Assembly (NCBI GenBank): GCA_964247055.1
Contig: OZ176053.1
Coordinates: 10,602,001-10,666,000 of the forward strand
Length of the DNA stretch: 64,000 nt
Direction of reading: 5' to 3'
Origin: Paragordius varius
Taxonomy: Eukaryota > Animalia > Nematomorpha
This document shows positions 1 through 64,000 of this stretch, one piece after another; positions within the stretch are counted from its first letter, which is position 1, and each line of letters starts with the position of its first letter. The notes beneath the pieces were generated by a model, which was not told where the DNA came from, searched no databases, and was given only the letters and a program-made list of their open reading frames with translations. A program made the position numbers and the translations under genes.

Positions 1-419
1 ACTGGTTAAAATTTTATTTTTTAATTTTTAATATTTTATGTGCATTATTTCTTAATATAAATCTACTTTGATAAATTTTATTATTTCATTATTGTATACA
101 TTTATTTTAGATTTTATATTACTTTTATTTATTAAAACATATATTTTCAATACTAAATAAAAAATAAAACTGTTGGCAAATTACAGTATATCACAAAAAA
201 CGGAATAAACTCCAATCTATTACTTAAAAGTTAACCATCAAAAATAAATCTGTAGTTGAGAGTCCCTTAAGTGCATATGATTTTATATTTTAAAAATAAA
301 AAAAATCTCGCTTATTCTTTTTTAAATGATGGATTTATCTTAACAAAGTTTTGAATTTCAATGTACATTTTTATGACTTCTTTTAAACTTTTCTGTATCC
401 GATTATTACATATTTATAG

Positions 420-1670
420 TACGCTAATTATGCCATTGGTAAAGACACTCAGGCCATGAAATCAGTTATTGGTGAGGAGGCCTTAACATCCGATGATTTG
501 TTATATCTTGAATTTTTGACCAAGTTTGAGAAAAATTTTATTACACAAGGTAAAGAGTTTCCTTTTACAGTTAACGCAAATATTACATTTAGTATACTTT
601 TTTGTATTTTTTTAATCAAATAATACATTTTCATACCTTAAATAAAATTCAACATTAACCATGCAAAAGCAACATAGATGTTGAAACACGCAATTGCAAC
701 ATTTATTTTAAATCTTACAATACAAGTTATTACTAAGAATATTCTTTATGATTATAATGTAGCTTTTAAAAATTATTGTCTTTGATCTGTTAATTTTCGT
801 TTGATAAAATACTTCTCATGCAGATCGCTATGAAAATCGTACTATTTTTGATTCCCTCGATATTGGGTGGCAACTTATGCGTATTTTCCCGCGTGAAATG
901 TTGAAACGCATACCCGAAAATATTTTAAACGAATTCTATCCGCGTGAAAGATCAGAAACAATGAAATCAAAAAAGGAGGAATCGTCACCGAGTAAATTTA
1001 AAAATATATAAGAAAAATTGTTTTTATATACTCAACTTTTTTTATCCTAAGAAAATTTAGAATTTTGTTATTTTTCTAGTTTAATACCGAAATTTGAAAA
1101 TTGGCATAAATGATAGCATTTGATGTATGACAGAATTAAAAGATATAAATTTTGCTATTAAAAATAATATCAGTCGGGGTTTGTATTTAGGGTCCCTATA
1201 AAAATTGCAACTAGATTGAGTAAAAAAAATAAATTTAAATTCGTACATTGCTTATTTTTTCAGTTTTATTTATTTGGTCTGTTAAAAGGCTTTTTGTTTA
1301 GCTTTTTTTTCTGTTATTTAACACATTGTGTTCCAAGTTAGTTACATAGAGGCAAAGATAAACTTTTAAAGTCCAAAAAAATAAATTTTTTAGAACCTAT
1401 AACCTAAATTTGATTAGCTATAAACTATTTCGTATCGTTTAAAAATAAAGCTGATTCCAACCAAACTCCAAGTATAAGCAATGGCCCACCTACAGAGTCT
1501 AGCGCCAGGAAACCGGGAGGTATTTACTTTATTTTATACCATCACGGTCAAAAAGATATTTTAAAATAGTTATACACCGTATATTTTTGTTGGTTTTGTA
1601 AATCTCTAGTTTAATAAAATTATATTCAGGTAACGCACCCGCCAACATGCCAATGAAATCCAAGATCTAA
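420..1670 (+). CDS. ATP6V1B: V-type proton ATPase subunit B, 3' part (5' end lies outside the window); exons 420-549, 824-991 (or read-through to TAA at 1009-1011), 1451-1519, 1630-1670
   Basis: Exon 420-549 = [43 protein letters not shown] and exon from 824 = [41 protein letters not shown], the conserved C-terminus of V-ATPase B. GT-AG introns with matching phases. The last two exons are inferred from phase-compatible splice sites and are less certain than the core. Confidence 0.93.
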
Positions 1671-2937
1671 AAGGAAAAAATTGTGGCAGGAAATTGTCTA
1701 AGAAATATTTTTTGGACCATACAATCTCAAATTATTAATCATAATATAATTTAAATATATAGTTATTTAATATCTTTTTTCCATATATATTATTAATATG
1801 TTGGTGCATTACATATAGATAATACATTTCCATGCTTAATTGATATTTTAAGCTCACACCCATCAAAGGACCATAAAAGAGGTAACCTCATAATATAAAA
1901 GGGAGCTTGATTACTCTATCTTCCAGTAAATTTTATAAATTTGATAATATAAAACATTCCTTTGCATACTTAATGTAATCTTATTATTATTATAAATACC
2001 TATTTCTGTTATGTATCTTTTCAATAAATTTTGTTTTTCGTAATGTATAATTTAACTAGTGTATCATTTATAGTTTACCAAATTTAGAAATTTATAAACG
2101 AAAAATCAGGGTTATGGTAGCAGTATCAAATCGTACACATCGTATACATAATATCAAAAAGTATTTTTATGCCGTTTTTGTCACGCTTAAAAATTTTATA
2201 AAATACTCTATTACATAATCTGAATATATTTAAATTATATCTTGTAATATCGTCACTTTTGCGCTTATGTTATGAAAGCTTTCCTATTTTAATGGGGGTC
2301 TAAAACGTTAAGACTTACCTAAAAAAATAAAATTTAATATAAACAACTTTTGTTTTTTAATATTTTTATAATGTGTATAAAATATAGTATGAAACTTTTA
2401 ACTCTCACCAAAAATATAGGGATAATGTTCACTAATATTGTTATTTTTACAATATAACCCGCAAGTGCCATTTTTAATGACTAAACTATAAAATCTTGGA
2501 TTTTTTATCATATGTTTTCACCTGGATGTTTTTGTTTGTACACCCTCTTCATCTTAGGGGTAGGTTAAATATAAAAAGTTGTTCCATATCACAAGAAGTA
2601 CTTAATATCGTGATTGATTACATCTCATAGCTTATCAGAAAAGCTTCATATTTTTTTTTAAAGCAGGGTATAGAGTCATAAATTATAGACAACAGCTAAA
2701 ATTTCTGTCTTTATAAGGTGAACACTTGAAACCATATCAATTTTTGCGAAATTAGTTTTTTGGACGCCATTTTACGAAGGTAGGGGAAATGCAGGATGTA
2801 CACAATTAGTCCTCTGATTCGATTAGGCCTATATCTGAATAATTATCTTAAAGAGGTGATTGTGTATTTTTTAATATATATTTAGACACTGGGTGGGCCT
2901 TTAGTAAGGCATTACTTAAGAAAATCGCTAGATCCAC

Positions 2938-3563
2938 TAGAGTTGTGCTGACCAAGTCATGACCGGGTCAATTGACCGGGTCATGACCAGGTCAATGACT
3001 ATTTATTTTTTGACCGTGGTCATTTAAAAGACAGATATTGAATTATTACTGGTAAATTTTTTAAGAGTAATAGTAAGATTTTATGGTTTTTTAATATATT
3101 TTTAAAAAAATATAATTTTAATATTTAAATATGCTTAATCAACAATATAAAATTGTTAAACATGCATAGTTATAACATTAGCATTTAGGCATATCCAGTT
3201 ATTTATATATACAAAACAATCAAGTTGCAAATGCAATTATTCCATATATGTGAACTAATAAAATAAAAAAACATTTTAAAATTGTATTTCAATGATAAAA
3301 AGTATAAAACACTAGGTAAAATTTTATTTGAAATATCTTGATTAAATTTCATTGAAAATATTTGTAAATAATTAATATCAAATAAATGTATAAACATTAG
3401 AAACATGACAGTATTAGTGAAACACGTGTAGTACGAACATTATTTTCGCAATCCAATATCGCATGATAGCTATTTAAAAAAGTGGTCATGACCGTTATCA
3501 TGACCATGGTTTGACTGGGTCTGACCCGATTTTTTTGAAAAAGCAGTCAAATGCACAACCCTA
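2938..3563. mobile_element. Degenerate hAT-like non-autonomous element with GTCATGAC/TGACC subterminal repeats
   Basis: Termini TAGAGTTGTGC (2938) and GCACAACCCTA (to 3563) are near-inverted; clusters of gtcatgacc/ggtcaattgacc motifs near both ends. No clean 8-bp TSD. Confidence 0.4.
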
Positions 3564-3899
3564 TGTCCCACGCATTAATAAATTCAACTTTTAAATATTA
3601 AAAGATGAGAAAAATTTTCTCATAGGGAATTATAAATCAGTGGCACTCAACTAAACCATATAAAACGAAAAAAATCCAAGCTGTTTGACACATTTGCTGA
3701 TATATATAAAAATTAGTACACTAAAATATTTAATAAATAATTCAGGGAGATAAAAAGACAATAGGCCGCATGCGGCTTGTGGGCCGCGGTTACCTGTTTT
3801 AAATTACTGAAGAATGACATAACGTGTTATTCACCGTTTTTAACAAGGTAAAACGGCTGATGTTACTAAAATCTGAATATGGCTTTCTAAAAAATCAAT

Positions 3900-4337
3900 A
3901 TGAATGAAACCGGCGATTATAATGCACTTGAATATTTTATTAAAGTTTATCCACACAAACCTCTTTCCCTGTATAAAGGTTATTTATATATTTATATCCA
4001 GATATGTTTTTGCACGTCTTTAAATGGGGTATTACATCATGTGCCTTAGTTCATACAGTAGCTTGGCTGATATCTTTGCTACAAAACAAACATCCACAGT
4101 ATTGGAAATATACCTATCCAATATTATCATTGGGTTTTTTTGTAAATTTTGTCTCGTCTTCCATATTTATTGTTCTAACTTGTAAAATTTAAAAATTAAC
4201 ATCTAGCCCTATTTATATCCTTAATTTTTGATCTCGGATCATTTGATATGCCTGGATTTTATGCTCTTATAATTGGATTATCGCAAACACTATTTCTCTG
4301 TATTATGTCATTTAGTCATATATTGACAATCTTGTGA
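3900..4337 (+). CDS. TMEM170: TMEM170-family ER membrane protein, 129 aa; exons 3900-3978, 4002-4181, 4207-4337 (introns of 23 and 25 nt)
   Basis: Spliced product ...LSLYKDMFLHVFKWGITSCALVHTVAWLISLL...YALIIGLSQTLFLCIMSFSHILTIL* parallels TMEM170A as I recall it (LCSFPEMWYGVFLWALVSSLFFH...LTLGTGQTFCVLVVSFLRILATL). Both tiny GT-AG introns restore the frame. Confidence 0.82.
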
Positions 4338-5889
4338 TAAGTTATCTAATTATATTAATGAATAAAGTTTCCTATCGCATAAATAACCCGTGGTTTATTA
4401 GTAAATGCTCTATAGCTAATTAGTTTATTGAATAATCTATAATATTTATATCAGACAACTAATTAGTTTGATAGTTTTTGCTATTTTTGATAACTACGGC
4501 TTTAAAAAATATATGTGATACAACCTATCCCTGCGGGCCGAATGAGGCCCTTAAAGTGCTTTGGCCCTGAAATACAATTTAGTTATACGAAAAATTTAAG
4601 TGAGTTCTTCTAAGTTTTTTGTTCCGGCTTTTTTTCTTTGAAATTTATGCTTCGGTTTTGATCACACGCACGTTGAAGAATATAGAATAGATCATAATAA
4701 TTTTAATTCAGAATATATAAAAAATTCGCAGGTAATAATATATATTATTTGCACTTCAAGATGGTCCTTTTCTCGATTTAACTATAATTTTTAAAATTAT
4801 TTTTTACCTAATATTTATTATTATTTATTTATATTTTAAATTCAAAAACCAATTTTTTTACTTCAAACTAAATTTTTCCAATTTAACAAAATTATTACCA
4901 TAAAAATGTTTAAAAAATTGTAATTAATAACTTAATTTTAGTTAACGTGTTGAATTAATATAAAAATATTTTTTAGGAAAGTAATAAAGATATACGGTTT
5001 CTGACTGATTAAAACTTGATATTGATTAAAAAATATATGTTTAATAAAGAAAATAGGTTATAATAAAATAGATGAATGATACATGATTTGATTAAACTCG
5101 AAATGTTCAAGGTCCAACCTGAAGTGCTCAAGGACACTCTTGAAGTGAAAATGGTATTTTAAGTGTTGGCAAAATACGCCTATTGAATATTAAATTATAA
5201 AATGTGAAGTTATCCTGATTGTTTTGTCAACTTACATCGAGCCAAAAAGGGATATGACATTAGATTAGCTTGTTATGAATTTCAAAAATTATTGATTAAT
5301 ATTAACATATATCCATTTTGAAAAGATGAAAATATTTGTGTATATTCCGCAAAAAATCTTGGAATATTGATTTAAGTTATTATTTGCATATGAAGCTATG
5401 CAATATTTGTCTCTATTATATTGCCCTTGAAACAAAAAACCCATGGCCGTGAAATTCTTTTGGTGAGTACCGCTGATATTTACTATTTGCACTTCAAGTT
5501 GGTCCTTGAAGTGCAAATGGTATTATTTGCTCAATTTTCTATTTCAAGTAGGTGTAAAGTTAAAAAATATTCGGGAATATGTCAATAAGGATATTCCCTA
5601 AATGCCCATATCGTATTAAAGCTTGAAGCGGGGACTTTTGTCTAGAGTAAATTTGATGTTTGCATCTAGTTACATAAATAAATGTGTGAATACAATAAGT
5701 TTTTAATAATTTTAACGATAAATGATTAAATTAATTTTATGATTGAATAATAGCAATGTTTTCTTTTTTAGAGCACCCTACAATCATTTAGCCTTAGCTT
5801 CAAACGAATTTAAATGTTAGGTTGTAGTCTAATAAGTAAAATGATATATGATAAAGATTTTATTTGATAATATATCATATGATTTTGCT

Positions 5890-6110
5890 TCAAAATCAAA
5901 TGCGAACAAACCCTTCGTGTGCCCGCATTTAGACCAAAAGATACCCTAACACGGGATAAATCCTTAACGGCTAAAAATTTAGCCACAATATCACAATCCT
6001 GAAAATTAATAATCAACTCTCTTCGCACATCAGTGCCTAAGATAATGTGACAAGCTAGGCTGTTTTTCGCAGTATAGTACTGGGTTTTCAGAAAAAAACT
6101 GCGCCCACTT
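5890..6110 (-). pseudogene. Possible decayed LTR-retrotransposon aspartyl-protease fragment
   Basis: Minus frame reads LKTQYYTAKNSLACHIILGTDVRRELIINFQDCDI, resembling the ILGxD motif of retropepsins. No DTG motif found. Confidence 0.25.
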
Positions 6111-9100
6111 TTGTACTGCTTTATGAAATTAATTTTTTTTATAAATATATATTGATTGCCTTTTTATTTAAATTTTTTTTAGAATTTAATATAGTACCCT
6201 CTGTAAAAAAAACCGATTGTAAAGAAATGGTTTTTCGGTAAAAAACTAAGATTGGCCTATTTTGGTTTATATATTAATTTCTGCTGAATACTTAATGCTT
6301 AGTTTAGCTTTTCGCGCTGTGGCAAAATTATAAATTTCGGACTTCACCGTAAGATTCAGGCTAATGGCTCTCTCACTCAGGGCTTCCGCAACAAGATTTG
6401 CTTCAAAATTTAAAATTAACAAAATAATTTATGATATAATTGTTTGATCAGGTTTAGAAAGTTTATTTGTTGTAATTATCACACGGAAAATTATAAAAAA
6501 AATTGTATTCTTGTAACATATTATTTAAAATTTATTATATATAGCCTTTCATTTCGAAATAACCTGTTTTCGTATTATAAAATTAAGATTTTTTAACATT
6601 TTTTATACTCCCTAGGTGTAAAAGATATGATATTTCTTAATTTATTTACCTAAATTTTAATATTTATTATTTTTTTTATTTTTTGCATAAACAAATTTGA
6701 GATATTTTGTTGAAGCCTACTTCAAACTTTAAAGCATAATGCAAATTCTATAACGCTTTAAGATATAATTAAACCCTTCTAAATAATTCGATGATGGTGA
6801 ACATTCAGAATTTTAATTAAAAAGTTTGTTTCCTTGCAGATTTTGATTAATTTTTGTAAAAAAACAGAATTTTTATTTAACACAAATTTAAACGAACGAA
6901 TCTATATATTTATAAAAATGGAAAATGTTGGCTCTGTGATCTGTTTCCGGAAAACCGGTAGACCCATTCAAATCTAAATGTCGAAAAAATATAATCATTA
7001 ATAAATGCCCCGACAAAAGCTTCCCTCTATTTTGAATTAGGCCCGGTTCGTGCCCACCCCGTATGAAAAACCGGTTTTTTTGAAAACACAAGTCCACAAA
7101 AATCGTGTTTTCGAGAATTTTTCCGGAGAATGTGTAAGACCATTCAATTTAAAATATGTTTTTGTTAACTATTTTCGATTTCGCCTAACATAGTCGACTC
7201 GTTTTTTTAATTTAGGCCCTCTTTTTACCCGCTCCCCCTTTATACTTTTAAAAAAACAGAGTCCATAAAAATAATTTTTTAAATTTATTTTTCACCCAAG
7301 GTATGAGACCGTAAAAATTCAATAAGAATTCTACGCATTCTCTATTAAAAGGCAAAAATTTTAGTCAAGCGTTTCTTTGATGATAGCTGCTGAGTAAGGA
7401 GCTAATCGCGATAAACCGACCCGTCATAGCGAAACAGCGTGATTTTGGGGCTAAATTTCAGAAAACCTATCAGGCATATGAGTTCAATAGCTGCCTACCG
7501 TAAAAAGTCAAAAATTTTAGTCGATCGGTTTTTTGAATTAGCCGTTAAATAGGCCTTACTTCTTAAAAAAATGAGCTATCATTGAACTATTATTTAGTTT
7601 TGAAGCCATTCTTCCATAAACTATTAGGAATGAACGCTGATATCAGGTATAAAGGAAATTTTTTTATCTAACTACATTTTTATATTGGCCTCTAAGTGGT
7701 GGGTCGTACCTGCCTACAACTGCGCCATCATATCGATACAGCATGCCTTTGGAGCCAATGAGACTATAATATAAATCATTTTAAAACTTCGTATAATAAA
7801 ATTCCTTATAAAATCAAATATGCACCCCCTCCCAGAAGTAATAAAAATTCTGAGTGAGAAAAATGTTTAGCATTATCGAATAAAGTTTAAAAAAACTTAA
7901 CCGTTTATATCGTTCCCATCTTGCACAAAATAGTATGAAGTACGCTTCAAAAATTTTTACAAATATTAAAAATTGAAAGTATGGATTTTTTCGATATTAT
8001 AATTTAGCATACATTTAAAATTATTGCACCAATTTTTTGCATTTATTTTAAGAGAAAAATCCATTTTAAAGAACCATAAAAGTTGGGACTTTTAGACACG
8101 TCTAAAAATTTAAATCAAAAGCACCATGATAATCCTGATATTTTCCTATCAGAATATATATATATATTTCATGTGGATATATTTTTGTGGAAAGTGATAC
8201 CACACCGATGGTGCAAAAACAGGCAAAGTATTTTTTAATTTTGTACTGGGTTAAAGTTTGAATCTGGTCACATTAACCTAAGAAGTCATCGTATCCTATT
8301 GATTAGCAAGTTCGGATTGGGTTTTTTCTAGTGGTGAGACGGAGAATTCATATATAGAACTGTAAAATATTAATCATAGTTTAAATGCTTACCCTTAACA
8401 TGATTTGACCATTTTTGAGATGTGTTTAGGCGAATAAAAGTTTTATATAACCATAAAATAAGTCATTCTAAAACCTTTTAACCAAATTTTGGTTAATGGC
8501 AAATAAATTTTAATATAGAGTAGAAATATATATAACAATTTTTTAATACAATACAAATTAAACCATTTAGTTGGTTAGATTATCTGTATTGCGATGTTTA
8601 TTTCACTTTTGAGTTTTGGCATCCGCAGATTACGCGACATGTAGGGGATTTAGTCAATTATTTGGTTTTCTAAAAAATTAAATTTCAGATCGAATAATTT
8701 ATAAATTGGTACTTAATACATCATTCCTATGCTTATTAAGGGTTTTATTTACAAAATATCAACCAATTTATATTTATAATTCATTTATCCAAATAACATC
8801 GCTATATTGTAGGTATGCGGCTGAAATTTTTGTAATCATTGGACCATTCAATAAATTTTTACCAATATCATTATGTTTTATCAAAGGATGTAAACAAACG
8901 ATTAAAGACTGATCAAAAATAATAGAGCATTTATAATTATTTCATTTTATTGTCATATGTTTTTGATGTGTTGAATTATCGACATTCTTAAAATGACAAA
9001 ATCGCCAAATATAATTTATTTAATTTATCTTCGACAAATCATAAGCCTGCAAATTCCTATTAGATTTATTTAAACGAAACATTAACATTGATAGATAAAA

Positions 9101-9708
9101 TAATATTTTCAAATTTTTAACTATGATAAAATGAACCTTAAATAAAAAAAGAATTTAATTAATTTTGATTGTTTTTTGTGAACTAACTAACCATTAAACA
9201 TCTAAGAATATGATGTAAATTAGATTAAAAGTTATTTATTTTGATTCGTGCAAAGTATAATATATGAGAGATTAATTTAAAAATGACACATATCATCACA
9301 AAAAGTGTAGAGATAAAATTGAGTATATAAGCAAGCTAAAAATAGGTGTTACTTGACAATATACATATATTATATAACACAATTAATTTATGCATTTTTT
9401 GTAAAAATTTAATTTATGTATTATTATTATTATGATTAATAATGTAATGATGTTAAAATATGTCTATTTTAGAGATTGTTACAAAAATATCGTTTAAAAA
9501 TTTATTATATATATATATATATATACTACACTATACTGTGCGCATGTCAAAATATTTTCAAATTCTTTTACACATGAAAAATGCTACAATGTTGATGAAA
9601 ATGGCACTCAATTAAACAATTTTTTTAGATAGTCTCTATTAATAATTCAGACATTACGTATTTGTTACAAAGGAGTTAGGACAAAATAAGTTTCATGATA
9701 ATAAGAAA

Positions 9709-12700
9709 TTATAAACGTTTCATCATATCAAGTTCTGAGGGGACTAATGTTAATTGTGTTTCAACCCGATTAACACCCCCAGCAGCCCTCTTTTTATTAT
9801 TTCTGTAAGCATGGCCGATATCCTCATCTACGGAGGAGGTTATAACCATATCATCTAGGGAATCATGCATAAATTTTTCTTGTTGAATGATATGAGGTGG
9901 ACTGATCCCCGATTTTAGTAAATGCTTGTTGGCAGTTTTGAGCATACGTTTTTTGTTAATAGCTATATGTGTTTTGATAAAATTCAATTTTACAAATACT
10001 AACAAAATATCATGCTTATAAACATATATAATATATAAATATACCTGCCTTATCAACTAGAAGGAATGTGAAAAAATATTTGAAAAAAATATATAACAAA
10101 ATTAGAATAAGGTGTAGTATATAAAAAATCTAAATTTTATCGAATGCTGCCGTAAAAATGGTAAAATTAACATTCTTTCATAAAACATATATTTTAATTC
10201 ATAGCCAACTAAACAATATGTATGGAATTAAACAAAACCTTAATTACGGTTTTATATAAATTTTAATTTTACGCCTTATCTTTTCATTTTTATGCAATAA
10301 AATAGAATTTTTTGATCAAAGAAAAATTACCGTCTTCGTCCTTGCTGACAAAATCGCTTGTTTCATCGACAAGCGTAATTTCTTTTTCAGAGCTATGGCG
10401 AATTCCATAGAAAAAGTATATGAGGAATCCGGCAGTCATCCAAACACTAAATCGAATCCATGTATTGACGCCGAGTTTCATCATGAGGTACATGTTAATA
10501 AAGATACTGAGGAAAGGGATTAAAGGAACCCATGGAACCTAACATAATTGATTAGATTATTTTTTGTAATATCATGAGTGTTTAATACGAGCAAAATCAC
10601 AATAATAAAATTAAAAAATGAAAAATTAGGCTTTTTGCGACAAATACTTCTTTTTTAGGATGTAACTATGTTAATCTAACAGATTATTATTATTAATTGG
10701 TGTTTGAAATTTTAGCAAAAATATATTTTTCCAGATATTTTATATTCAGTATAGTACCTACCTTAAAATTTAATTTGGAATTATTTTGAGGTTGAATGAG
10801 GATAATATAAAACGTTAGGAGAATGAACACACCCAACACAATGAGAGATATCAATGATCCAATGTGAGAATTCAATACATAACTTTCGGCTTTGACCAGT
10901 ATAAGGTTGAATAATATTATGCACACGGCTAGAACATATAATATAAAATTAGGAAAACTTTTAGCAGAAAAATAGGCTAAACTCTACAAATATAAAATAT
11001 TGATATGTGAAAACCTTCATCAATAATCGCAGATTGAGTTTGTAGTTTTTTAAAATCGTCGGAGTAAAATATAACCAATTAAATGGGGAACAAAATTAAG
11101 ACCCTCTACTTCGAGGTTCCCATAGTTCGCACTTACACATAAATTTATCATTTTAATAAAAATTAAGTAAGTTTTTACTTTAGGTTTGTATATATTTAAC
11201 GATTTGTTTAAATTTTTAACAAGTATTTTGTCATATAAAACTAAAAAACTTACACATAACGGTAGTGGCATAAGTTACAACTTTAGCCGATGCCTTACTA
11301 GCCTTTCCCCGAGGGAAAAATAAGCGTCGTACGAATGGTCGACCCCCATTCTGATCGTAATCTTCGCTATCATCACCTTTCTCTAATTTTTTGGTGTTTG
11401 GTCCTGTTACAACCATCCCATCTTTCGATAACATGATCCTAAAATACAAATTTTTATTGCATTAATAAATTTATTTTACTTATAACTTGAAAAAGCATTA
11501 AGCGTATAAAAATGACTTACTCTTCAACATTACTAAATTAATGAAATATTGATTTTTGATATTTATGGAATAAACTGTTAAATTTAAAAATATGTTTACT
11601 CGTCCGATGGCATCAATGGTAATGGTGTTGAAATTATTCCAATGCAAGATTCATTTGGTCGATACCTAAACATAAATATGTTTCATATTATTCAACAAAA
11701 AATATATATATTTTAATTTCAAAATTAGAGAATATATGTAGTAATATATTATAATTTTGACCGGTCAAAAAAGTAACCGCCTTTTGGCTTAAATATGCCG
11801 GAGATTACCAGTCTATAAATAAAAAAGAAACTGAATTAAACAAACCAACATACCAATTAAATCGGTGTTTAAAAGAAAAAATAAATATTTTTAAATTGTA
11901 TCCAAAATTTTTAATATCTAAAACTTTTATACTGTCATGATAATTTGTCAAATTTAACCTATAAAAATTGTGCAAACCTGAGCAATAAAATACAAATGGC
12001 CACAAGAGTGTAAGCAAGAAGCGTCCCAATAGACATCATATCAACCAATTCCTTCAAATCAAATAACATTGCCATAACACCTATCATCATCGGATAATAA
12101 AATTATGATTAATTTCAATTATTTCAAAATAATTCTAACATCTATTAAAAAAATTATTCGATATATCAGAATCAAAAAATTAGTTTTTTTATAAATGAAT
12201 TAATTGATAAAAAATTAAATTAATAAAAATATTATACCTGCAAAGGTGCCCGCAAAAACGGTTGCATATATAGGAGTCTTTAGCCTTGGATTAACCTTGG
12301 CCAAAAAACGGAAAAGTAAACCATCACTAGCCATGGCATATATGACACGAGGGAGAGGGAACATGGAACCCATTAAACTATTATCCATGAAATAAAAGTT
12401 TTTTAAATTTAACATATATACTTAATAAAAAGCATGTGATTTTAAACAATATAATTAGAACATAATCAAATGATTCTAAAAGACACAACAATATTCACTG
12501 TATTGTTAATTTTCGATGATAAACCATCGTATATCAAGTTTTTGGTCATTTTGTATATTGATACATACTTTCGCATTTAAGTACTAAGCTTAATATTTTT
12601 GGAAAACTATACATTCCTCAATTGTAATTCAAAAATCAACAAATTAATTCAAAACACTGGTAGAAAAACCGAAAATTGGCCCAAAAAATCAAATTTTAAT

Positions 12701-15700
12701 ATAAAAACCTTGTAGATAATCCACACATACTCCCTACCGCTATGATAATTTTCACTTTATTCCAACCGACATAGGAGAAAGCAAATGGTATAGGGGCATC
12801 ACTATCCAGCAAATAGTATGGCATCATAAGGGTTAAGGCAGCCGAAATCCCAACATACGCTAAGAAACAACTCGTGAGAGCAAGAATAATACTGATGGGC
12901 AGCGTTTTTTGTGGGTTTTTAACTTCTTCGCCTGATTATGTTATTATCCAAAAAATATAGAAATTACAAATCAAACTATGGCGTTTTTTTGAAATTAATC
13001 ATCAAATTTTTATTTTAAAACAAATCATTGAAAATAATCATTTACATCCATCTTAAATAAAAATCCGCACTTATGATTTGGAGTTTTGGGCAAAAATGTC
13101 GCTGTTAAATTTAGATGTTAAAAAATGTACTTTTGAACGAATGTTGGATTTAAATTATCGTTGAACAAAACGTTTACCGATAACGATGTTTTAAAGAAAT
13201 CTCAAATTTGAACAGCAAAACTATAACAAAAAAGATATCAAAAAACTAAAAATTTAATAGAAAAAAACCTGTAGTTGCAATAGCATCAAACCCAATAAAA
13301 GCGTAAAAACAAGTGGCAGCCCCACTCAGAACCCCAGAAAATCCGAAAGGGAAAAATCCACCTTGACCCAAAGCTTGCTTTGTTATAGTACTGGGATCTT
13401 CACCCGTGACATTGAATATTCGTTTCACAAGAGTAGTTGCATTAGTGTTGCTTGATGATTGTGTTAATAGTGTGGAAGAATTTAAATTGCCATTAAGAGC
13501 GGAGGTGGATCCCGTTAAAGCGGCTAAAATCTATTTAGGAGAAATAAAAAGATGGATTTCTTAGAAGGGTGAATATTTATTTGTATCTAAATTATTTTAA
13601 ACGTTTTTACAATTATAATACTAAAAGTTACGAAATATCTGCAATCACTTTATCAATGTTTAAGCCAAAAATCTATTGTAACGTCAAAAAAGTATTCATA
13701 ATACTGCATATGGATCGATCCGCCAATTAGCTAAATCACCCTTTATAACACCCGACACGATGACAAATAAAACGACAACAATGTTCAACATGGTGAAGAC
13801 ATTGTTGAAACGGGAAGAGCTTTTGACACCCACAATGAGAATAACTGTAATTTGTAATATAGAGTTTTAAGATATAAAATATTTATCGGTAGAGAATATT
13901 GAATATTTTTCATCAAAATTATAAATGCCAAATATGAGTAAAAACTCAATTTCTTAGGCATTAGTCAATGTTATGATAAAAAAATCTAAATTTACATTAA
14001 TTTCATATTTGACAACAACGATAACATATCTTTCGATATAAAAAAACCCAGACTTTAAAAATGAGTGTCTATGTCAAAAAAACTTAACTGACTTGTGTTC
14101 TGATCAATACTTTTACCTGTTGTCAAAAACTTTTGGGGTTAATTTAGATTAGTAAACAAAACAATGACAAAAGCATATATTTTAAACTTCGAAAAAAAAA
14201 GTATACATACGTGTTGAAAAGATTGTGATTGCAAGTGCAAGGAAATCTGGATATTCACTCAATTGAGCCAACGATATAGGGATAAATTTTCGCAGCGCAT
14301 TTGATATTCGTTTGTAAGTCATGGCATCAAGTGTGGCACTCCACGCACGGGCCACACTAGCCGCCCCTTTATTATAAAACAAAAATGGTAAAAATTGATC
14401 AAAAAATGCTAAAATATTTAATAAAATATCAAATAAAAAATGGAAATGTGGTTTGATAAAATGTCAAATAAAATTTCGATCTCAAAATTTTAAAAAGTGG
14501 GTTAATTATAAATAAACATATTAATTACATGTTAAAAATCGAGGAGAAATCAATTAGTATATTTTCACAAAAGTAGATTTTTAATTATTTTAAGAACTTT
14601 TAGTTAGTTGTATAAATGATACAAACAAACGTATTATATATTTACCGATCATATATTCCAAGATTAAATTCCAGCCAATAATGAATGCCCAAATTTCACC
14701 AACTGTAACATAACTGTAAACATAGGCGGATCCGGTTTTGGGTACGCGGGCCCCAAATTCGGCGTAACACAGACCTGTTTTCAATTAATAAAGCATAACC
14801 AACATTATAAAGCCAAACTTAAACATTTAAGGACAAATATTTTTTTCAATACTTTTTTAAACCCTGTATAAAATTTATTTTTACAATTGTGAAATATATA
14901 TGCACAATAAAGTATGCAACCAATTTACATCTCTATAAGCGTTATCTGAATGGTTGCCTTTCTATGCAAAAGAATATTTATCCTTTCGTTTTAACGTTGT
15001 TTGTCTTTATAATTTTAACTTAACTGTAGTTATAAAATCTGACTAAATAATTACCCGCAAAAACTGATGCAATGGCAGCTATAAGAAATGAAAATATAAC
15101 GGCAGGTCCAGCAACTTCTTTGGCCACACTTCCCGCTACGACATATATACCGGCACCTAGTGTACTCCCAATTCCTGTAAACAAGGAGAAAAATAAATTA
15201 TAAAATCTTTTTAGGATACATCCATTTTTTTGTCCAATTATCAAAATAAATTACTTTGGAAAACATAACCTATTACTACAATGCATAAATGATAAAAATT
15301 ATTAAAACACAACTTTACTCTCATTACTTTCAAACGTTTTGATGTTATCTTATTGTATGATCTTGATTTATTATCAGTACACAATTATATTAAAGCGTAA
15401 AATATTGGACTTAAATATAAATAATTGCACCCCAAATATATGTGGGCGCATCTATTATTAAGGGTTAGAGATCATTTATGATGGCCCAATATAAGTCAAA
15501 TGTTTTAGTGAAAACTAGCGCCAAGATTCACCCTAGCGCGAGCAACTATTGGAGGAGGGGTGGTATAAAATATCTTGAAAAATTTCCAACTATACGAAAT
15601 ATTGAGTTTATGAAACGGTAAAAACAAAAATAAAAATCTAGAAAAATTAGGCTTTAACAATAAAATATAAGGCAGGATATATGAATCATCTAAATTTCAG

Positions 15701-17292
15701 CATTATAGATTTAAGTATGAGCCTTGACTTTGAACCAACATAACTCGGAGGAAAGTGGGGCAATAAAAAAATAATGATAAGGGGTAACATAGAGAAAAAG
15801 ATAGGGACCACAGCTCTATTTCCTTCATTAAAATCGTTTCTCTATAAATTTTTTTAAGGGGATTCAGGCTTAAATACCCTACGGTCAATATGAATCGACC
15901 GACTTTGTACCCAAAAACTGAAACTAACTAAAAAATTTGTCTTAAAATATTAAGTGTAAAAAAACAGTTAGCTTTCAATATGTATCACTTTTATGCCCAA
16001 ACATTTTATTGATAAAAACCGTATTTATAATAATTCCAAAAAGTTAATGATATTTACACGTAGTAAAAGTGTGACAATCAAATTTTACCAAACTAATTAA
16101 TTCCAAAAAACTGATTTAATATACTTTCTTTATTTTTACCATTTTTACCTGTCTAAAACAATGTTTAAAATTATTTTATGTGTTAGTTGGTTGTTACATC
16201 ATAAATATATTATATTATAAATGCATAAAAAATAATTTTTATATACAAATAATAATTAACCTTCACATAACTTTAATTTTTTTGTACATTGATATTATAT
16301 ATATTAATGTATTTAAACAAATTTATTTTCCACATTTATGGGGAAACTCAAAGATTAACAAGAAAAATATTTTTTCGGGTATATATGTTTAGCAACAAAA
16401 AAAGTACCAAATTTGAATATATATAATTTAAATTATTTTTGTTATTTTGATTTTTCATTTACCTAGATTTCCAAAAAATGATTAATGACATAATATAAGA
16501 TAAAAAATAAACGAAAAAATTGAGATAAAAAATGATGTCACAATACAATATTACATCATTCTCCAAATTCAAATATTTGGTTAATCTTTATGCAATTTCA
16601 TTTACAAAAAAAGTGGATTATTATAATCATTTATGTAATATGTCGTCATAACTTCAAATAATAATTAACCAAATTTAAAGCTCTAAAATAAAAATGTAAA
16701 GTAAATCTATGAAATTAAAAATGACAAAATAAGGACGACTCTTTGAAATATCCTGTAAAAATATAATATATTCCCCACCCCCCTCCCCCCAAAAACAAAT
16801 AACATAAGATTCCATAAAACTACATTAAATGGGGGAAAATATTGATTGGATTCAACAAAAAATCTATAATGCTGCATAATAGAAATAAATTACCTATAAT
16901 ATTTGTTTACTTATTTTTATGTAGATGTATCGGGTTAAAACTGGAACATGCTGCTAATAGAAAATGTATCAAAACAAAATGCATGTATCAAAAAAAGATG
17001 AAAATAATATATTTTAAACAAAAATGACAATTAATAAAAATAATAGAATATCAAAAAAATTGCATATATAGTAACAGGCAATGTCTAAAAAATTTGTAAA
17101 ATATAAAATACCGAGTGCAGTTAGATCAAATAGGTTAAGACATCGTGCCAATTTGGTGTCACAAAGTTTGCCAAAGTCTATGCGTTTTTTACGAAAAAGC
17201 CTAGTGATAAATTGGCCAGCACATCTGTTTCGCCAAGAATTATCCATAGATGCAATAGACGATTCAGATATCTTTTTTTCTGATTGTGCCAT
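9709..17292 (-). CDS. Cationic amino-acid transporter (APC superfamily, SLC7A1-4/CAT type), 14 exons
   Basis: ATG at 17292. Exons encode [125 protein letters not shown] and VPWVPLIP...[19 protein letters not shown]. All junctions are GT-AG and phase-consistent; stop at 9709. The exact acceptor of the last exon is uncertain. Confidence 0.95.
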
Positions 17293-17924
17293 GTGGAAAT
17301 ATGTATTTATAAAGTAATTTAGATATCTAATAGTAAAAACATTTTTGCAATTCAATTTTGTGTTAAAACATGTTAAAAAATTTCATATGATGCAATAAAA
17401 TGAGACGAGCGGCAAAACATTTTACGCTATCAACAGATGTTACATAAATTTTTAGATGTGGATTTTAATATTTTACTTTAAATATGTATAATTTCTTCTT
17501 TTCAAACTATGATAGTAATTATTTTATTAGTTGGTACTACTAAAGATTATGACATCATTTAATATAAATATAGTCCATGTTTAACCGTATGTTTAAATTG
17601 ATAAAATGAGGCCTTTTTAAGCGAAAACGGGATCAATTAAAGTGAAATTATAAATACCATTTATAAGAATATAAATAAAACATTTTATTACAACTATGAA
17701 TATAATATATTAATTTACATCTTATTTAATTTAACTTAATGTTTTAAATGGACAGCTCAGGCGAAAAATATGATTAAATATCTATCTGATATTAATAGAG
17801 TTTACACAAAATCTGGGGCAATAAAATAACCCGTAATACATATAATTATATTGGTAGTGCGCCTCTAAAAATTAAAGTTTTATAAAAATATTGTTTTACT
17901 ATTAAAATATGTAATACATGATAT

Positions 17925-18240
17925 ATACACTGCGTTCAAAATCGGGGGGTATGAATTATAACCTGATGAAAAATATATGATAGGAAATTTATCAGGATTA
18001 TCATGGTGTTTTGGATAGCCCGATCGATTTATGAAAGTTATATTTAGACTTTGTGGCAGGTGCGTCATATCGGTATACTAGATAAAAAAGCAAACATTAA
18101 AATATTAATTTCTAGATGTGGGTTCCAAAAGTCCCAAAATTTTTGCTCTTCTATAAAGAGCTAGTCCAGAACCAAACGCAAAAATGCCGAGGTTGCGCGA
18201 TAAAAATTTTATGTGCTAAATTTTGATATCAACAAAAATA
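17925..18240 (-). repeat. Dispersed repeat family (other copies ~8030-8170 +, ~19840-20230 +, ~30240-30320 -)
   Basis: Shared motifs catgataatcctgata(ca)ttttcctatcaga and tttgggacttt occur in each copy, in both orientations. Termini not resolved. Confidence 0.45.
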
Positions 18241-18276
18241 TTTCGCAAAAAATGCATATTTAATTTAAAAATTTAA

Positions 18277-18833
18277 CACTTGGATACAGCACATTCATTT
18301 TAGTCCTTCGATTTAAATTGGGGTAGTTTAATACCCCAGGCCTGTTTAATATTAAATTCTTTAAAAATATGGAAGGAATCGAGCAAAATTTGCACTTTAG
18401 AATATTATAAAATATATAAAAAATTTTATTCAAAAATGATTGATATTACTTATTTCAAACTAAAACCGAAAGGTAAAAATTTAGTCAACTTGACATGTTT
18501 GCGATGGTAAAATTGAAAAATAATACAAAATAAACCGCTTTTTCTGTTTCTATCAATGTTAGATGTAATTTAAATCTATTATCTGTAATTTTACCCTTAA
18601 AATTAAATGAAGACAATATTTTGCAAAATTTTGTAAAATAAAAATGGCGTCGAAGTAGTTTGACATGGAACTTTTTTTCAAAACAAAATATTATTTAGAT
18701 ATTTGGAAATTATATAATATTTATTAGGATAAAAGCATAATTTTAAATTGTTTCCGTTTCCTTCAGTGGTTTTTTTAAAATCCTAACTCAAATTTAGTCT
18801 GCGGTTTTATATACCCCAATTTGAATAGAAGTG
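18277..18833 (+). mobile_element. piggyBac-type MITE, copy A
   Basis: Flanked by TTAA (18273-76, 18834-37). Termini CACTT...AAGTG; subterminal ttcgattYaaattggggta-N6-tacccc repeats. Confidence 0.85.
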
Positions 18834-20399
18834 TTAATTCAAGCGTACTGCAGACTATTTCGAGGCAGGATGGAAACGTTATAAAAACGCTTTAAGACAT
18901 TATAAAAATACTTTTAAGGTGCTAAACATTTCTACAATTTCAAAATTTTGATTATAATATTTGTTCGTTTCCAAATTTATGTAAAAAAATATTGTATTTT
19001 TTTGAGAAAATTAACCAAAATTTTAAGGAAAAAGGGGTAGTTCTATAAATATAAGCCATGCCGAAATCCATTATAATTTAAAATATATGCTAAATTATGA
19101 CATCAAAAGGTTTTTTTCCAAAAAATGCTCAATATTTAATTTATAGCAAAATTTTGTTGAATCAAGTTTTATGTTATTTGCATTACCATTTGATATGTAG
19201 TGGATACTACAACGTTGCATCATTATATTTTCCTACATCATTTTATTATATGAATCGCATCTTGCGTTTATGTTTGTGCGTCATTATTCGTGGAATTCTT
19301 ATATATATATTCGTAGAATAAAAGACATATTCTTACAATTGTGACGCACATGCATGTTAAAATTATCATTAATTAAAAAGTATAAATATAACGAAATTCT
19401 TAATAAATTATTATTGTTTTGTATTTTCATCACCGATCCGTAATATTCAATACGTAATATTCGATACCTAATACCATTATAAAATGTTTAAATATATAAT
19501 GAAAACAATTTTTCTAAATATTTGGATGATGCCACATATTTCTCTTAAATTTTAATTGTTCATTGTTAAATCTAATTCAATGTAAAAACCATTTATATTT
19601 ATCAATTATTGCAGAACAAATATATAATCGAAATTCTGATTTGATAGAAATGTTTAGCATCCTTGAACTATATAAAAAAGTGGTTATATAACATTTTGAA
19701 GTGTTTTTATCCCATTATGCTTCAAAATGTAACTCTTTATACCATAATTTTGCTATAATTAAATTTTTAAGCAAATTATTTATTTTTTCGAAAACTTTTT
19801 TGATGTGAAGATTTAGTATACATCTATATTTAAATTTTTTATCGCGCAATCTCGGTATTTTTATGTTTATTTTAAGAGAACTAGCCCATTTTAAAGCGCA
19901 AAAAAAATTTGGGACTTTCGGAGTCTTTATCTAAAAATTAAATTTTTTGAAAATATTGTTTTGCATATGTATGTAGTTTACGATATATTTTATTGATGTT
20001 TTTTGGAATAATGCCTCTAGCTTTCACCAAAAAAAAGTTATTTAATAAATATGCGCGAATTTTGCATTTTCCGATATGCAGCACTCACCACAAAAGTGAA
20101 AATAACTTTCTTATATCACTCGTAAGGGCCAAAACCAAAATCCTAATGATAATCCTGATACATTTTCCTATCAGATTATATATTTTATCAGGTTCTGATG
20201 CTGTGTTCTTGTTGTCAAGGTTTTTTATATCCCCTCAAACTCCATAACCTCATTGATAATTTTGAGTTTTTGGTGTTTTCTGGACTCTATTCTCTTAACT
20301 GGATCATAACAAAAAGGCCTATATAGGTGAATGTGAAACCATTTTTTTGACCAAGTTGAGCCATAAAAGCAACAATATATTATCTAATTTCTAAATATT

Positions 20400-20870
20400 T
20401 GATTTAGGATCAAATGCAGACAAATGCGATTTTATGCGGATTAGTAACAAAAAAACTGTAATACTTTTTTTTTCTATTATTTTAACTGTGTTGATCATTC
20501 CAGTATTAATTTACTCAGTTTTCGGTAATCGAATAATATATAGAACATTTATATTTTCCTTTATGCGCACTTGTATTATAGTTTAAAAAACATGTGCGCA
20601 TTTGCTATTATTTTTTTGGCAAAACTAAAACAGAGAGACTTCCTTAAGGGATTTATATTATGAGTGGCAAATATGACAAGATAATTTTTTTATTCTGTAA
20701 GTTCTCTCAACACAGTAGCATATGGTATACAAAAAAATTCTCCATAATTAAATGAATAAAATTAATGTTAAAACATAGGAAAAAATTATTAAATTTTAAA
20801 CATTGGTTTCGTTACCATCCGCTACTGTGGTATATAAGATGCATCAACATAAAGATAAAAAATTAAATAT
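20400..20870 (+). pseudogene. Possible highly decayed CR1/L2-type LINE 3' fragment
   Basis: Reads ...NADKCDFMRISNKK..., like the LxLNxxKCxxM segment of LINE RT C-termini. Many stops and frameshifts. Confidence 0.25.
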
Positions 20871-20925
20871 TAATATATCAGTTATTTCGAACAAAAGTCA
20901 TATAATTATTAATTGTCTCTAATTT

Positions 20926-23900
20926 TCATAAAAACATTTTGTAAGGATTCATTATTTGGTATGGATCAAACAATTGCTTAATTTGTTTACAAAGGTGCCA
21001 ATAATTTAATGACTTATGGTTAATGTTGGTAATGTAATCTTTTTTGCAAAGACCAATACCATGTTCAGCACTGAGACTCCCTTCCCCAATCATTTGATAT
21101 ATGTATGGTTGGAGAGCGTCTAATACATCTTGATCGAATAGTTTAGTTGTGACATTTAAATGTAAATTACCATCTCCAAAATGACCATATGAAACTATGC
21201 GTTTAATTTTGTTACCTACAAATATAATTAGGATTGATCATATAATATGACTAAATTTTATCTATAATTTAGTAATTAACCAAATGATTTTGATATATAC
21301 ATGAGTATTTTTGCCGGTTACATATAAAATATGGCTAGAACCAGCCAAACATATAACTATTAAGATAATAATAAACGGCTTTTATTAAATCTAAAAAAAG
21401 ACGTCGGAAAGATAAGAATATTTAATATAATTGAAAATAAATACATTTATCACTATTAAAACTTGTTTAGACAATTATTGATATTTTATTCTACCATCTT
21501 TTCCAACAAATCAAAATTGTTTGATATATATATATCAAAGTTATCCTTAAAAAATTAAATTCACCATAAAAAAACCTTGATTTTGGGTTAATATAATTTA
21601 TTATTAATATGAAATATTTATGGAAAACACTGGATTTATTTTAGGATTAATTTGAATTGTCAAGGTAAATTTGAATTCAGGGTGAATTCGATATGCAAAT
21701 GGTATATATTATAATTGATCAATTTTTTAACCCATTTTTTCGGTCAAATGTTGACGAACTTCTTTCACAAAAGGTAAAATTCGTCCTGACGAAACAGATA
21801 TATCGTATTTATAGACGTAACCGTCTTTTAATAAAGATGCAGTAATTGATTCTCGTAACTTCCAAAGCGCGCTCATTTGTTCAAGAGATTGTGAAATGAT
21901 TATATCTACGAAAGCAAAATTGGAATGAAATATACAGAATTATGGAGGGCAAAAATTTACAATATCTAGATAGATCCTATAGTGGCGCAACCCCACATTA
22001 TATAGAAAAATAGAAATGAAATATAATATTAGATCAGAAGTGTCCAACACATGGCCCTTCAAAATATTTCTGCAGGCCGAGAGAAATTTCAAATACATAA
22101 TTTTACGAAATCCAAGTAAAAATGATTTCCGCAAATAAATTTCTGTGAAAATCTTTCCGAATTTTGGCAATAAACTAGCAAAAAATCTTAAAATAAATAG
22201 TAGTTAGATTTTACGTTCAAAATTTAATAAAATATTTGTAAATGCCCATATATTTAGCGAATACGGCCCTTTGTTTTCTTAATGCAAAAATGCGGCCCGC
22301 AAAGCTATATTTGTTGGACACCCCTGTTTTAGATCCTAACTTAAATATAAGCATATCTCAGCTTATTTAGATATCGGTTTAAAACATCTTCATTACCTAT
22401 CTTAACACTTTAAATTTGCGCCTTTTAATTTAGTAATCTCATGAATGATTACTCTTTCGTTGATTTCTAACCCAAAATAGACAGATTTTAGTTTTACCCT
22501 TACTCAATCATGATCACATAAATACTCTTATGTTAAACGGTCAAAAAACCAAGTGTTCATGTATTGTTCTCACAAAATATATTTTTATTGATTAAACCGT
22601 TTCTAGCCATTACAAATTTTAGATTTGATGTAAAATCTAAAATATCGTAATTATTTAATGAATATAATAAAAAAAACTTTTTTGTGATATGGCTAATGGT
22701 AAAAGTTGTAACCCATACTCTTGCAATATTTCGGTTACATTCCTATTGCCTGAAGCCTCGATTAAACAGTAAACTTGAAACATTTCTCCATTATTTTCTA
22801 ATTTTAATACAGAAAAATTAAAAAATTTACAAAATAATTGATAATTAATATTTATATTTTTTTTATCTTTCATCTATATGTATATAAATATTAGTGTGTT
22901 AAAAGGAAAAATTAAGAAACCTTGATTTAACAATTGTTTTGGCAAAGCATAACCCAAATTCTCTTGTACTGATAACAATGCATCTAATAAAAAAAATTTA
23001 TTAAAGACTTTTTAATACAAATATCATAAATATTATGCTGCATGATAAAAATATATTGCATTATTGAATATTGAGGTATTTTGAGTGAGCACGGAATGAC
23101 AATTTGAAAATAATATATAAATATATTTAGAAAAAAGGCTAAAATCTATTTGCTTAACTAAAAATTTGAGGTATAAATTTCACATCTATAATTCATAAAA
23201 TCCCAAATTAATCAGCCTTTACACTCATATATTGGCCGATCCAAATATTTTATACGGATTCATGATTCCATTTGGATCTATCATTCGTTTCAAGGAACAC
23301 AAAAGGTTCCATTTGGGTGTAGGCCGTGATTTAACATTTTTCGCCTGACTATCCTTTCCCTTTTCGGGAGTTTCCCTACCATTTACATTTCCAGCAGCAG
23401 GGGAATCATCGAAATAAGAAAAACTGTTTTCATCTGTGTTGCTGATCGACGACGAAGGTGGACAATAGATATGATTTAGCGCATGAAATTTTTGTAAACC
23501 TACCCCATGTTCAGCGCTAATACTGTAAGCTGAAACGGTGGAGTCTTTAAAAGGATGTATGACAGTTGCAATATTCAAATTTTTACTTTGCCCATAATTA
23601 TAAATTTTATTTTCTAAATTATGCAACAAGTGATTGGGTGATGATAATGATGATCCTGCATCCAAACGCTCTCGTAACATGTTTGATGTTGTGGACATGA
23701 TATTAAGGTGCATATTTTGATCTCCAAAGTGGCCACATACTGCAATCTTGACATTTTGGTCCGCTATATTATCTAGTCCATTGGAGTAAAAAATAAAATT
23801 AGGCAGACGAAAAGAAAAAATTTAAAGACAAATTATTTTTTAAAAGACAACGGACGATACTATACTTACTAAGCGTGGTATCCATTTACATCTCCATTGG

Positions 23901-26900
23901 TTTTTTTACGGCCAACGATAAATTTTAAAAATTAAGGTTTAAAAATGTGTTACCTAGCATCTCTCTTTTAATTTCTACGTTTTGGTTATATAGTTTCAAT
24001 TTTAACAGTAAATATTCTAGAGATAAATTTTAAGCATATGAGAACAAAATTAAAAATTAAGCAAGCAAATTATAAAAATATTAAGAAAACCTCTGTTGAC
24101 AATTTCCACCATATCAGCTATGTAATTTTTCCAATGAGTAATAGGGATAGAAACGTCATAACTCACTAAAAATTGATCTTGTCTGAGATCGTTTTCATAT
24201 TTAAGCGATTTTTTTGTCTCACTTGCGATTTCCTTGTTGGGAGTTTTTTGTCTAAAACTTTCCGAAAGGGCTGGATAAATGTGTTCCCTCAATTTCCATA
24301 TATCATAGTATTGAGTAGTATTTTTAGCTAATGTACCCTCAAAACTAACTTTATCATTATTCACATTGTTAGTTACCATATCATAGAGTTTTGTGCCATA
24401 CAGCATTAAATTCTCCGTGCTAATACTGGTGGATTCACTTTCAATATTCTTGTCGTCAGGCATCAATTTTTTGTTTCTATAAGTCCCAGACTCGACCAAA
24501 AAGTAATATGGGTACATATTTTTAAATGGATATTGATCCTTAAAGGATGAAATGACCGTTTCGATACAAGCTTTTGTAAAAATGCAAAGTATAATTATAA
24601 AGGAATAACGCCAAGGATTTATTAGTTAAATTTATTTAATTGGAATGCATGGACCAAGGCCTGTAACAAGGAGAATATTAAAATAAAATTTATAAAGTAT
24701 TTTGAGACTGTGGTTTTAAAGGTTAAAGTTTAGGCGTATTAAAATATATTTCTTTAAATAAAAAATATATTTATTTCACGAATATTTCATGTAACTAATT
24801 TGAGTCAAGAACAAACCTAAATTAACACAAATCAAATGTTTTTACATGTTATATATTAATAATATATGGATGTTCAAATTTTATAGAACCGTATAGATTA
24901 AAAAGGATATTTTGTGTTAGCCTTCCAACAAATAAAAGGCCAAAACGGTAAAATTAACATTTAAATAACCGAATACAATTCTCAGAATTTGTAATGCGAA
25001 TGAAATAATTTGTTTGTTAAATGTGTACAACAGTTAATGAAAAATTACCTTAATATATTAGTCGTATAAATTATTATTGTTAAGAAATAATTACATCCAG
25101 ATTTCCATTGAAACCTCTGATTTAAATTATTTAAATTTCATCAAAACAGGACACGAAATTTCATTTATTTAGTTTTAAGAAAAAAATCACTACCTTTATC
25201 CATAAACTCAAAAGCAGATAATGTTTCACCCAAGACTTGACGAGCTAATTTATAGGCTTCGATAATTTGTTGAAAATCGGAACATCCTATTTGTGGGAAA
25301 ATATATTTTATTTAGGAGATGTGTATAAAAAAATATTGTAAATATACCAAATAAGGCCACATTCACATCTTTTGGTCGTATAGGACACAATAAACTAATT
25401 TTGGTTATAACGCCCAATGTTCCTTCAGAACCTGTAAATTTAAAATAATAAAATTTGTGATAACTAGATGTATTATTTTTCATCGATTCGTCAAATTATT
25501 CAAAAAGTACCGATAAAGACTTGTTTCAAATCATATCCGGTATTGTCTTTTCGTACAGTGTTTAACATGTTACAAATTTCTCCGTTGGGTAAAACCTAGT
25601 CAAAAAAGAGTAGTACCCCCAATAAAACGACTTTTTTTTCAATTAAAAATAATGGAAATTTTATATAAAAAAGATATAAAATAGAGAACTTATAAAGATA
25701 CCAATATTTTTAAATGATTTAAGAGCCTATTGCAATGAGTAGCGAAAAAAGGAATAGAGATATTAGTATATCACACTAATAACTTTGTTTGTGTGAAAAA
25801 TATTAAGGATAATCTTTTCATACGTTTTCACAATATTTTTTACTCTATATTCATTCAAATAATCTGATATTTATATATTACCACTTCTAATCCTAAAACT
25901 GAGCCCCTCAAAGATCCATAACGAATAAGTCGAACGCCCCCGGCATTGGTTGCGACATTCCCGCCTATTTGACAACTGCCTTTGGAGCCCAAATCGAGAG
26001 GTACAATAAGCCCGTGAGCAGATACTGTTTCATCCAAGGTTTTTTGAACACAGCCTGCTTCACAAATAACTACACCTGAGAGTGGAAAATAAAATGAATT
26101 AAAACATTTGTATTATTTCAATAGGAATAGATTAATTCAGGGCTGTCCAATTTGGAAAAATTCGACGGACCGCATAGATTAAGTATATGAGCCGTTATAA
26201 AAATTTTATTACATTTCAAGCATAAAAACTGTCATTAATAAGAAAGCTATTCATTTCACCGATTTATTTATGGGTTTGTTGCTAATCGGATATGGAAATT
26301 TGCTTATGAAACATCCATTTTACTAATATTTGTGAGCATATTTTTGCACAATGTGCAATGCGTATCAATTTGATAATTTTGGAAAATTTTGCGGATCGCA
26401 CTTTATATCTCTCGGAGGATCGCATGCAGCCCGCTGGTCGTATGCTGGCCTCTTGGTTAATCAGTCGTTGCATATAAATATATTTTTTCCCTTTATCTAT
26501 TTGTTATTCTAATCCTCCACAAAACTGGATAATTGAAATATTTGTAATATTTCATATTAACTTTTTGTTTGATTAATTACACTAGTCGACAAATTTGGAC
26601 ATTTTTGAGCACCACCACTCAAACTTTTAAATTATGACTAATTTCAGTGTTTTTAAACCGAATGTGAAAATTTTTTGATCCCGCCAATCAGAATTTTGAA
26701 ATATTATAGGTTTTTCTATTTTTCAAAAACAAGAGAAAATCGAGAGAAAATTAAATATAACTTTATAATAAAATGTTTTTATATAATAAACTTAATATCA
26801 TTTATTAAAGCGTTTTAAACTCTATCTTTGAATATAAATATGCCATTTAAATATAAGAGAGAAAAAAATAGTACGGACTTAAACGTCAAAATTTAGTCTT

Positions 26901-29900
26901 TTTCTTTCAAGTGAATTTTTAATACGTATAAAAATTTTTTAAAAAAATACTAAAAAAGGCATTCTATGGTTTAAACCTTCGGCTTTCAGATAGGCTATAT
27001 TTTTTTTGTTAGTTTTCGTTCTTTCACTTATTAGGCTTTTTTTCTTGAGTTGGTTCTTACAAAAAATTCTTTATTTATACCTAGTGAATATACTTTATTT
27101 TTTAAAATTATTGGTTGTTTTGTATTTTTAATTTCAGATGGATGTTGTGTAGCCACTTTTAGTAGAATTTACTATTATGGGATTAAACCATTTGTATTTA
27201 CCTAATCTTTTTATTCAATTTAATTGTAGAATTTATCTAACTTTATTCTGTGAATTGGTTAATTTGACATGTCAATTTGCCTGGATTTTGCTTGCAAGTC
27301 TCTCTTATCGGGCTTTACGATTACTTATTGTTATCTTTGCCATATCCGGCATAATTGGATCGCTTAGGGGATATGAAGAGCTTGTGCAGCCGCCCGAATC
27401 TATCACACTATACATAAGCCCCTTTTATATTTTTAATACTTTGGCCCTTAGCTTGTTTAGTATCTTATTTAATGCCTAGAATTTTGTTATTCATGCATGG
27501 AATATTACATGTATCGACTTGTTCGTTTGAATATTTTAACATATGTACACGAGGAATGATTGTTATTTTTAAATTAAATACAAATTTAAAAATTAAATTT
27601 CGGAAAAATCCTATTGGTGGCTTCAATTTTCTTTTTTGTTTTGGCCTTTCCATGCCAATAGGTATCAGAAAATTCAAAAATAATGGGGTGGTGCAAAACC
27701 TTGTTGAGGAGTGTTATTATCAAATCGTTACGGCTTTACAATATTTTTGACAGAAAAAAGTGATCAAAAAGGCGTTATAAAAATATTTGTTGAGAGGTGA
27801 GAGTTAAATAAAATTCAACAATTGAAAAACGACTCAAAGTTAAATGTATTGATTCCATTTTCAGAGATAAAATTCATTAAAATGGCCAATATATATTTTA
27901 CCACACCTATATTTAAAAAGTAAACAATTTTAAAGGTTAATATCAAAACAATACTTATATTTTTTCATATATCATAACATATTAATTAACACTTGTGGAC
28001 TTTCAATTACTTTTTTGATATATAGATACTTTTGTAAAAATTCATTTCATTAAGGTTAAACGTTAAGTATTTTGGCCTTAACAACAATTAATAAATTAGA
28101 TTACGAAATGTTTTTATATTTCAAGGTTATAAAGGACATTAAATTCAAATGTAAGCTAAAATAACTATGTGAATCAAATAAAAGCGCTATATTCAAAAAC
28201 AATAGTTTCCTATGTCGATTAAATTAGCTCTCAAATCTAAATTAAATTTTTGGCATAGAATCTTGATTCAAAAGTTATATAGCACAGACTAAATCAAGAG
28301 ATAAAAAAGATATTTTAATAATATTAGTAGTGTAGTACATATAAAATTATATATATATTAAAAAAAACTATAATAATAATAATAATAAAAGGTTTCAAAA
28401 AGAGCAATTATAGATGGTAGAATGGTTATGGGGGCAGACTTGTCACTATACTTGTTAATATATCAAAGATCAAACCCTTAATTTGCCCATTTTTCTAATA
28501 AATGTCCGTCCTAAGAAAGATATTAAATCTTTCAAATGCTTTTAAAAAAATTTCCCTTTATATATAAAGTAAATATAATTTTTGTATTCACATATATATC
28601 ACTAACTTTATTAAGTATAAGTTAGTAGTTAAGCTTTATATTTTGACAAAGGCTGATATACAAACCTATGTTTAAAAAAAAGTTTGTTAATTGAATTAAT
28701 TATGTGACTCAAAATTCTTATAGAGCTAGTTGTGATTTCGCTATACATGTTTATTAAGCGATACCTGAAAGTTGATCGATAGAAAGAACTTTATTCATGC
28801 TAGACATTGAGAGGATAATTTCATCAAATACTGGAATGCTCCCATGGACTAATCCTGTATTACCACCCTATGATAAAATAAAAATTATAAATGGGATGCC
28901 CGATAAAAGAAGCAAAAGCTTGTTAGACAGTTTATAAATACAATCATTTACAGTCACAATCAGTCGATTGATGCTAAAAATGCAATATAATTAAAGTTTA
29001 TGGTGTTATCTACATAAGGCAAATTTAAATAGTGACCAAAATTTTTAAGGCCAGCCTTGGTAAGGTCAGAACTGGTCTGACCCTAGAACCCTGGTTTCCA
29101 AAATGGGGCGTAGAAAAATTTAAAGGGGCTAAAAATTTGGAGAAAAAACCATAAATTTATATGCTTAGAGTTAACTTAATAGATTTATCGTTTGATGTAA
29201 ACAGGGGCGCAAGAATTTTTTTCAATATGGTGTGGGGTGAAAAAAAGGTAGGAACCCTTGCCATAGAAGTAATCAATAAAAATTTTATAAACCTGTGGTA
29301 CAATGGCTAATTTTCTGTCATTACAATAGGAAACAATTTTAGATACCTCTTGAACAGTTTTAGGTCTTAAAACTAATCTGCTTGATCCTATTTATAAATA
29401 TATAATAATAAATTATTAGAAAAATAAATGATTAGCTTTGAAATTTGAAAAGAATACGGCATACATAACAGTACGCTGGATATTATATTCAAAAAAGATT
29501 TTATAATTTGTAGTAAACAGAAAATATATATACCGAAAAGATATTATATAGGTATTCATTCTTATCAAAAATATAATTATGGAAAAAATAAAAATTTTTG
29601 CGAAAACATTGCATTTTAAAAATAATCTTAGAAATTTGAAACATTTCATTAAAATTAAATCTTTTAGAAAAATATTTTATGCTGAATAAAAAAATTACAA
29701 CATACCTTTGCATTCTTGCAACCAATCCACGTTATAGGCATCAAGCAACGATTGATCTGTAATAACTTGTGAAGGAGTTAGAAAGCTATTAAAATAATTT
29801 ATATCCTCGGTTTTTAGATTTGCAAACCATCCTCTTTTAATATCATTATATTTAAGATATGTCGGTTGTGGATGTAAAAATCTTTTTAAAATTTTGAACA

Positions 29901-29901
29901 T
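20926..29901 (-). CDS. D2HGDH: D-2-hydroxyglutarate dehydrogenase, canonical isoform B (~498 aa); shared exons 29901-29706, 29387-29293, 28867-28765, 26075-25882, 25595-25511, 25431-25348, 25286-25194, then 22983-22921, 22797-22678, 21905-21732, 21215-20926
   Basis: FAD domain: [98 protein letters not shown]-terminal half: [59 protein letters not shown]. All introns GT-AG and in phase. Confidence 0.92.
22035..22326. mobile_element. hAT (Charlie-type) MITE in a D2HGDH isoform-B intron
   Basis: Ends cagaagtgtccaaca / tgttggacacccctg; 8-bp flanks tattagat / ttttagat (7/8 identical); internal gcggcccg motif. Confidence 0.75.
23225..24570 (-). CDS. D2HGDH: D2HGDH alternative C-terminal cassette A (exons 24570-24091 and 23772-23225); with exons 1-7 gives a ~625-aa divergent isoform
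   Basis: Acceptor at 24571 is in phase with the exon 7 donor (DK|ACIETV). Open frame contains [51 protein letters not shown] and [11 protein letters not shown], with its own TGA at 23225. Confidence 0.85.
26138..26456. mobile_element. Degenerate hAT-type MITE
   Basis: Starts cagggctgtccaa and has gcggatcgc/gcagcccgc motifs near the right end. Right TIR and TSD are degraded. Confidence 0.4.
26580..27713 (-). mobile_element. Non-autonomous Chapaev3-like (CMC superfamily) element in D2HGDH intron 3
   Basis: Termini CACTAGTCGACAA / CACTCCTCAACAA (inverted, 10/13); TTA 3-bp TSD on both sides (26577-79, 27714-16). Both ends are homologous to the ends of the element at 49150-50746. Confidence 0.8.
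29089..29260. mobile_element. hAT (Charlie-type) MITE in D2HGDH intron 2
   Basis: Ends ccctggtttccaaa / aaaaaggtaggaacccttg; 8-bp flanks ccctagaa / ccatagaa (7/8). Confidence 0.65.
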
Positions 29902-31000
29902 TTAAAATTTAAATACCTAACTGATTAAAATGTTTAGCATGATGATATTTTAAATAATAGCAAATATTAAAACATTATAAAGTTAATATTTTATAATGAT
30001 ACTTTTATAGTAAGCCGAGAAATTTGAAATTATTTATATATCTCCAAAAATTACCCTTGAAGCAATTTTTGCAAAAGTGTGGACCTCTTTATAATTAAAA
30101 ATAAAATGTTGTTGTTATAGCGCCAAGACTGTCTGATTTTTCTTAAAATTGGCCAATCGATTTAGTCCCATGTAAAACTAATGGTTGGTCCCAAAATTTT
30201 AGTTTAAAGCACTTTTCAAAAAACGTTAATAATTCATTTAACAATGTCCACATAAAAATATCCTGATAAAATATTATTATAATACATATATATTAATACA
30301 GGGATATCATGGTGCTTTTTGTAATCACCCTTACCAGTCATTTAACTATTAACTTTTCACATTTATGACCTGGTTTACCTTTAGTTATATACCAGAGCTC
30401 ATCCTAATAAAACCAGTTTTGAATGTTTATTTGGTTAAAATATAATTAGCAAACATAATTCTTATGTATTTAATAAATACATTTTTTAAATATGTGACTT
30501 CTATAGTTTAAAATTGGGACACCCCAAACCCGAACAAACACCTCATCTTAAATCAAAATATATCAAGTTTTTGCTATAATGTAGCCTGGCTTCTTAAAAT
30601 TAATTATTTCCATTTTTTAACCATGATATGCATTTATTAGCCTGTTGCATTAACGATATGAAGAAATTATAGAAAAAAATGGCGAAAAGTTTGAGATAAT
30701 GATTTTTTTACAATTTTGCATTTTTTGTATATGGGCCTAAAAGACTAAAAAAAGCATATTCTTATATCCGGATATATAAATTAAATAGTTTTCAAGATAT
30801 CTAAAGTTCAAATCGCTCTCAGATTAAAACTTTCTCAAAAGGTAATGTAGTGCTAAAATAATTTGTTTTTGTGACTTACCATTATTTTAAATGTAAATTT
30901 TTACACACAAAACTATATATTTAATATAGAACACGAAATTTCAATATTGATATTATTTTAAATTTAACTCAATAAATAATTTTCTTTATTATTGGGATGT

Positions 31001-31500
31001 TACCTGAATAGAACAACTCATTTCAGTCTTTCGATTCAAATTGGTAGTTAGATACCCCGGGGTTGATTAAAATTAAATATTTTAAAAAATATCGAATAAA
31101 TTGAAGCCATGGCATATGTTTCAACTCTCATAACATTTATTCGAAAATACTTGATTATACTTATTCAGAGGTAAAATACAAGGGGATAAATTTAGCCATT
31201 ATATGTGTGCGTAAGCTAAATATATAATTTAGCAAAATACCACTTTTTCTGTTTATATCAAACTTAAATGTGATTTTAATAGAAAATTTTAGGATTAGAA
31301 TCAAATAAACACGATATTTTGCGAAAATGTTGTAAATAAAATTGGGGTCCAAGTAGTATGATACGGGGCTTTTTCTAAAACTAAATTTAATTTAGATATT
31401 TTGGCTTATATATATAATTTTTATCCGGATATAGGTATATTCTTTCAGTAGTTTTCAAAAAATCAACTTAAATATTGTCTGGGGTATTTATATACTCAAA
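31001..31500 (+). mobile_element. piggyBac-type MITE, degenerate copy
   Basis: Contains ctcatttcagtctttcgattcaaattggtagttagatacccc, tggggtccaagtagt and gtctggggtattta, collinear with the intact copies. Termini eroded. Confidence 0.7.
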
Positions 31501-32569
31501 CAATGTAAAATTACTGATTATTTGATTTTTAAAAAAGTTTTTCATGCCCATTGTTTTTATTTTTTAGCATTTTTATGCGACAATATAAATGAAATTCCAA
31601 TTGTTAGTGCGAACAAAAAAGATTTAATATCACAAAACAATTTTTTGCCAGAAGCCTTAGAATGATCATATAATTTTAAAATATTAAAATTGCTCTTAAA
31701 TTTTCTATTATTAAATCAAACCAAAAAATGGCATTTTCAGCTAAGTTTATTAAATGATATGTATCATAAATAAAATCATGAGTCAAAATATAAGATATTA
31801 TATTTTTCGTAAGGTCCTTGGAAGACTTCTGGATTAAAAAATTGCATTTCAGTCATACCAAAAGTTGTTGCGATTAAGCGATAAGTTTAAATCATATAAT
31901 TGCTATATAAAAAAACACTGTGCTAATAAATTGTGTTTATATATGATTTAGCCTTATATTTTGCAACATGAATCTATTTTTATCAACCTTTAACAAAATT
32001 ATAATAACGATATTTTCTTTAGCTGCGTGCAAAAATCACCACATTTTACCATTTTATTAAGTGTTTTAGTCAATTGTGATTTAATATTTTAACGTTTAAG
32101 TTATTTTCTAAATATAAAAATATTGAATCGTAAAAAAAGTAGTCATAATATTAATGTTGACGTTATGTAAATAAATTACTTTAAAATCCTATTTTGATTT
32201 AAAGCTTAAATCATTCTAGACGTGATTTATCAGATAATGTTAGTATAAATTAAAATCAATTGCGTTCTTATTAAATTTCGCGCCAAAGTTTTGATTATTT
32301 TCTTTTTAAGACCTGATAAAATATAATACATTTATAAAGGATATTTCGCTTTTAGGATTATTATTATTATAATATTAACAAAAAATTTTTAGAAGTGTTT
32401 TCCTGAATCGCAATTATCTTGTTTCGATCAAATGTGCGAGAAACAATTTTAGTTTTGGCTAGTAGCTGAAATAATAACTTTTTCTAACATAATCTAATTA
32501 TTTTATTTAAATGATCACTAAGTGTTTTAACTACTTTATCATATATTAAAACATTTTCTTACTGAAAGA

Positions 32570-32900
32570 GTTTTGGAGTGCAGTGTGGTAATCTACCCCT
32601 ATTGAGCGCTATGCGGCCAGCCGTTGGATTAGTTCGACACAATTTAGGGGCATCAAAACGGTTTGTAATTCATGGGCTAGCCCAAAATTGAAAATGGCTC
32701 CATCTTTGTCGAATTCTTTGTAATATTTGTAGTTTTTAAAATATTATTAAAGTAAACATTATGAGCCGAGAATGTTAGTAGGAAACCATATACCGGAACT
32801 TTTTTTGGCAGACATTTGGGTTTGGAAGCGGGCACAAAACTTTGTCTTAAACAAATGATTGACAAGTAGCTAGCTTTGGATCTAGCATTAACGGTTTTTC
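32570..32900 (+). pseudogene. Decayed non-LTR retrotransposon RT fragment
   Basis: Frameshifted remnants RGIKTVCNSWASPKL (cf. GVKQGCPLSP) and HIPELFLAD...KQMID (cf. IPxLLFADD...LQxMID). Confidence 0.3.
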
Positions 32901-32917
32901 TAATGAATATAATAAAT

Positions 32918-33175
32918 CAGGGGTGGCCAATACGCGGGCCGCCAAAAACTTGAACATTCATAATTTGACTCACAAAATCTTAGCAAAATTGATATTTATT
33001 AAACAAGTTTTCTGAATAAGTCCACCCAATTCAACGAATTAGATATTGTCATATTGTGTTTGAATTTTACAGTATCGTGTTTGAAATCTAAAAATATTAT
33101 TAATATTTATTGAATACGGCCCGTTGAAGCTATAGAGTCAAAAATGCATTAATCCATTTGTGTTGACGACCCCTG
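32918..33175. mobile_element. hAT-type MITE
   Basis: Ends caggggtggccaa / gttgacgacccctg; internal gcgggccgcc and acggcccg motifs; 8-bp flanks 5/8 identical. Confidence 0.65.
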
Positions 33176-34507
33176 CTATAAAGAAAAGGTTCTAAAAATC
33201 ATAAATTAATTTTTATTGTAATATATAATTAATAGATTAACGAAATATTTCGAGTCATAATATTTAACATAAAACGCATAATCTCTCGATATTTGGGATC
33301 ATTTTCTAAAACTCTAAATATTTTAGGCCTTATCAAAAAAATATCATCCTTTAAAAAATTTTGTTGGAGCCACATGAGAGTTTTAATTTAAACACACTGT
33401 TTTAAACTTTTAAATGCATGACAACATATCATTTTATGAATGAGAATAAGTCTCTCTTATTTAATCAACCGAAATATATGTGTACTTTTAAGTTTTTGAG
33501 GAGTTTGTACCTATTTAAATTAAATTAGTTAAATATCTAATTTAAATAAATTATGTAGTAGTTTTAATTTTTTCCAATCAATTCCATTGGTAAAAGGGTA
33601 AAACTTCAAAAAAGTACGAATTGTGTTAACAAATTCTATTATCGTTTATTTTGGCGCAAAACCAATGTTGTAACTAGTCTGTTTGCTCAGACTAAATTTA
33701 TTTATACATAAAAGAATAAGAGATATCTTAATATGGCCTTAATTTTTTTATTTCCCGCTTTGTACTACCCATTATAATGTTATTGTAGAAACAAAACATG
33801 TTTACCCCTTTTTCGCTATAGTAAATTTAATAAATATATATATGTAAATAAAAAGTACGGAAACATGGTGCAACATTGTTTATAAAAAGTTAAATAAAAC
33901 ATTTTTTTATTTATTTTGGGCCATGCGTTATTAATTCGCTTTATAAAATGTGATATATCTAGTAATATTTGTTTAAATATGTTTCCTATTTTTCGAAAAT
34001 TTAATTAATAATATCCACCATCAAACCTATGATACCATAAATTCTCAAACTATTTTATTCTACATTCGGCATACATAAGTTAGCAAATATTTAATGAGTA
34101 ATTTTATTTGGCTGAATTGCATTGTCGTTGCATTGTTCTTAGCAATTGGTAACTTATGAAACCTAAAAATAAAATCGGAGTGATGCTATGGCAATGCATA
34201 TCAGATAAATATAATTCAACCATTTTTTTATATAAATAATTCATATCTGAATTACAAAATATATTTTCTTGTATGTTTTTTGTTTCAAATTAAAAAATTA
34301 TTTAGTCTCCAGGTCAGCGCTGAATAAATCAATAATTTAAATTTCAAGTAACAAATACTGTGTATTAGGTTTTGGTTAGTACAGACAAAGTATACAATTG
34401 AAACACAACCTTGACCTACAAATCAAAATAAGACATGCAAAAAATATTTATTAATCAAGGATAGATGTTAAATATTATATTATTTCTGCAAGACCAGCTT
34501 TTGATGT

Positions 34508-37500
34508 TTACCATTTACGATGTTTTTCTGTATTATTTGTGTTGGTATGAAAACTATTTGTGGTTGAATCAAATGTGTTTTGTGGTTTTCTACCCTTTGG
34601 GATGGTAAAAATTTTCATTTTGTTTGAATTTTGTTCACCTGTTTGTGGTGTTTCTGTTAAGCTTCTTTCATAGTCTGTCAATGAATTTGGGTCAGTGTTA
34701 TTATCTGTCATCTCACTTTTAGTGTTGTCGTGTTTTTTGGTACCAATAAAAGTTTCATTATCAGCATAAATACCTGAACTTTTGGATGAAAGCGTTTTGT
34801 AGATAGACATGGCCTACAGGTAAAAGAAATTTTTTTATTCTTTGTTGCAACAAAACTTTTATCATTATATTTGACATTCAAAAAAAGAAATTGGGCACAT
34901 ATAAAAGTCATAAAAGATTAGGCCCTATATAATAAAATTTTTTTTTGAATATATGAATATATTAACGACAAATTAACATAATTTGTTAAATGGTATATGG
35001 AGAAAAATATTTTTTACGTAAAATACCTGAGCTACCATGTTAGAAATGTCGCCAGTTTGGGCAGGTAAGATGAGAGTGTTACTGCTTTTTGCCAGGTTTC
35101 CAAATTGATTAACATACTGTTCTGCTATGGCAAATGAAGCAGCATGTTTTCCCTCCTATTATTATTCGTTTTCATTGTAAAAAAGGATTTTATTAACAAT
35201 GTATTAATAAAAAAATGTATGATAAAAAATATACTAATAAATATAGTGAAACAAAATTTATATACACATATGTATATTGCGTTCATGATCAAAAATTATA
35301 AGAGCTATAAAGCTCAAATTTATTAAAAATATCCGAATTGAGTGGTTAAATTTTAGAATCAAATACTGTTAAAATTTACACCAGTAATTTCTTAAAATAA
35401 TACAAAACAAACTGTTTAAAAATAATTAAGTTTGTGTCTCAATACTATATAACATTTAAAAATGTAAAAATCTTTCAGTAAACCCTTAAAGGAAATGGAT
35501 TAATCAAAAAGAAAGATTTACAAATATCAAATCTTTTTTGATAAGTTTTAAAATATATTTGATATAAAGCATTCAAAAAGTGGTCAGATTAAAAATTAGC
35601 AAAAAACGCATGTATTGTACATAAATAATTAGTGAAATTTATTTTTTTAAACCTTTTAAATTTTAGATACTTAAACTCCTTAATAATTTATCTAATGCAT
35701 AATTTAAACATGTGAATTAGCCTATATTAAAAAACATACATAACTTTTACAAGAACCAGGGTTTTTATTCTTACCCCTCTTTAAAAAAAAATTGAAAATG
35801 TATAAAATAGTTTATATCCGGTTTCCACAATAAAACCTTTTTTAACATCCTTTAGCAAAAAGAATTGATAATTTGGACCAATATATATGGAAAAACTCAT
35901 CCACAAATGACAAAAAATTATAAGGTAATCATTTTATAGAATTAATCATATCTTTTACATCACAAATATTATTGTATTCATATTTATAAAAAATAAAAAT
36001 TTTAATATATCTAATATATAATTAAGCGATCCTATGCATATTTTTTCAATTATTTTGGATAAAGATATTAGAAAAGTTTTTAAGTTTAAAAAATAACAAT
36101 TCCATTTTAAATTTTATTTGGAAGTACAAAGTATAGCATTATGCAGTCCGAAAAATTTAGAAATCCATGATTTGCAAACATATGATCAAAAAATCAATGA
36201 AAATGATTATTCTCAAACAATTTTAGTCGCTATGTTTAGATTTTAGAGTCTTATGCTAGATCCATAAATGCCCACATGTGCGAATTATGTACATATTTCT
36301 GCACAGAATTTTTTTTTCGCTGGAATGAGAGAGTGGTACCAATTGCACGTCAAGAAAATGCCAGAATGCAGAAAAAAATTATATTAAATAGTATACCAGA
36401 ATAAAACGTTCATAGAAATTGGGCAATCCCCAAAACGATCTTTACTCAGTTTTATTGGTAGGAGTCGCACATTAGGTAATGGCGTCAATTTTATTTTGTA
36501 CAGGACGAATTCCGTGTTTCGATAGCTCAAAACCTAGGAATTTAATATTGTCTGATAAAGTTTCAGTTTATCTTTTCTTAACGTAAAACCGAATTTTTGC
36601 AACCTTGCTAGGGTCTCGTTAGGTTTTTATCATATTCATCTTTTGTATAACCAACAATCAATTCTTTGATGGAAAACATATCTCATATTATCCCGACATT
36701 CGACACGATCGCGTCTAAATGTGCGGGATCCACACGGTTCTCGTCCATTGATTTGAGGGACGCTTACCTTCGAATTCCGGTGGATGAGGAGAGCAAAAAA
36801 TATTTGGTAATTACTGCCCCGATGGAATATTTCCAATTTAATCACCTACCATTTCGATTGAAGGTATCCCCCATGCTTTTCCAGAGAATAATGGATGAGT
36901 TACTTAAAGATTGTATGGGCACAATGGCCTACCTCGACAATGTATTGATTGTGGTAATACAAAAGATGAACATGATAGAAACCTTAACGAGACCCTAACA
37001 AGGTTACAAAAATTCGGGTTTACGTTAAGAAAAGATAAATTGAAACTGTATCAGGAGAATATTAAATTCCTGGGTTTTGAGTTATCAAAACAAGGAATTC
37101 GGCCTGTACAAGATAAAATCGACGCCATTACGAAATGTGCGACACCTACCATAGTCGATAAATATACCGATAAACTTCCAAACTTCGACCTCCAAATGGC
37201 CATATTCTAACTTTTAAAAAAATCCAGTTTTGGCCATATATTTTACAAACTGTGAGTATATTTTTTTTACATGAAAAGTTATAATTGAGACCTATACATT
37301 TAAGAATACCAAGTGCGTTTGTGATATCGTCGCTTTTAATTATTTTTTCGACATGATTTTAATAAATGAGTCAAGAGAACTTCGATTATCGCTTGCACTT
37401 GAAGCTTATAATATTAAGATTCACCTATCTGGTTCCTAAAAATATTATTTTTTTCCATCAACAAGCTTTCGCATTTCATCCATGTATCATCTATATATAC

Positions 37501-40500
37501 CTGTTGTGAAAGAAGTATCCGTCTCCAACTCGCTTTGCTTCTCTGAATTTTTTAAAGATAATATTTCAACCACGGAAGACCCAAAAATTGTCTTTTACAT
37601 CACGAATAGAGTTTATAGAATGTGTTTTATCTTTAGAAGTCAAAAAATCACGCCATAGAGGATCCAATTTCCAAATGTTGAATGACTAATTTACCATTAA
37701 CAAAACTATCTAGAGTTTTGGTAATTGTGTAAACATGAGTTTTACCTATTTGATGAACTTCTTTAAATGCTTCTTACATAGTATATTGGCATCGTTTGCA
37801 AATAACTTGATTTTTTTGTCATCGAAGTAATAAGGCGAATTTCATTTGAGAACAATGAATAAATAGGTTGTTTTGTTTTCATGTGAATTGTAAAAAGATT
37901 TAATAAAAAAAAAAATAAAACGAGCTAGGTCATTTTTTTAAGGTCGGGACCTATGACCCTAAATTTTTGACCTGGTCGGCAAAACCCTAGGTGGAAAGCA
38001 AGCTAAGCAAAAAAAATATATTTTATCCAGAGATCAGCGATAATAATTCATCAAATTTTATTTTTTCAAACTTGGCTCTTAACATAATTGATAATTAATT
38101 TTTTTTAAAGCTTCATTAACAATTACGCCATCTCAAATCGTATAATGATTTCCAATGAATTGGATGCATGTTATGAAGATGTTAAATTAATCATAATGGA
38201 ATTGTAAGTAACATTTCATTAATGTTAATTTCTACAATAATATTCGTAGATTAGGAGCGTAAAAATCATTTTTTAACAAATCTATCTATTGACAATCTTA
38301 TCATAGTAAAACTGCCGAATATACCTACCTTTAACACAATGGAAGTATTTATAAAAGATATTGTAAATTTAAAAATTAAGGCGATACCAAACCAAAAGCG
38401 CAACTAACATGAAGGCTGCTAGAAATTTGATCAATAAAAATCAAAAAACAATTTGATTAAAGAATTCGTAAAACTGATTACTGATTGCATCAATCAAATA
38501 AAATCAAAAATTTAGTAAAAAAAACTTTAAACCATTCTAAATTAACGCTATGTTTAGGAACCATAACTCGTTTTTTACACAATTAGAAAAACTCTAGATA
38601 GTTTTGTTAATTGCAAATCAGCCATGCAACAAATGGCAATAGAATCTCTATAACGCAATTTTTGCCCCTAAAAATAAAAACAGTTTATAAACTTTATATT
38701 TGATATGGATGACAATTTTTTGGTCCTCCTAATTTCACAGACGTAGTTAGCGAGTTGGAAGAGGATACTTCTTTCATAACAAGTATTAAATATGGAATGA
38801 ATGCGAAAGCTTGTTGATAAAACATACTGTTTTCGGGAACCAGATAGGTGAATCAATACAATATTTTGGAAAGCGTAAAGAGCAAGCGATAACCGATTTA
38901 GTTCTCTTGGTTAATAAAACCATGTCGACCAAATTATTTAAACAGCGACGATACCACGATGCTCTCAGATGGATGTCTTAATTATAAATTTCTATGTAAA
39001 AAATATACTCAGAGTTTGTATATATGGCCAAAACTCGAAATAAGTTAGAATAAGACCATTTGGAGGTCAAGGAATTTGGGAATATCGGTACATTTATTGG
39101 ATCAGGAGAATAACTTTCATACCCGCTTCAAATAGTGCAACGGAAAAAAATTTCTATGCAGAAATATGCAATATTTCCCAAAAAACCAACCCGTTTCGAT
39201 GAAATCGTTTAAATAAATTAATGGCCAAGGTAGGATATTGACACAACTAACAGGGATGGTGTAAGGTAAAATATTATTGATTAATTTTTTATATTTGTAA
39301 TGTTTATAACCTTTATTAAAATGGTTCAATGACTAGAGCATAAATAAGTATTTGGCTTCAAGAAATTCCTTATTCGGCAGTCTTTTCGCTGTTAATTTGG
39401 TTCTTGTATTGTATTAAATTCAATTCTTAACGCAATATATTTTGGCGGCCATTTAAATCTTATAAGGCCTTATGTATGATTCCAAGAAATATCGTTAAAT
39501 GTAGATATATAATTAATTTTAATTATTGGTGTTAGTAATACTTTTTGAAATATAATTTTTATTTAGAATTTTTTAAATATTTATGTATGTAGCATTTAAT
39601 TTTTAAAAAAGGGTCAAAATCACAACCCTACTTATCTGTTATGCGGTAAATATTTTGGATTAATTAATATTATCCATATTGTTGCATTTAAAAATTTAAT
39701 TTATGGCAATACTATTAAATATAAATCCCAAAATATTTAAAAGGATATGTAACATCATATTGAAATGATTAACACTTGGATACAAGGCATTCATTTCAGT
39801 CCTACGATTCAAATTGGGGTAGTTAGATACCCCAGGCTCGTTTAAATATGTATATTTCAAAAAATATGGAATAAATTAAAACCATGGCAAAAGTTTGCAT
39901 TTATATAACATTATTGCACTGAAATTTAATAAAAATTCATTCAAAAATATTTGATATTACTTATTCAGGGTTATAAATATTTAGTTATGACGACATGTAC
40001 GCACAAGCGAAATACAAAAATAATGCCAAATATACCAATTTTTCTGTATATATCAATGTTACTGTGATTTTAAAAAAGTAAACTTAGTTATAGGCTTAGA
40101 ATTAAATAAACAGGCTATTATGCAAAAATGAAAATAAAAATGGCGTCCAAGTAGTTTGATACGGTACTTTTTTTCAAAACTAAATTTTGTTTAGATATTT
40201 TGGCTTATTCAAACAATTTTAATAAAGATAGAAGCATAAATTTAAATTGGAACCGTTTCTTTCAATAGTTTTTTAAAATTATAAATTTAAAAATTTTCTG
40301 GGGTATTTAGATAGCCCAATTTGAATCGAAGTCTTAAGGTAAAAATGTATTTCGCTAAAGAAAAAGTAATTTTTTTTAAATATATAATAATTTGTAATAT
40401 AGTGATCACTGATTGATGAAAACACCCATGATGTATATAAAAGATAGGGGTGAATTGTTATATAACACATTATTTTGTGTTTATTACTGACACAAGGACA

Positions 40501-43500
40501 TTATGTATTAACATTATGATTGAGGAAATATGATTAATTTTAATGCATGGATTAGTAGCAATCTTAATTCAAATAAATTGCTTGGAATATATCACACTAT
40601 ACAATAAAACACATTAGCTTTGAACAACTTTTAAACTTCAATAACATTTATATTTGTCTCAAGAGAATAATTATAATTAAAAACACACATACTTTTAAAT
40701 TTAACGATTCCCCCACCACTGTAAGTGACTTAGATCTGGCCTGAGCTTTGGCCAATAACGCTTCGGCTTCACCTAAATAATGTGTTGTATAAATAGCCAA
40801 GAACCAAAAATATCCAAATAGTATACCAATTATAGTTCAAATTCACCCTTGAACAATTCAAATTCACCTTCAAACAATTCAAATTCACTTAAAAATAAAT
40901 TAAATGTTTTCGAGCTAATATAATTCATTATTAATATTAAATATATCTTTATGGCATAATTAATTATTTTTAAGTGTATTAATTTACAAAATTTTATTTT
41001 TTAAAAATATATTAAAATATAGGTTTTTAATCTTAAAAAACATGTTATTTATTTGAGGGTGAATTTGAATGGTTTAAGGGTGAATTTGAACTGTTTAAGG
41101 GTGAATTTGAACAGTAAATGGTATATATCAATTATATAGGTGGTAACAAACTTTCTTCTAGTTAATCAAAATGATTAATAACAAAATATAGAACCTAAAC
41201 GCAAAAAAATTAAGGTTATTCACGAGCCTTCAACATAAATTTTTATCTATGTAATTAAGGCGATATGAATAAACGAATGTTTTTATATTGTTGATAATTT
41301 TTAAATTTCATTGTTTCAATTCTTCAGCTATTATTTTTCTTATATATTTAATTCCAAAACCTATTAGGAGATGAATAAATGGCAAAATATAAATTGAATG
41401 TTTAACAGTATTTTTCATTTATATCCAGAATTCTTTATAAAAACAAAAATACCTTGTGCAATATTTATTTTTTCGGCCTTTTCAGCTTCTGATGCCATAA
41501 TGCGGGCTGACTTTTTGCCTTCCGCGATATTTATTGCAGACTCTCGCATACCTTTAAAAAATACCATAAATTAAAATATGATTGATTTTATTTTAATTTA
41601 TAAATCTATATATAAGAGCCTATTATTGTAATCACACCCAAACACATTATAAACATTAATGTTGGCTGGCCAATTGATTATAAATAGAGTTTGATATAAA
41701 ACAAAATTTGTCCATAATTAAATAAAATTTCATATTGTAAGATAGGAGTAAATAGTAATTTAAACCATTTCCTGTTTAACCCATACGCTATTTTATTGCC
41801 AATTGGATAAAATAGTGTAAAGTGATCAACATTAATGTGCTAATATTAAAATATATGTAACTCTAAAAAACTTGTAAAGTACGATATAAAAAATGTTTTT
41901 TAACATATATCGATCGATAGCTAAAGGCCTTAGTTAGTATAATAAATACCCAGATTAGGGTAAAATAAAAAATTCTTTTGATCTATCTGATAATAGCCAA
42001 AATCCTAAAATCGTATCTTTGTAGCATATTAGGCGGGAAGTCAGCTTAAATATATTTGTTATCATGTATTGCAAAAAATAAATCTGAACGCTAAAAATCA
42101 TTAATCATTGCATTTTGACGAGAAATTTAAACATATTGCGATTAAATAAATATTTTAATTTTATTTAAGTTATATCTAATACCCAATAATCGCAAAATAA
42201 TTAAATTTTATATTTTGGATATAATGTTGAAAGTGTATCATCTCTTTTAATTTATCCTATTTCTGCATAGCGCTTAAAACAATGTTTTAAGCGTTCGGTA
42301 ATCAAAACATTTTTAATGGAAAATATTTAAACAAGATTTTTTAGCCCAAATATAGCCATTGTTTATAAAACAAATACAAAAATTATTTTGTATACATTAT
42401 ATTTAAACTTTTGTAGCAATAGAGGGTTTTATCAACTAATTATTTTAGCTTTTGGTTTATACTATAAGAATTGGATTTACCCTATCTATTGTTAGTAGTA
42501 TAAAAATATTATTAATTATAATGGAAAAATTCCAAAATTATTTATTTTATCAACTATATTTAGAAGCATACCAAATTAAGAATTAAATGTAGGGGTATGC
42601 ATATGTGTTTAGTAAGAAAAAAATAACCTAACACTTAAATTAAAAACATTTAGTTTTTTGTATTTACAAGGAATATTTTACCATGAAAACTTTAGAAGTT
42701 AAAAAAATTGATTCATAATTTTAGCATATTAGTAACCAAATATTAATTTAGCGGGAAAAGAAATTAAATAAATTGAAACCTTCGGATTCTAAAATCGCTG
42801 CCCGTTTTTTTCTTTCGGCCTCGACTTGCATTTGCATAGCATCTTGTACTTTTGCCGGTAATTTAACATCCCCTTTATAAATAAATTGCGAAGATAATTA
42901 AAAACTAAATATAGTAATAAAGAAGTGTCTAGGTAATTATAACAATGCTTTTTTCAAAAAATTTAAAAATATTTGGCAAGACCGATTCAGGTAAATGTTA
43001 TCATAGATTTTTCAAAATAAAACTATTATTTGTAATAGACATTACTTATTTCATATCGTAAACAACTGATTCCCCATGCCTCCGATGCCTTATTTATTGA
43101 TGCTAAAATATTATATAATATATATAAACCAACTATCATTATATTTAATGATTCTCGCTCTTTAAATACAGAATCCAAAGAAATTTTTCCGATTTCTGAT
43201 CTCATATTAGTTTGAGCCAATTGAGTAATAGCGAATTCAGGATCTTCTACGCCATAACTAGCCTATATTTGGTAAACATTATACTTTGTATGGATCAAAA
43301 ATTTTAAGGTATAAAACACCGTCCAAAGTTAGTCCAACATTGTCTAAAATTGAAGAAACAATTACCTGCAGTTATGGCTCCTTGTTGAGGTATTTCGATC
43401 GCAATTTCTTTCAAACTTTGAACATATTTAACACTTTCCATAATTGGCAAAAGAAAATTGAGACCCTAATTTAAAATTATTTAAAGATAAACAGGCTGCA

Positions 43501-43689
43501 AGATTCGATTAAATCGACCCATTCTCTCAACTATCCATGCCTCTTGTTGGGGAACAAACATCATAATTGTATTAAAAGGAAGCCCTGATCGATATCCTGC
43601 TGTTAAGATTCTCTGCTAAAAAATAAAATTTTAAGGCTTACAAATTTAAATTTGTTTAGGTTGCGTAAAACTGTGCAAGAAGCGTGCAT
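34508..43689 (-). CDS. STOML2: Stomatin-like protein 2 (mitochondrial SPFH protein), 11 exons; introns 1-5 are 26, 27, 22, 22 and 27 nt; intron 9 is ~5.5 kb
   Basis: Spliced: MHASC...GLPFNTIMMFVPQQEAWIVERMGRFNRILQPGLNFLLP...KYVQSLKEIAIEIPQQGAITADNV...LDGVLY...DPYKASYGVEDPEFAITQLAQTNMRSEIGK...WGISCLRYEIRDVKLP...MQMQVEAERKKRAAILESEG...AEQYVNQFGNLAKSSNTLILP...MVAQAMSIYKTL. Exons 43689-43642, 43615-43493, 43465-43366, 43343-43285, 43262-43130, 43102-43046, 42872-42781, 41551-41453, 40792-40693, 35155-35027, 34813-34508. Confidence 0.95.
36666..37210 (+). pseudogene. Ty3/Gypsy reverse-transcriptase fragment, inactive (inside STOML2 intron 9, opposite strand)
   Basis: FSSIDLRDAYLRIPVDEES...FQFNHLPFRL...FQRIMD...AYLDNVLI, then after a frameshift EHDRNLNETLTRLQKFGFTLRKDK...IKFLGFELSKQGIRPVQDKIDAI. 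YxDD is mutated to YLDN; no LTRs seen. Confidence 0.9.
37350..38870. pseudogene. Two related decayed LINE (CR1-like) 3' fragments in inverted orientation (37350-37860 -, 38500-38870 +)
   Basis: Shared segments aaaactctagatagttttgttaat and ggatacttctttca(c/t)aaca...atgcgaaagcttgttgat on opposite strands; IKLFAND (cf. LFADD) on the minus copy. Confidence 0.5.
39773..40333 (+). mobile_element. piggyBac-type MITE, copy B
   Basis: TTAA at 39769-72 and 40334-37; CACTTGGATAC left end; same internal sequence as copies A and F. Confidence 0.85.
40822..41125. mobile_element. Foldback-like MITE with ~95-bp TIRs built from three ~21-bp direct repeats (related decayed copy ~21500-21710)
   Basis: Left tataccaattatagttcaaattcacccttgaacaattcaaattcacc... 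matches the reverse complement of the right end ...gggtgaatttgaactgtttaagggtgaatttgaacagtaaatggtata. Confidence 0.75.
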
Positions 43690-44199
43690 TTTAACATCAA
43701 ATCGTTATAAGGCTGAGAAATTTTAAATAATAAGTAATGTAATCCATGGATAATTGCAAAACAATATTTTACTTTAAAAATTCAATCTTTATTACAGTGA
43801 GTAAAATCAATTTAAAATAAGCGGTGGATTCGAATGTGTCTGTCCCCTTTTTGATAATTGGTTAATTTAAAGATATGTATCCCTGGATATTGATGACCGT
43901 AACTACGTTGCACATTCTCTGCCTCCTACCGAACTCTACGATCACCTCACTGTATGTCTTTGCCATACCTGTCATAATTATAGGAGCCCTTGAGGTGTCG
44001 CGTCAAGTAGGCAGATGTTATTTTGTAGCCGATATATCACACAATAGATAAGCCCTTTTTGATTCTTATATTTTTGATTCCTTGTATTTTGGATCCTGAT
44101 CCATTATATTTTAATTTTATATTCTTAAATCTTCATATTCTTTATTCATTACACAGAATTTCTAATTCACATCTAACAGGGGAAATTTAATTAATCACA

Positions 44200-44490
44200 A
44201 CTCTTTAATATAATAGTGGCCTAATTATTATCTCAGGATGTTAAAAACTAAACATGAATATTTTTGACTCTGTCAACTTATTAAACCATTGGACCGGCTT
44301 AATACGACTTGTAGTCTAAAATTAAAATCTTTGCTAATTATGCATATATTTGTTAAAACCCTGAAGTATGACGTCCCCCTGCTTTGAGGCGTGTAAGAGC
44401 GTAGGAAGGCGGTAAGTGTCGTCCTCTGAGGACAGGGGCGGTAAAGAGCAAGCCTGTCACACCCTTTTCTATATACCTGGATATTTTACA
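44200..44490 (-). pseudogene. CR1-type LINE 3' fragment (homologous to 49750-50400)
   Basis: Minus strand gives LSSEDDTYRLPTLLHASKQGDVILQGF, like the LSYEERL..LPTL..RR.RGDLI RT tail. High nucleotide similarity to 50250-50390 and 49760-49860. Confidence 0.55.
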
Positions 44491-44825
44491 TTTATAAATT
44501 CAATCTTTTTTATTACAATGGGGAAGATCAATTAAAATATATGTGTATTAAAATTGCCATATACTAGGCCCCTTAATATATATTCAAGTATACATTTTAT
44601 TCTCATATTTTTTACAATATCAGGAATATTAAAAAAGTGCCCGATAAAGTATAGCTCTATATTTTTCAAAAATAGTATGTAGGCTAGGCAAAAAATTATA
44701 AAGTAGATTTTTAATCATTCATAACTGTGTCAGGAATCTGATTTAAATTACCCTTTGCCACAAATAAAAGGTTTTTTGGAAAAATATTTTGTAAAAGTCA
44801 CGTTTCTGAAGTGTAGAGCCTTTAA

Positions 44826-45352
44826 TACTTCGATTCGAATTGGGGTATCTAAATATCCCAGACTAAATTAGTTAGGATTTTTGAAAAACTACTGAAGAAA
44901 ACGGTCCCAATTTAAATTCATGCTTCTAACCTAATAAAAATTATATAAAAATGCCAAAATATCTAAATAAAATTTCTTTTAAAAATAAGTTCCATCGCCA
45001 GTTTTATTATGCAAAATATCGTCTTCATTTAATTTTAAGGGTAAAATTAAAGCTAATTTTTTATTTATATTACATCTAACATTGATAGTAATAGCGGTTT
45101 ATTTTGTATTATTTTTCAATTTTCTAATTGCACACATGCCATGTTGACTAAATTTTTACCCTTGCTTAGATTAAAATAAGTAATATCAAGTATAATAAAA
45201 ATTTTTTCATATTCCTGTTTATTGATGTTATATAAGAGCAAAATTTTGCCATGGTTTCGATTTCTTCTATATTTATTAAAGTATTTTATCTGTGGTATCC
45301 AACTACCCCAATTTGAATCGAAACACTAAAATGAATGTGTTGCATCCATGTG
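44826..45352 (-). mobile_element. piggyBac-type MITE, copy C (reverse orientation)
   Basis: TTAA at 44822-25; the other end is catccatgtg|ctaa (degenerate TSD); collinear reverse complement of copy F. Confidence 0.8.
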
Positions 45353-45821
45353 CTAAGGAAAATTTTTATATTTTTATTTTTATGTTAAATGTAACTGAGG
45401 CATTTACAATAAATTTAGCCCTCTCGAGAAGTGCCTCGGACAATTATTGAAGGAATTTAACTCAAAACATGGAGGTTATTTAAAAATATCGTGGATATTA
45501 TTTGTGTCATGGCCCCAAGGGAAATTATTTTTGAAATTATTTCCTCACTTTAGTGTCCATGTGTTAAAATGGGATTTTTTAAAAAAATGTTTTAAGTTAA
45601 TTTTCCAAAAAACGTGTAACCTTTTAACACTTCGATTCAAATTGGGATATCCAAATTCCCCTGATTAAATTGAGGTTAATATTTTAAAAGACTACTGAAG
45701 GAAACGGTTTAAATTTATATTTATGTTTCTATCCTAATAAAAATAAGCTAAAATATCTAAATAATTTATTTTGAAAAAATTCCATAGATTTTTGCAAATT
45801 GTCGTATTCATTTATTTTTAA

Positions 45822-46343
45822 CAATTGGATACAACATATTATTTCACTCCTTCGATTCAAATCGGGGAATTTGGATACCCCAGGCGTGTTTAACATTAAA
45901 TACTTTAAAAAATATGAAAGGAATCGAAACAATGGCAAAATTTGCACCTATATAACATTAATGAGCCGAAATACATAAAAAATTTTATTCTTATTTTAAT
46001 GTAAAACCGAAAGATATAACGTAACATACGTGCATTTGCTAATATAAAAATAATACAAAATAAACCACTTTTTTTGTTTCTACCAATGTTATATGTAATT
46101 TAAATTAACAATTAGCTTTAATTTTACCCTTAAAATTAAATGAAGACGATTTTTTGCAAAAACCTTGCAAAATAAAAATGGCGTCGAAGTAGTTTGACAT
46201 GGAACTGTTTTTTCAAAACAAAATTTTATTTAGATATTTTGGCTTTTTTATATAATTTTTTTAAGATAGAAGCATAAATTTAAATTCCAACAGTATTTTT
46301 TTAAAAATATTGGGGTATTAAATACCCCAATTTAAACGAAGTG
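45822..46343 (+). mobile_element. piggyBac-type MITE, copy E, nested in copy D
   Basis: TTAA at 45818-21 and 46344-47; copy D sequence resumes exactly after the right TTAA. Confidence 0.85.
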
Positions 46344-46566
46344 TTAAAGGTAAAATAAAAGCTAATTTTTTATTTATATCGATCTAACACTGATAGAAAT
46401 AGAAAAAGTGGTTTATTTTGTATTATTTTTCAATTTAGCATATGCACACATGTCATGTTGACTAAATTTTAAATTTTATTCTTTACCTTAAAATACGTAT
46501 TATTTGAATAAAAATTTTTATATATACCGGTTTATTAATGTTTTTTAGGTGCCAAATTTTGTTATG

Positions 46567-48118
46567 GGGCCTGCTGAATAAAAACAAGCACCTACTGGGT
46601 AGTAGGTGCTTGATAGTATGTACCAGTTTTTGAAAAAACATTGAATAAAAATAGGTACTTACTATCATGTACGTACTTAAGTCTTTAGTATGTGTAAAAT
46701 GTTTATTTTCATTTTGTTTTTTGTTAGTTTTCGATTTCATTCATAAAATGCGTTTGAAAAATTCATAATGAAAATTAGAAAGTCTAACTTTTGGAAAATA
46801 AATATCGATTATCTACCCATATTTTTAAATAATGCATTTATTAATACACATTTATTCATAAATACACAAAAAATAAATCAAAATAATGTTTGAAAAATTG
46901 AATCTCGTTACATTTTGCCAGCCTTGAGTATTTGGGTCAGATCAATATTTGTTTCACAATCCTCCACATATTCAATATCAAAATATGAATTACTATCAAA
47001 ATCTGTTAATGGTTCGTTAATATATTTGGATACATTATGTAATATGGAACATGTTAATATAAGTTTTGGGATTCGTTCTAGACTTAAACGAATTTCGTTA
47101 CCAAGTATAGGAAATCGGGTCTTCATCTGACCGAAAACCTGCGCTCGATAATGCTTCTTTCAGAACAATGTAATTTATTGAATTTTTTCTCGTTCGATCA
47201 TCGTATTTTTGAAGGGGGTTTGGAGCCAGGATGATAGAATAGTGGATGTCCATAATCACCTAACAAACAGAATAAATCATTTTGTTTGCACAGATATGAC
47301 TGAACAATCGTGTTTCGCCATATCCTTAAATCATGTACAGATCCTGGCCATTATGCATCCACGGATGTAATTTCTTCATTGGTTCATGTAATTTGTACAA
47401 TGAGGGTACATCGACCATTTCTATTTACATAGGCCACAACATTTTCTTTAGGTCTTAATATTTCAAAGTATGAACAATCAATGCAACCAATAGCAGTTGG
47501 CATTTTATATTATGGATAGCCATAATTTATTCGCCATATTAAGCTCTTTTGACCTCGGAAATTTTATCCATTGATGAGATTTTGATACTATTTCGTCCAT
47601 GACTTTAGGTATAGTTTTGCATATTGTGAAACTATGAATATTAAAATCATGTCCTATACCCGCTTGATATCCCGGATCTCCAAGAAATCTTAACACAAAA
47701 TCTAGATTTATGATATTATAAATACCTCCATTTGCATCCTGGGAGTTAGTTTCCTTAAAGATATATTTAATTTTTAACCAAAATATGAAAAGGTCATTTT
47801 ATCTTAGTCATAACTCGAATTTGAATAAATCGGTGGTTTTTTATATGGAAAATAGCTTCATTCAAAAATATTCACTCAAATATATAAAATATAAATGTTT
47901 ATAAAATAAAATTAAGGTCATTATAAAGTATATAAATTCAAATATTTTACACCAAAATGGCATAATCGAAGAAAATGATATGATTGTGGACATTCTTGAA
48001 AAACAATATTTTTTAACAAAAGTAATAATCTCTGCAAATTGAACTCACAAAGCTTAAAATAGAGAAGGAAAAAAATTATTAATAATAAAACAAATAATAT
48101 TTAATTAATATATTAATA

Positions 48119-48158
<40 letters not shown>

Positions 48159-48455
48159 TCATGTAATTTAAAAAACATTTATTTTAGAAATTTTATAAAA
48201 ATATAACCGATATTATTTTAAGTGAAAAAATAGTAGTTTAAAATGTTGCCATTTACCAGCTTAAAAAAAACCAGTAAGTACTAGGTAAAATTTGTAAAAA
48301 GACAATTTTTATTCAATGATATTTGTCAGTAAATACTGGTAAACATAGTACGTACTGGATAGTAAAAGCAATATATTTTTTTATTCAATACATAGCTAGT
48401 ATATACTAGAAAAAACCTAGTTTTTAGTATATACTAGCTTTTATTCAGCAGGCCC
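46567..48455 (-). mobile_element. PIF/Harbinger DNA transposon with pseudogenised DDE transposase (~46908-47760)
   Basis: Perfect 17-bp TIR GGGCCTGCTGAATAAAA; ATG duplicated on both flanks. Minus-strand remnants LRFLGDPGYQAGIGHDF, IKFP, GCIDCSY, WPGSVHD, LLGDYG and FGQMKTRFPIL...CSILHN, interrupted by stops; internal (TA)n at ~48123-48155. Confidence 0.9.
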
Positions 48456-49149
48456 ATGGTTTCAATTCCTTCCATATTTTATAATATTTATTTTTTAGGA
48501 AACCCTGGGTCCAGCTACCTCAATTTGAATCGAATGAGAGGAATTTGTATCCAAGTGTTAATATCCAAAGTAAAATTTTTTAGATAGCCATTTCCTAAGC
48601 AGTTTAGCTCTACATCTTGTAATAGGTTTACTAGTTCTTTATGTTCAAATTTTCAAAAAAATATTTACTTTGGCCAAATTTGAGAACCAATAAATTATAT
48701 TTTATTTCCATGTTATTTAACGACGATTTCCATATCATTAAATTTATATAAAATTGTTTCATTATAGTTTATGACTGACTATTAAATACAAATTTTTTGA
48801 CAAATAATATTCTATAAATATATTTCACAAAAAACTACAAAAGTGAGGAAGTACTTTCATTATAAAATTTAATATAACCTTTGTTGACCTGTTCACTTTT
48901 TCGATGACATATAGGGGTAGTTTATCCAGAACGTCAATCTTTCAAATAAACTACTGTTTTAAAAATCTTTTGAGTAGAAATTTGTCAAACATTTTTTTCC
49001 TCTATTATACATAAAAGCTTATATTTTTTTATAACTTATAGAGTTTATAATTGTAACAGCTCCAAAACATGATTGAGCAGTTAAATATAAGGTTTTTGTT
49101 TATAGAAAGCAATCTGAAAGCTACAAAAATTAATTATTTTTAATCAAAA

Positions 49150-50746
49150 AACTGCTCAACAAGGTTTTGCACCGCCCATTTTTTAGCATTATCTGTTACG
49201 TAATGGCATGGAAAGGCCAAAACAAAAAAAATTGAGGCCACCAATAGGATTTTTTTATTAAATTTTTAATAGTGTAATTATTTAAAAATAACAATCTCAA
49301 CGAGCTCCAGAGCCAGGTATTTTCATTATAAATTTTAGAACAAATGCAAAAAAGATCCAGATAAATTATACATCTGTTGTGGTAAATATAAATTTAAGAA
49401 AAATAACTTGCGGAATATCGGTATTAATACTGGAAAACTTTTTACAAATATTTTGATATTAAAGTTGATAATGACAAAGCATGGGCTCCCCAAAAAAATA
49501 TGCGACGCATGTCACATCCTTTTGCACGGTTGGAAGAATCATAAAAATAAAGTGCCATTTTCCGTACCCATGATTTGGCGTATCCCAGTAAATCATGATC
49601 AAGGTTTCTATTACATATTTTTTATAGTACTATTTTTGCCTTTTTGATAATTTCGAAGCTTTTCGGGCAAAGCAATATGAAAAACTTACTGTTTACCCCG
49701 ATGTACCTACCGCTATTAGACCGGTACTTAATGATCCAAATATAACCTTTTTAATGTAATTATGGTCTAATTATTATATCAGGATCTTAAAAATATTCGC
49801 GAATATTTTTGACTCTGTTAACTTATTAAATATTGGACTAATACGACTTGTGTCCAAAATTGATTTATTATTTTTTGCTAATATTGCCTGCTTAGAAATG
49901 TTTGCTAATTTATATTCTATTTTTAAATCAAAATATTTTTGGTTTAATACGGATTTACTCTTGCATCAGTTGATATATTACTTTTGTATGACTTTTGAAA
50001 ATCGATTTTATGCTTATTATCACTATTTAATTTGTTTTCGTTGTTAGTGTAGTTTAACATGATTTTCATAATAAAATGATGATTAATTTTGTAAATCAAT
50101 CGTTTGCCATTTATGTCATTCTAGGTTTTAACTCATCTTGTTATCTTATCAATCATTAATTTATTTGGGCGCCTTATTTATATCGATTACACATTTTTTC
50201 TTATCATGTATGTATTTAGTATTATACGTTTCATTGCATATGTTTTTTAGAAGCCCTGAAGAATGATTGACGTCCCCCTGTCCTGAGGCGCGTAAAAGCG
50301 TAGGAAGTCGGTAAGGGTTGTCCTGTGAGGACAATGACAGTAATGAGCAAGCTTGTCACACTCTTTTCTGGATATCTGGCCCAGTATACGATTCCACAGA
50401 AGATATTTTTATTAACGAAGACTCTACAGAAAATGCTATTGATGATTTATTAAATACAACTTTATCTGAAAATGCCGTTAATCTTTATATATATGACATT
50501 ATTTAAAAGATAGTTTGAAACGCTTTATTAAATGATATTAATTTTATAATATAATAACTTTTTATTATAAAGTTATATTTGATTGTCTGTCGATTTTCTG
50601 TTGTTTTTGAAAATCGAAAAACCTGTAATATCTCAAAATTCTGATTGGAAGACCAAAACTTTTTTCATATTTGGTAGAACACTGAAATTAGTGAAAATTT
50701 GAAATTTTGAGCGGTACTCGAAAAAATCCAAATTTGTCGACTAGTG
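49150..50746 (+). mobile_element. Internally deleted Chapaev3-like (CMC) transposon, interrupted by a CR1-like fragment (~49750-50400, minus)
   Basis: 5' end (a)actgctcaacaagg; frameshifted CKKDPDKLYICCG...YKYFDIKVDNDKAWAPQKICDACHILLHGW...VPFSVPMIWRIPVNH...YPDVPTAIRPV, the Cys/His-rich N-terminal domain; 3' end ccaaatttgtcgactagtg. Superfamily assignment is from recalled motif. Confidence 0.72.
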
Positions 50747-51119
50747 TCTACACTATTCCGTATTAGAGATTTAGAGAAATTATAGAAAAAAGTGGCAGCG
50801 AAACGGTTTGTGAGAGGATTTTTTTCAATTTGGCGTTTAAAAATTTTTTGTATCATGTATAAGACTAAAAAAGCATTATATAAATTCGGTCAATTATGTT
50901 GATTCCTTTTTAAGATTTTCATTAATCCGTCTGGAATACTAACCAAAAAGCTCATGCAGTTTAATAGCGTCTGTTAATTCTATTTTTAATGCCATATTTA
51001 AATGGCCAGTATTAGTGATGCTATCATAGTGAAAAGCCGATGTTATATGGGGAAGGTTTCCCTTTGTGATACATATGTTTTTTTGTTATGTTCGTTCACT
51101 AAATCAATCCATAAAATTT

Positions 51120-54100
51120 ATGCAGACAAGCAAATTAAAAAATTATATTTGCAATTGTTTTTTTACGCAAAACTTTTTCGTTAAATCATTGGGACAACAT
51201 ATAACGTATCATAATGACCAACAATTTTTGCAAGATTACAGCGAAGTAGTTTATTATTATATGTTTAGACATTAAAATCCAAAGGCCTCGCTGATAAAAC
51301 TAATGACATATTAAACGAAGTTTATTTTTAACTAATTTAGATTCACATTGAGTTAGATCGCAGGAAGCGATTTGGACCAGAGTTTTTGGAGAGAAGAATG
51401 TTGATCCGGGAAAACTATAAAAAATTGCACCCCGATATTTTTGTTTTGCAGGTTTATTTAATAATCCATTTTAGGCAAAACATTTTGATCCAACATTTTT
51501 AGACATTATTGAAAAATGTCGGCATAAAGATGTAAAAAAGGAGGAAATTTTGTCAATGATTGAAATTCATAAACCCATTGAATGTACAATTTTTTCTTAT
51601 ATAGATCGTTTATATAACTTTCCAATATTTACTCAAGAATTTTGTGAAAAGTTAGTTCAGGAAATAGAAAATTTTGAAAAATGCGACAACGTACCCAAAA
51701 TAAGGCCTAATACAATGAACCGATACGGGGTATAATTTGTAGAGAACATTATTATTGGTGGTAAAAACACGATCTATGTAGAAATTAATTTATATTAATT
51801 CCAATAAAATATCTCTTTTGGATGATTTGTTATTTGGTTAAAATGATGTTAGAACCTTAACCAAAAATATCATGGTCTAAAACTATGTAATAAACAAATT
51901 TGGGTTCTGTTATAATATATAGGAAAAAGTGTGTATTTTTGAAGCATAAGCAATTATTAATTATATCATGTCCTCTATTTTTTAAAATTATGTTTTTACG
52001 TTTTTCGAGTATTGAAACTTTCATTTCCCATCAAAGCCAATATATTATATAGATTATTTTCAAATTAATTTTTTATTTTAATAATTTAATTCGAGTTCGA
52101 TTTGCAAAAAATAAAAAAAATTACAGTATATGTTTATTCATCGTATATGGATTGCGCAGTTTTTTTTATTAGCTGCGAGAATAACCGGTCTGATTGCATT
52201 AAATAATCATTAGTGATAAGCAAAAATCATCCACAAATATAAAAAAAGTAAACTTTCAAATGGATAATGAAATTTAATTTACTTATAAAAAATGAAAATT
52301 AAAAATGCATCTAATTTTTGTTTGATTATCCTTATTGATATTAATCAATAGTTACGGTCATATTTGTCTATAACCAATTAGACCCAATTCTACTTCAAAA
52401 AATGTACTAAACTATTTCCGTTTTAGGTGTCGTTGGCCGAACTTGGGTTTGAAGAAGAATTTTTACTTCCTTTAAGAGTTCAATATATGAGACCTTTGTG
52501 CGCTATTTTGTTCCCTGACTGGGGAGGGAATTCTCTGGATTCTGATAAAGTAATTAAATAATTTACATATTATAACTATGGTTTTTAAATGTAGCAATGT
52601 TTGGTTTAATAAACAGATTATTTAATAGCTCAATATTGTCAAATAAATATTATATAGACCAGGGGTGTCCAACACGCATTTTCCCCGAAAATTTCAATCA
52701 AAAATTTACCATTATTTAGAAAATGTATAATCCAAAATTGGACTTAAAATAAATAAAAACAAAAAATCATGAAAGCGGCCGCGAATATAATTGTGTTGGA
52801 CACCCCTGGTATAGACAGTTTTAAACAGTACTTTACATGTAAGAATTCTTGTTTATTTTAAAAATGAGTCCATTTTTTACTTTAATTTTCTTGATAATTT
52901 TACTTCTATAAACATCTTTATGTCGTATTATAAATATACTTTTGCTTATTTGCTTCAAACATTTTATTGTCATATTGATGATTGTTATAGGCGTTTATGT
53001 AACTTTTCGTCAGTAATTGAGCAACGTTGAAAATCTATTTTTCACCCTTACGCCATACCACACAACGTTTAAAACATGTTTTTTCTCAATATTTTTCATC
53101 TTATTTTCTGATGATTAAAATATATTTTATATCTCTAATTTTATTGTAAAAATTTACTCATTTCACTGCAATAATCTTTTCACTCAATTGAAGTTCCAAT
53201 AAAAATATTATATCATAGCTGGGATCATTTAACTTGAGTTGTTTATCTTTTATCTATCCTTGTTTTCTTGTTGTGTTTGTGACGTAATAGGATGTCAAAT
53301 TAATAGAGCGAGATGATATATTTGTGAGTTAAACAGTTTCCTTAAAATGTTTGCTTTAATACTGAAATAATTTAAAAATATAACAATTTATTATTATATA
53401 GAAATTAATTTTTGATAACTGTACATAGGGGTTTATTGTTAAGTATATGATCAATGAAGATACCGAATTGAATTACCATTATGATAATTCTGAAGTTACT
53501 TTGAACGTTTGTCTTAACAAAGATTTTGAAGGGGGAGATCTTTACTTTGGAGAAATGCGTGGCGAGCAAAAAACTGAGGAATTTGCTGAGTATTTTTACA
53601 TTTACGTTCATTAATTTCTATTATAATACGAAATTTTATAGGTTTATAATATCATTTTTTTAGTTATATTACTAATTAACAATTTTAACAACGTTAATTA
53701 TTTTACATAATTTTGCCTAAACACACAGAATTCCTCAACGACCATATCTAGGTTTACTTCATCGAGGACAGCAAAGACATGGAGCCCTGCCAATCACAAA
53801 AGGGAAAAGGTGATATTATCCGATTTTTATTGCGTAAAAAATATGAAACTCGCGTAAGAATACTGAGGCGACCCTTCTTTCTATATTATATTAAATTTTA
53901 CAAATAAGTAATGTCACACCTTTTATTATTCCATACCACCTACCATAAAATATTATTTTTGAAACCGTTTTTTTTATCGTTGGAAACATTGATAACATTA
54001 ATTTGTTTACTAAATTACGGTTACATTAATTGTGCTTTATTCTATTTAGGTATAACATGATAGTTTGGATGCGTAGTTCAGCCATTCGTAACAAAATGTG

Positions 54101-54203
54101 CCCAATGTGTGGAAGTGATAAACCCCAATTAGTTTGCGCCGAAGGGTATGGGGATGGTTTTACCTCGGATGTCATACCACCTACCATTGATGATTTGGCC
54201 TAA
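51120..54203 (+). CDS. OGFOD2: 2-oxoglutarate/Fe(II)-dependent oxygenase domain-containing protein 2, 9 exons; introns 1-4 are 23, 21, 23 and 21 nt
   Basis: Exons 51120-51245, 51269-51319, 51341-51451, 51475-51583, 51605-51729, 52427-52549, 53429-53589, 53729-53809, 54050-54203. They give YICNCFFTQN, RPNTMNRYGV, GFIVKY, HYDNSEVTLNVCL..FEGGDLYF, LLHRGQQRHGALPI..GKRYNMIVWMRSSAIRNKMCPMC and EGYGDGFT; the HxD...H triad is intact. Confidence 0.95.
52660..52808. mobile_element. hAT (Charlie-type) MITE, 149 bp, in OGFOD2 intron 6
   Basis: Perfect 16-bp TIR caggggtgtccaacac / gtgttggacacccctg; 8-bp flanks atatagac / gtatagac. Confidence 0.9.
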
Positions 54204-55490
54204 AATTATACCAAATTTAAATTTATTTAAATTGTTTTACACCAAAAATGACAAATATGCAAATTTATATTTTAGTTTTTTTACTAATTTATTTGATTAT
54301 TTTGATGTTTTTAACTTATTTTATATATTTTAATGTAGGATATTATTTCATATAGTACTCAGTGCAATCAATCGAATAATCATATTTAAAAATTTACTAT
54401 AATAAATAAATGTTTATAATTATTAAAATGTTTAGTAAGTTTTTGTGTCCAGATTATTAAACATCTCTCGTATACTGAAACATTTTACAATTAAAAGTTG
54501 TATCTAATGAAATTTATAAAAAACGCGGCTCTTTAACAAACAAACTTAATACTAATATTTTAAATTTAGAAGTTTACTAATTTTTAAATGTAATAAGCAT
54601 TGTCGAATTTTTTTTTAAAAAATTATATATTTTTATCATTCTACTTAGGTATACAACTCACAAATTTTTAAAAGATATGACCGCAAATTAATCTAATATT
54701 TTTAAAGGACTAATTGCATTTTTGAGCTTTTAAAAATACCGAGCTTATTGGACCATAATGTAATTTTTTTAAAAGCTCTACATTCAAAAAGATAGTTATA
54801 AATTTTCTTTTTGGCATGCTTAGTAACGTGACCCCCATTTCAATGCTTAACACTTCATCACTTTCGGTATAGCTTTATCCAGGGCCATTTAAATAATATC
54901 TAAAAAATATTTTTTGAATTAGATTAAATTTAAAAATGTGCTTTCTTTAGCCTTTTATTAGGTACATAATCATTTTTTTAAAAAAATGTAAAATTAAAAA
55001 AAAAAATCATTACAACTCGCATGTAACTGTAAATTATAATTGAAAAATATTAATAAATAACTGTTGAAAGATTACAATGCAAATTACCAGCTTTTGATAT
55101 TAATCAATATTACTATAAACTGTTGGTTTTATTTATGTTTTGGAGCTATCTGAATTCGATCTAGAAGTCAAAAAACTGTAAGCATTTTATATTTTATAAT
55201 ACAAGAGAATATGGTTAGATAATTAAATTTTAACCAAAACAACTTTGAAAATAATAATTTGTTAACTACTTTAAGCTCTGACGTCATAAACTACCCCAAA
55301 ATATCATCGGAGAAACATGATAATGTAATGAAGTTTTAAAGTTAAATTTTATAAAAAGTACCAAAATACCAATTATATTTGATCAAGTCTTTATCATCAA
55401 AATTCATCCATTTTATAAGCGCATCGATTTTATGTTTTGATCTTAAAAATTTTAAAATTACATATATAGCGCCGAATCGACTTTCTAATC

Positions 55491-55758
55491 CAGGGTCTCA
55501 AACAATAAATGATTTTGCGAGCCGCATTCGAAATATATATGGACATTCATAAACATTTTATTAGATTTTAATCATAAGACTGTAAAATGCTAACACATAA
55601 TATTTTTTTCTATATCGTTGCCAATTGAATAGACTTATTTAGAAAAATTGTTTAAGAAATATCAATTTTACTAAGATTTTATGAGCATATTTTTATTATG
55701 CATTTCCATTCAAGAGCGTCCCAAAAAGCTTCGGAGTGCAACATGTTGGACAACCCTG
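55491..55758. mobile_element. Degenerate hAT-type MITE
   Basis: Ends cagggtctcaaac / gttggacaaccctg; internal gcgagccgca. TSD not recognisable. Confidence 0.45.
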
Positions 55759-57384
55759 ATATCCAAGCTATAACAACAATCACAACAAGGATTGAGATCA
55801 AATATTATACGTGATCTTATTTTATTAGAATATATATGTATTTATATATATGTAAATTATCCGCAACGGTAAAAAAATATATTGGGCCGAAGTTTGTATA
55901 CCGCTGCTTTTCCTGCATAAATTAACAAACACCTCAATACAACGCCCCAAAACATAAACTACTTATTCCCATTTGATTAATTTTTTATTTTTAAAGAGAA
56001 TTTCCCAAAATTGAGTTGTAAAAAATTTTATAACTCAAATTTATGAATAATTAATAATTAATTAAATAACTTAAACAATAATCTTTATTTCTGTCTGATA
56101 AAGAAAAAACGATCCCTTAAGGGAATAGCGTTTCATATAATTTATATTTGTTGTTTTATATTTGTGTTTTTGCCTTTTTCGTTTTCAAAATGATTCTGAT
56201 TACTAAGCATGATAAAACACTTTCCTTATATGGTGTAAATGGGCTTTATTTTTTATTAATCTTTGAAGATGATGGATTAACAAATTATATTACTTACACA
56301 ATTATTAAACATTTTAAACACCAAAAAATAAAAGCCTAAAATTATAAATTATGGGTTTTGCTGGTGTCTCTTTGCAATTTGATTTTATCAGCGATTATGT
56401 ATTTCTTAGTTCCCATATATTATAAGTAATAATCTTTTGTTGATGTGATTGACCTCTTCAAATATAAATTTATAATAAAATGTTTTCGTTTTTCTAAAAC
56501 TTAATAAACAATTGAAAATAAAATAATGTCAATATATATTTGTAAAAATGTATCAGTGTATTATAATTAAATTCGAAAAAACGCTGAGTGTTAAAAAATA
56601 TATCCCAATATATCCAAAATATATATATTATAAATAAATATTCCCTAATCGCTTATTTATCATATAATATTGTATATTAATTTAATTCAATTTAAACTTA
56701 ATTAAAATTTATGGTTTGCATTATCAAAATGAAATTAAATTAATTTTTTTGCAAATAATAAAAACGAAACGATGAATTTTGAAATTCGATGTTAAATGAA
56801 TTGGCCAGTTTATGTGCATGGAAAAAGCCAAGGTTACCACACTATACAATTCATAAAGACGTATTCTAAGGTTTAATTAACTCACATATGAAGATGAATA
56901 TATCGATGAATGCGAACTAGCTATATTTTCAATCTATAACATCTAATTGTTATGGCTACTTCATAAATATTTAATGTGTGAATTATTTAATATTGCTATG
57001 CATGCAAAATATATTTTCAATTATAACGCGTGTGCCTCAATTATTATTATTATCGGTCTCCTTCTCTTCAAAATTTAAAGAAAATTATTGATAATAGTAT
57101 TTGGATCCCTATTCAATATATATATATATATATATGTAATATGGATATATGTAATAGGGATACACATATATTTAATATTCTGTATGTATGAAAAATCAAT
57201 AAAACAGTTATAACTGTCTTTTTAATGTGAGTGATGACCATTTGACATAAAACTACCTACTTTACAAGCTTTCTTACTTTAATTTTACCATATCATTATG
57301 TCTTCTTTTTGGCTTAATATTATATTTAACTTGCCTTATTAATCCAGTCAAACATATATCATATTTAAATACCCTTGTAACCAA

Positions 57385-58521
57385 ATGTCAAATCCTATTT
57401 GGATTTTTACTTGTTTTTACCTTACAATAATTATTATATGGAAAAAATTGGTGGTTGGACAAGAAGTTTTTTCTTACCACACATGCGTGCAAAGCTGGTC
57501 TAAAAAGTTCCCCGCTTGTGTCGATAGGCCTAAACTCGTGTATCCCTTCAATCGGACTCACATTGGTTGGAATGTAAGTCAACCCCTATACTATAGCCTA
57601 CAATCCCCAATAGACATTCGAACATCCGATGTAATCAAAGACACTGACGTAGCAAGAGAACACACTCTTTACCTGAGAAATTATGAGTTATCTGGACCAA
57701 ACACTGGACATCAATGGATAATTGAAAAAAGTACTACTACATTCTTCCTTAAAGTAGAAGGTATACTGCCATTCATAGAAATCCCGGAACCATATGAATT
57801 TATACAGGCTCATTTTCATTGGGGTCCGGGGGGTGGAACTCTCGTAGGATCAGAACATTCGATCGATGGCAAATTTTTCGCAGCCGAACTTCATCTTGTC
57901 CATAGGAGTCGACTCAAAGCCAATAAATTTGCTATTATTGCTGTGTTATTGGAGGTTTTAAAAACCGGTGGAAAAGGTAATATACACGCAAACGAACATA
58001 TTGGACTTAAGTATATAACAGATGCCTTATTAGCCGAACAAATCATGGGAATCAACCAATCACTTTACCTTAAAACGGGAGGAAATCCGATTATCCCAAT
58101 AAATGGAATTGGTGACAAAAAAACTAATCTTAATAATAATTCTAGTACAAATCAATTCACATTAAAGTCTCTATTACCACATGATTGGCAAACCTTTTAC
58201 CGTTATAGCGGTTCGTTAACGACTCCACCATGTATTCAAGAACAAACGTGGTTTGTTATTAAAGAACCTGTGTATATATCACAACATCAATTGGATATTA
58301 TAAATAATGTTAGACAATGTAACTCACAAACTAGACAATGTATGGCAAAAGCTTATGTGGGACCCAATAGGAGACCAACCCAATCTTTGAATGGGAGGCC
58401 GGTTTTTTTTGTTACTAGTACTAATCATGGAAACTTATTAAAACCTTTCTTAGCGGCTTATATTGTGATTCAACTAAAATTTTATTTTCTTTATATACTT
58501 TCTTCCATTTTATATGTGTAA
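57385..58521 (+). CDS. Alpha-carbonic anhydrase, secreted/membrane-anchored type, intronless, 378 aa
   Basis: Single ORF with a hydrophobic N-terminus; QSPIDI, NTGHQ, QAHFHWG (two Zn His), GSEHS, ELHLVH (third Zn His), YRYSGSLTTPPC, NRRPTQ; hydrophobic C-terminal tail. Confidence 0.95.
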   Translation: MSNPIWIFTCFYLTIIIIWKKLVVGQEVFSYHTCVQSWSKKFPACVDRPKLVYPFNRTHIGWNVSQPLYYSLQSPIDIRTSDVIKDTDVAREHTLYLRNYELSGPNTGHQWIIEKSTTTFFLKVEGILPFIEIPEPYEFIQAHFHWGPGGGTLVGSEHSIDGKFFAAELHLVHRSRLKANKFAIIAVLLEVLKTGGKGNIHANEHIGLKYITDALLAEQIMGINQSLYLKTGGNPIIPINGIGDKKTNLNNNSSTNQFTLKSLLPHDWQTFYRYSGSLTTPPCIQEQTWFVIKEPVYISQHQLDIINNVRQCNSQTRQCMAKAYVGPNRRPTQSLNGRPVFFVTSTNHGNLLKPFLAAYIVIQLKFYFLYILSSILYV

Positions 58522-59393
58522 ATTGAAATATTATTATATAATTTATGTAAAACTGAAATTAGTTGCTGCTTGAGTACCATACGAATTATATAGCGTTCAC
58601 AATTTTACAATGATCAAATAAATATATTTAATTTTATACAATATCTATTTTAATTTTAAATTATTTCTTCCATTATGACCATGAGTCTCTTGGACATAGC
58701 ATAATTGGCATTATTACTTTTTTTGAAAAACGCGCAAAATTTAATAATGACAATTTATTTCATTATTTTTTTGTCGTTCTTTACTGGGCGCTTGATTCCT
58801 AAAAATATAATATAAAAATAACCTTTAAAATTAAATTATTTTCAACCAAACCTTACCTAGAGGACACTGAAATCATTAGTCATAACCTGGAGATATGCAA
58901 AATACATCCTACGTTAATTTACTATGATTGGTATATTGATCTTTATGGATACTATGATATATTCAATGATGATTAGATGTATAAACGAGAAAATATTTAA
59001 AATTATGTACGAAAAGCAATATAAAATAATCGCATATTTAATATTCATTTATTTGTGAATACAAATTTTTAAGTCTATTCATTGATTAGCTTAAAAATAT
59101 ATTTTGTATAAGCACTCTATGTTTCTAATATAAACCATCGATACAGAATTTTAGATGCACGAAAGTTTTAAACTTTCTTCGAATCGTACATTTATACATG
59201 ATCAATAGTTTTATATTTATAATGATTATTTACAGTTCATTTTAATGGTTGCGCATTTCACACAGTTGGGCAATTTGCAACACAGAAAACAAAAAACAAC
59301 AAAATGTTTAATTATCAATTTTTTTCCTTTCTTTTTCCATACACTACTGTGTTGTTAATTGCCCAACTACAGTGTGAACTAAGCTCCCATTAA

Positions 59394-59974
59394 CACTTGG
59401 ATACAACACACTCATTTTAGTCCTTCGATTCAAATTGGGGTAGTTGGATACCCCAGGCCTGTTTAAAATTAAATTCTTTAAAAAATATAAAAGGAATCGA
59501 AACCATGGCAAAATTTTGCACTTATCTAACATTAAAAAACCGAAATATAAAAAAAAATTTATTCAAAAATACTTGATATTACTTATTTTAAGCTAAAACC
59601 GAAAGATAAAAATTTCGTCAACGTGACATGTGTCAAATTGTAAAATTGAAAAATTATACAAACTAAACCGCTTTTCTATTTCTATCAATGTTAGATATAA
59701 ATTATAGAAAAAATTAGCTTTAATTTTACCCTTAAAATTAAATAAAGACGATATTTTGCAAAAATTTTGTAAAATCAAAATGGCGTCGAAGTAGTTTGAG
59801 ATGGACCTTTTTTTTCAAAACAAAATTTTATTAAGATGTTTTAGCATATTTATATAATATTTATCAGGATAGAAGCATAAATTTAAATTGGGACCGTTTC
59901 CTTCAGTAGTTTTTTAAAAATAATAATTTAAATTTAGTCTGGGGTATTTAGATACCCCAATTTGAATCGAAGTG
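59394..59974 (+). mobile_element. piggyBac-type MITE, copy F (best preserved)
   Basis: TTAA at 59390-93 and 59975-78. Left end CACTT + ~25-bp spacer + cttcgattcaaattggggta; right end is the reverse complement of CACTTcgattcaaattggggta with no spacer. Confidence 0.88.
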
Positions 59975-60316
59975 TTAAAATGCATACTGTATTTCAGAAA
60001 CTGATAAAAAATGAAAAATGCGGTAGATTTTTTTTTTAATCTAGTTTTAACACAGATTTTTACAAGAATATTAGATATTGGAAAATAGTAATTGGGACAA
60101 GTTATTAAACTAAGTCTAAAATTGAATCAATGTATAAAACTAAATTTCAACTCAATTCCCCTTGTTATAAACCTTTGTAATATTATGTTTTAAACATAAA
60201 TACATAGGAAAAATATATTATTTTATCGATGACAATTACAAATAATAAAAATATTATGAGAAAAACTTTAACTATTTAAGCAGACCGTTTTGGGATTCTT
60301 TAATCATCAGTATATA

Positions 60317-60449
60317 CAGTAGCGTATGCCATACAAAATTATTAGTCCATAATTCTAGATATGTCTATACAAATTAGGGTTGTTTTTTTTAAAAAAAGCA
60401 TTTTTTTATATTTTTATTAACTAATAATGTTTTATGCCATACGCTACTG
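60317..60449. mobile_element. Tc1/mariner-type MITE, 133 bp
   Basis: Perfect 12-bp TIR CAGTAGCGTATG / CATACGCTACTG with TA on both flanks. Confidence 0.8.
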
Positions 60450-62488
60450 TAAAGATTAGATGATATTTTTGCTGATATATTTAATTTTTATATAAAAAGT
60501 TAATATAAGAGAAAGTCTCATATATCATTAGTAGATTACCGTTACATGTAATTAAATAATGCAATTTTTATATTTAACATTATGCCAAATACCTTGATGT
60601 CGCATAGGTCATAAAAATATAAAGTAATAAATGTTAATGTTTTTAAACACCAATTTGTAATATTATTACAGGCAATTAAAATTCCTTTTGTTAATAAACA
60701 TATTAACACTAATTTGATCTTCCTGACTGCAATTAACTTTAAATTCTGTCTAACCTTGATACATTTTATGGAAATAAAAAAAATTAGTCTGAATATATTT
60801 TCCATTTCGCTTTTGAAATTATGTTAAATACATCAGTGATAGAATATGGAGAAGAGATATTTAAATTTGGTCACATAAGGTGTCAAATTATATGGGGTTT
60901 TCTAGTCTTAAAGATGAAATATGTATAATAAACAATAAAATGCTTTTCTCACAACATATTCAATGTCCAATTTTATCTTCCGTTACCTGTTTTCATAAAC
61001 TCTACAACGCATAATTTATTAATTTGAAAAGTTCACATCTATCATGGGAAACCCTGGCATAAATCCGTTTTTACCATAAAATAAATTCTGTATAGTGTTA
61101 TTAAGTATAAAATAAAACCGGAATTGTTTTTCTGGGACTGAAATCCGATTAATGAGCCTGAAAAGCGATATTAGCAAAATTTACTTTTTGCATTTTTAAG
61201 ATTTTCTATATTTTTATACAACGTTAAACCTCTATGTTTATTTAAATGAATCATTGAAGGCATGAGATATTTTCCGAATTAATAATGAATTTTCGGGGCT
61301 ATATTTGAAAATTTATCAAAAATTTAGGATATATTACAATCTATTTTTCGCAATAAATTTTTTGAATCGGAAAATTTTGTCTTCCGAAACTAATTTTTCC
61401 TAAATAGCGGAATTATAAACGGTTAATTTCATCCTGCTAAATAAATTAAGTCCGCACCAGGAAAAACTATTTGGAGCCAAATAAATTATAGAAAAATAAG
61501 GCGGAACCGTCAAATCTTTTAGAATATTAATTTTATCCATTTATTATACAATATAAGTTGTTTTTCAATATTATTCCACTTTTTCGGACCATGGAGGTAT
61601 ATTATTTTTAGTTTATCCACATTTTAAGGCTGATGAAAATAAGCAATATAACATTAAAACCGATATCCAAACCATTTTTGGCAAAAATATATTTATGTTT
61701 CAATTGATCAAAAAAAATGTTTTTTTTCAATTGATGATTCCAGTTCATTAGGGTATACTTTATATTTTTGTAGCATATTTCAAATTTTTGTACTTTATGC
61801 ATATGTATGTAATATTTTTCCGATTGTAACAAATTAATTAGGTTATCCGTAATTTTAAAAAAATTAAACCAAAATGAGATAAAAAAACAAAAATATTTAT
61901 TTAAAATCGGTTACTATGATGTCCTAAACTGTCTTCCTCAAAAATATTAGGCGAAATCGAAACTATGAAAAGGAAATCTAAACCAGAAACTGTTGTTTCA
62001 ATCCTAGGTAAAAAAAAATCACTTGGGAAAAATAGTAGATGTTGGGCGAAATGCGTGAAAATTTTATTGTATTAAAACAAAACCATTGTAGGGTTGCTAT
62101 TAGTTAATAATTTATCGATTATATATGCAAAAATCCATCCATTTCACGCAAAATGATGTGATAAATCTTCTAATATGCTTTATACCCATGCTAAAATTTG
62201 CAGTTTTTATCATTTTTCAAATGCAATAACAGTTATCCGATACGTAATTAATTTTTTTTGGGAATTAATAATTTATTATATATCACATACATATTGCATA
62301 ATAGTTTGCATAATTGACTAGTAAATAGTATAATCACAATAGTTGCAGAATGTAATTTTAAATGTAAATATAATTGTGATCACATGTTGTCAATCGGTTT
62401 TAGCTAAATTTGAAAAATATCGTAAAAATTTTGGAGTATTTATTGATGATTACTTAAAAAAGTGAATTGTAAGCAGTAATTGGATAGA

Positions 62489-63686
62489 TTAAAACATGCC
62501 ATTAAGTTGGGTAAGAGATTCGCCATAAAAATCTGGGATCCATTCAACTCTATTCTCAAGGTTTTCTTGTTGTCGACCTGTGCATTTATCACAAATGGTT
62601 TTTTCAGTATTGGCATTTGTTGTGGATGATTTATCATTAACATTAAGGACTGCAGCGGTACAATCCGGATGATTTTGACAACGGACAAAAGGATTCGCAC
62701 CACAATTCACAAGCAATTCCATTTTATCGGCATAAGCTTTTGCCTGACCCTGTACTTTCTCAAGTTCCTGGGGTGAAGTTACGCCCGAAAGTACGAGGAA
62801 GGACGTCATACCATTACGATTAGCCCCAAGTATGTCGGTATTTAACCTTAATATGTTATAATATTATATTATATGTGCAAAATTATTCATTTTCCGGTAA
62901 ATTACTTGTCTGTAAATACATAACTAAAAAATTGTTTAAAGCTAAAAGTTTTATAATTTAAATATGGGTTCAATTAATGACCGGTCAAAAAAATTAAACG
63001 ACTTTACACCTCATTCATTGGTCATAACCAGTTATCTATCAAAATATGTATTTAAATACAATATATCATCAAAGTATAATTGATATATCGACAAGTAATA
63101 AAAATAACATAATTTTTGGGTTACACCATTTTTTCTCATAAATTTACAGTGTAAAATTTATATTGTATGGACCAAACGTAAGTACATAAGACAAATATTT
63201 TTTCAATACCCGTACTTTTTTAACTTAACTTTTGATATAACTTCATTTTTAAAATTGCAAAAATAGGGTAGATTAGTAACAATATATTTTACGATAAGAT
63301 TTTTAAAAAAGTATGGTGTAGAAAAAATATTTGTCGTTACCCGTTTAAAGGTTTTATTTGTATAAGTTTAATTTTTCTGTTGTTATACCATTAAAATAAC
63401 TTTGCATACATTTTATCATATAACCCAAAAAAATGGCTAGTTATATTAAACAATCACACGACATAAATACATCGATAACCAATCTGACTGAGTTTTATAA
63501 AGAAAATTATAAATTTGGTAATCAAAAAATTTTAATAAACTAACCGATCACCAAAAAAGATTGTACGTTTCAGATCAAGTTTATGCTCCTCAATCATACA
63601 ACGAAAAATGGGATCATGAGGTTTTCCCGCTATCCAAGGCTGCCGCCCTGCACCTTTTACAACACTTTCCACAATGCAACCCGTAC
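62489..63686 (-). CDS. PGP: HAD class IIA phosphatase (phosphoglycolate/pyridoxal phosphatase family), last two exons (63686-63545, 62846-62489); 5' part not found within the window
   Basis: GTGCIVESV..GAGRQPWIAGKP...TIFFGDR|LNTDILGANRNGMTSFLVLSGVT...IPDFYGESL, containing HAD motifs III (GKP) and IV (GDRLNTD). PGP versus PDXP orthology is not certain. Confidence 0.88.
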
Positions 63687-63922
63687 CTTTTATAACACAA
63701 AAAAATTATTTTATAAAAAAAATATTTTTGGCATATTGTTACATTTGGACACCTATATTTCTTGAATAATAATTGACAACAAATACAATGAAAAAGTTAT
63801 GAAAAAAAGAAAAATCCATTTAAAACATATAATAAAATTAAAGTTTATGTAATTTTTAAAGATTATAAATATGCTTTTTTAAGAAAATAATGGGATTGTT
63901 GAAAATTAAAAATAGAGCATTT

Positions 63923-64000
63923 GCTTCGATTCAAATTGGGGTATCCAGTGGGCCCATACTATATTTAAGTTATTTCAAAATACTGAAAGAAACGGTTCAT
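63923..64000 (-). mobile_element. piggyBac-type MITE, partial copy at the window edge
   Basis: cttcgattcaaattggggtatcc...tactgaaagaaacggt matches the family right end in reverse orientation. Confidence 0.65.

What the first reader, a model, noticed from the sequence alone, without database searches (positions are those of the whole stretch)
20926..25286. Domain-swap enzyme locus: one D2HGDH FAD domain, two complete alternative substrate-binding halves
Seen in sequence: the phase-1 donor after exon 7 (...EFMDK G|gt, 25193) is in frame with two acceptors. One at 24571 starts cassette A (2 exons, own stop at 23225). One at 22984 starts cassette B (4 exons, own stop at 20926). Each encodes an entire, stop-free C-terminal half through to the DPxxIMNPYK end, and A has no N-terminal half of its own. 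A and B have diverged far in sequence and exon structure, yet both frames remain open, which argues for selection on both. Established: in VAO-type flavoproteins the C-terminal domain sets substrate specificity. Inference: alternative last-exon or polyadenylation choice yields two mitochondrial dehydrogenases (~498 and ~625 aa) from one gene. I do not know of this arrangement for D2HGDH elsewhere, but cannot run the search.
Basis: partly seen in the sequence, partly recalled or inferred. Interest (0 to 1): 0.92.

Follow-up and report, generated by a model that had tools for sequence, protein, structure and literature searches.

The report
One enzyme gene, two substrate-binding halves
A horsehair-worm gene for the mitochondrial enzyme D-2-hydroxyglutarate dehydrogenase has one cofactor-binding half followed by two alternative, anciently diverged substrate-binding halves; the unusual one is expressed and has lost the residues that grip D-2-hydroxyglutarate, so the gene probably makes two enzymes with different substrates.

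Summary
On the minus strand, seven shared exons (FAD-binding domain) end in a phase-1 GT donor at 25194. It is in frame with cassette A (24570-24091, 23772-23225, own stop; 625 aa) and with cassette B (four exons, 22983-20926, own stop; 498 aa).

The same order, N-A1-A2-B1-B4 with the same phases, is present in Gordionus, another horsehair-worm genus. On a tree the A cassettes group together and the B cassettes group together, so the arrangement is old.

B keeps every D-2-HG-binding residue. A keeps the five catalytic and Zn residues, but three of the four residues that bind the distal carboxylate are changed (T390Y, K401S, Y432C), identically in both worms.

In one RNA-like run the A1-A2 intron is spliced, and A exons stand about 5-10 times deeper than B exons. 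The exon7-A1 junction was seen only in an intronless, indel-bearing copy in three DNA-like runs and in Gordionus RefSeq models. The exon7-B1 junction was not seen: the B exons are spliced to each other but run on unspliced from A's 3' region.

Verdict: a real, selected, dual-cassette locus. A is shown to be used; use of B is inferred from its conservation. This is a new variant of alternative-last-exon domain swapping. The scan earlier noted a similar duplicated C-terminal block (DBT) elsewhere in this genome.

The parts
25194..29901 (-). Seven shared exons encoding the N-terminal presequence and the FAD-binding domain (283 codons + 1 nt): 29901-29706, 29387-29293, 28867-28765, 26075-25882, 25595-25511, 25431-25348, 25286-25194. 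The last exon ends in a phase-1 donor (G|gt at 25193-25192).
   Evidence: Translation and splice sites. PF01565 FAD_binding_4, E 3e-13 on exon 4. Junctions 25595->25511 region and 25882->25595 region are spliced in RNA-like run X9. 69-73% aa identity to the Gordionus exons.
24091..24570 (-). Cassette A, exon A1 (480 nt, 160 codons; acceptor and donor both phase 1). It is the first two thirds of a diverged substrate-binding domain. It carries R386 but Y at the T390 position and S at the K401 position, plus a 27-residue insert.
   Evidence: Depth about 520-1050 in RNA-like run X9, against about 80 for the B exons. Two alleles seen in RNA, one with an in-frame 18-nt insertion (records 27/28).
23225..23772 (-). 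Cassette A, exon A2 (548 nt including TGA at 23227-23225). It holds H434, H441, N443, E475 and H476 and the C-terminal [10 protein letters not shown] tail. C stands at the Y432 position. It has two low-complexity inserts.
   Evidence: PF02913, E 1e-12. Best PDB sequence match is human D2HGDH 6lpn. The A1-A2 intron (23773-24090) is spliced in X9 at depth 632. The indels seen in the RNA contigs are all multiples of 3.
22921..22983 (-). Cassette B, exon B1 (phase-1 acceptor, in frame with the exon 7 donor and also with the A1 donor).
   Evidence: In X9 it is contiguous with unspliced upstream sequence up to 23176 (record 25).
22678..22797 (-). Cassette B, exon B2.
   Evidence: The 120 nt between the laid pieces of X9 record 25 fit it exactly.
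21732..21905 (-). Cassette B, exon B3. It carries R386, T390 and K401 ([21 protein letters not shown]).
   Evidence: Aligned to 6lpn_A 332-376 (chain number + 46 = UniProt number). Spliced in X9.
20926..21215 (-). Cassette B, exon B4, with Y432, H434, H441, N443, E475 and H476 and the stop at 20928-20926.
   Evidence: PF02913, E 5e-21. 6lpn_A, E 1.4e-20. Spliced in X9.
22984..23224 (-). A 241-nt spacer between A's stop and B1: the 3' UTR of isoform A and, for isoform B, the tail of the skipped intron. The X9 contigs branch at about 23147-23176 (depth 686 upstream, 86.5 going on into B1), which fits a poly(A) site for A with about 12% read-through.
   Evidence: from_end values in table 3; record 25. 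The poly(A) site itself is inference.

Best explanation
This is one D2HGDH-family gene of a horsehair worm (Nematomorpha, judged from the nearest relative) with a single FAD-binding half and two alternative 3' cassettes. Each cassette encodes a whole substrate-binding (cap) domain plus the C-terminal tail.

Splicing exon 7 to A1, then to A2, and ending at A's own stop gives a 625-aa enzyme. That enzyme keeps the Zn/catalytic core for D-2-hydroxy-acid oxidation but has lost the residues that hold the distal (C5) carboxylate of D-2-hydroxyglutarate. It most likely acts on a different D-2-hydroxy acid, probably a monocarboxylic one. Skipping A (exon 7 to B1) gives the canonical 498-aa D2HGDH.

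Shown: the anatomy; conservation of the whole arrangement in a second genus; the residue pattern; expression and internal splicing of both cassettes; and A being the dominant form in the one RNA sample reached.

Inferred: the exon7-A1 junction in mRNA (seen only as a processed copy in DNA-like runs and in Gordionus gene models); the exon7-B1 junction (from B's strong conservation and its lack of any other N-terminal half); the poly(A) choice; and the change of substrate.
For: Anatomy and open frames.

Gordionus locus L001:
- It has the same order on one strand (exon 7, A1, A2 with its own TGA, then B1-B4), with phase-1 'G|gt' donors on exon 7 and A1 and phase-1 acceptors on A1, A2 and B1.
- The A1/A2 intron lies where the B3/B4 intron lies.

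Tree: window A + Gordionus A 100/99, and window B + Gordionus B 100/99.

Residues:
- Mapped through 6lpn_A, the multiple alignment and PMC7801405.
- R386, H434, H441, E475 and H476 are kept in both A and B.
- T390, K401, Y432 and N443 are all kept in B.
- In A they are Y, S, C, N (Y, S, C, T in Gordionus). This is the direction the paper describes for D-LDH and GlcD: a large hydrophobic residue at 390 and small side chains at 401 and 432.

RNA-like run X9:
- The joint 23772->24091 stands at depth 632.
- A contigs are at about 350-900, the shared-exon contig at 519, and the B contig at 86.5.
- All coding indels in A are in frame: +3, +3, -3, +18.

Intronless copy:
- Joints 24570->25194 and 25286->25348 occur in X10, X3 and X11.
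- That copy carries indels (-2 at 25249, -10 at 24523, -1 at 25995) that are absent from the unspliced contigs of the same runs and from X9.
- I read it as a processed copy of the isoform-A mRNA.

Other support:
- Gordionus RefSeq isoforms X1-X4 all join exon 7 to A1.
- Variants in B are 10 synonymous to 5 non-synonymous (P = 0.0008).
- The AF2 model of the Gordionus A cassette hits VAO-family D-2-hydroxy-acid dehydrogenases.
Against: - No joint 25194->22983 (exon 7 to B1) was among the 15 of 52 joints printed. The X9 contig that holds B1-B4 runs unspliced up to 23176, so in that sample the B exons look like part of read-through transcripts rather than isoform-B mRNA.
- The exon7-A1 joint was not listed for X9 itself; exon 7 is barely covered there, possibly because of the tool's filter.
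- The kinds of the runs are my inference from depth patterns (X9 RNA; X10, X3, X11 DNA); the tool labels them '?'.
- The RNA comes from a specimen 2-12% diverged from the window.
- The Gordionus RefSeq models join A1 to B1, not A1 to A2. That would make a chimeric protein, and no RefSeq isoform ends in A2.
- The polymorphism count for A (4 synonymous, 5 non-synonymous) is not significantly below the neutral expectation (P = 0.17).
- No enzyme data exist; the substrate change is read from four positions.
Confidence: 0.7

Rival explanations
1. Only isoform A is made as a protein from this locus in practice. The B exons are carried in the extended 3' UTR of read-through transcripts, and the canonical D2HGDH function is weak, stage-restricted to a degree that amounts to loss, or supplied from elsewhere.
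For: In X9 the B contig (depth 86.5) is continuous with sequence downstream of A's stop up to 23176 and overlaps the A 3'-UTR contig (depth 686) by k-1 bases. No exon7-B1 joint is listed.
Against: - B keeps all nine active-site residues.
- It shows 10 synonymous to 5 non-synonymous variants.
- It is 43-52% identical to Gordionus B.
- Its introns are accurately removed.
- A relic would not stay open: P = 2e-8 for 215 codons.
- Only one RNA sample, of unknown stage, was seen.
Confidence: 0.13
2. The B half is reached through A1 (exon 7 -> A1 -> B1, in frame in both species). This gives a chimeric protein of about 658 aa with A1 inserted between the FAD domain and a full B domain, as the Gordionus RefSeq models have it.
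For: All four Gordionus RefSeq isoforms read exon7-A1-B1. In the window A1 is 480 nt with phase-1 ends, so 24091->22983 would be in frame.
Against: - In the window's species the A1 donor is seen joined to A2 at depth 632, and no 24091->22983 joint is listed.
- The chimera would carry two copies of the first two thirds of the cap domain, which fits no solved structure of the family.
- The ENA annotation of Gordionus joins A1 to A2 (P0005).
- The RefSeq models are 5'-truncated and may be evidence-poor.
Confidence: 0.1
3. Cassette A is a decaying partial tandem duplicate (pseudo-exons) without a function of its own.
For: - A evolves fast: 26-39% identity between the two worms, against 43-52% for B.
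- It has long low-complexity inserts.
- Pfam and PDB searches fail on A1.
- Its synonymous/non-synonymous count is not significant.
Against: - The 342-codon frame is open in an 8%-stop background (4e-13), and it is also open in Gordionus.
- The five catalytic residues and the three derived residues are shared by both species.
- All indels in the RNA contigs are in frame, while the intronless copy shows -1, -2 and -10.
- It is the most abundant 3' end in the RNA-like run.
Confidence: 0.03
4. Assembly artefact: a collapsed or mis-joined tandem duplication of two whole genes.
For: None found.
Against: - The same layout is present in an independent chromosome-level assembly of another genus.
- Contigs of other runs bridge intron 7 into A1 (X10 record 7) and A's 3' region into B1 (X9 record 25).
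- A and B share no DNA similarity that could mislead an assembler.
Confidence: 0.01

Closest known systems
Canonical animal D2HGDH (human, PDB 6lpn; PMC7801405)
   Same: Isoform B has the same two Pfam domains and all nine active-site residues, and is 45-50% identical to fish, horseshoe-crab and beetle D2HGDH. Isoform A shares the FAD half and the five Zn/catalytic residues.
   Different: Known D2HGDH genes are described with one C-terminal half. Here a second, alternative half lies inside the last shared intron. In that half T390, K401 and Y432 are replaced by Y, S and C, and there are large inserts.
D-lactate dehydrogenase / GlcD branch of the same 2-hydroxy-acid dehydrogenase subfamily (mouse LDHD, PMC10589216; Porcellio D-LDH 9qit)
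   Same: According to PMC7801405, these paralogues keep R386, H434, H441, E475 and H476 but carry a large hydrophobic residue at 390 and small residues at 401 and 432. Cassette A shows exactly that pattern. The Foldseek hits of the A-type model include D-LDHs.
   Different: By sequence A is D2HGDH-derived, not an LDHD orthologue: its best PDB sequence hit is 6lpn. It keeps N443 in the window species. It is supplied as an exon cassette, not as a separate gene. Its substrate is untested.
Alternative last exons, or tandem-duplicated exon blocks, that swap a specificity-determining part of an enzyme. Examples: the UGT1A locus (alternative first exons) and mosquito/Drosophila GST genes with alternative exons (my own knowledge; Drosophila GSTO2, GSTT3, GSTZ2 and GSTD11 in PMC4195677).
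   Same: One shared constant part, several alternative exon sets of common origin, and a product specificity set by the variable part.
   Different: Here the variable unit is a whole multi-exon half-enzyme of 215-342 aa with its own stop. There are only two units, at 21% identity. They belong to a VAO/PCMH flavoenzyme, for which I found no report.
Gordionus sp. D2HGDH locus (RefSeq XP_065323704-710; ENA CAK9292721/CAK9292722)
   Same: The orthologous arrangement, N-A1-A2-B1-B4, with the same phases and the same derived residues.
   Different: It is annotated either as chimeric exon7-A1-B models or as two separate fragment genes. Neither annotation states two alternative C-terminal halves. Its introns are far longer (28 kb, 9 kb, 6.8 kb).

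Membership tests
D-2-hydroxyglutarate dehydrogenase (VAO/PCMH 2-hydroxy-acid dehydrogenase subfamily) | N-terminal FAD_binding_4 domain plus C-terminal FAD-oxidase_C domain | tested here: met
   PF01565 on exon 4. PF02913 on A2 (E 1e-12) and on B4 (E 5e-21). A1 alone gives no Pfam or PDB hit but aligns with B1-B3.
D-2-hydroxyglutarate dehydrogenase (VAO/PCMH 2-hydroxy-acid dehydrogenase subfamily) | Zn2+ ligands H434, H441 and E475, plus R386 and the catalytic base H476 (PMC7801405) | tested here: met
   Present in both A and B, and in both Gordionus cassettes.
D-2-hydroxyglutarate dehydrogenase (VAO/PCMH 2-hydroxy-acid dehydrogenase subfamily) | C5-carboxylate binders T390, K401, Y432 and N443. 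K401 and N443 are strictly conserved in orthologues, and mutating K401 abolishes activity (PMC7801405). | tested here: not met
   This verdict is for isoform A, which has Y, S, C, N (Y, S, C, T in Gordionus A). The feature is met for isoform B, which has T, K, Y, N. So B is a D2HGDH, and A is a D2HGDH-derived enzyme that should not be filed as a D2HGDH.
Alternative last exon (3' cassette) gene | One upstream donor in frame with two downstream acceptors, each heading a block with its own stop | tested here: met
   Sequence. The same holds in Gordionus.
Alternative last exon (3' cassette) gene | Transcripts that carry each of the two junctions | tested here: inconclusive
   The A1-A2 and B1-B4 junctions are seen in RNA-like X9. 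Exon7-A1 is seen only in the intronless copy in X10, X3 and X11 and in the Gordionus RefSeq models. Exon7-B1 is not listed.
Alternative last exon (3' cassette) gene | A separate poly(A) site after each cassette | tested here: inconclusive
   Depth falls from 686 to 86.5 at about 23147-23176 in X9. No poly(A)-tailed reads could be examined, and there is no canonical AATAAA within 80 nt of A's stop.
Processed (retro)copy of isoform A mRNA | Exons joined exactly at the parent's splice sites in genomic DNA, with differences of its own | tested here: inconclusive
   Joints at the exon 4/5, 6/7, 7/A1 and A1/A2 borders in X10, X3 and X11, with indels that the unspliced contigs of the same runs lack. 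That these runs are DNA is inferred from even intron/exon depth and repeat-copy scaling. The copy is not in the window, and its poly(A) tail and flanks were not seen.

The most novel reading that the evidence does not exclude
Horsehair worms have kept, since before their genera diverged, a two-in-one flavoenzyme gene. The cap domain is exchanged by the choice of 3' cassette, turning a D-2-hydroxyglutarate dehydrogenase into a dehydrogenase for another D-2-hydroxy acid (D-lactate-like). The non-canonical form dominates in at least one life stage, possibly standing in for a lost LDHD-type gene. The same solution arose independently in stick insects. It may be part of a wider habit of this gene-poor phylum, since a duplicated C-terminal block of DBT was noted in the same genome.
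Probability: 0.3. Interest if true: 0.75.

Novelty: new variant of a known kind. Interest (0 to 1): 0.62.

Why it matters
This would be a clean natural experiment in modular enzyme evolution: the same FAD domain is paired with two cap domains that have diverged to 21% identity, and the specificity residues are changed in a readable way. It gives a directly testable prediction: isoform A loses D-2-HG activity and gains or keeps activity on monocarboxylic D-2-hydroxy acids.

It also corrects the current annotations of the Gordionus gene, which are either chimeric or split. It suggests that in a phylum known for massive gene loss, alternative 3' cassettes may replace separate paralogues.

The independent duplication of the D2HGDH 3' block in stick insects, with changes at the same three positions, hints at a recurrent route.

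Tried and rejected
- phmmer of A2 against 1.84 billion cluster representatives found no close relative (best E 1e-5). Only inspection of the hits revealed the Gordionus A-type fragment P0005.
- PDB and Pfam searches with A1 alone were blank.
- The look-up of encoding contigs failed for P0005 and P0139. It worked only for the longest isoform, P0256.
- Because a spliced protein has no reference, I could not submit the full isoform A or B to the homology, structure or atlas tools. I used single exons, a mixed alignment as a profile and the Gordionus cassette for folding. That model is moderate (pLDDT 72, TM about 0.45 to full-length chains), so it shows the fold family only.
- The RNA-labelled runs of the species (X4-X8) hold none of the locus, so I did not lay them.
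- The retrocopy is not in the window, and its reading frame could not be settled.
- Placement of the A clade relative to the animal D2HGDHs is unreliable because of long branches (stem 4.9 changes per site), so the age of the A/B duplication beyond 'before the two genera split' is not claimed.
- Literature searches for D2HGDH alternative C-termini or exon duplication found nothing relevant.
- A poly(A) site for A at about 23147 was considered, but the same contig end occurs in the DNA-like run, so it remains a suggestion.


Full report
**1. What is in the sequence**

The window is very AT-rich (about 27% G+C). The gene lies on the minus strand. I rebuilt it exon by exon.
- Seven shared exons run from 29901 to 25194. 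They encode a short basic N-terminus and a FAD_binding_4 domain (Pfam). They end with ...EFMDK plus one base before a GT donor (phase 1).
- Downstream lie two blocks, each in frame with that donor.
- Cassette A is 24570-24091 and 23772-23225, with TGA at 23227-23225. It gives a 625-aa protein.
- Cassette B is 22983-22921, 22797-22678, 21905-21732 and 21215-20926. It gives a 498-aa protein.
- All introns are GT-AG.
- Both A2 and B4 hit Pfam FAD-oxidase_C. For both, the best solved-structure relative by sequence is human D2HGDH, 6lpn.
- A and B are only 21% identical. At DNA level they share nothing but 27 nt at the SAEHG motif.
- No second FAD half exists in the window.
- Stop triplets make up 8.0% of triplets in this gene's introns, and the longest open run there is 87 codons. 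A 342-codon open frame therefore has a chance probability of about 4e-13.

**2. The arrangement is conserved in another genus**

A search of 1.84 billion cluster representatives with A2 found no close relative. One weak hit, P0005, turned out to be an A-type cassette annotated on its own in Gordionus sp. m RMFG-2023, a horsehair worm.

A profile search then found the RefSeq D2HGDH-like isoforms of the same species, and the locus could be fetched (L001). It has 27% G+C, like the window.

On one strand it carries, in order:
- the FAD-domain exons (69-73% aa identity to the window's);
- exon 7, ending ...EFMDK G|gt;
- A1, about 9 kb downstream;
- A2, with its own TGA;
- B1-B4, beginning about 0.8 kb further on.

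The exon 7 and A1 donors and the A1, A2 and B1 acceptors are all phase 1, exactly as in the window. The A1/A2 intron lies at the position of the B3/B4 intron.

In a maximum-likelihood tree of C-terminal halves the two A cassettes form one clade (100/99) and the two B cassettes another (100/99). So the N-A-B layout predates the split of the two worms. The stem of the A clade is too long to say how much older it is.

From this nearest relative I infer that the window comes from a nematomorph.

**3. What distinguishes A from B**

The structural paper on human D2HGDH (PMC7801405) sorts the active-site residues as follows.
- H434, H441 and E475 are the Zn ligands.
- R386 and H476 bind the C1 carboxylate and C2 hydroxyl, and H476 is the catalytic base.
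- T390, K401, Y432 and N443 bind the distal C5 carboxylate.
- The first five are conserved in the D-LDH and GlcD paralogues. In those paralogues position 390 is large and hydrophobic, and 401 and 432 are small.

I mapped these positions through the 6lpn alignments (chain number + 46) and a multiple alignment.
- B has all nine residues.
- A has the five catalytic ones, but Y at 390, S at 401 and C at 432. It keeps N443.
- Gordionus A has the same Y, S and C, and T at 443.

A is therefore not decaying. It keeps what any D-2-hydroxy-acid dehydrogenase of this subfamily needs, and it has replaced what makes the enzyme specific for D-2-HG, identically in two genera.

An AlphaFold model of the Gordionus A cassette reached pLDDT 72, and 82-89 over the core. 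It matches solved D-2-hydroxy-acid dehydrogenases of the family: 3pm9, an isopod D-LDH, human D2HGDH and mouse LDHD. This shows the fold family only.

The change of substrate is an inference from four positions. No assay exists.

**4. Reads**

The run kinds are not on record, so I infer them.
- X9 has empty introns and spliced joints, and I treat it as RNA.
- X10 is from the same specimen. X3 and X11 are filed under other organism labels. All three cover introns and exons evenly, and the intronic repeats scale with copy number. I treat them as DNA.

In X9:
- The A1-A2 intron is removed exactly (joint 23772->24091, depth 632).
- The introns between shared exons 4/5 and 5/6 are removed (contig depth 519).
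- One 768-nt contig carries B4-B3-B2-B1 correctly spliced (depth 86.5).
- A exons stand at about 350-900 per contig.
- The indels in A relative to the window are +3, +3, -3 and +18, all in frame. The chance of four out of four being in frame is about 0.01 if indels were free.
- Among the printed substitutions, B has 10 synonymous and 5 non-synonymous (P = 0.0008 against 75% non-synonymous). A has 4 and 5, which is not significant.

Two points limit the reading.

First, the exon7->A1 joint (24570->25194) is not listed for X9, where exon 7 is hardly covered. It is listed for X10 (depth 499), X3 and X11.
- In those runs it sits in contigs that also lack the exon 6/7 intron.
- Those contigs carry deletions of 2, 10 and 1 nt. 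The unspliced contigs of the same runs do not have these deletions, and neither does the X9 RNA.
- X10 also holds a spliced A1-A2 joint with its own substitutions.
- The simplest reading is an intronless, probably degenerate, processed copy of the isoform-A mRNA somewhere else in the genome. It is not in the window.
- If so, it is a DNA fossil of exactly the predicted transcript, and its out-of-frame indels contrast with the in-frame ones at the parent locus.
- Independently, all Gordionus RefSeq isoforms join exon 7 to A1.

Second, no exon7->B1 joint appears among the 15 of 52 joints printed.
- The B contig of X9 continues unspliced upstream of B1 to 23176.
- There it overlaps the A 3'-UTR contig (depth 686) by k-1 bases.
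- So in that sample the B exons look like the spliced tail of transcripts that read through A's end, at roughly 12% of the depth.
- The canonical isoform must be rare in that sample, or was pruned by the assembler.
- The specimen and stage are unknown, and it differs from the window by 2-12%.

**5. Interpretation**

- That cassette A is a used, selected coding end of this gene is well supported (about 0.9).
- That B is also translated is inferred. B is conserved like a working D2HGDH half, it has no other N-terminal partner, and its acceptor is in frame with exon 7 in both species (about 0.7).
- One rival is that B is functionally sidelined.
- Another is that B is reached through A1, as in the chimeric Gordionus RefSeq models. 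The junction 24091->22983 would be in frame here too. But the A1 donor is seen joined to A2, and the chimera would duplicate two thirds of the cap domain.
- Decay of A and assembly error are close to excluded.

**6. Comparison and novelty**

- Isoform B passes every membership test for D2HGDH. Isoform A fails the C5-carboxylate test. It should be called a D2HGDH-derived D-2-hydroxy-acid dehydrogenase of unknown substrate that works like the D-LDH branch.
- The genetic device, tandem-duplicated exon blocks used as alternative last exons, is a known kind. UGT1A and insect GSTs are enzyme examples; one search covers Drosophila GSTs, and the rest is my own knowledge.
- I found no report of it for D2HGDH or any VAO/PCMH flavoenzyme. 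The public Gordionus annotations do not describe it.
- Hence: a new variant of a known kind.
- Stick insects show an independent duplication of the last two D2HGDH exons, with changes at the same three positions (T390A, K401T, Y432F).
- This scan earlier noted duplicated C-terminal exons of DBT in this same genome (not tested here).
- Both observations suggest that the phenomenon is broader than this one locus.

Noticed in passing
L002:8963-19779 (Bacillus rossius, GCA_032445375.1): The stick-insect D2HGDH gene has its last two exons duplicated in tandem (8963-9139 + 14045-14293, and 17637-17810 + 19528-19779), plus a third, weaker copy of the penultimate exon at 11609-11791. RefSeq isoforms X1/X2 (650/648 aa) string both copies in series. 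The second copy has A, T and F at the T390, K401 and Y432 positions. Timema douglasi (P0141) shows a similar doubled end. This is an independent duplication: on the tree it sits inside the arthropod clade.
   Followed up: partly
L001:40257-59378 (Gordionus sp., OX940783.2): All four RefSeq isoforms (XP_065323704-710) read exon 7 -> A1 -> B1 and skip A2, giving a chimeric protein with one and two-thirds cap domains. One isoform uses an internal acceptor in A1. The ENA annotation instead splits A (CAK9292721) and B (CAK9292722) into fragment genes. This is either a third real isoform or a mis-annotation. The same A1->B1 junction would be in frame in the window (24091->22983).
   Followed up: partly
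not in the window; seen as contigs laid on window 23746-26075: DNA-like runs X10, X3 and X11 hold an intronless copy of exons 4-7 + A1 + A2. It carries its own substitutions and out-of-frame indels (-1 at 25995, -2 at 25249, -10 at 24523, and a 72-nt stretch replaced by 29 nt at 23545-23618). It is probably a processed pseudogene of the isoform-A mRNA. It is not expressed in X9.
   Followed up: partly
window 21546-21736 and 22040-22330 (intron between B2 and B3 / B3 and B4); also about 26140-26450 (intron 3): Short elements with inverted ends (for example GTGTCCAACA...TGTTGGACAC around 22322 and 22045). They stand at depths of about 50,000 in X10, against about 400 for single-copy sequence, which means on the order of a hundred copies: MITE-like repeats. 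Many of the odd joints fall inside them.
   Followed up: no
window 20400-26100 as covered by runs X9/X10, X3, X11: The second specimen filed under the same species name (X9/X10) differs from the window by about 2-6% in exons and up to 12% in introns. Runs filed under two other organism names (X3, X11) hold stretches identical to the window, alongside the divergent type. This suggests deep haplotypes, cryptic species or mislabelled or infected samples. A 2026 preprint reports species misidentification in another nematomorph genus.
   Followed up: no
window 23853-24579: One X10 contig (depth 313, only 21 nt on the short side) joins 23853 to 24579 with 30 foreign letters. That would delete the whole of exon A1 in one haplotype. 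It is weakly supported and may be a repeat artefact.
   Followed up: no
L001:9581-10057 and 39532-39702: In Gordionus the window's exons 1-3 align as one continuous block, and exons 5+6 are fused. Intron 3 there is about 28 kb, against 2.7 kb in the window. There has been considerable intron turnover between the two worms despite the conserved cassette layout.
   Followed up: no

Follow-up and report, generated by a model that had tools for sequence, protein, structure and literature searches.

Does a gene with one FAD-binding half and two alternative 3' halves encode one flavoenzyme twice, or two enzymes that differ in substrate? This question is raised by a D2HGDH-derived locus of a horsehair worm, which spans 29901 to 20926 of the minus strand of the window, i.e., the 64-kb stretch of DNA analyzed as a whole (Table 1). 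Seven shared exons would encode a presequence and the FAD-binding domain. They are followed by two tandem 3' exon clusters, cassettes A and B, which appear to be anciently duplicated and would each provide a full substrate-binding domain, a C-terminal tail and a stop codon of its own. Judged from the sequence, the preferred reading (rough probability 0.6) is that of a single D2HGDH-derived gene in which cassette A serves as a second substrate half, yielding an enzyme for neutral D-2-hydroxy acids.

Table 1. Exons of the D2HGDH-derived locus and codons of the nine pocket positions in cassette A (human D2HGDH numbering; positions refer to the window).
Feature	Position	Strand	Details
Shared exon 1	29706..29901	-	ATG at 29901; GT donor; open frame; ends in phase 1
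Shared exon 2	29293..29387	-	FAD-binding domain
Shared exon 3	28765..28867	-	FAD-binding domain, GGNTG motif
Shared exon 4	25882..26075	-	PF01565 FAD_binding_4, 54.3 bits, E 1.5e-14
Shared exon 5	25511..25595	-	79-nt intron downstream, absent from variant contigs
Shared exon 6	25348..25431	-	61-nt intron downstream, absent from variant contigs of X1-X3
Shared exon 7	25194..25286	-	Ends ...FEFMDK, phase 1; donor GTAGTG
Cassette A exon 1 (A1)	24091..24570	-	160 codons; starts at 24570 after acceptor ...ACAAAAG; E311-equivalent
R386	24289-24287	-	Kept (R)
T390	24277-24275	-	Replaced by Y
K401	24163-24161	-	Replaced by S
Cassette A exon 2 (A2)	23225..23772	-	TGA stop 23227-23225; PF02913 (FAD-oxidase_C), 48.6 bits (cut-off 21.2); NPYK C-terminus
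Y432	23737-23735	-	Replaced by C
H434	23731-23729	-	Kept
H441	23710-23708	-	Kept
N443	23704-23702	-	Kept
E475	23512-23510	-	Kept
H476	23509-23507	-	Kept
Cassette B exon 1	22678..22866	-	Acceptor 22866 or 22797; donor A|GTTTTT at 22678; E311-equivalent (CLIEASG)
Cassette B exon 2	21732..21905	-	Canonical R386, T390, K401 (...YVYKYD)
Cassette B exon 3	20926..21215	-	Stop; canonical Y432, H434, H441, N443, E475, H476, NPYK

The assembled shared part comprises 283 amino acids, including the GGNTG motif, and belongs to the FAD_binding_4 family (PF01565); its basic N-terminus looks like a mitochondrial presequence. Complete coding models use GT-AG introns and contain zero internal stops. Splicing of exon 7 to A1 yields a product of 625 amino acids, and skipping A in favor of B yields a canonical D2HGDH of 477-500 amino acids. 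The donor of exon 7 would serve both cassettes alike, such that two isoforms would arise from presumably transcribed alternatives. The splice model of cassette A ends precisely at the limits that the sequence-only reading had assigned to it (23225-24570). In the first exon of cassette B, the donor listed in Table 1 is the only one preserving the frame; an alternative donor (TATGG|GT) breaks it. The two cassettes share 24% identity over their alignable part, with 47% gaps. The intron between A1 and A2 has the same phase as that between the second and third exons of cassette B and, in the alignment, is only a few residues away from it. Neither a second FAD-binding half nor a further copy is found within the 64-kb window.

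Residues were mapped by phmmer against the chain of 6LPN (chain number +46 equals human number), by alignment to 141 family fragments in MAFFT and by codon mapping. The human numbering that the sequence-only reading had used for the nine pocket positions was reproduced by phmmer against 6LPN, and the assignments made by eye were borne out by the alignment and the codon mapping: cassette A retains R386, H434, H441, N443, E475 and H476 and carries Y, S and C, not T, K and Y, at positions 390, 401 and 432, and cassette B has T, K and Y at these three sites. The pocket of cassette B reads R, T, K, Y, H, H, N, E, H, i.e., the human residue at all nine positions, and its third exon matches human D2HGDH with an E-value of 4.8e-21 (phmmer). 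No basic residue that could compensate for the loss of K401 occurs close by in cassette A. Taken as a single exon, A1 is matched by neither Pfam nor phmmer, so the placement of its Tyr and Ser rests on LVSYDVSIP, a second motif and a homologue from Gordionus, which has the motifs of A1 and aligns to 6LPN across that stretch. Five insertions, which mostly fall into predicted loops, lengthen cassette A by some 125 residues; they include 31 and 24 amino acids in A1 relative to Gordionus and a 49-amino-acid loop insertion in A2, and two insertions align within a helix predicted in the model of the Gordionus protein. The 24-residue insertion before the Ser401 strand was considered as a small intron, but the sole GT..AG pair tried (76 nt) breaks the frame by hand count. 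An AF2 model of A2 by itself is poor (pLDDT 48).

In human D2HGDH, T390, K401 and Y432 bind the C5-carboxylate together with N443, and mutation of K401 abolishes activity (PMC7801405); the role in contacting the distal carboxylate that the sequence-only reading had assigned to the first three residues agrees with this structural work. Arg386, His434, His441, Glu475 and His476 show strict conservation in D2HGDH, D-LDH and GlcD alike (PMC7801405). These residues of subsite A (metal, C1-carboxylate, C2-hydroxyl) are all present in cassette A as well as in the Gordionus protein. Cassette A keeps the Zn/Mn ligands (H434, H441, E475), the binders of the C1-carboxylate and C2-hydroxyl (R386, H476) and E311. 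With its metal and catalytic residues intact, the cassette should support an unchanged reaction, in which hydride passes from a D-2-hydroxy acid to FAD, and these residues make catalytic activity of isoform A plausible. In its subsite B, which reads Tyr/Ser/Cys/Asn, the Lys401 salt bridge is lost and the distal carboxylate should no longer be held. Because the lysine that is essential for activity of the human enzyme on D-2-HG has become Ser, it is natural to suppose that the substrate has changed. The probable substrates of isoform A are monocarboxylic neutral D-2-hydroxy acids, with D-lactate as the simplest candidate. The earlier proposal that isoform A is a D-2-hydroxy-acid dehydrogenase with a different substrate is thereby supported at the sequence level, where every test that was run agrees with it.

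The window gene shares with human D2HGDH (6LPN; PMC7801405) the two-domain VAO/PCMH architecture and identical E311, R386, H434, H441, E475, H476, N443 and NPYK, yet three of the four C5-carboxylate binders are replaced in cassette A. [quoted passage not shown] The pair Thr390 and Tyr432, highly conserved in these orthologues, reads Tyr and Cys in cassette A. In D-LDH and GlcD, position 390 is large and hydrophobic, whereas 401 and 432 are small (PMC7801405), a pattern that the new residues of cassette A follow. The D-lactate dehydrogenase of Porcellio dilatatus (9QGZ) resembles cassette A in having Tyr within an identical YPAL motif, and its Thr at 401 and Ala at 432 are small as in cassette A. 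Mouse LDHD (8JDE) has a hydrophobic subsite B composed of V101, W351, S365 and I407 (PMC10589216) and is likewise similar to cassette A in its aromatic residue at 390 (Trp351) and its serine at 401 (Ser365). The cassette A equivalents of 351, 365 and 407 are Tyr, Ser (identical) and Asn (polar), and the Val101-equivalent falls in the shared FAD half. Subsite A of mouse LDHD and of 9QGZ/9QIT is identical to that of cassette A. The LDHDs, however, have Ile or Leu, and GlcD likewise a hydrophobic residue, where cassette A has Asn and Gordionus Thr, and the pocket of cassette A, as read from its residues, carries no charge and is in part polar, unlike the hydrophobic pocket of LDHD. Expression of human D2HGDH mutated at Y432 failed (PMC7801405), and the Cys at this position in cassette A could affect stability.

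The homologue from Gordionus sp. m RMFG-2023 (CAK9292721.1; P0005) is an unnamed protein of 226 amino acids that carries PF02913; its annotation treats it as a fragment on its own. It contains DIWKLRENIYPAL, FISYDVSLP and SCCGHFGD, i.e., the Y/S/C triad of cassette A, with all catalytic residues present and Thr at 443. It is 36% identical to the window cassette over 212 aligned positions and, unlike the latter, has no long insertions. This identity is ordinary for these two hairworm lineages, as the carbonic anhydrase encoded in the window reaches 37-42% identity with its best matches in Gordionus. Instead of being part of a cassette, the Gordionus protein may come from a paralogous gene of its own. 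Tyr at 390 and Cys at 432 occur in none of the 139 other family fragments (MAFFT), and the full triad is found outside the window and Gordionus in none of about 140. A word-based protein search with A2 gave no matches; phmmer with A2 against 1.84 billion representatives gave 21 weak ones (best 41.8 bits), generic fragments except for the Gordionus protein. A search with the Gordionus protein among proteins of up to 395 amino acids returned no further A-type sequence (next match 36% identical, 64 bits). An AF2 model of the Gordionus protein (pTM 0.69, pLDDT 70) matches 3PM9, 9QIT, 6LPN and 8JDE in Foldseek, at TM values of only ~0.4 because a half-protein was modelled without its FAD domain. 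In the FastTree phylogeny, the window cassette A and the Gordionus protein form a clade (support 0.986) with a long A branch. This clade sits in a 29-member group with cassette B and all 27 NPYK-type sequences (support 0.71). The NPYK C-terminus is found in all 27 D2HGDH-type sequences versus NPGK in 90 others. By descent, cassette A thus falls with the eukaryote D2HGDH-type sequences in the tree, apart from the remaining family fragments, and it probably derives from the D2HGDH type, with modest support.

A literature search found no report of an alternative C-terminal half for D2HGDH. In the vertebrate UGT1A gene, a shared cofactor-binding part is combined with alternative exons that give different substrate pockets; there, it is the first exon that varies, and each alternative version has its own promoter. 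The present locus differs in that the choice lies between two terminal exon clusters, and in that it belongs to a flavoenzyme family. If the preferred reading is true, the locus would be a natural experiment in enzyme evolution, with one FAD-binding half and two substrate domains that differ exactly where structural work separates D2HGDH from D-LDH specificity, and it would allow a direct test of a three-residue specificity switch. It would also represent an unusual animal route to a metabolic activity, in which a terminal exon cluster rather than a whole gene is duplicated and alternatively used. If true, it may further bear on the detoxification of D-lactate or other D-2-hydroxy acids in parasites with few genes, hairworms among them. 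More tentatively, and at less than even odds, horsehair worms may obtain two mitochondrial flavoenzymes from one gene: a canonical D2HGDH, and a lineage-specific form that would oxidize neutral D-2-hydroxy acids and whose pocket (Tyr/Ser/Cys) would have converged on the D-lactate type. This arrangement would be old enough to be common to two deeply diverged hairworm lineages and may replace a separate LDHD gene. Annotation readily breaks up loci of this kind into a gene and an orphan fragment, as has apparently happened in Gordionus.

Cassette A might instead be folded without being a dehydrogenase for a new substrate, acting as a low-activity or regulatory dimer partner of B or working weakly on D-2-HG or D-malate. 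The long insertions, the very long A branch and the failure of profile methods to detect A1 would fit such a role, and so would the retained N443 and the moderate activity on D-lactate that human D2HGDH already shows with an unchanged pocket (PMC7801405). Nevertheless, two species that diverged deeply both retain the full set of nine positions (metal, catalytic and E311) along with the Y/S/C triad, and a non-catalytic role would not require conserved catalytic positions. Weak activity on D-2-HG is further at odds with the human K401 mutation, which abolishes it. We consider this alternative rather unlikely.

It is also improbable that only a single cassette is in use, with B as an untranscribed relic past the poly(A) site of A, or with A as a rare by-product and B as the working half; the gene would then not yield a regulated pair of isozymes. 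In contigs of runs X1-X3, introns 5, 6 and 7 (79, 61 and 623 nt) are precisely missing, and those of X2 and X3 show the joint 25194|24570 between exon 7 and A1 (GT..AG). As introns are covered at exon depth, these runs are DNA-like, and the contigs joining exon 7 to A1 are most simply explained as a processed copy. Exclusive use of one cassette would agree with the finding that, among the joints listed from these DNA-like contigs, only that to A1 and none from exon 7 to B occurs, and with the distance of just ~360-430 nt from the A stop to the B acceptor. On the other hand, the reading frames of both cassettes are open, their GT-AG sites are compatible in phase and none of the functional residues is missing from either, and B has no second FAD-binding half in the window to serve it. 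The A type is common to Gordionus, so the duplication would be older than the divergence of these hairworm lineages, and an unused copy would have decayed, given a median stop-free stretch of 9 codons.

Capture of cassette A from an LDHD/GlcD-type gene via exon shuffling would account for its D-LDH-like Tyr/Ser/small pattern and YPAL motif, but it is very improbable: cassette A keeps N443 and has NPYK instead of NPGK, the tree groups it with the D2HGDH type, human D2HGDH is the only match of A2 among PDB sequences, and the A1/A2 intron corresponds to its counterpart in B in phase and nearly in position. That cassette A is a decaying partial duplicate of pseudo-exons with residue changes due to neutral drift, as its low identity to B with many gaps, its low-complexity insertions and its single close relative among all representatives searched might suggest, is already largely refuted by its open frames, its exon-level GC content even inside insertions, the in-frame indels of variant copies, the conservation of triad and catalytic set in Gordionus and the recorded exon 7-A1 junction. 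Indeed, A2 and A1, with 198 and 191 stop-free codons, rank second and third of the 8749 stop-free segments in the window, for a chance expectation of 2-4e-4. The GC content of the cassette A exons is 33-37% versus 21-25% in introns. Cassette A accordingly looks like selected coding sequence rather than debris. The variants listed in contigs comprise 16 synonymous versus 11 non-synonymous changes, and the indels of variant copies within A2 are +3 and a pair of -2 and -1 four bases apart. The R386 codon and the V and G codons flanking the Cys of VCGH show synonymous changes only.

The window, which is AT-rich (GC content ~27%), carries a single D2HGDH-type gene on the minus strand. Its seven shared exons are separated by GT-AG introns throughout, and the last of them ends in ...FEFMDK in phase 1. 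Downstream of this exon lie two tandem versions of the remaining protein, cassettes A and B, each of which starts in the matching phase and brings its own stop. The assembled coding sequences contain no internal stop and comprise 625 amino acids for a predicted isoform A (exon 7 spliced to cassette A) and 500 or 477 amino acids for a predicted isoform B. A second FAD-binding half does not occur within the 64-kb window, and a literature search returned no report of alternative C-terminal halves of D2HGDH. The best-supported reading is that cassette A represents a selected coding alternative with a predicted intact catalytic core and a rebuilt substrate pocket. High-copy repeats lie in the introns of both cassettes (21445-21633, 22012-22389 and 23713-23901), where contig depth in sequencing runs X1 and X2 is roughly 10 to 150x the local background; many non-canonical 'joints' at 22071-22225 stem from these intron repeats.

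Exons of the D2HGDH-type gene and features of the variant contigs (coordinates within the window)
Feature	Coordinates	Strand	Description
Shared exons 1-7	29901 to 25194	minus	basic N-terminus and FAD-binding domain (PF01565)
Cassette A (exons A1, A2)	24570-24091, 23772-23225	minus	phase 1 start, own stop
Cassette B (three exons)	22866 or 22797 to 22678, 21905-21732, 21215-20926	minus	phase 1 start, own stop
Joints in variant contigs	25511/25431, 25348/25286, 25194/24570		introns 5, 6 and 7 removed
Deletions in variant contigs	25249 (2 nt), 25389 (3 nt), 25995 (1 nt)		

Several lines of evidence say that cassette A is a live coding sequence. The stop-free stretches that contain exons A1 (191 codons) and A2 (198 codons) rank third and second in length among the 8749 in the six frames of the window, where the median is 9 codons and the chance expectation for such lengths is 2-4e-4. 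The GC content of these exons is 33-37%, compared to 21-25% in the flanking introns, and reaches 41% in the largest insertion of cassette A. As the identity between A and B is only ~24% (alignable part only), the duplication is old and the reading frame has been maintained. The variants listed for the public contigs relative to the locus comprise 16 synonymous and 11 non-synonymous changes. Neither of the two variants in the R386 codon alters the residue, the V and G codons beside the Cys of the VCGH motif likewise show synonymous changes, and the A2 indels in variant contigs keep the frame. In the intron after A1 (24053-24085), X3 is identical to the window, while the sole form present in X1 and X2 differs from it by six substitutions and some small indels over ~30 nt, suggesting that the locus is highly polymorphic or a mosaic of haplotypes.

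The sequence-only reading had proposed that cassette A keeps the catalytic residues and changes three pocket residues, and thus acts on a different substrate. Using phmmer alignments to the human D2HGDH structure 6LPN to set the numbering (chain +46 = human), cassette B was found to carry R386, T390, K401, Y432, H434, H441, N443, E475 and H476. The corresponding nine residues of cassette A are R, Y, S, C, H, H, N, E and H, and E311 is also kept. In the numbering of isoform A, the Y, S, C and N are Tyr382, Ser420, Cys456 and Asn467. Both the proposed retention (R386, H434, H441, N443 and E475-H476) and the substitutions T390->Y, K401->S and Y432->C hold in the alignment, which places no T, K or Y equivalents at the latter positions of cassette A, and the T, K and Y ascribed to cassette B are likewise present. 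Exon A1 alone is too divergent to be detected by Pfam or phmmer; for this reason, Tyr and Ser were placed by means of motifs (LVSYDVSIP and one 12-letter motif) and of the Gordionus homologue CAK9292721.1, which has the same motifs as A1 and aligns to 6LPN across them. [quoted passage not shown] D-LDHs and GlcD have a large hydrophobic residue at 390 and small ones at 401 and 432 (PMC7801405).

The hydrophobic subsite B of mouse LDHD (8JDE) consists of Val101, Trp351, Ser365 and Ile407 (PMC10589216), with Trp351 located four residues past the Arg, the same spacing as T390. In the alignment of CAK9292721.1, the D-lactate dehydrogenase structures 9QGZ and 9QIT show a Tyr in a YPAL motif identical to that of the Gordionus protein, and their residues at positions 401, 432 and 443 are Thr, Ala and Leu. 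Three of the four positions in cassette A thus follow the D-LDH pattern, whereas the fourth stays polar, and its predicted pocket would be uncharged without being entirely hydrophobic. As the sole basic binder of the distal carboxylate is lost, neither D-2-HG nor D-malate is likely to be a good substrate; our best guess from the residues present is some monocarboxylic D-2-hydroxy acid.

An exhaustive phmmer search with A2 against 1.84 billion representatives yielded only 21 weak matches, among which CAK9292721.1 (226 amino acids, unnamed, Gordionus sp. m RMFG-2023) is an A-type cassette. Its sequence contains DIWKLRENIYPAL, FISYDVSLP and SCCGHFGD, the set of catalytic residues is complete, and position 443 is a Thr. 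The Y/S/C triad occurs in two of 141 aligned family fragments, namely cassette A and CAK9292721.1; neither Tyr at 390 nor Cys at 432 occurs in any of the remaining 139. FastTree pairs the two A-type sequences (support 0.986) and places them, on a long A branch, at the base of the group with all 27 NPYK (D2HGDH-type C-terminus) sequences, cassette B included (support 0.71). Judging by the sequences, cassette A is most plausibly derived from D2HGDH. A captured LDHD sequence as its source was rejected, as the tree places A with the NPYK D2HGDH-type group. The window's longest ORF is an intronless carbonic anhydrase of 378 amino acids (57385-58521, plus strand; PF00194, 150 bits), whose four closest relatives all come from Gordionus sp. 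m RMFG-2023 and are 37-42% identical. The identity of 36% between the two A cassettes is close to this level, so the triad and the catalytic set survived a deep split between both lineages. A Gordionus chromosome of 93.7 Mb carries both the A-type protein and one of the four carbonic anhydrase relatives.

Compared to the Gordionus protein, cassette A contains five insertions (31, 24, 6, 14 and 49 residues), of which the three largest coincide with predicted loops in the AF2 model of CAK9292721.1. The remaining two were placed within a helix, in a part where the alignment is uncertain; the 49-residue insertion is coil in the AF2 model of A2 alone, which is a poor model. CAK9292721.1 starts with a Met followed by EAVVNTF..., aligning to ...FEFMDK/ACIETVI of the window, and this Met may be equivalent to the M in the FEFM strand. 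In that case, the annotated Gordionus protein would be an incomplete part of a longer one, or the cassette there would reach further upstream than that of the window.

No RNA run was found to contain the locus; runs X1-X3, which do contain it, behave as DNA because introns are covered at exon depth. All three also include variant contigs that comprise exons 4-7 and the start of A1 (window 24570-26075), show a divergence of a few per cent from the window and lack introns 5 (79 nt), 6 (61 nt) and 7 (623 nt). Introns 6 and 7 are excised exactly at the modelled GT..AG sites, the latter removal joining exon 7 directly to A1. The joint of intron 5 has the right length and is placed 2 nt off (GT..CG, plus strand), beside mismatches at 25518 and 25520. 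The depth of these contigs is 1-2x that of neighbouring contigs in each run. The most economical reading is that an isoform-A mRNA gave rise to a processed (retro-)copy at another site in the genome and that the contigs derive from this copy, which would constitute a fossil record of exon 7 spliced to A1. The deletions at 25249 (2 nt) and 25995 (1 nt) suggest that such a copy would be a processed pseudogene, the alternative being an intact retrogene for isoform A. No exon 7-to-B joint is present among the joints listed for the contigs of X1-X3. The window also contains the remnant of a retroelement, a reverse transcriptase fragment at 36666-36998 (plus strand; PF00078, 54.5 bits), consistent with a genome in which processed copies arise. 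Finally, 28% of the sampled A1-intron-A2 words are present in a further run, X9 (24 M letters, same 2024 study, other sample), which may be RNA/transcriptome, judging by its size.
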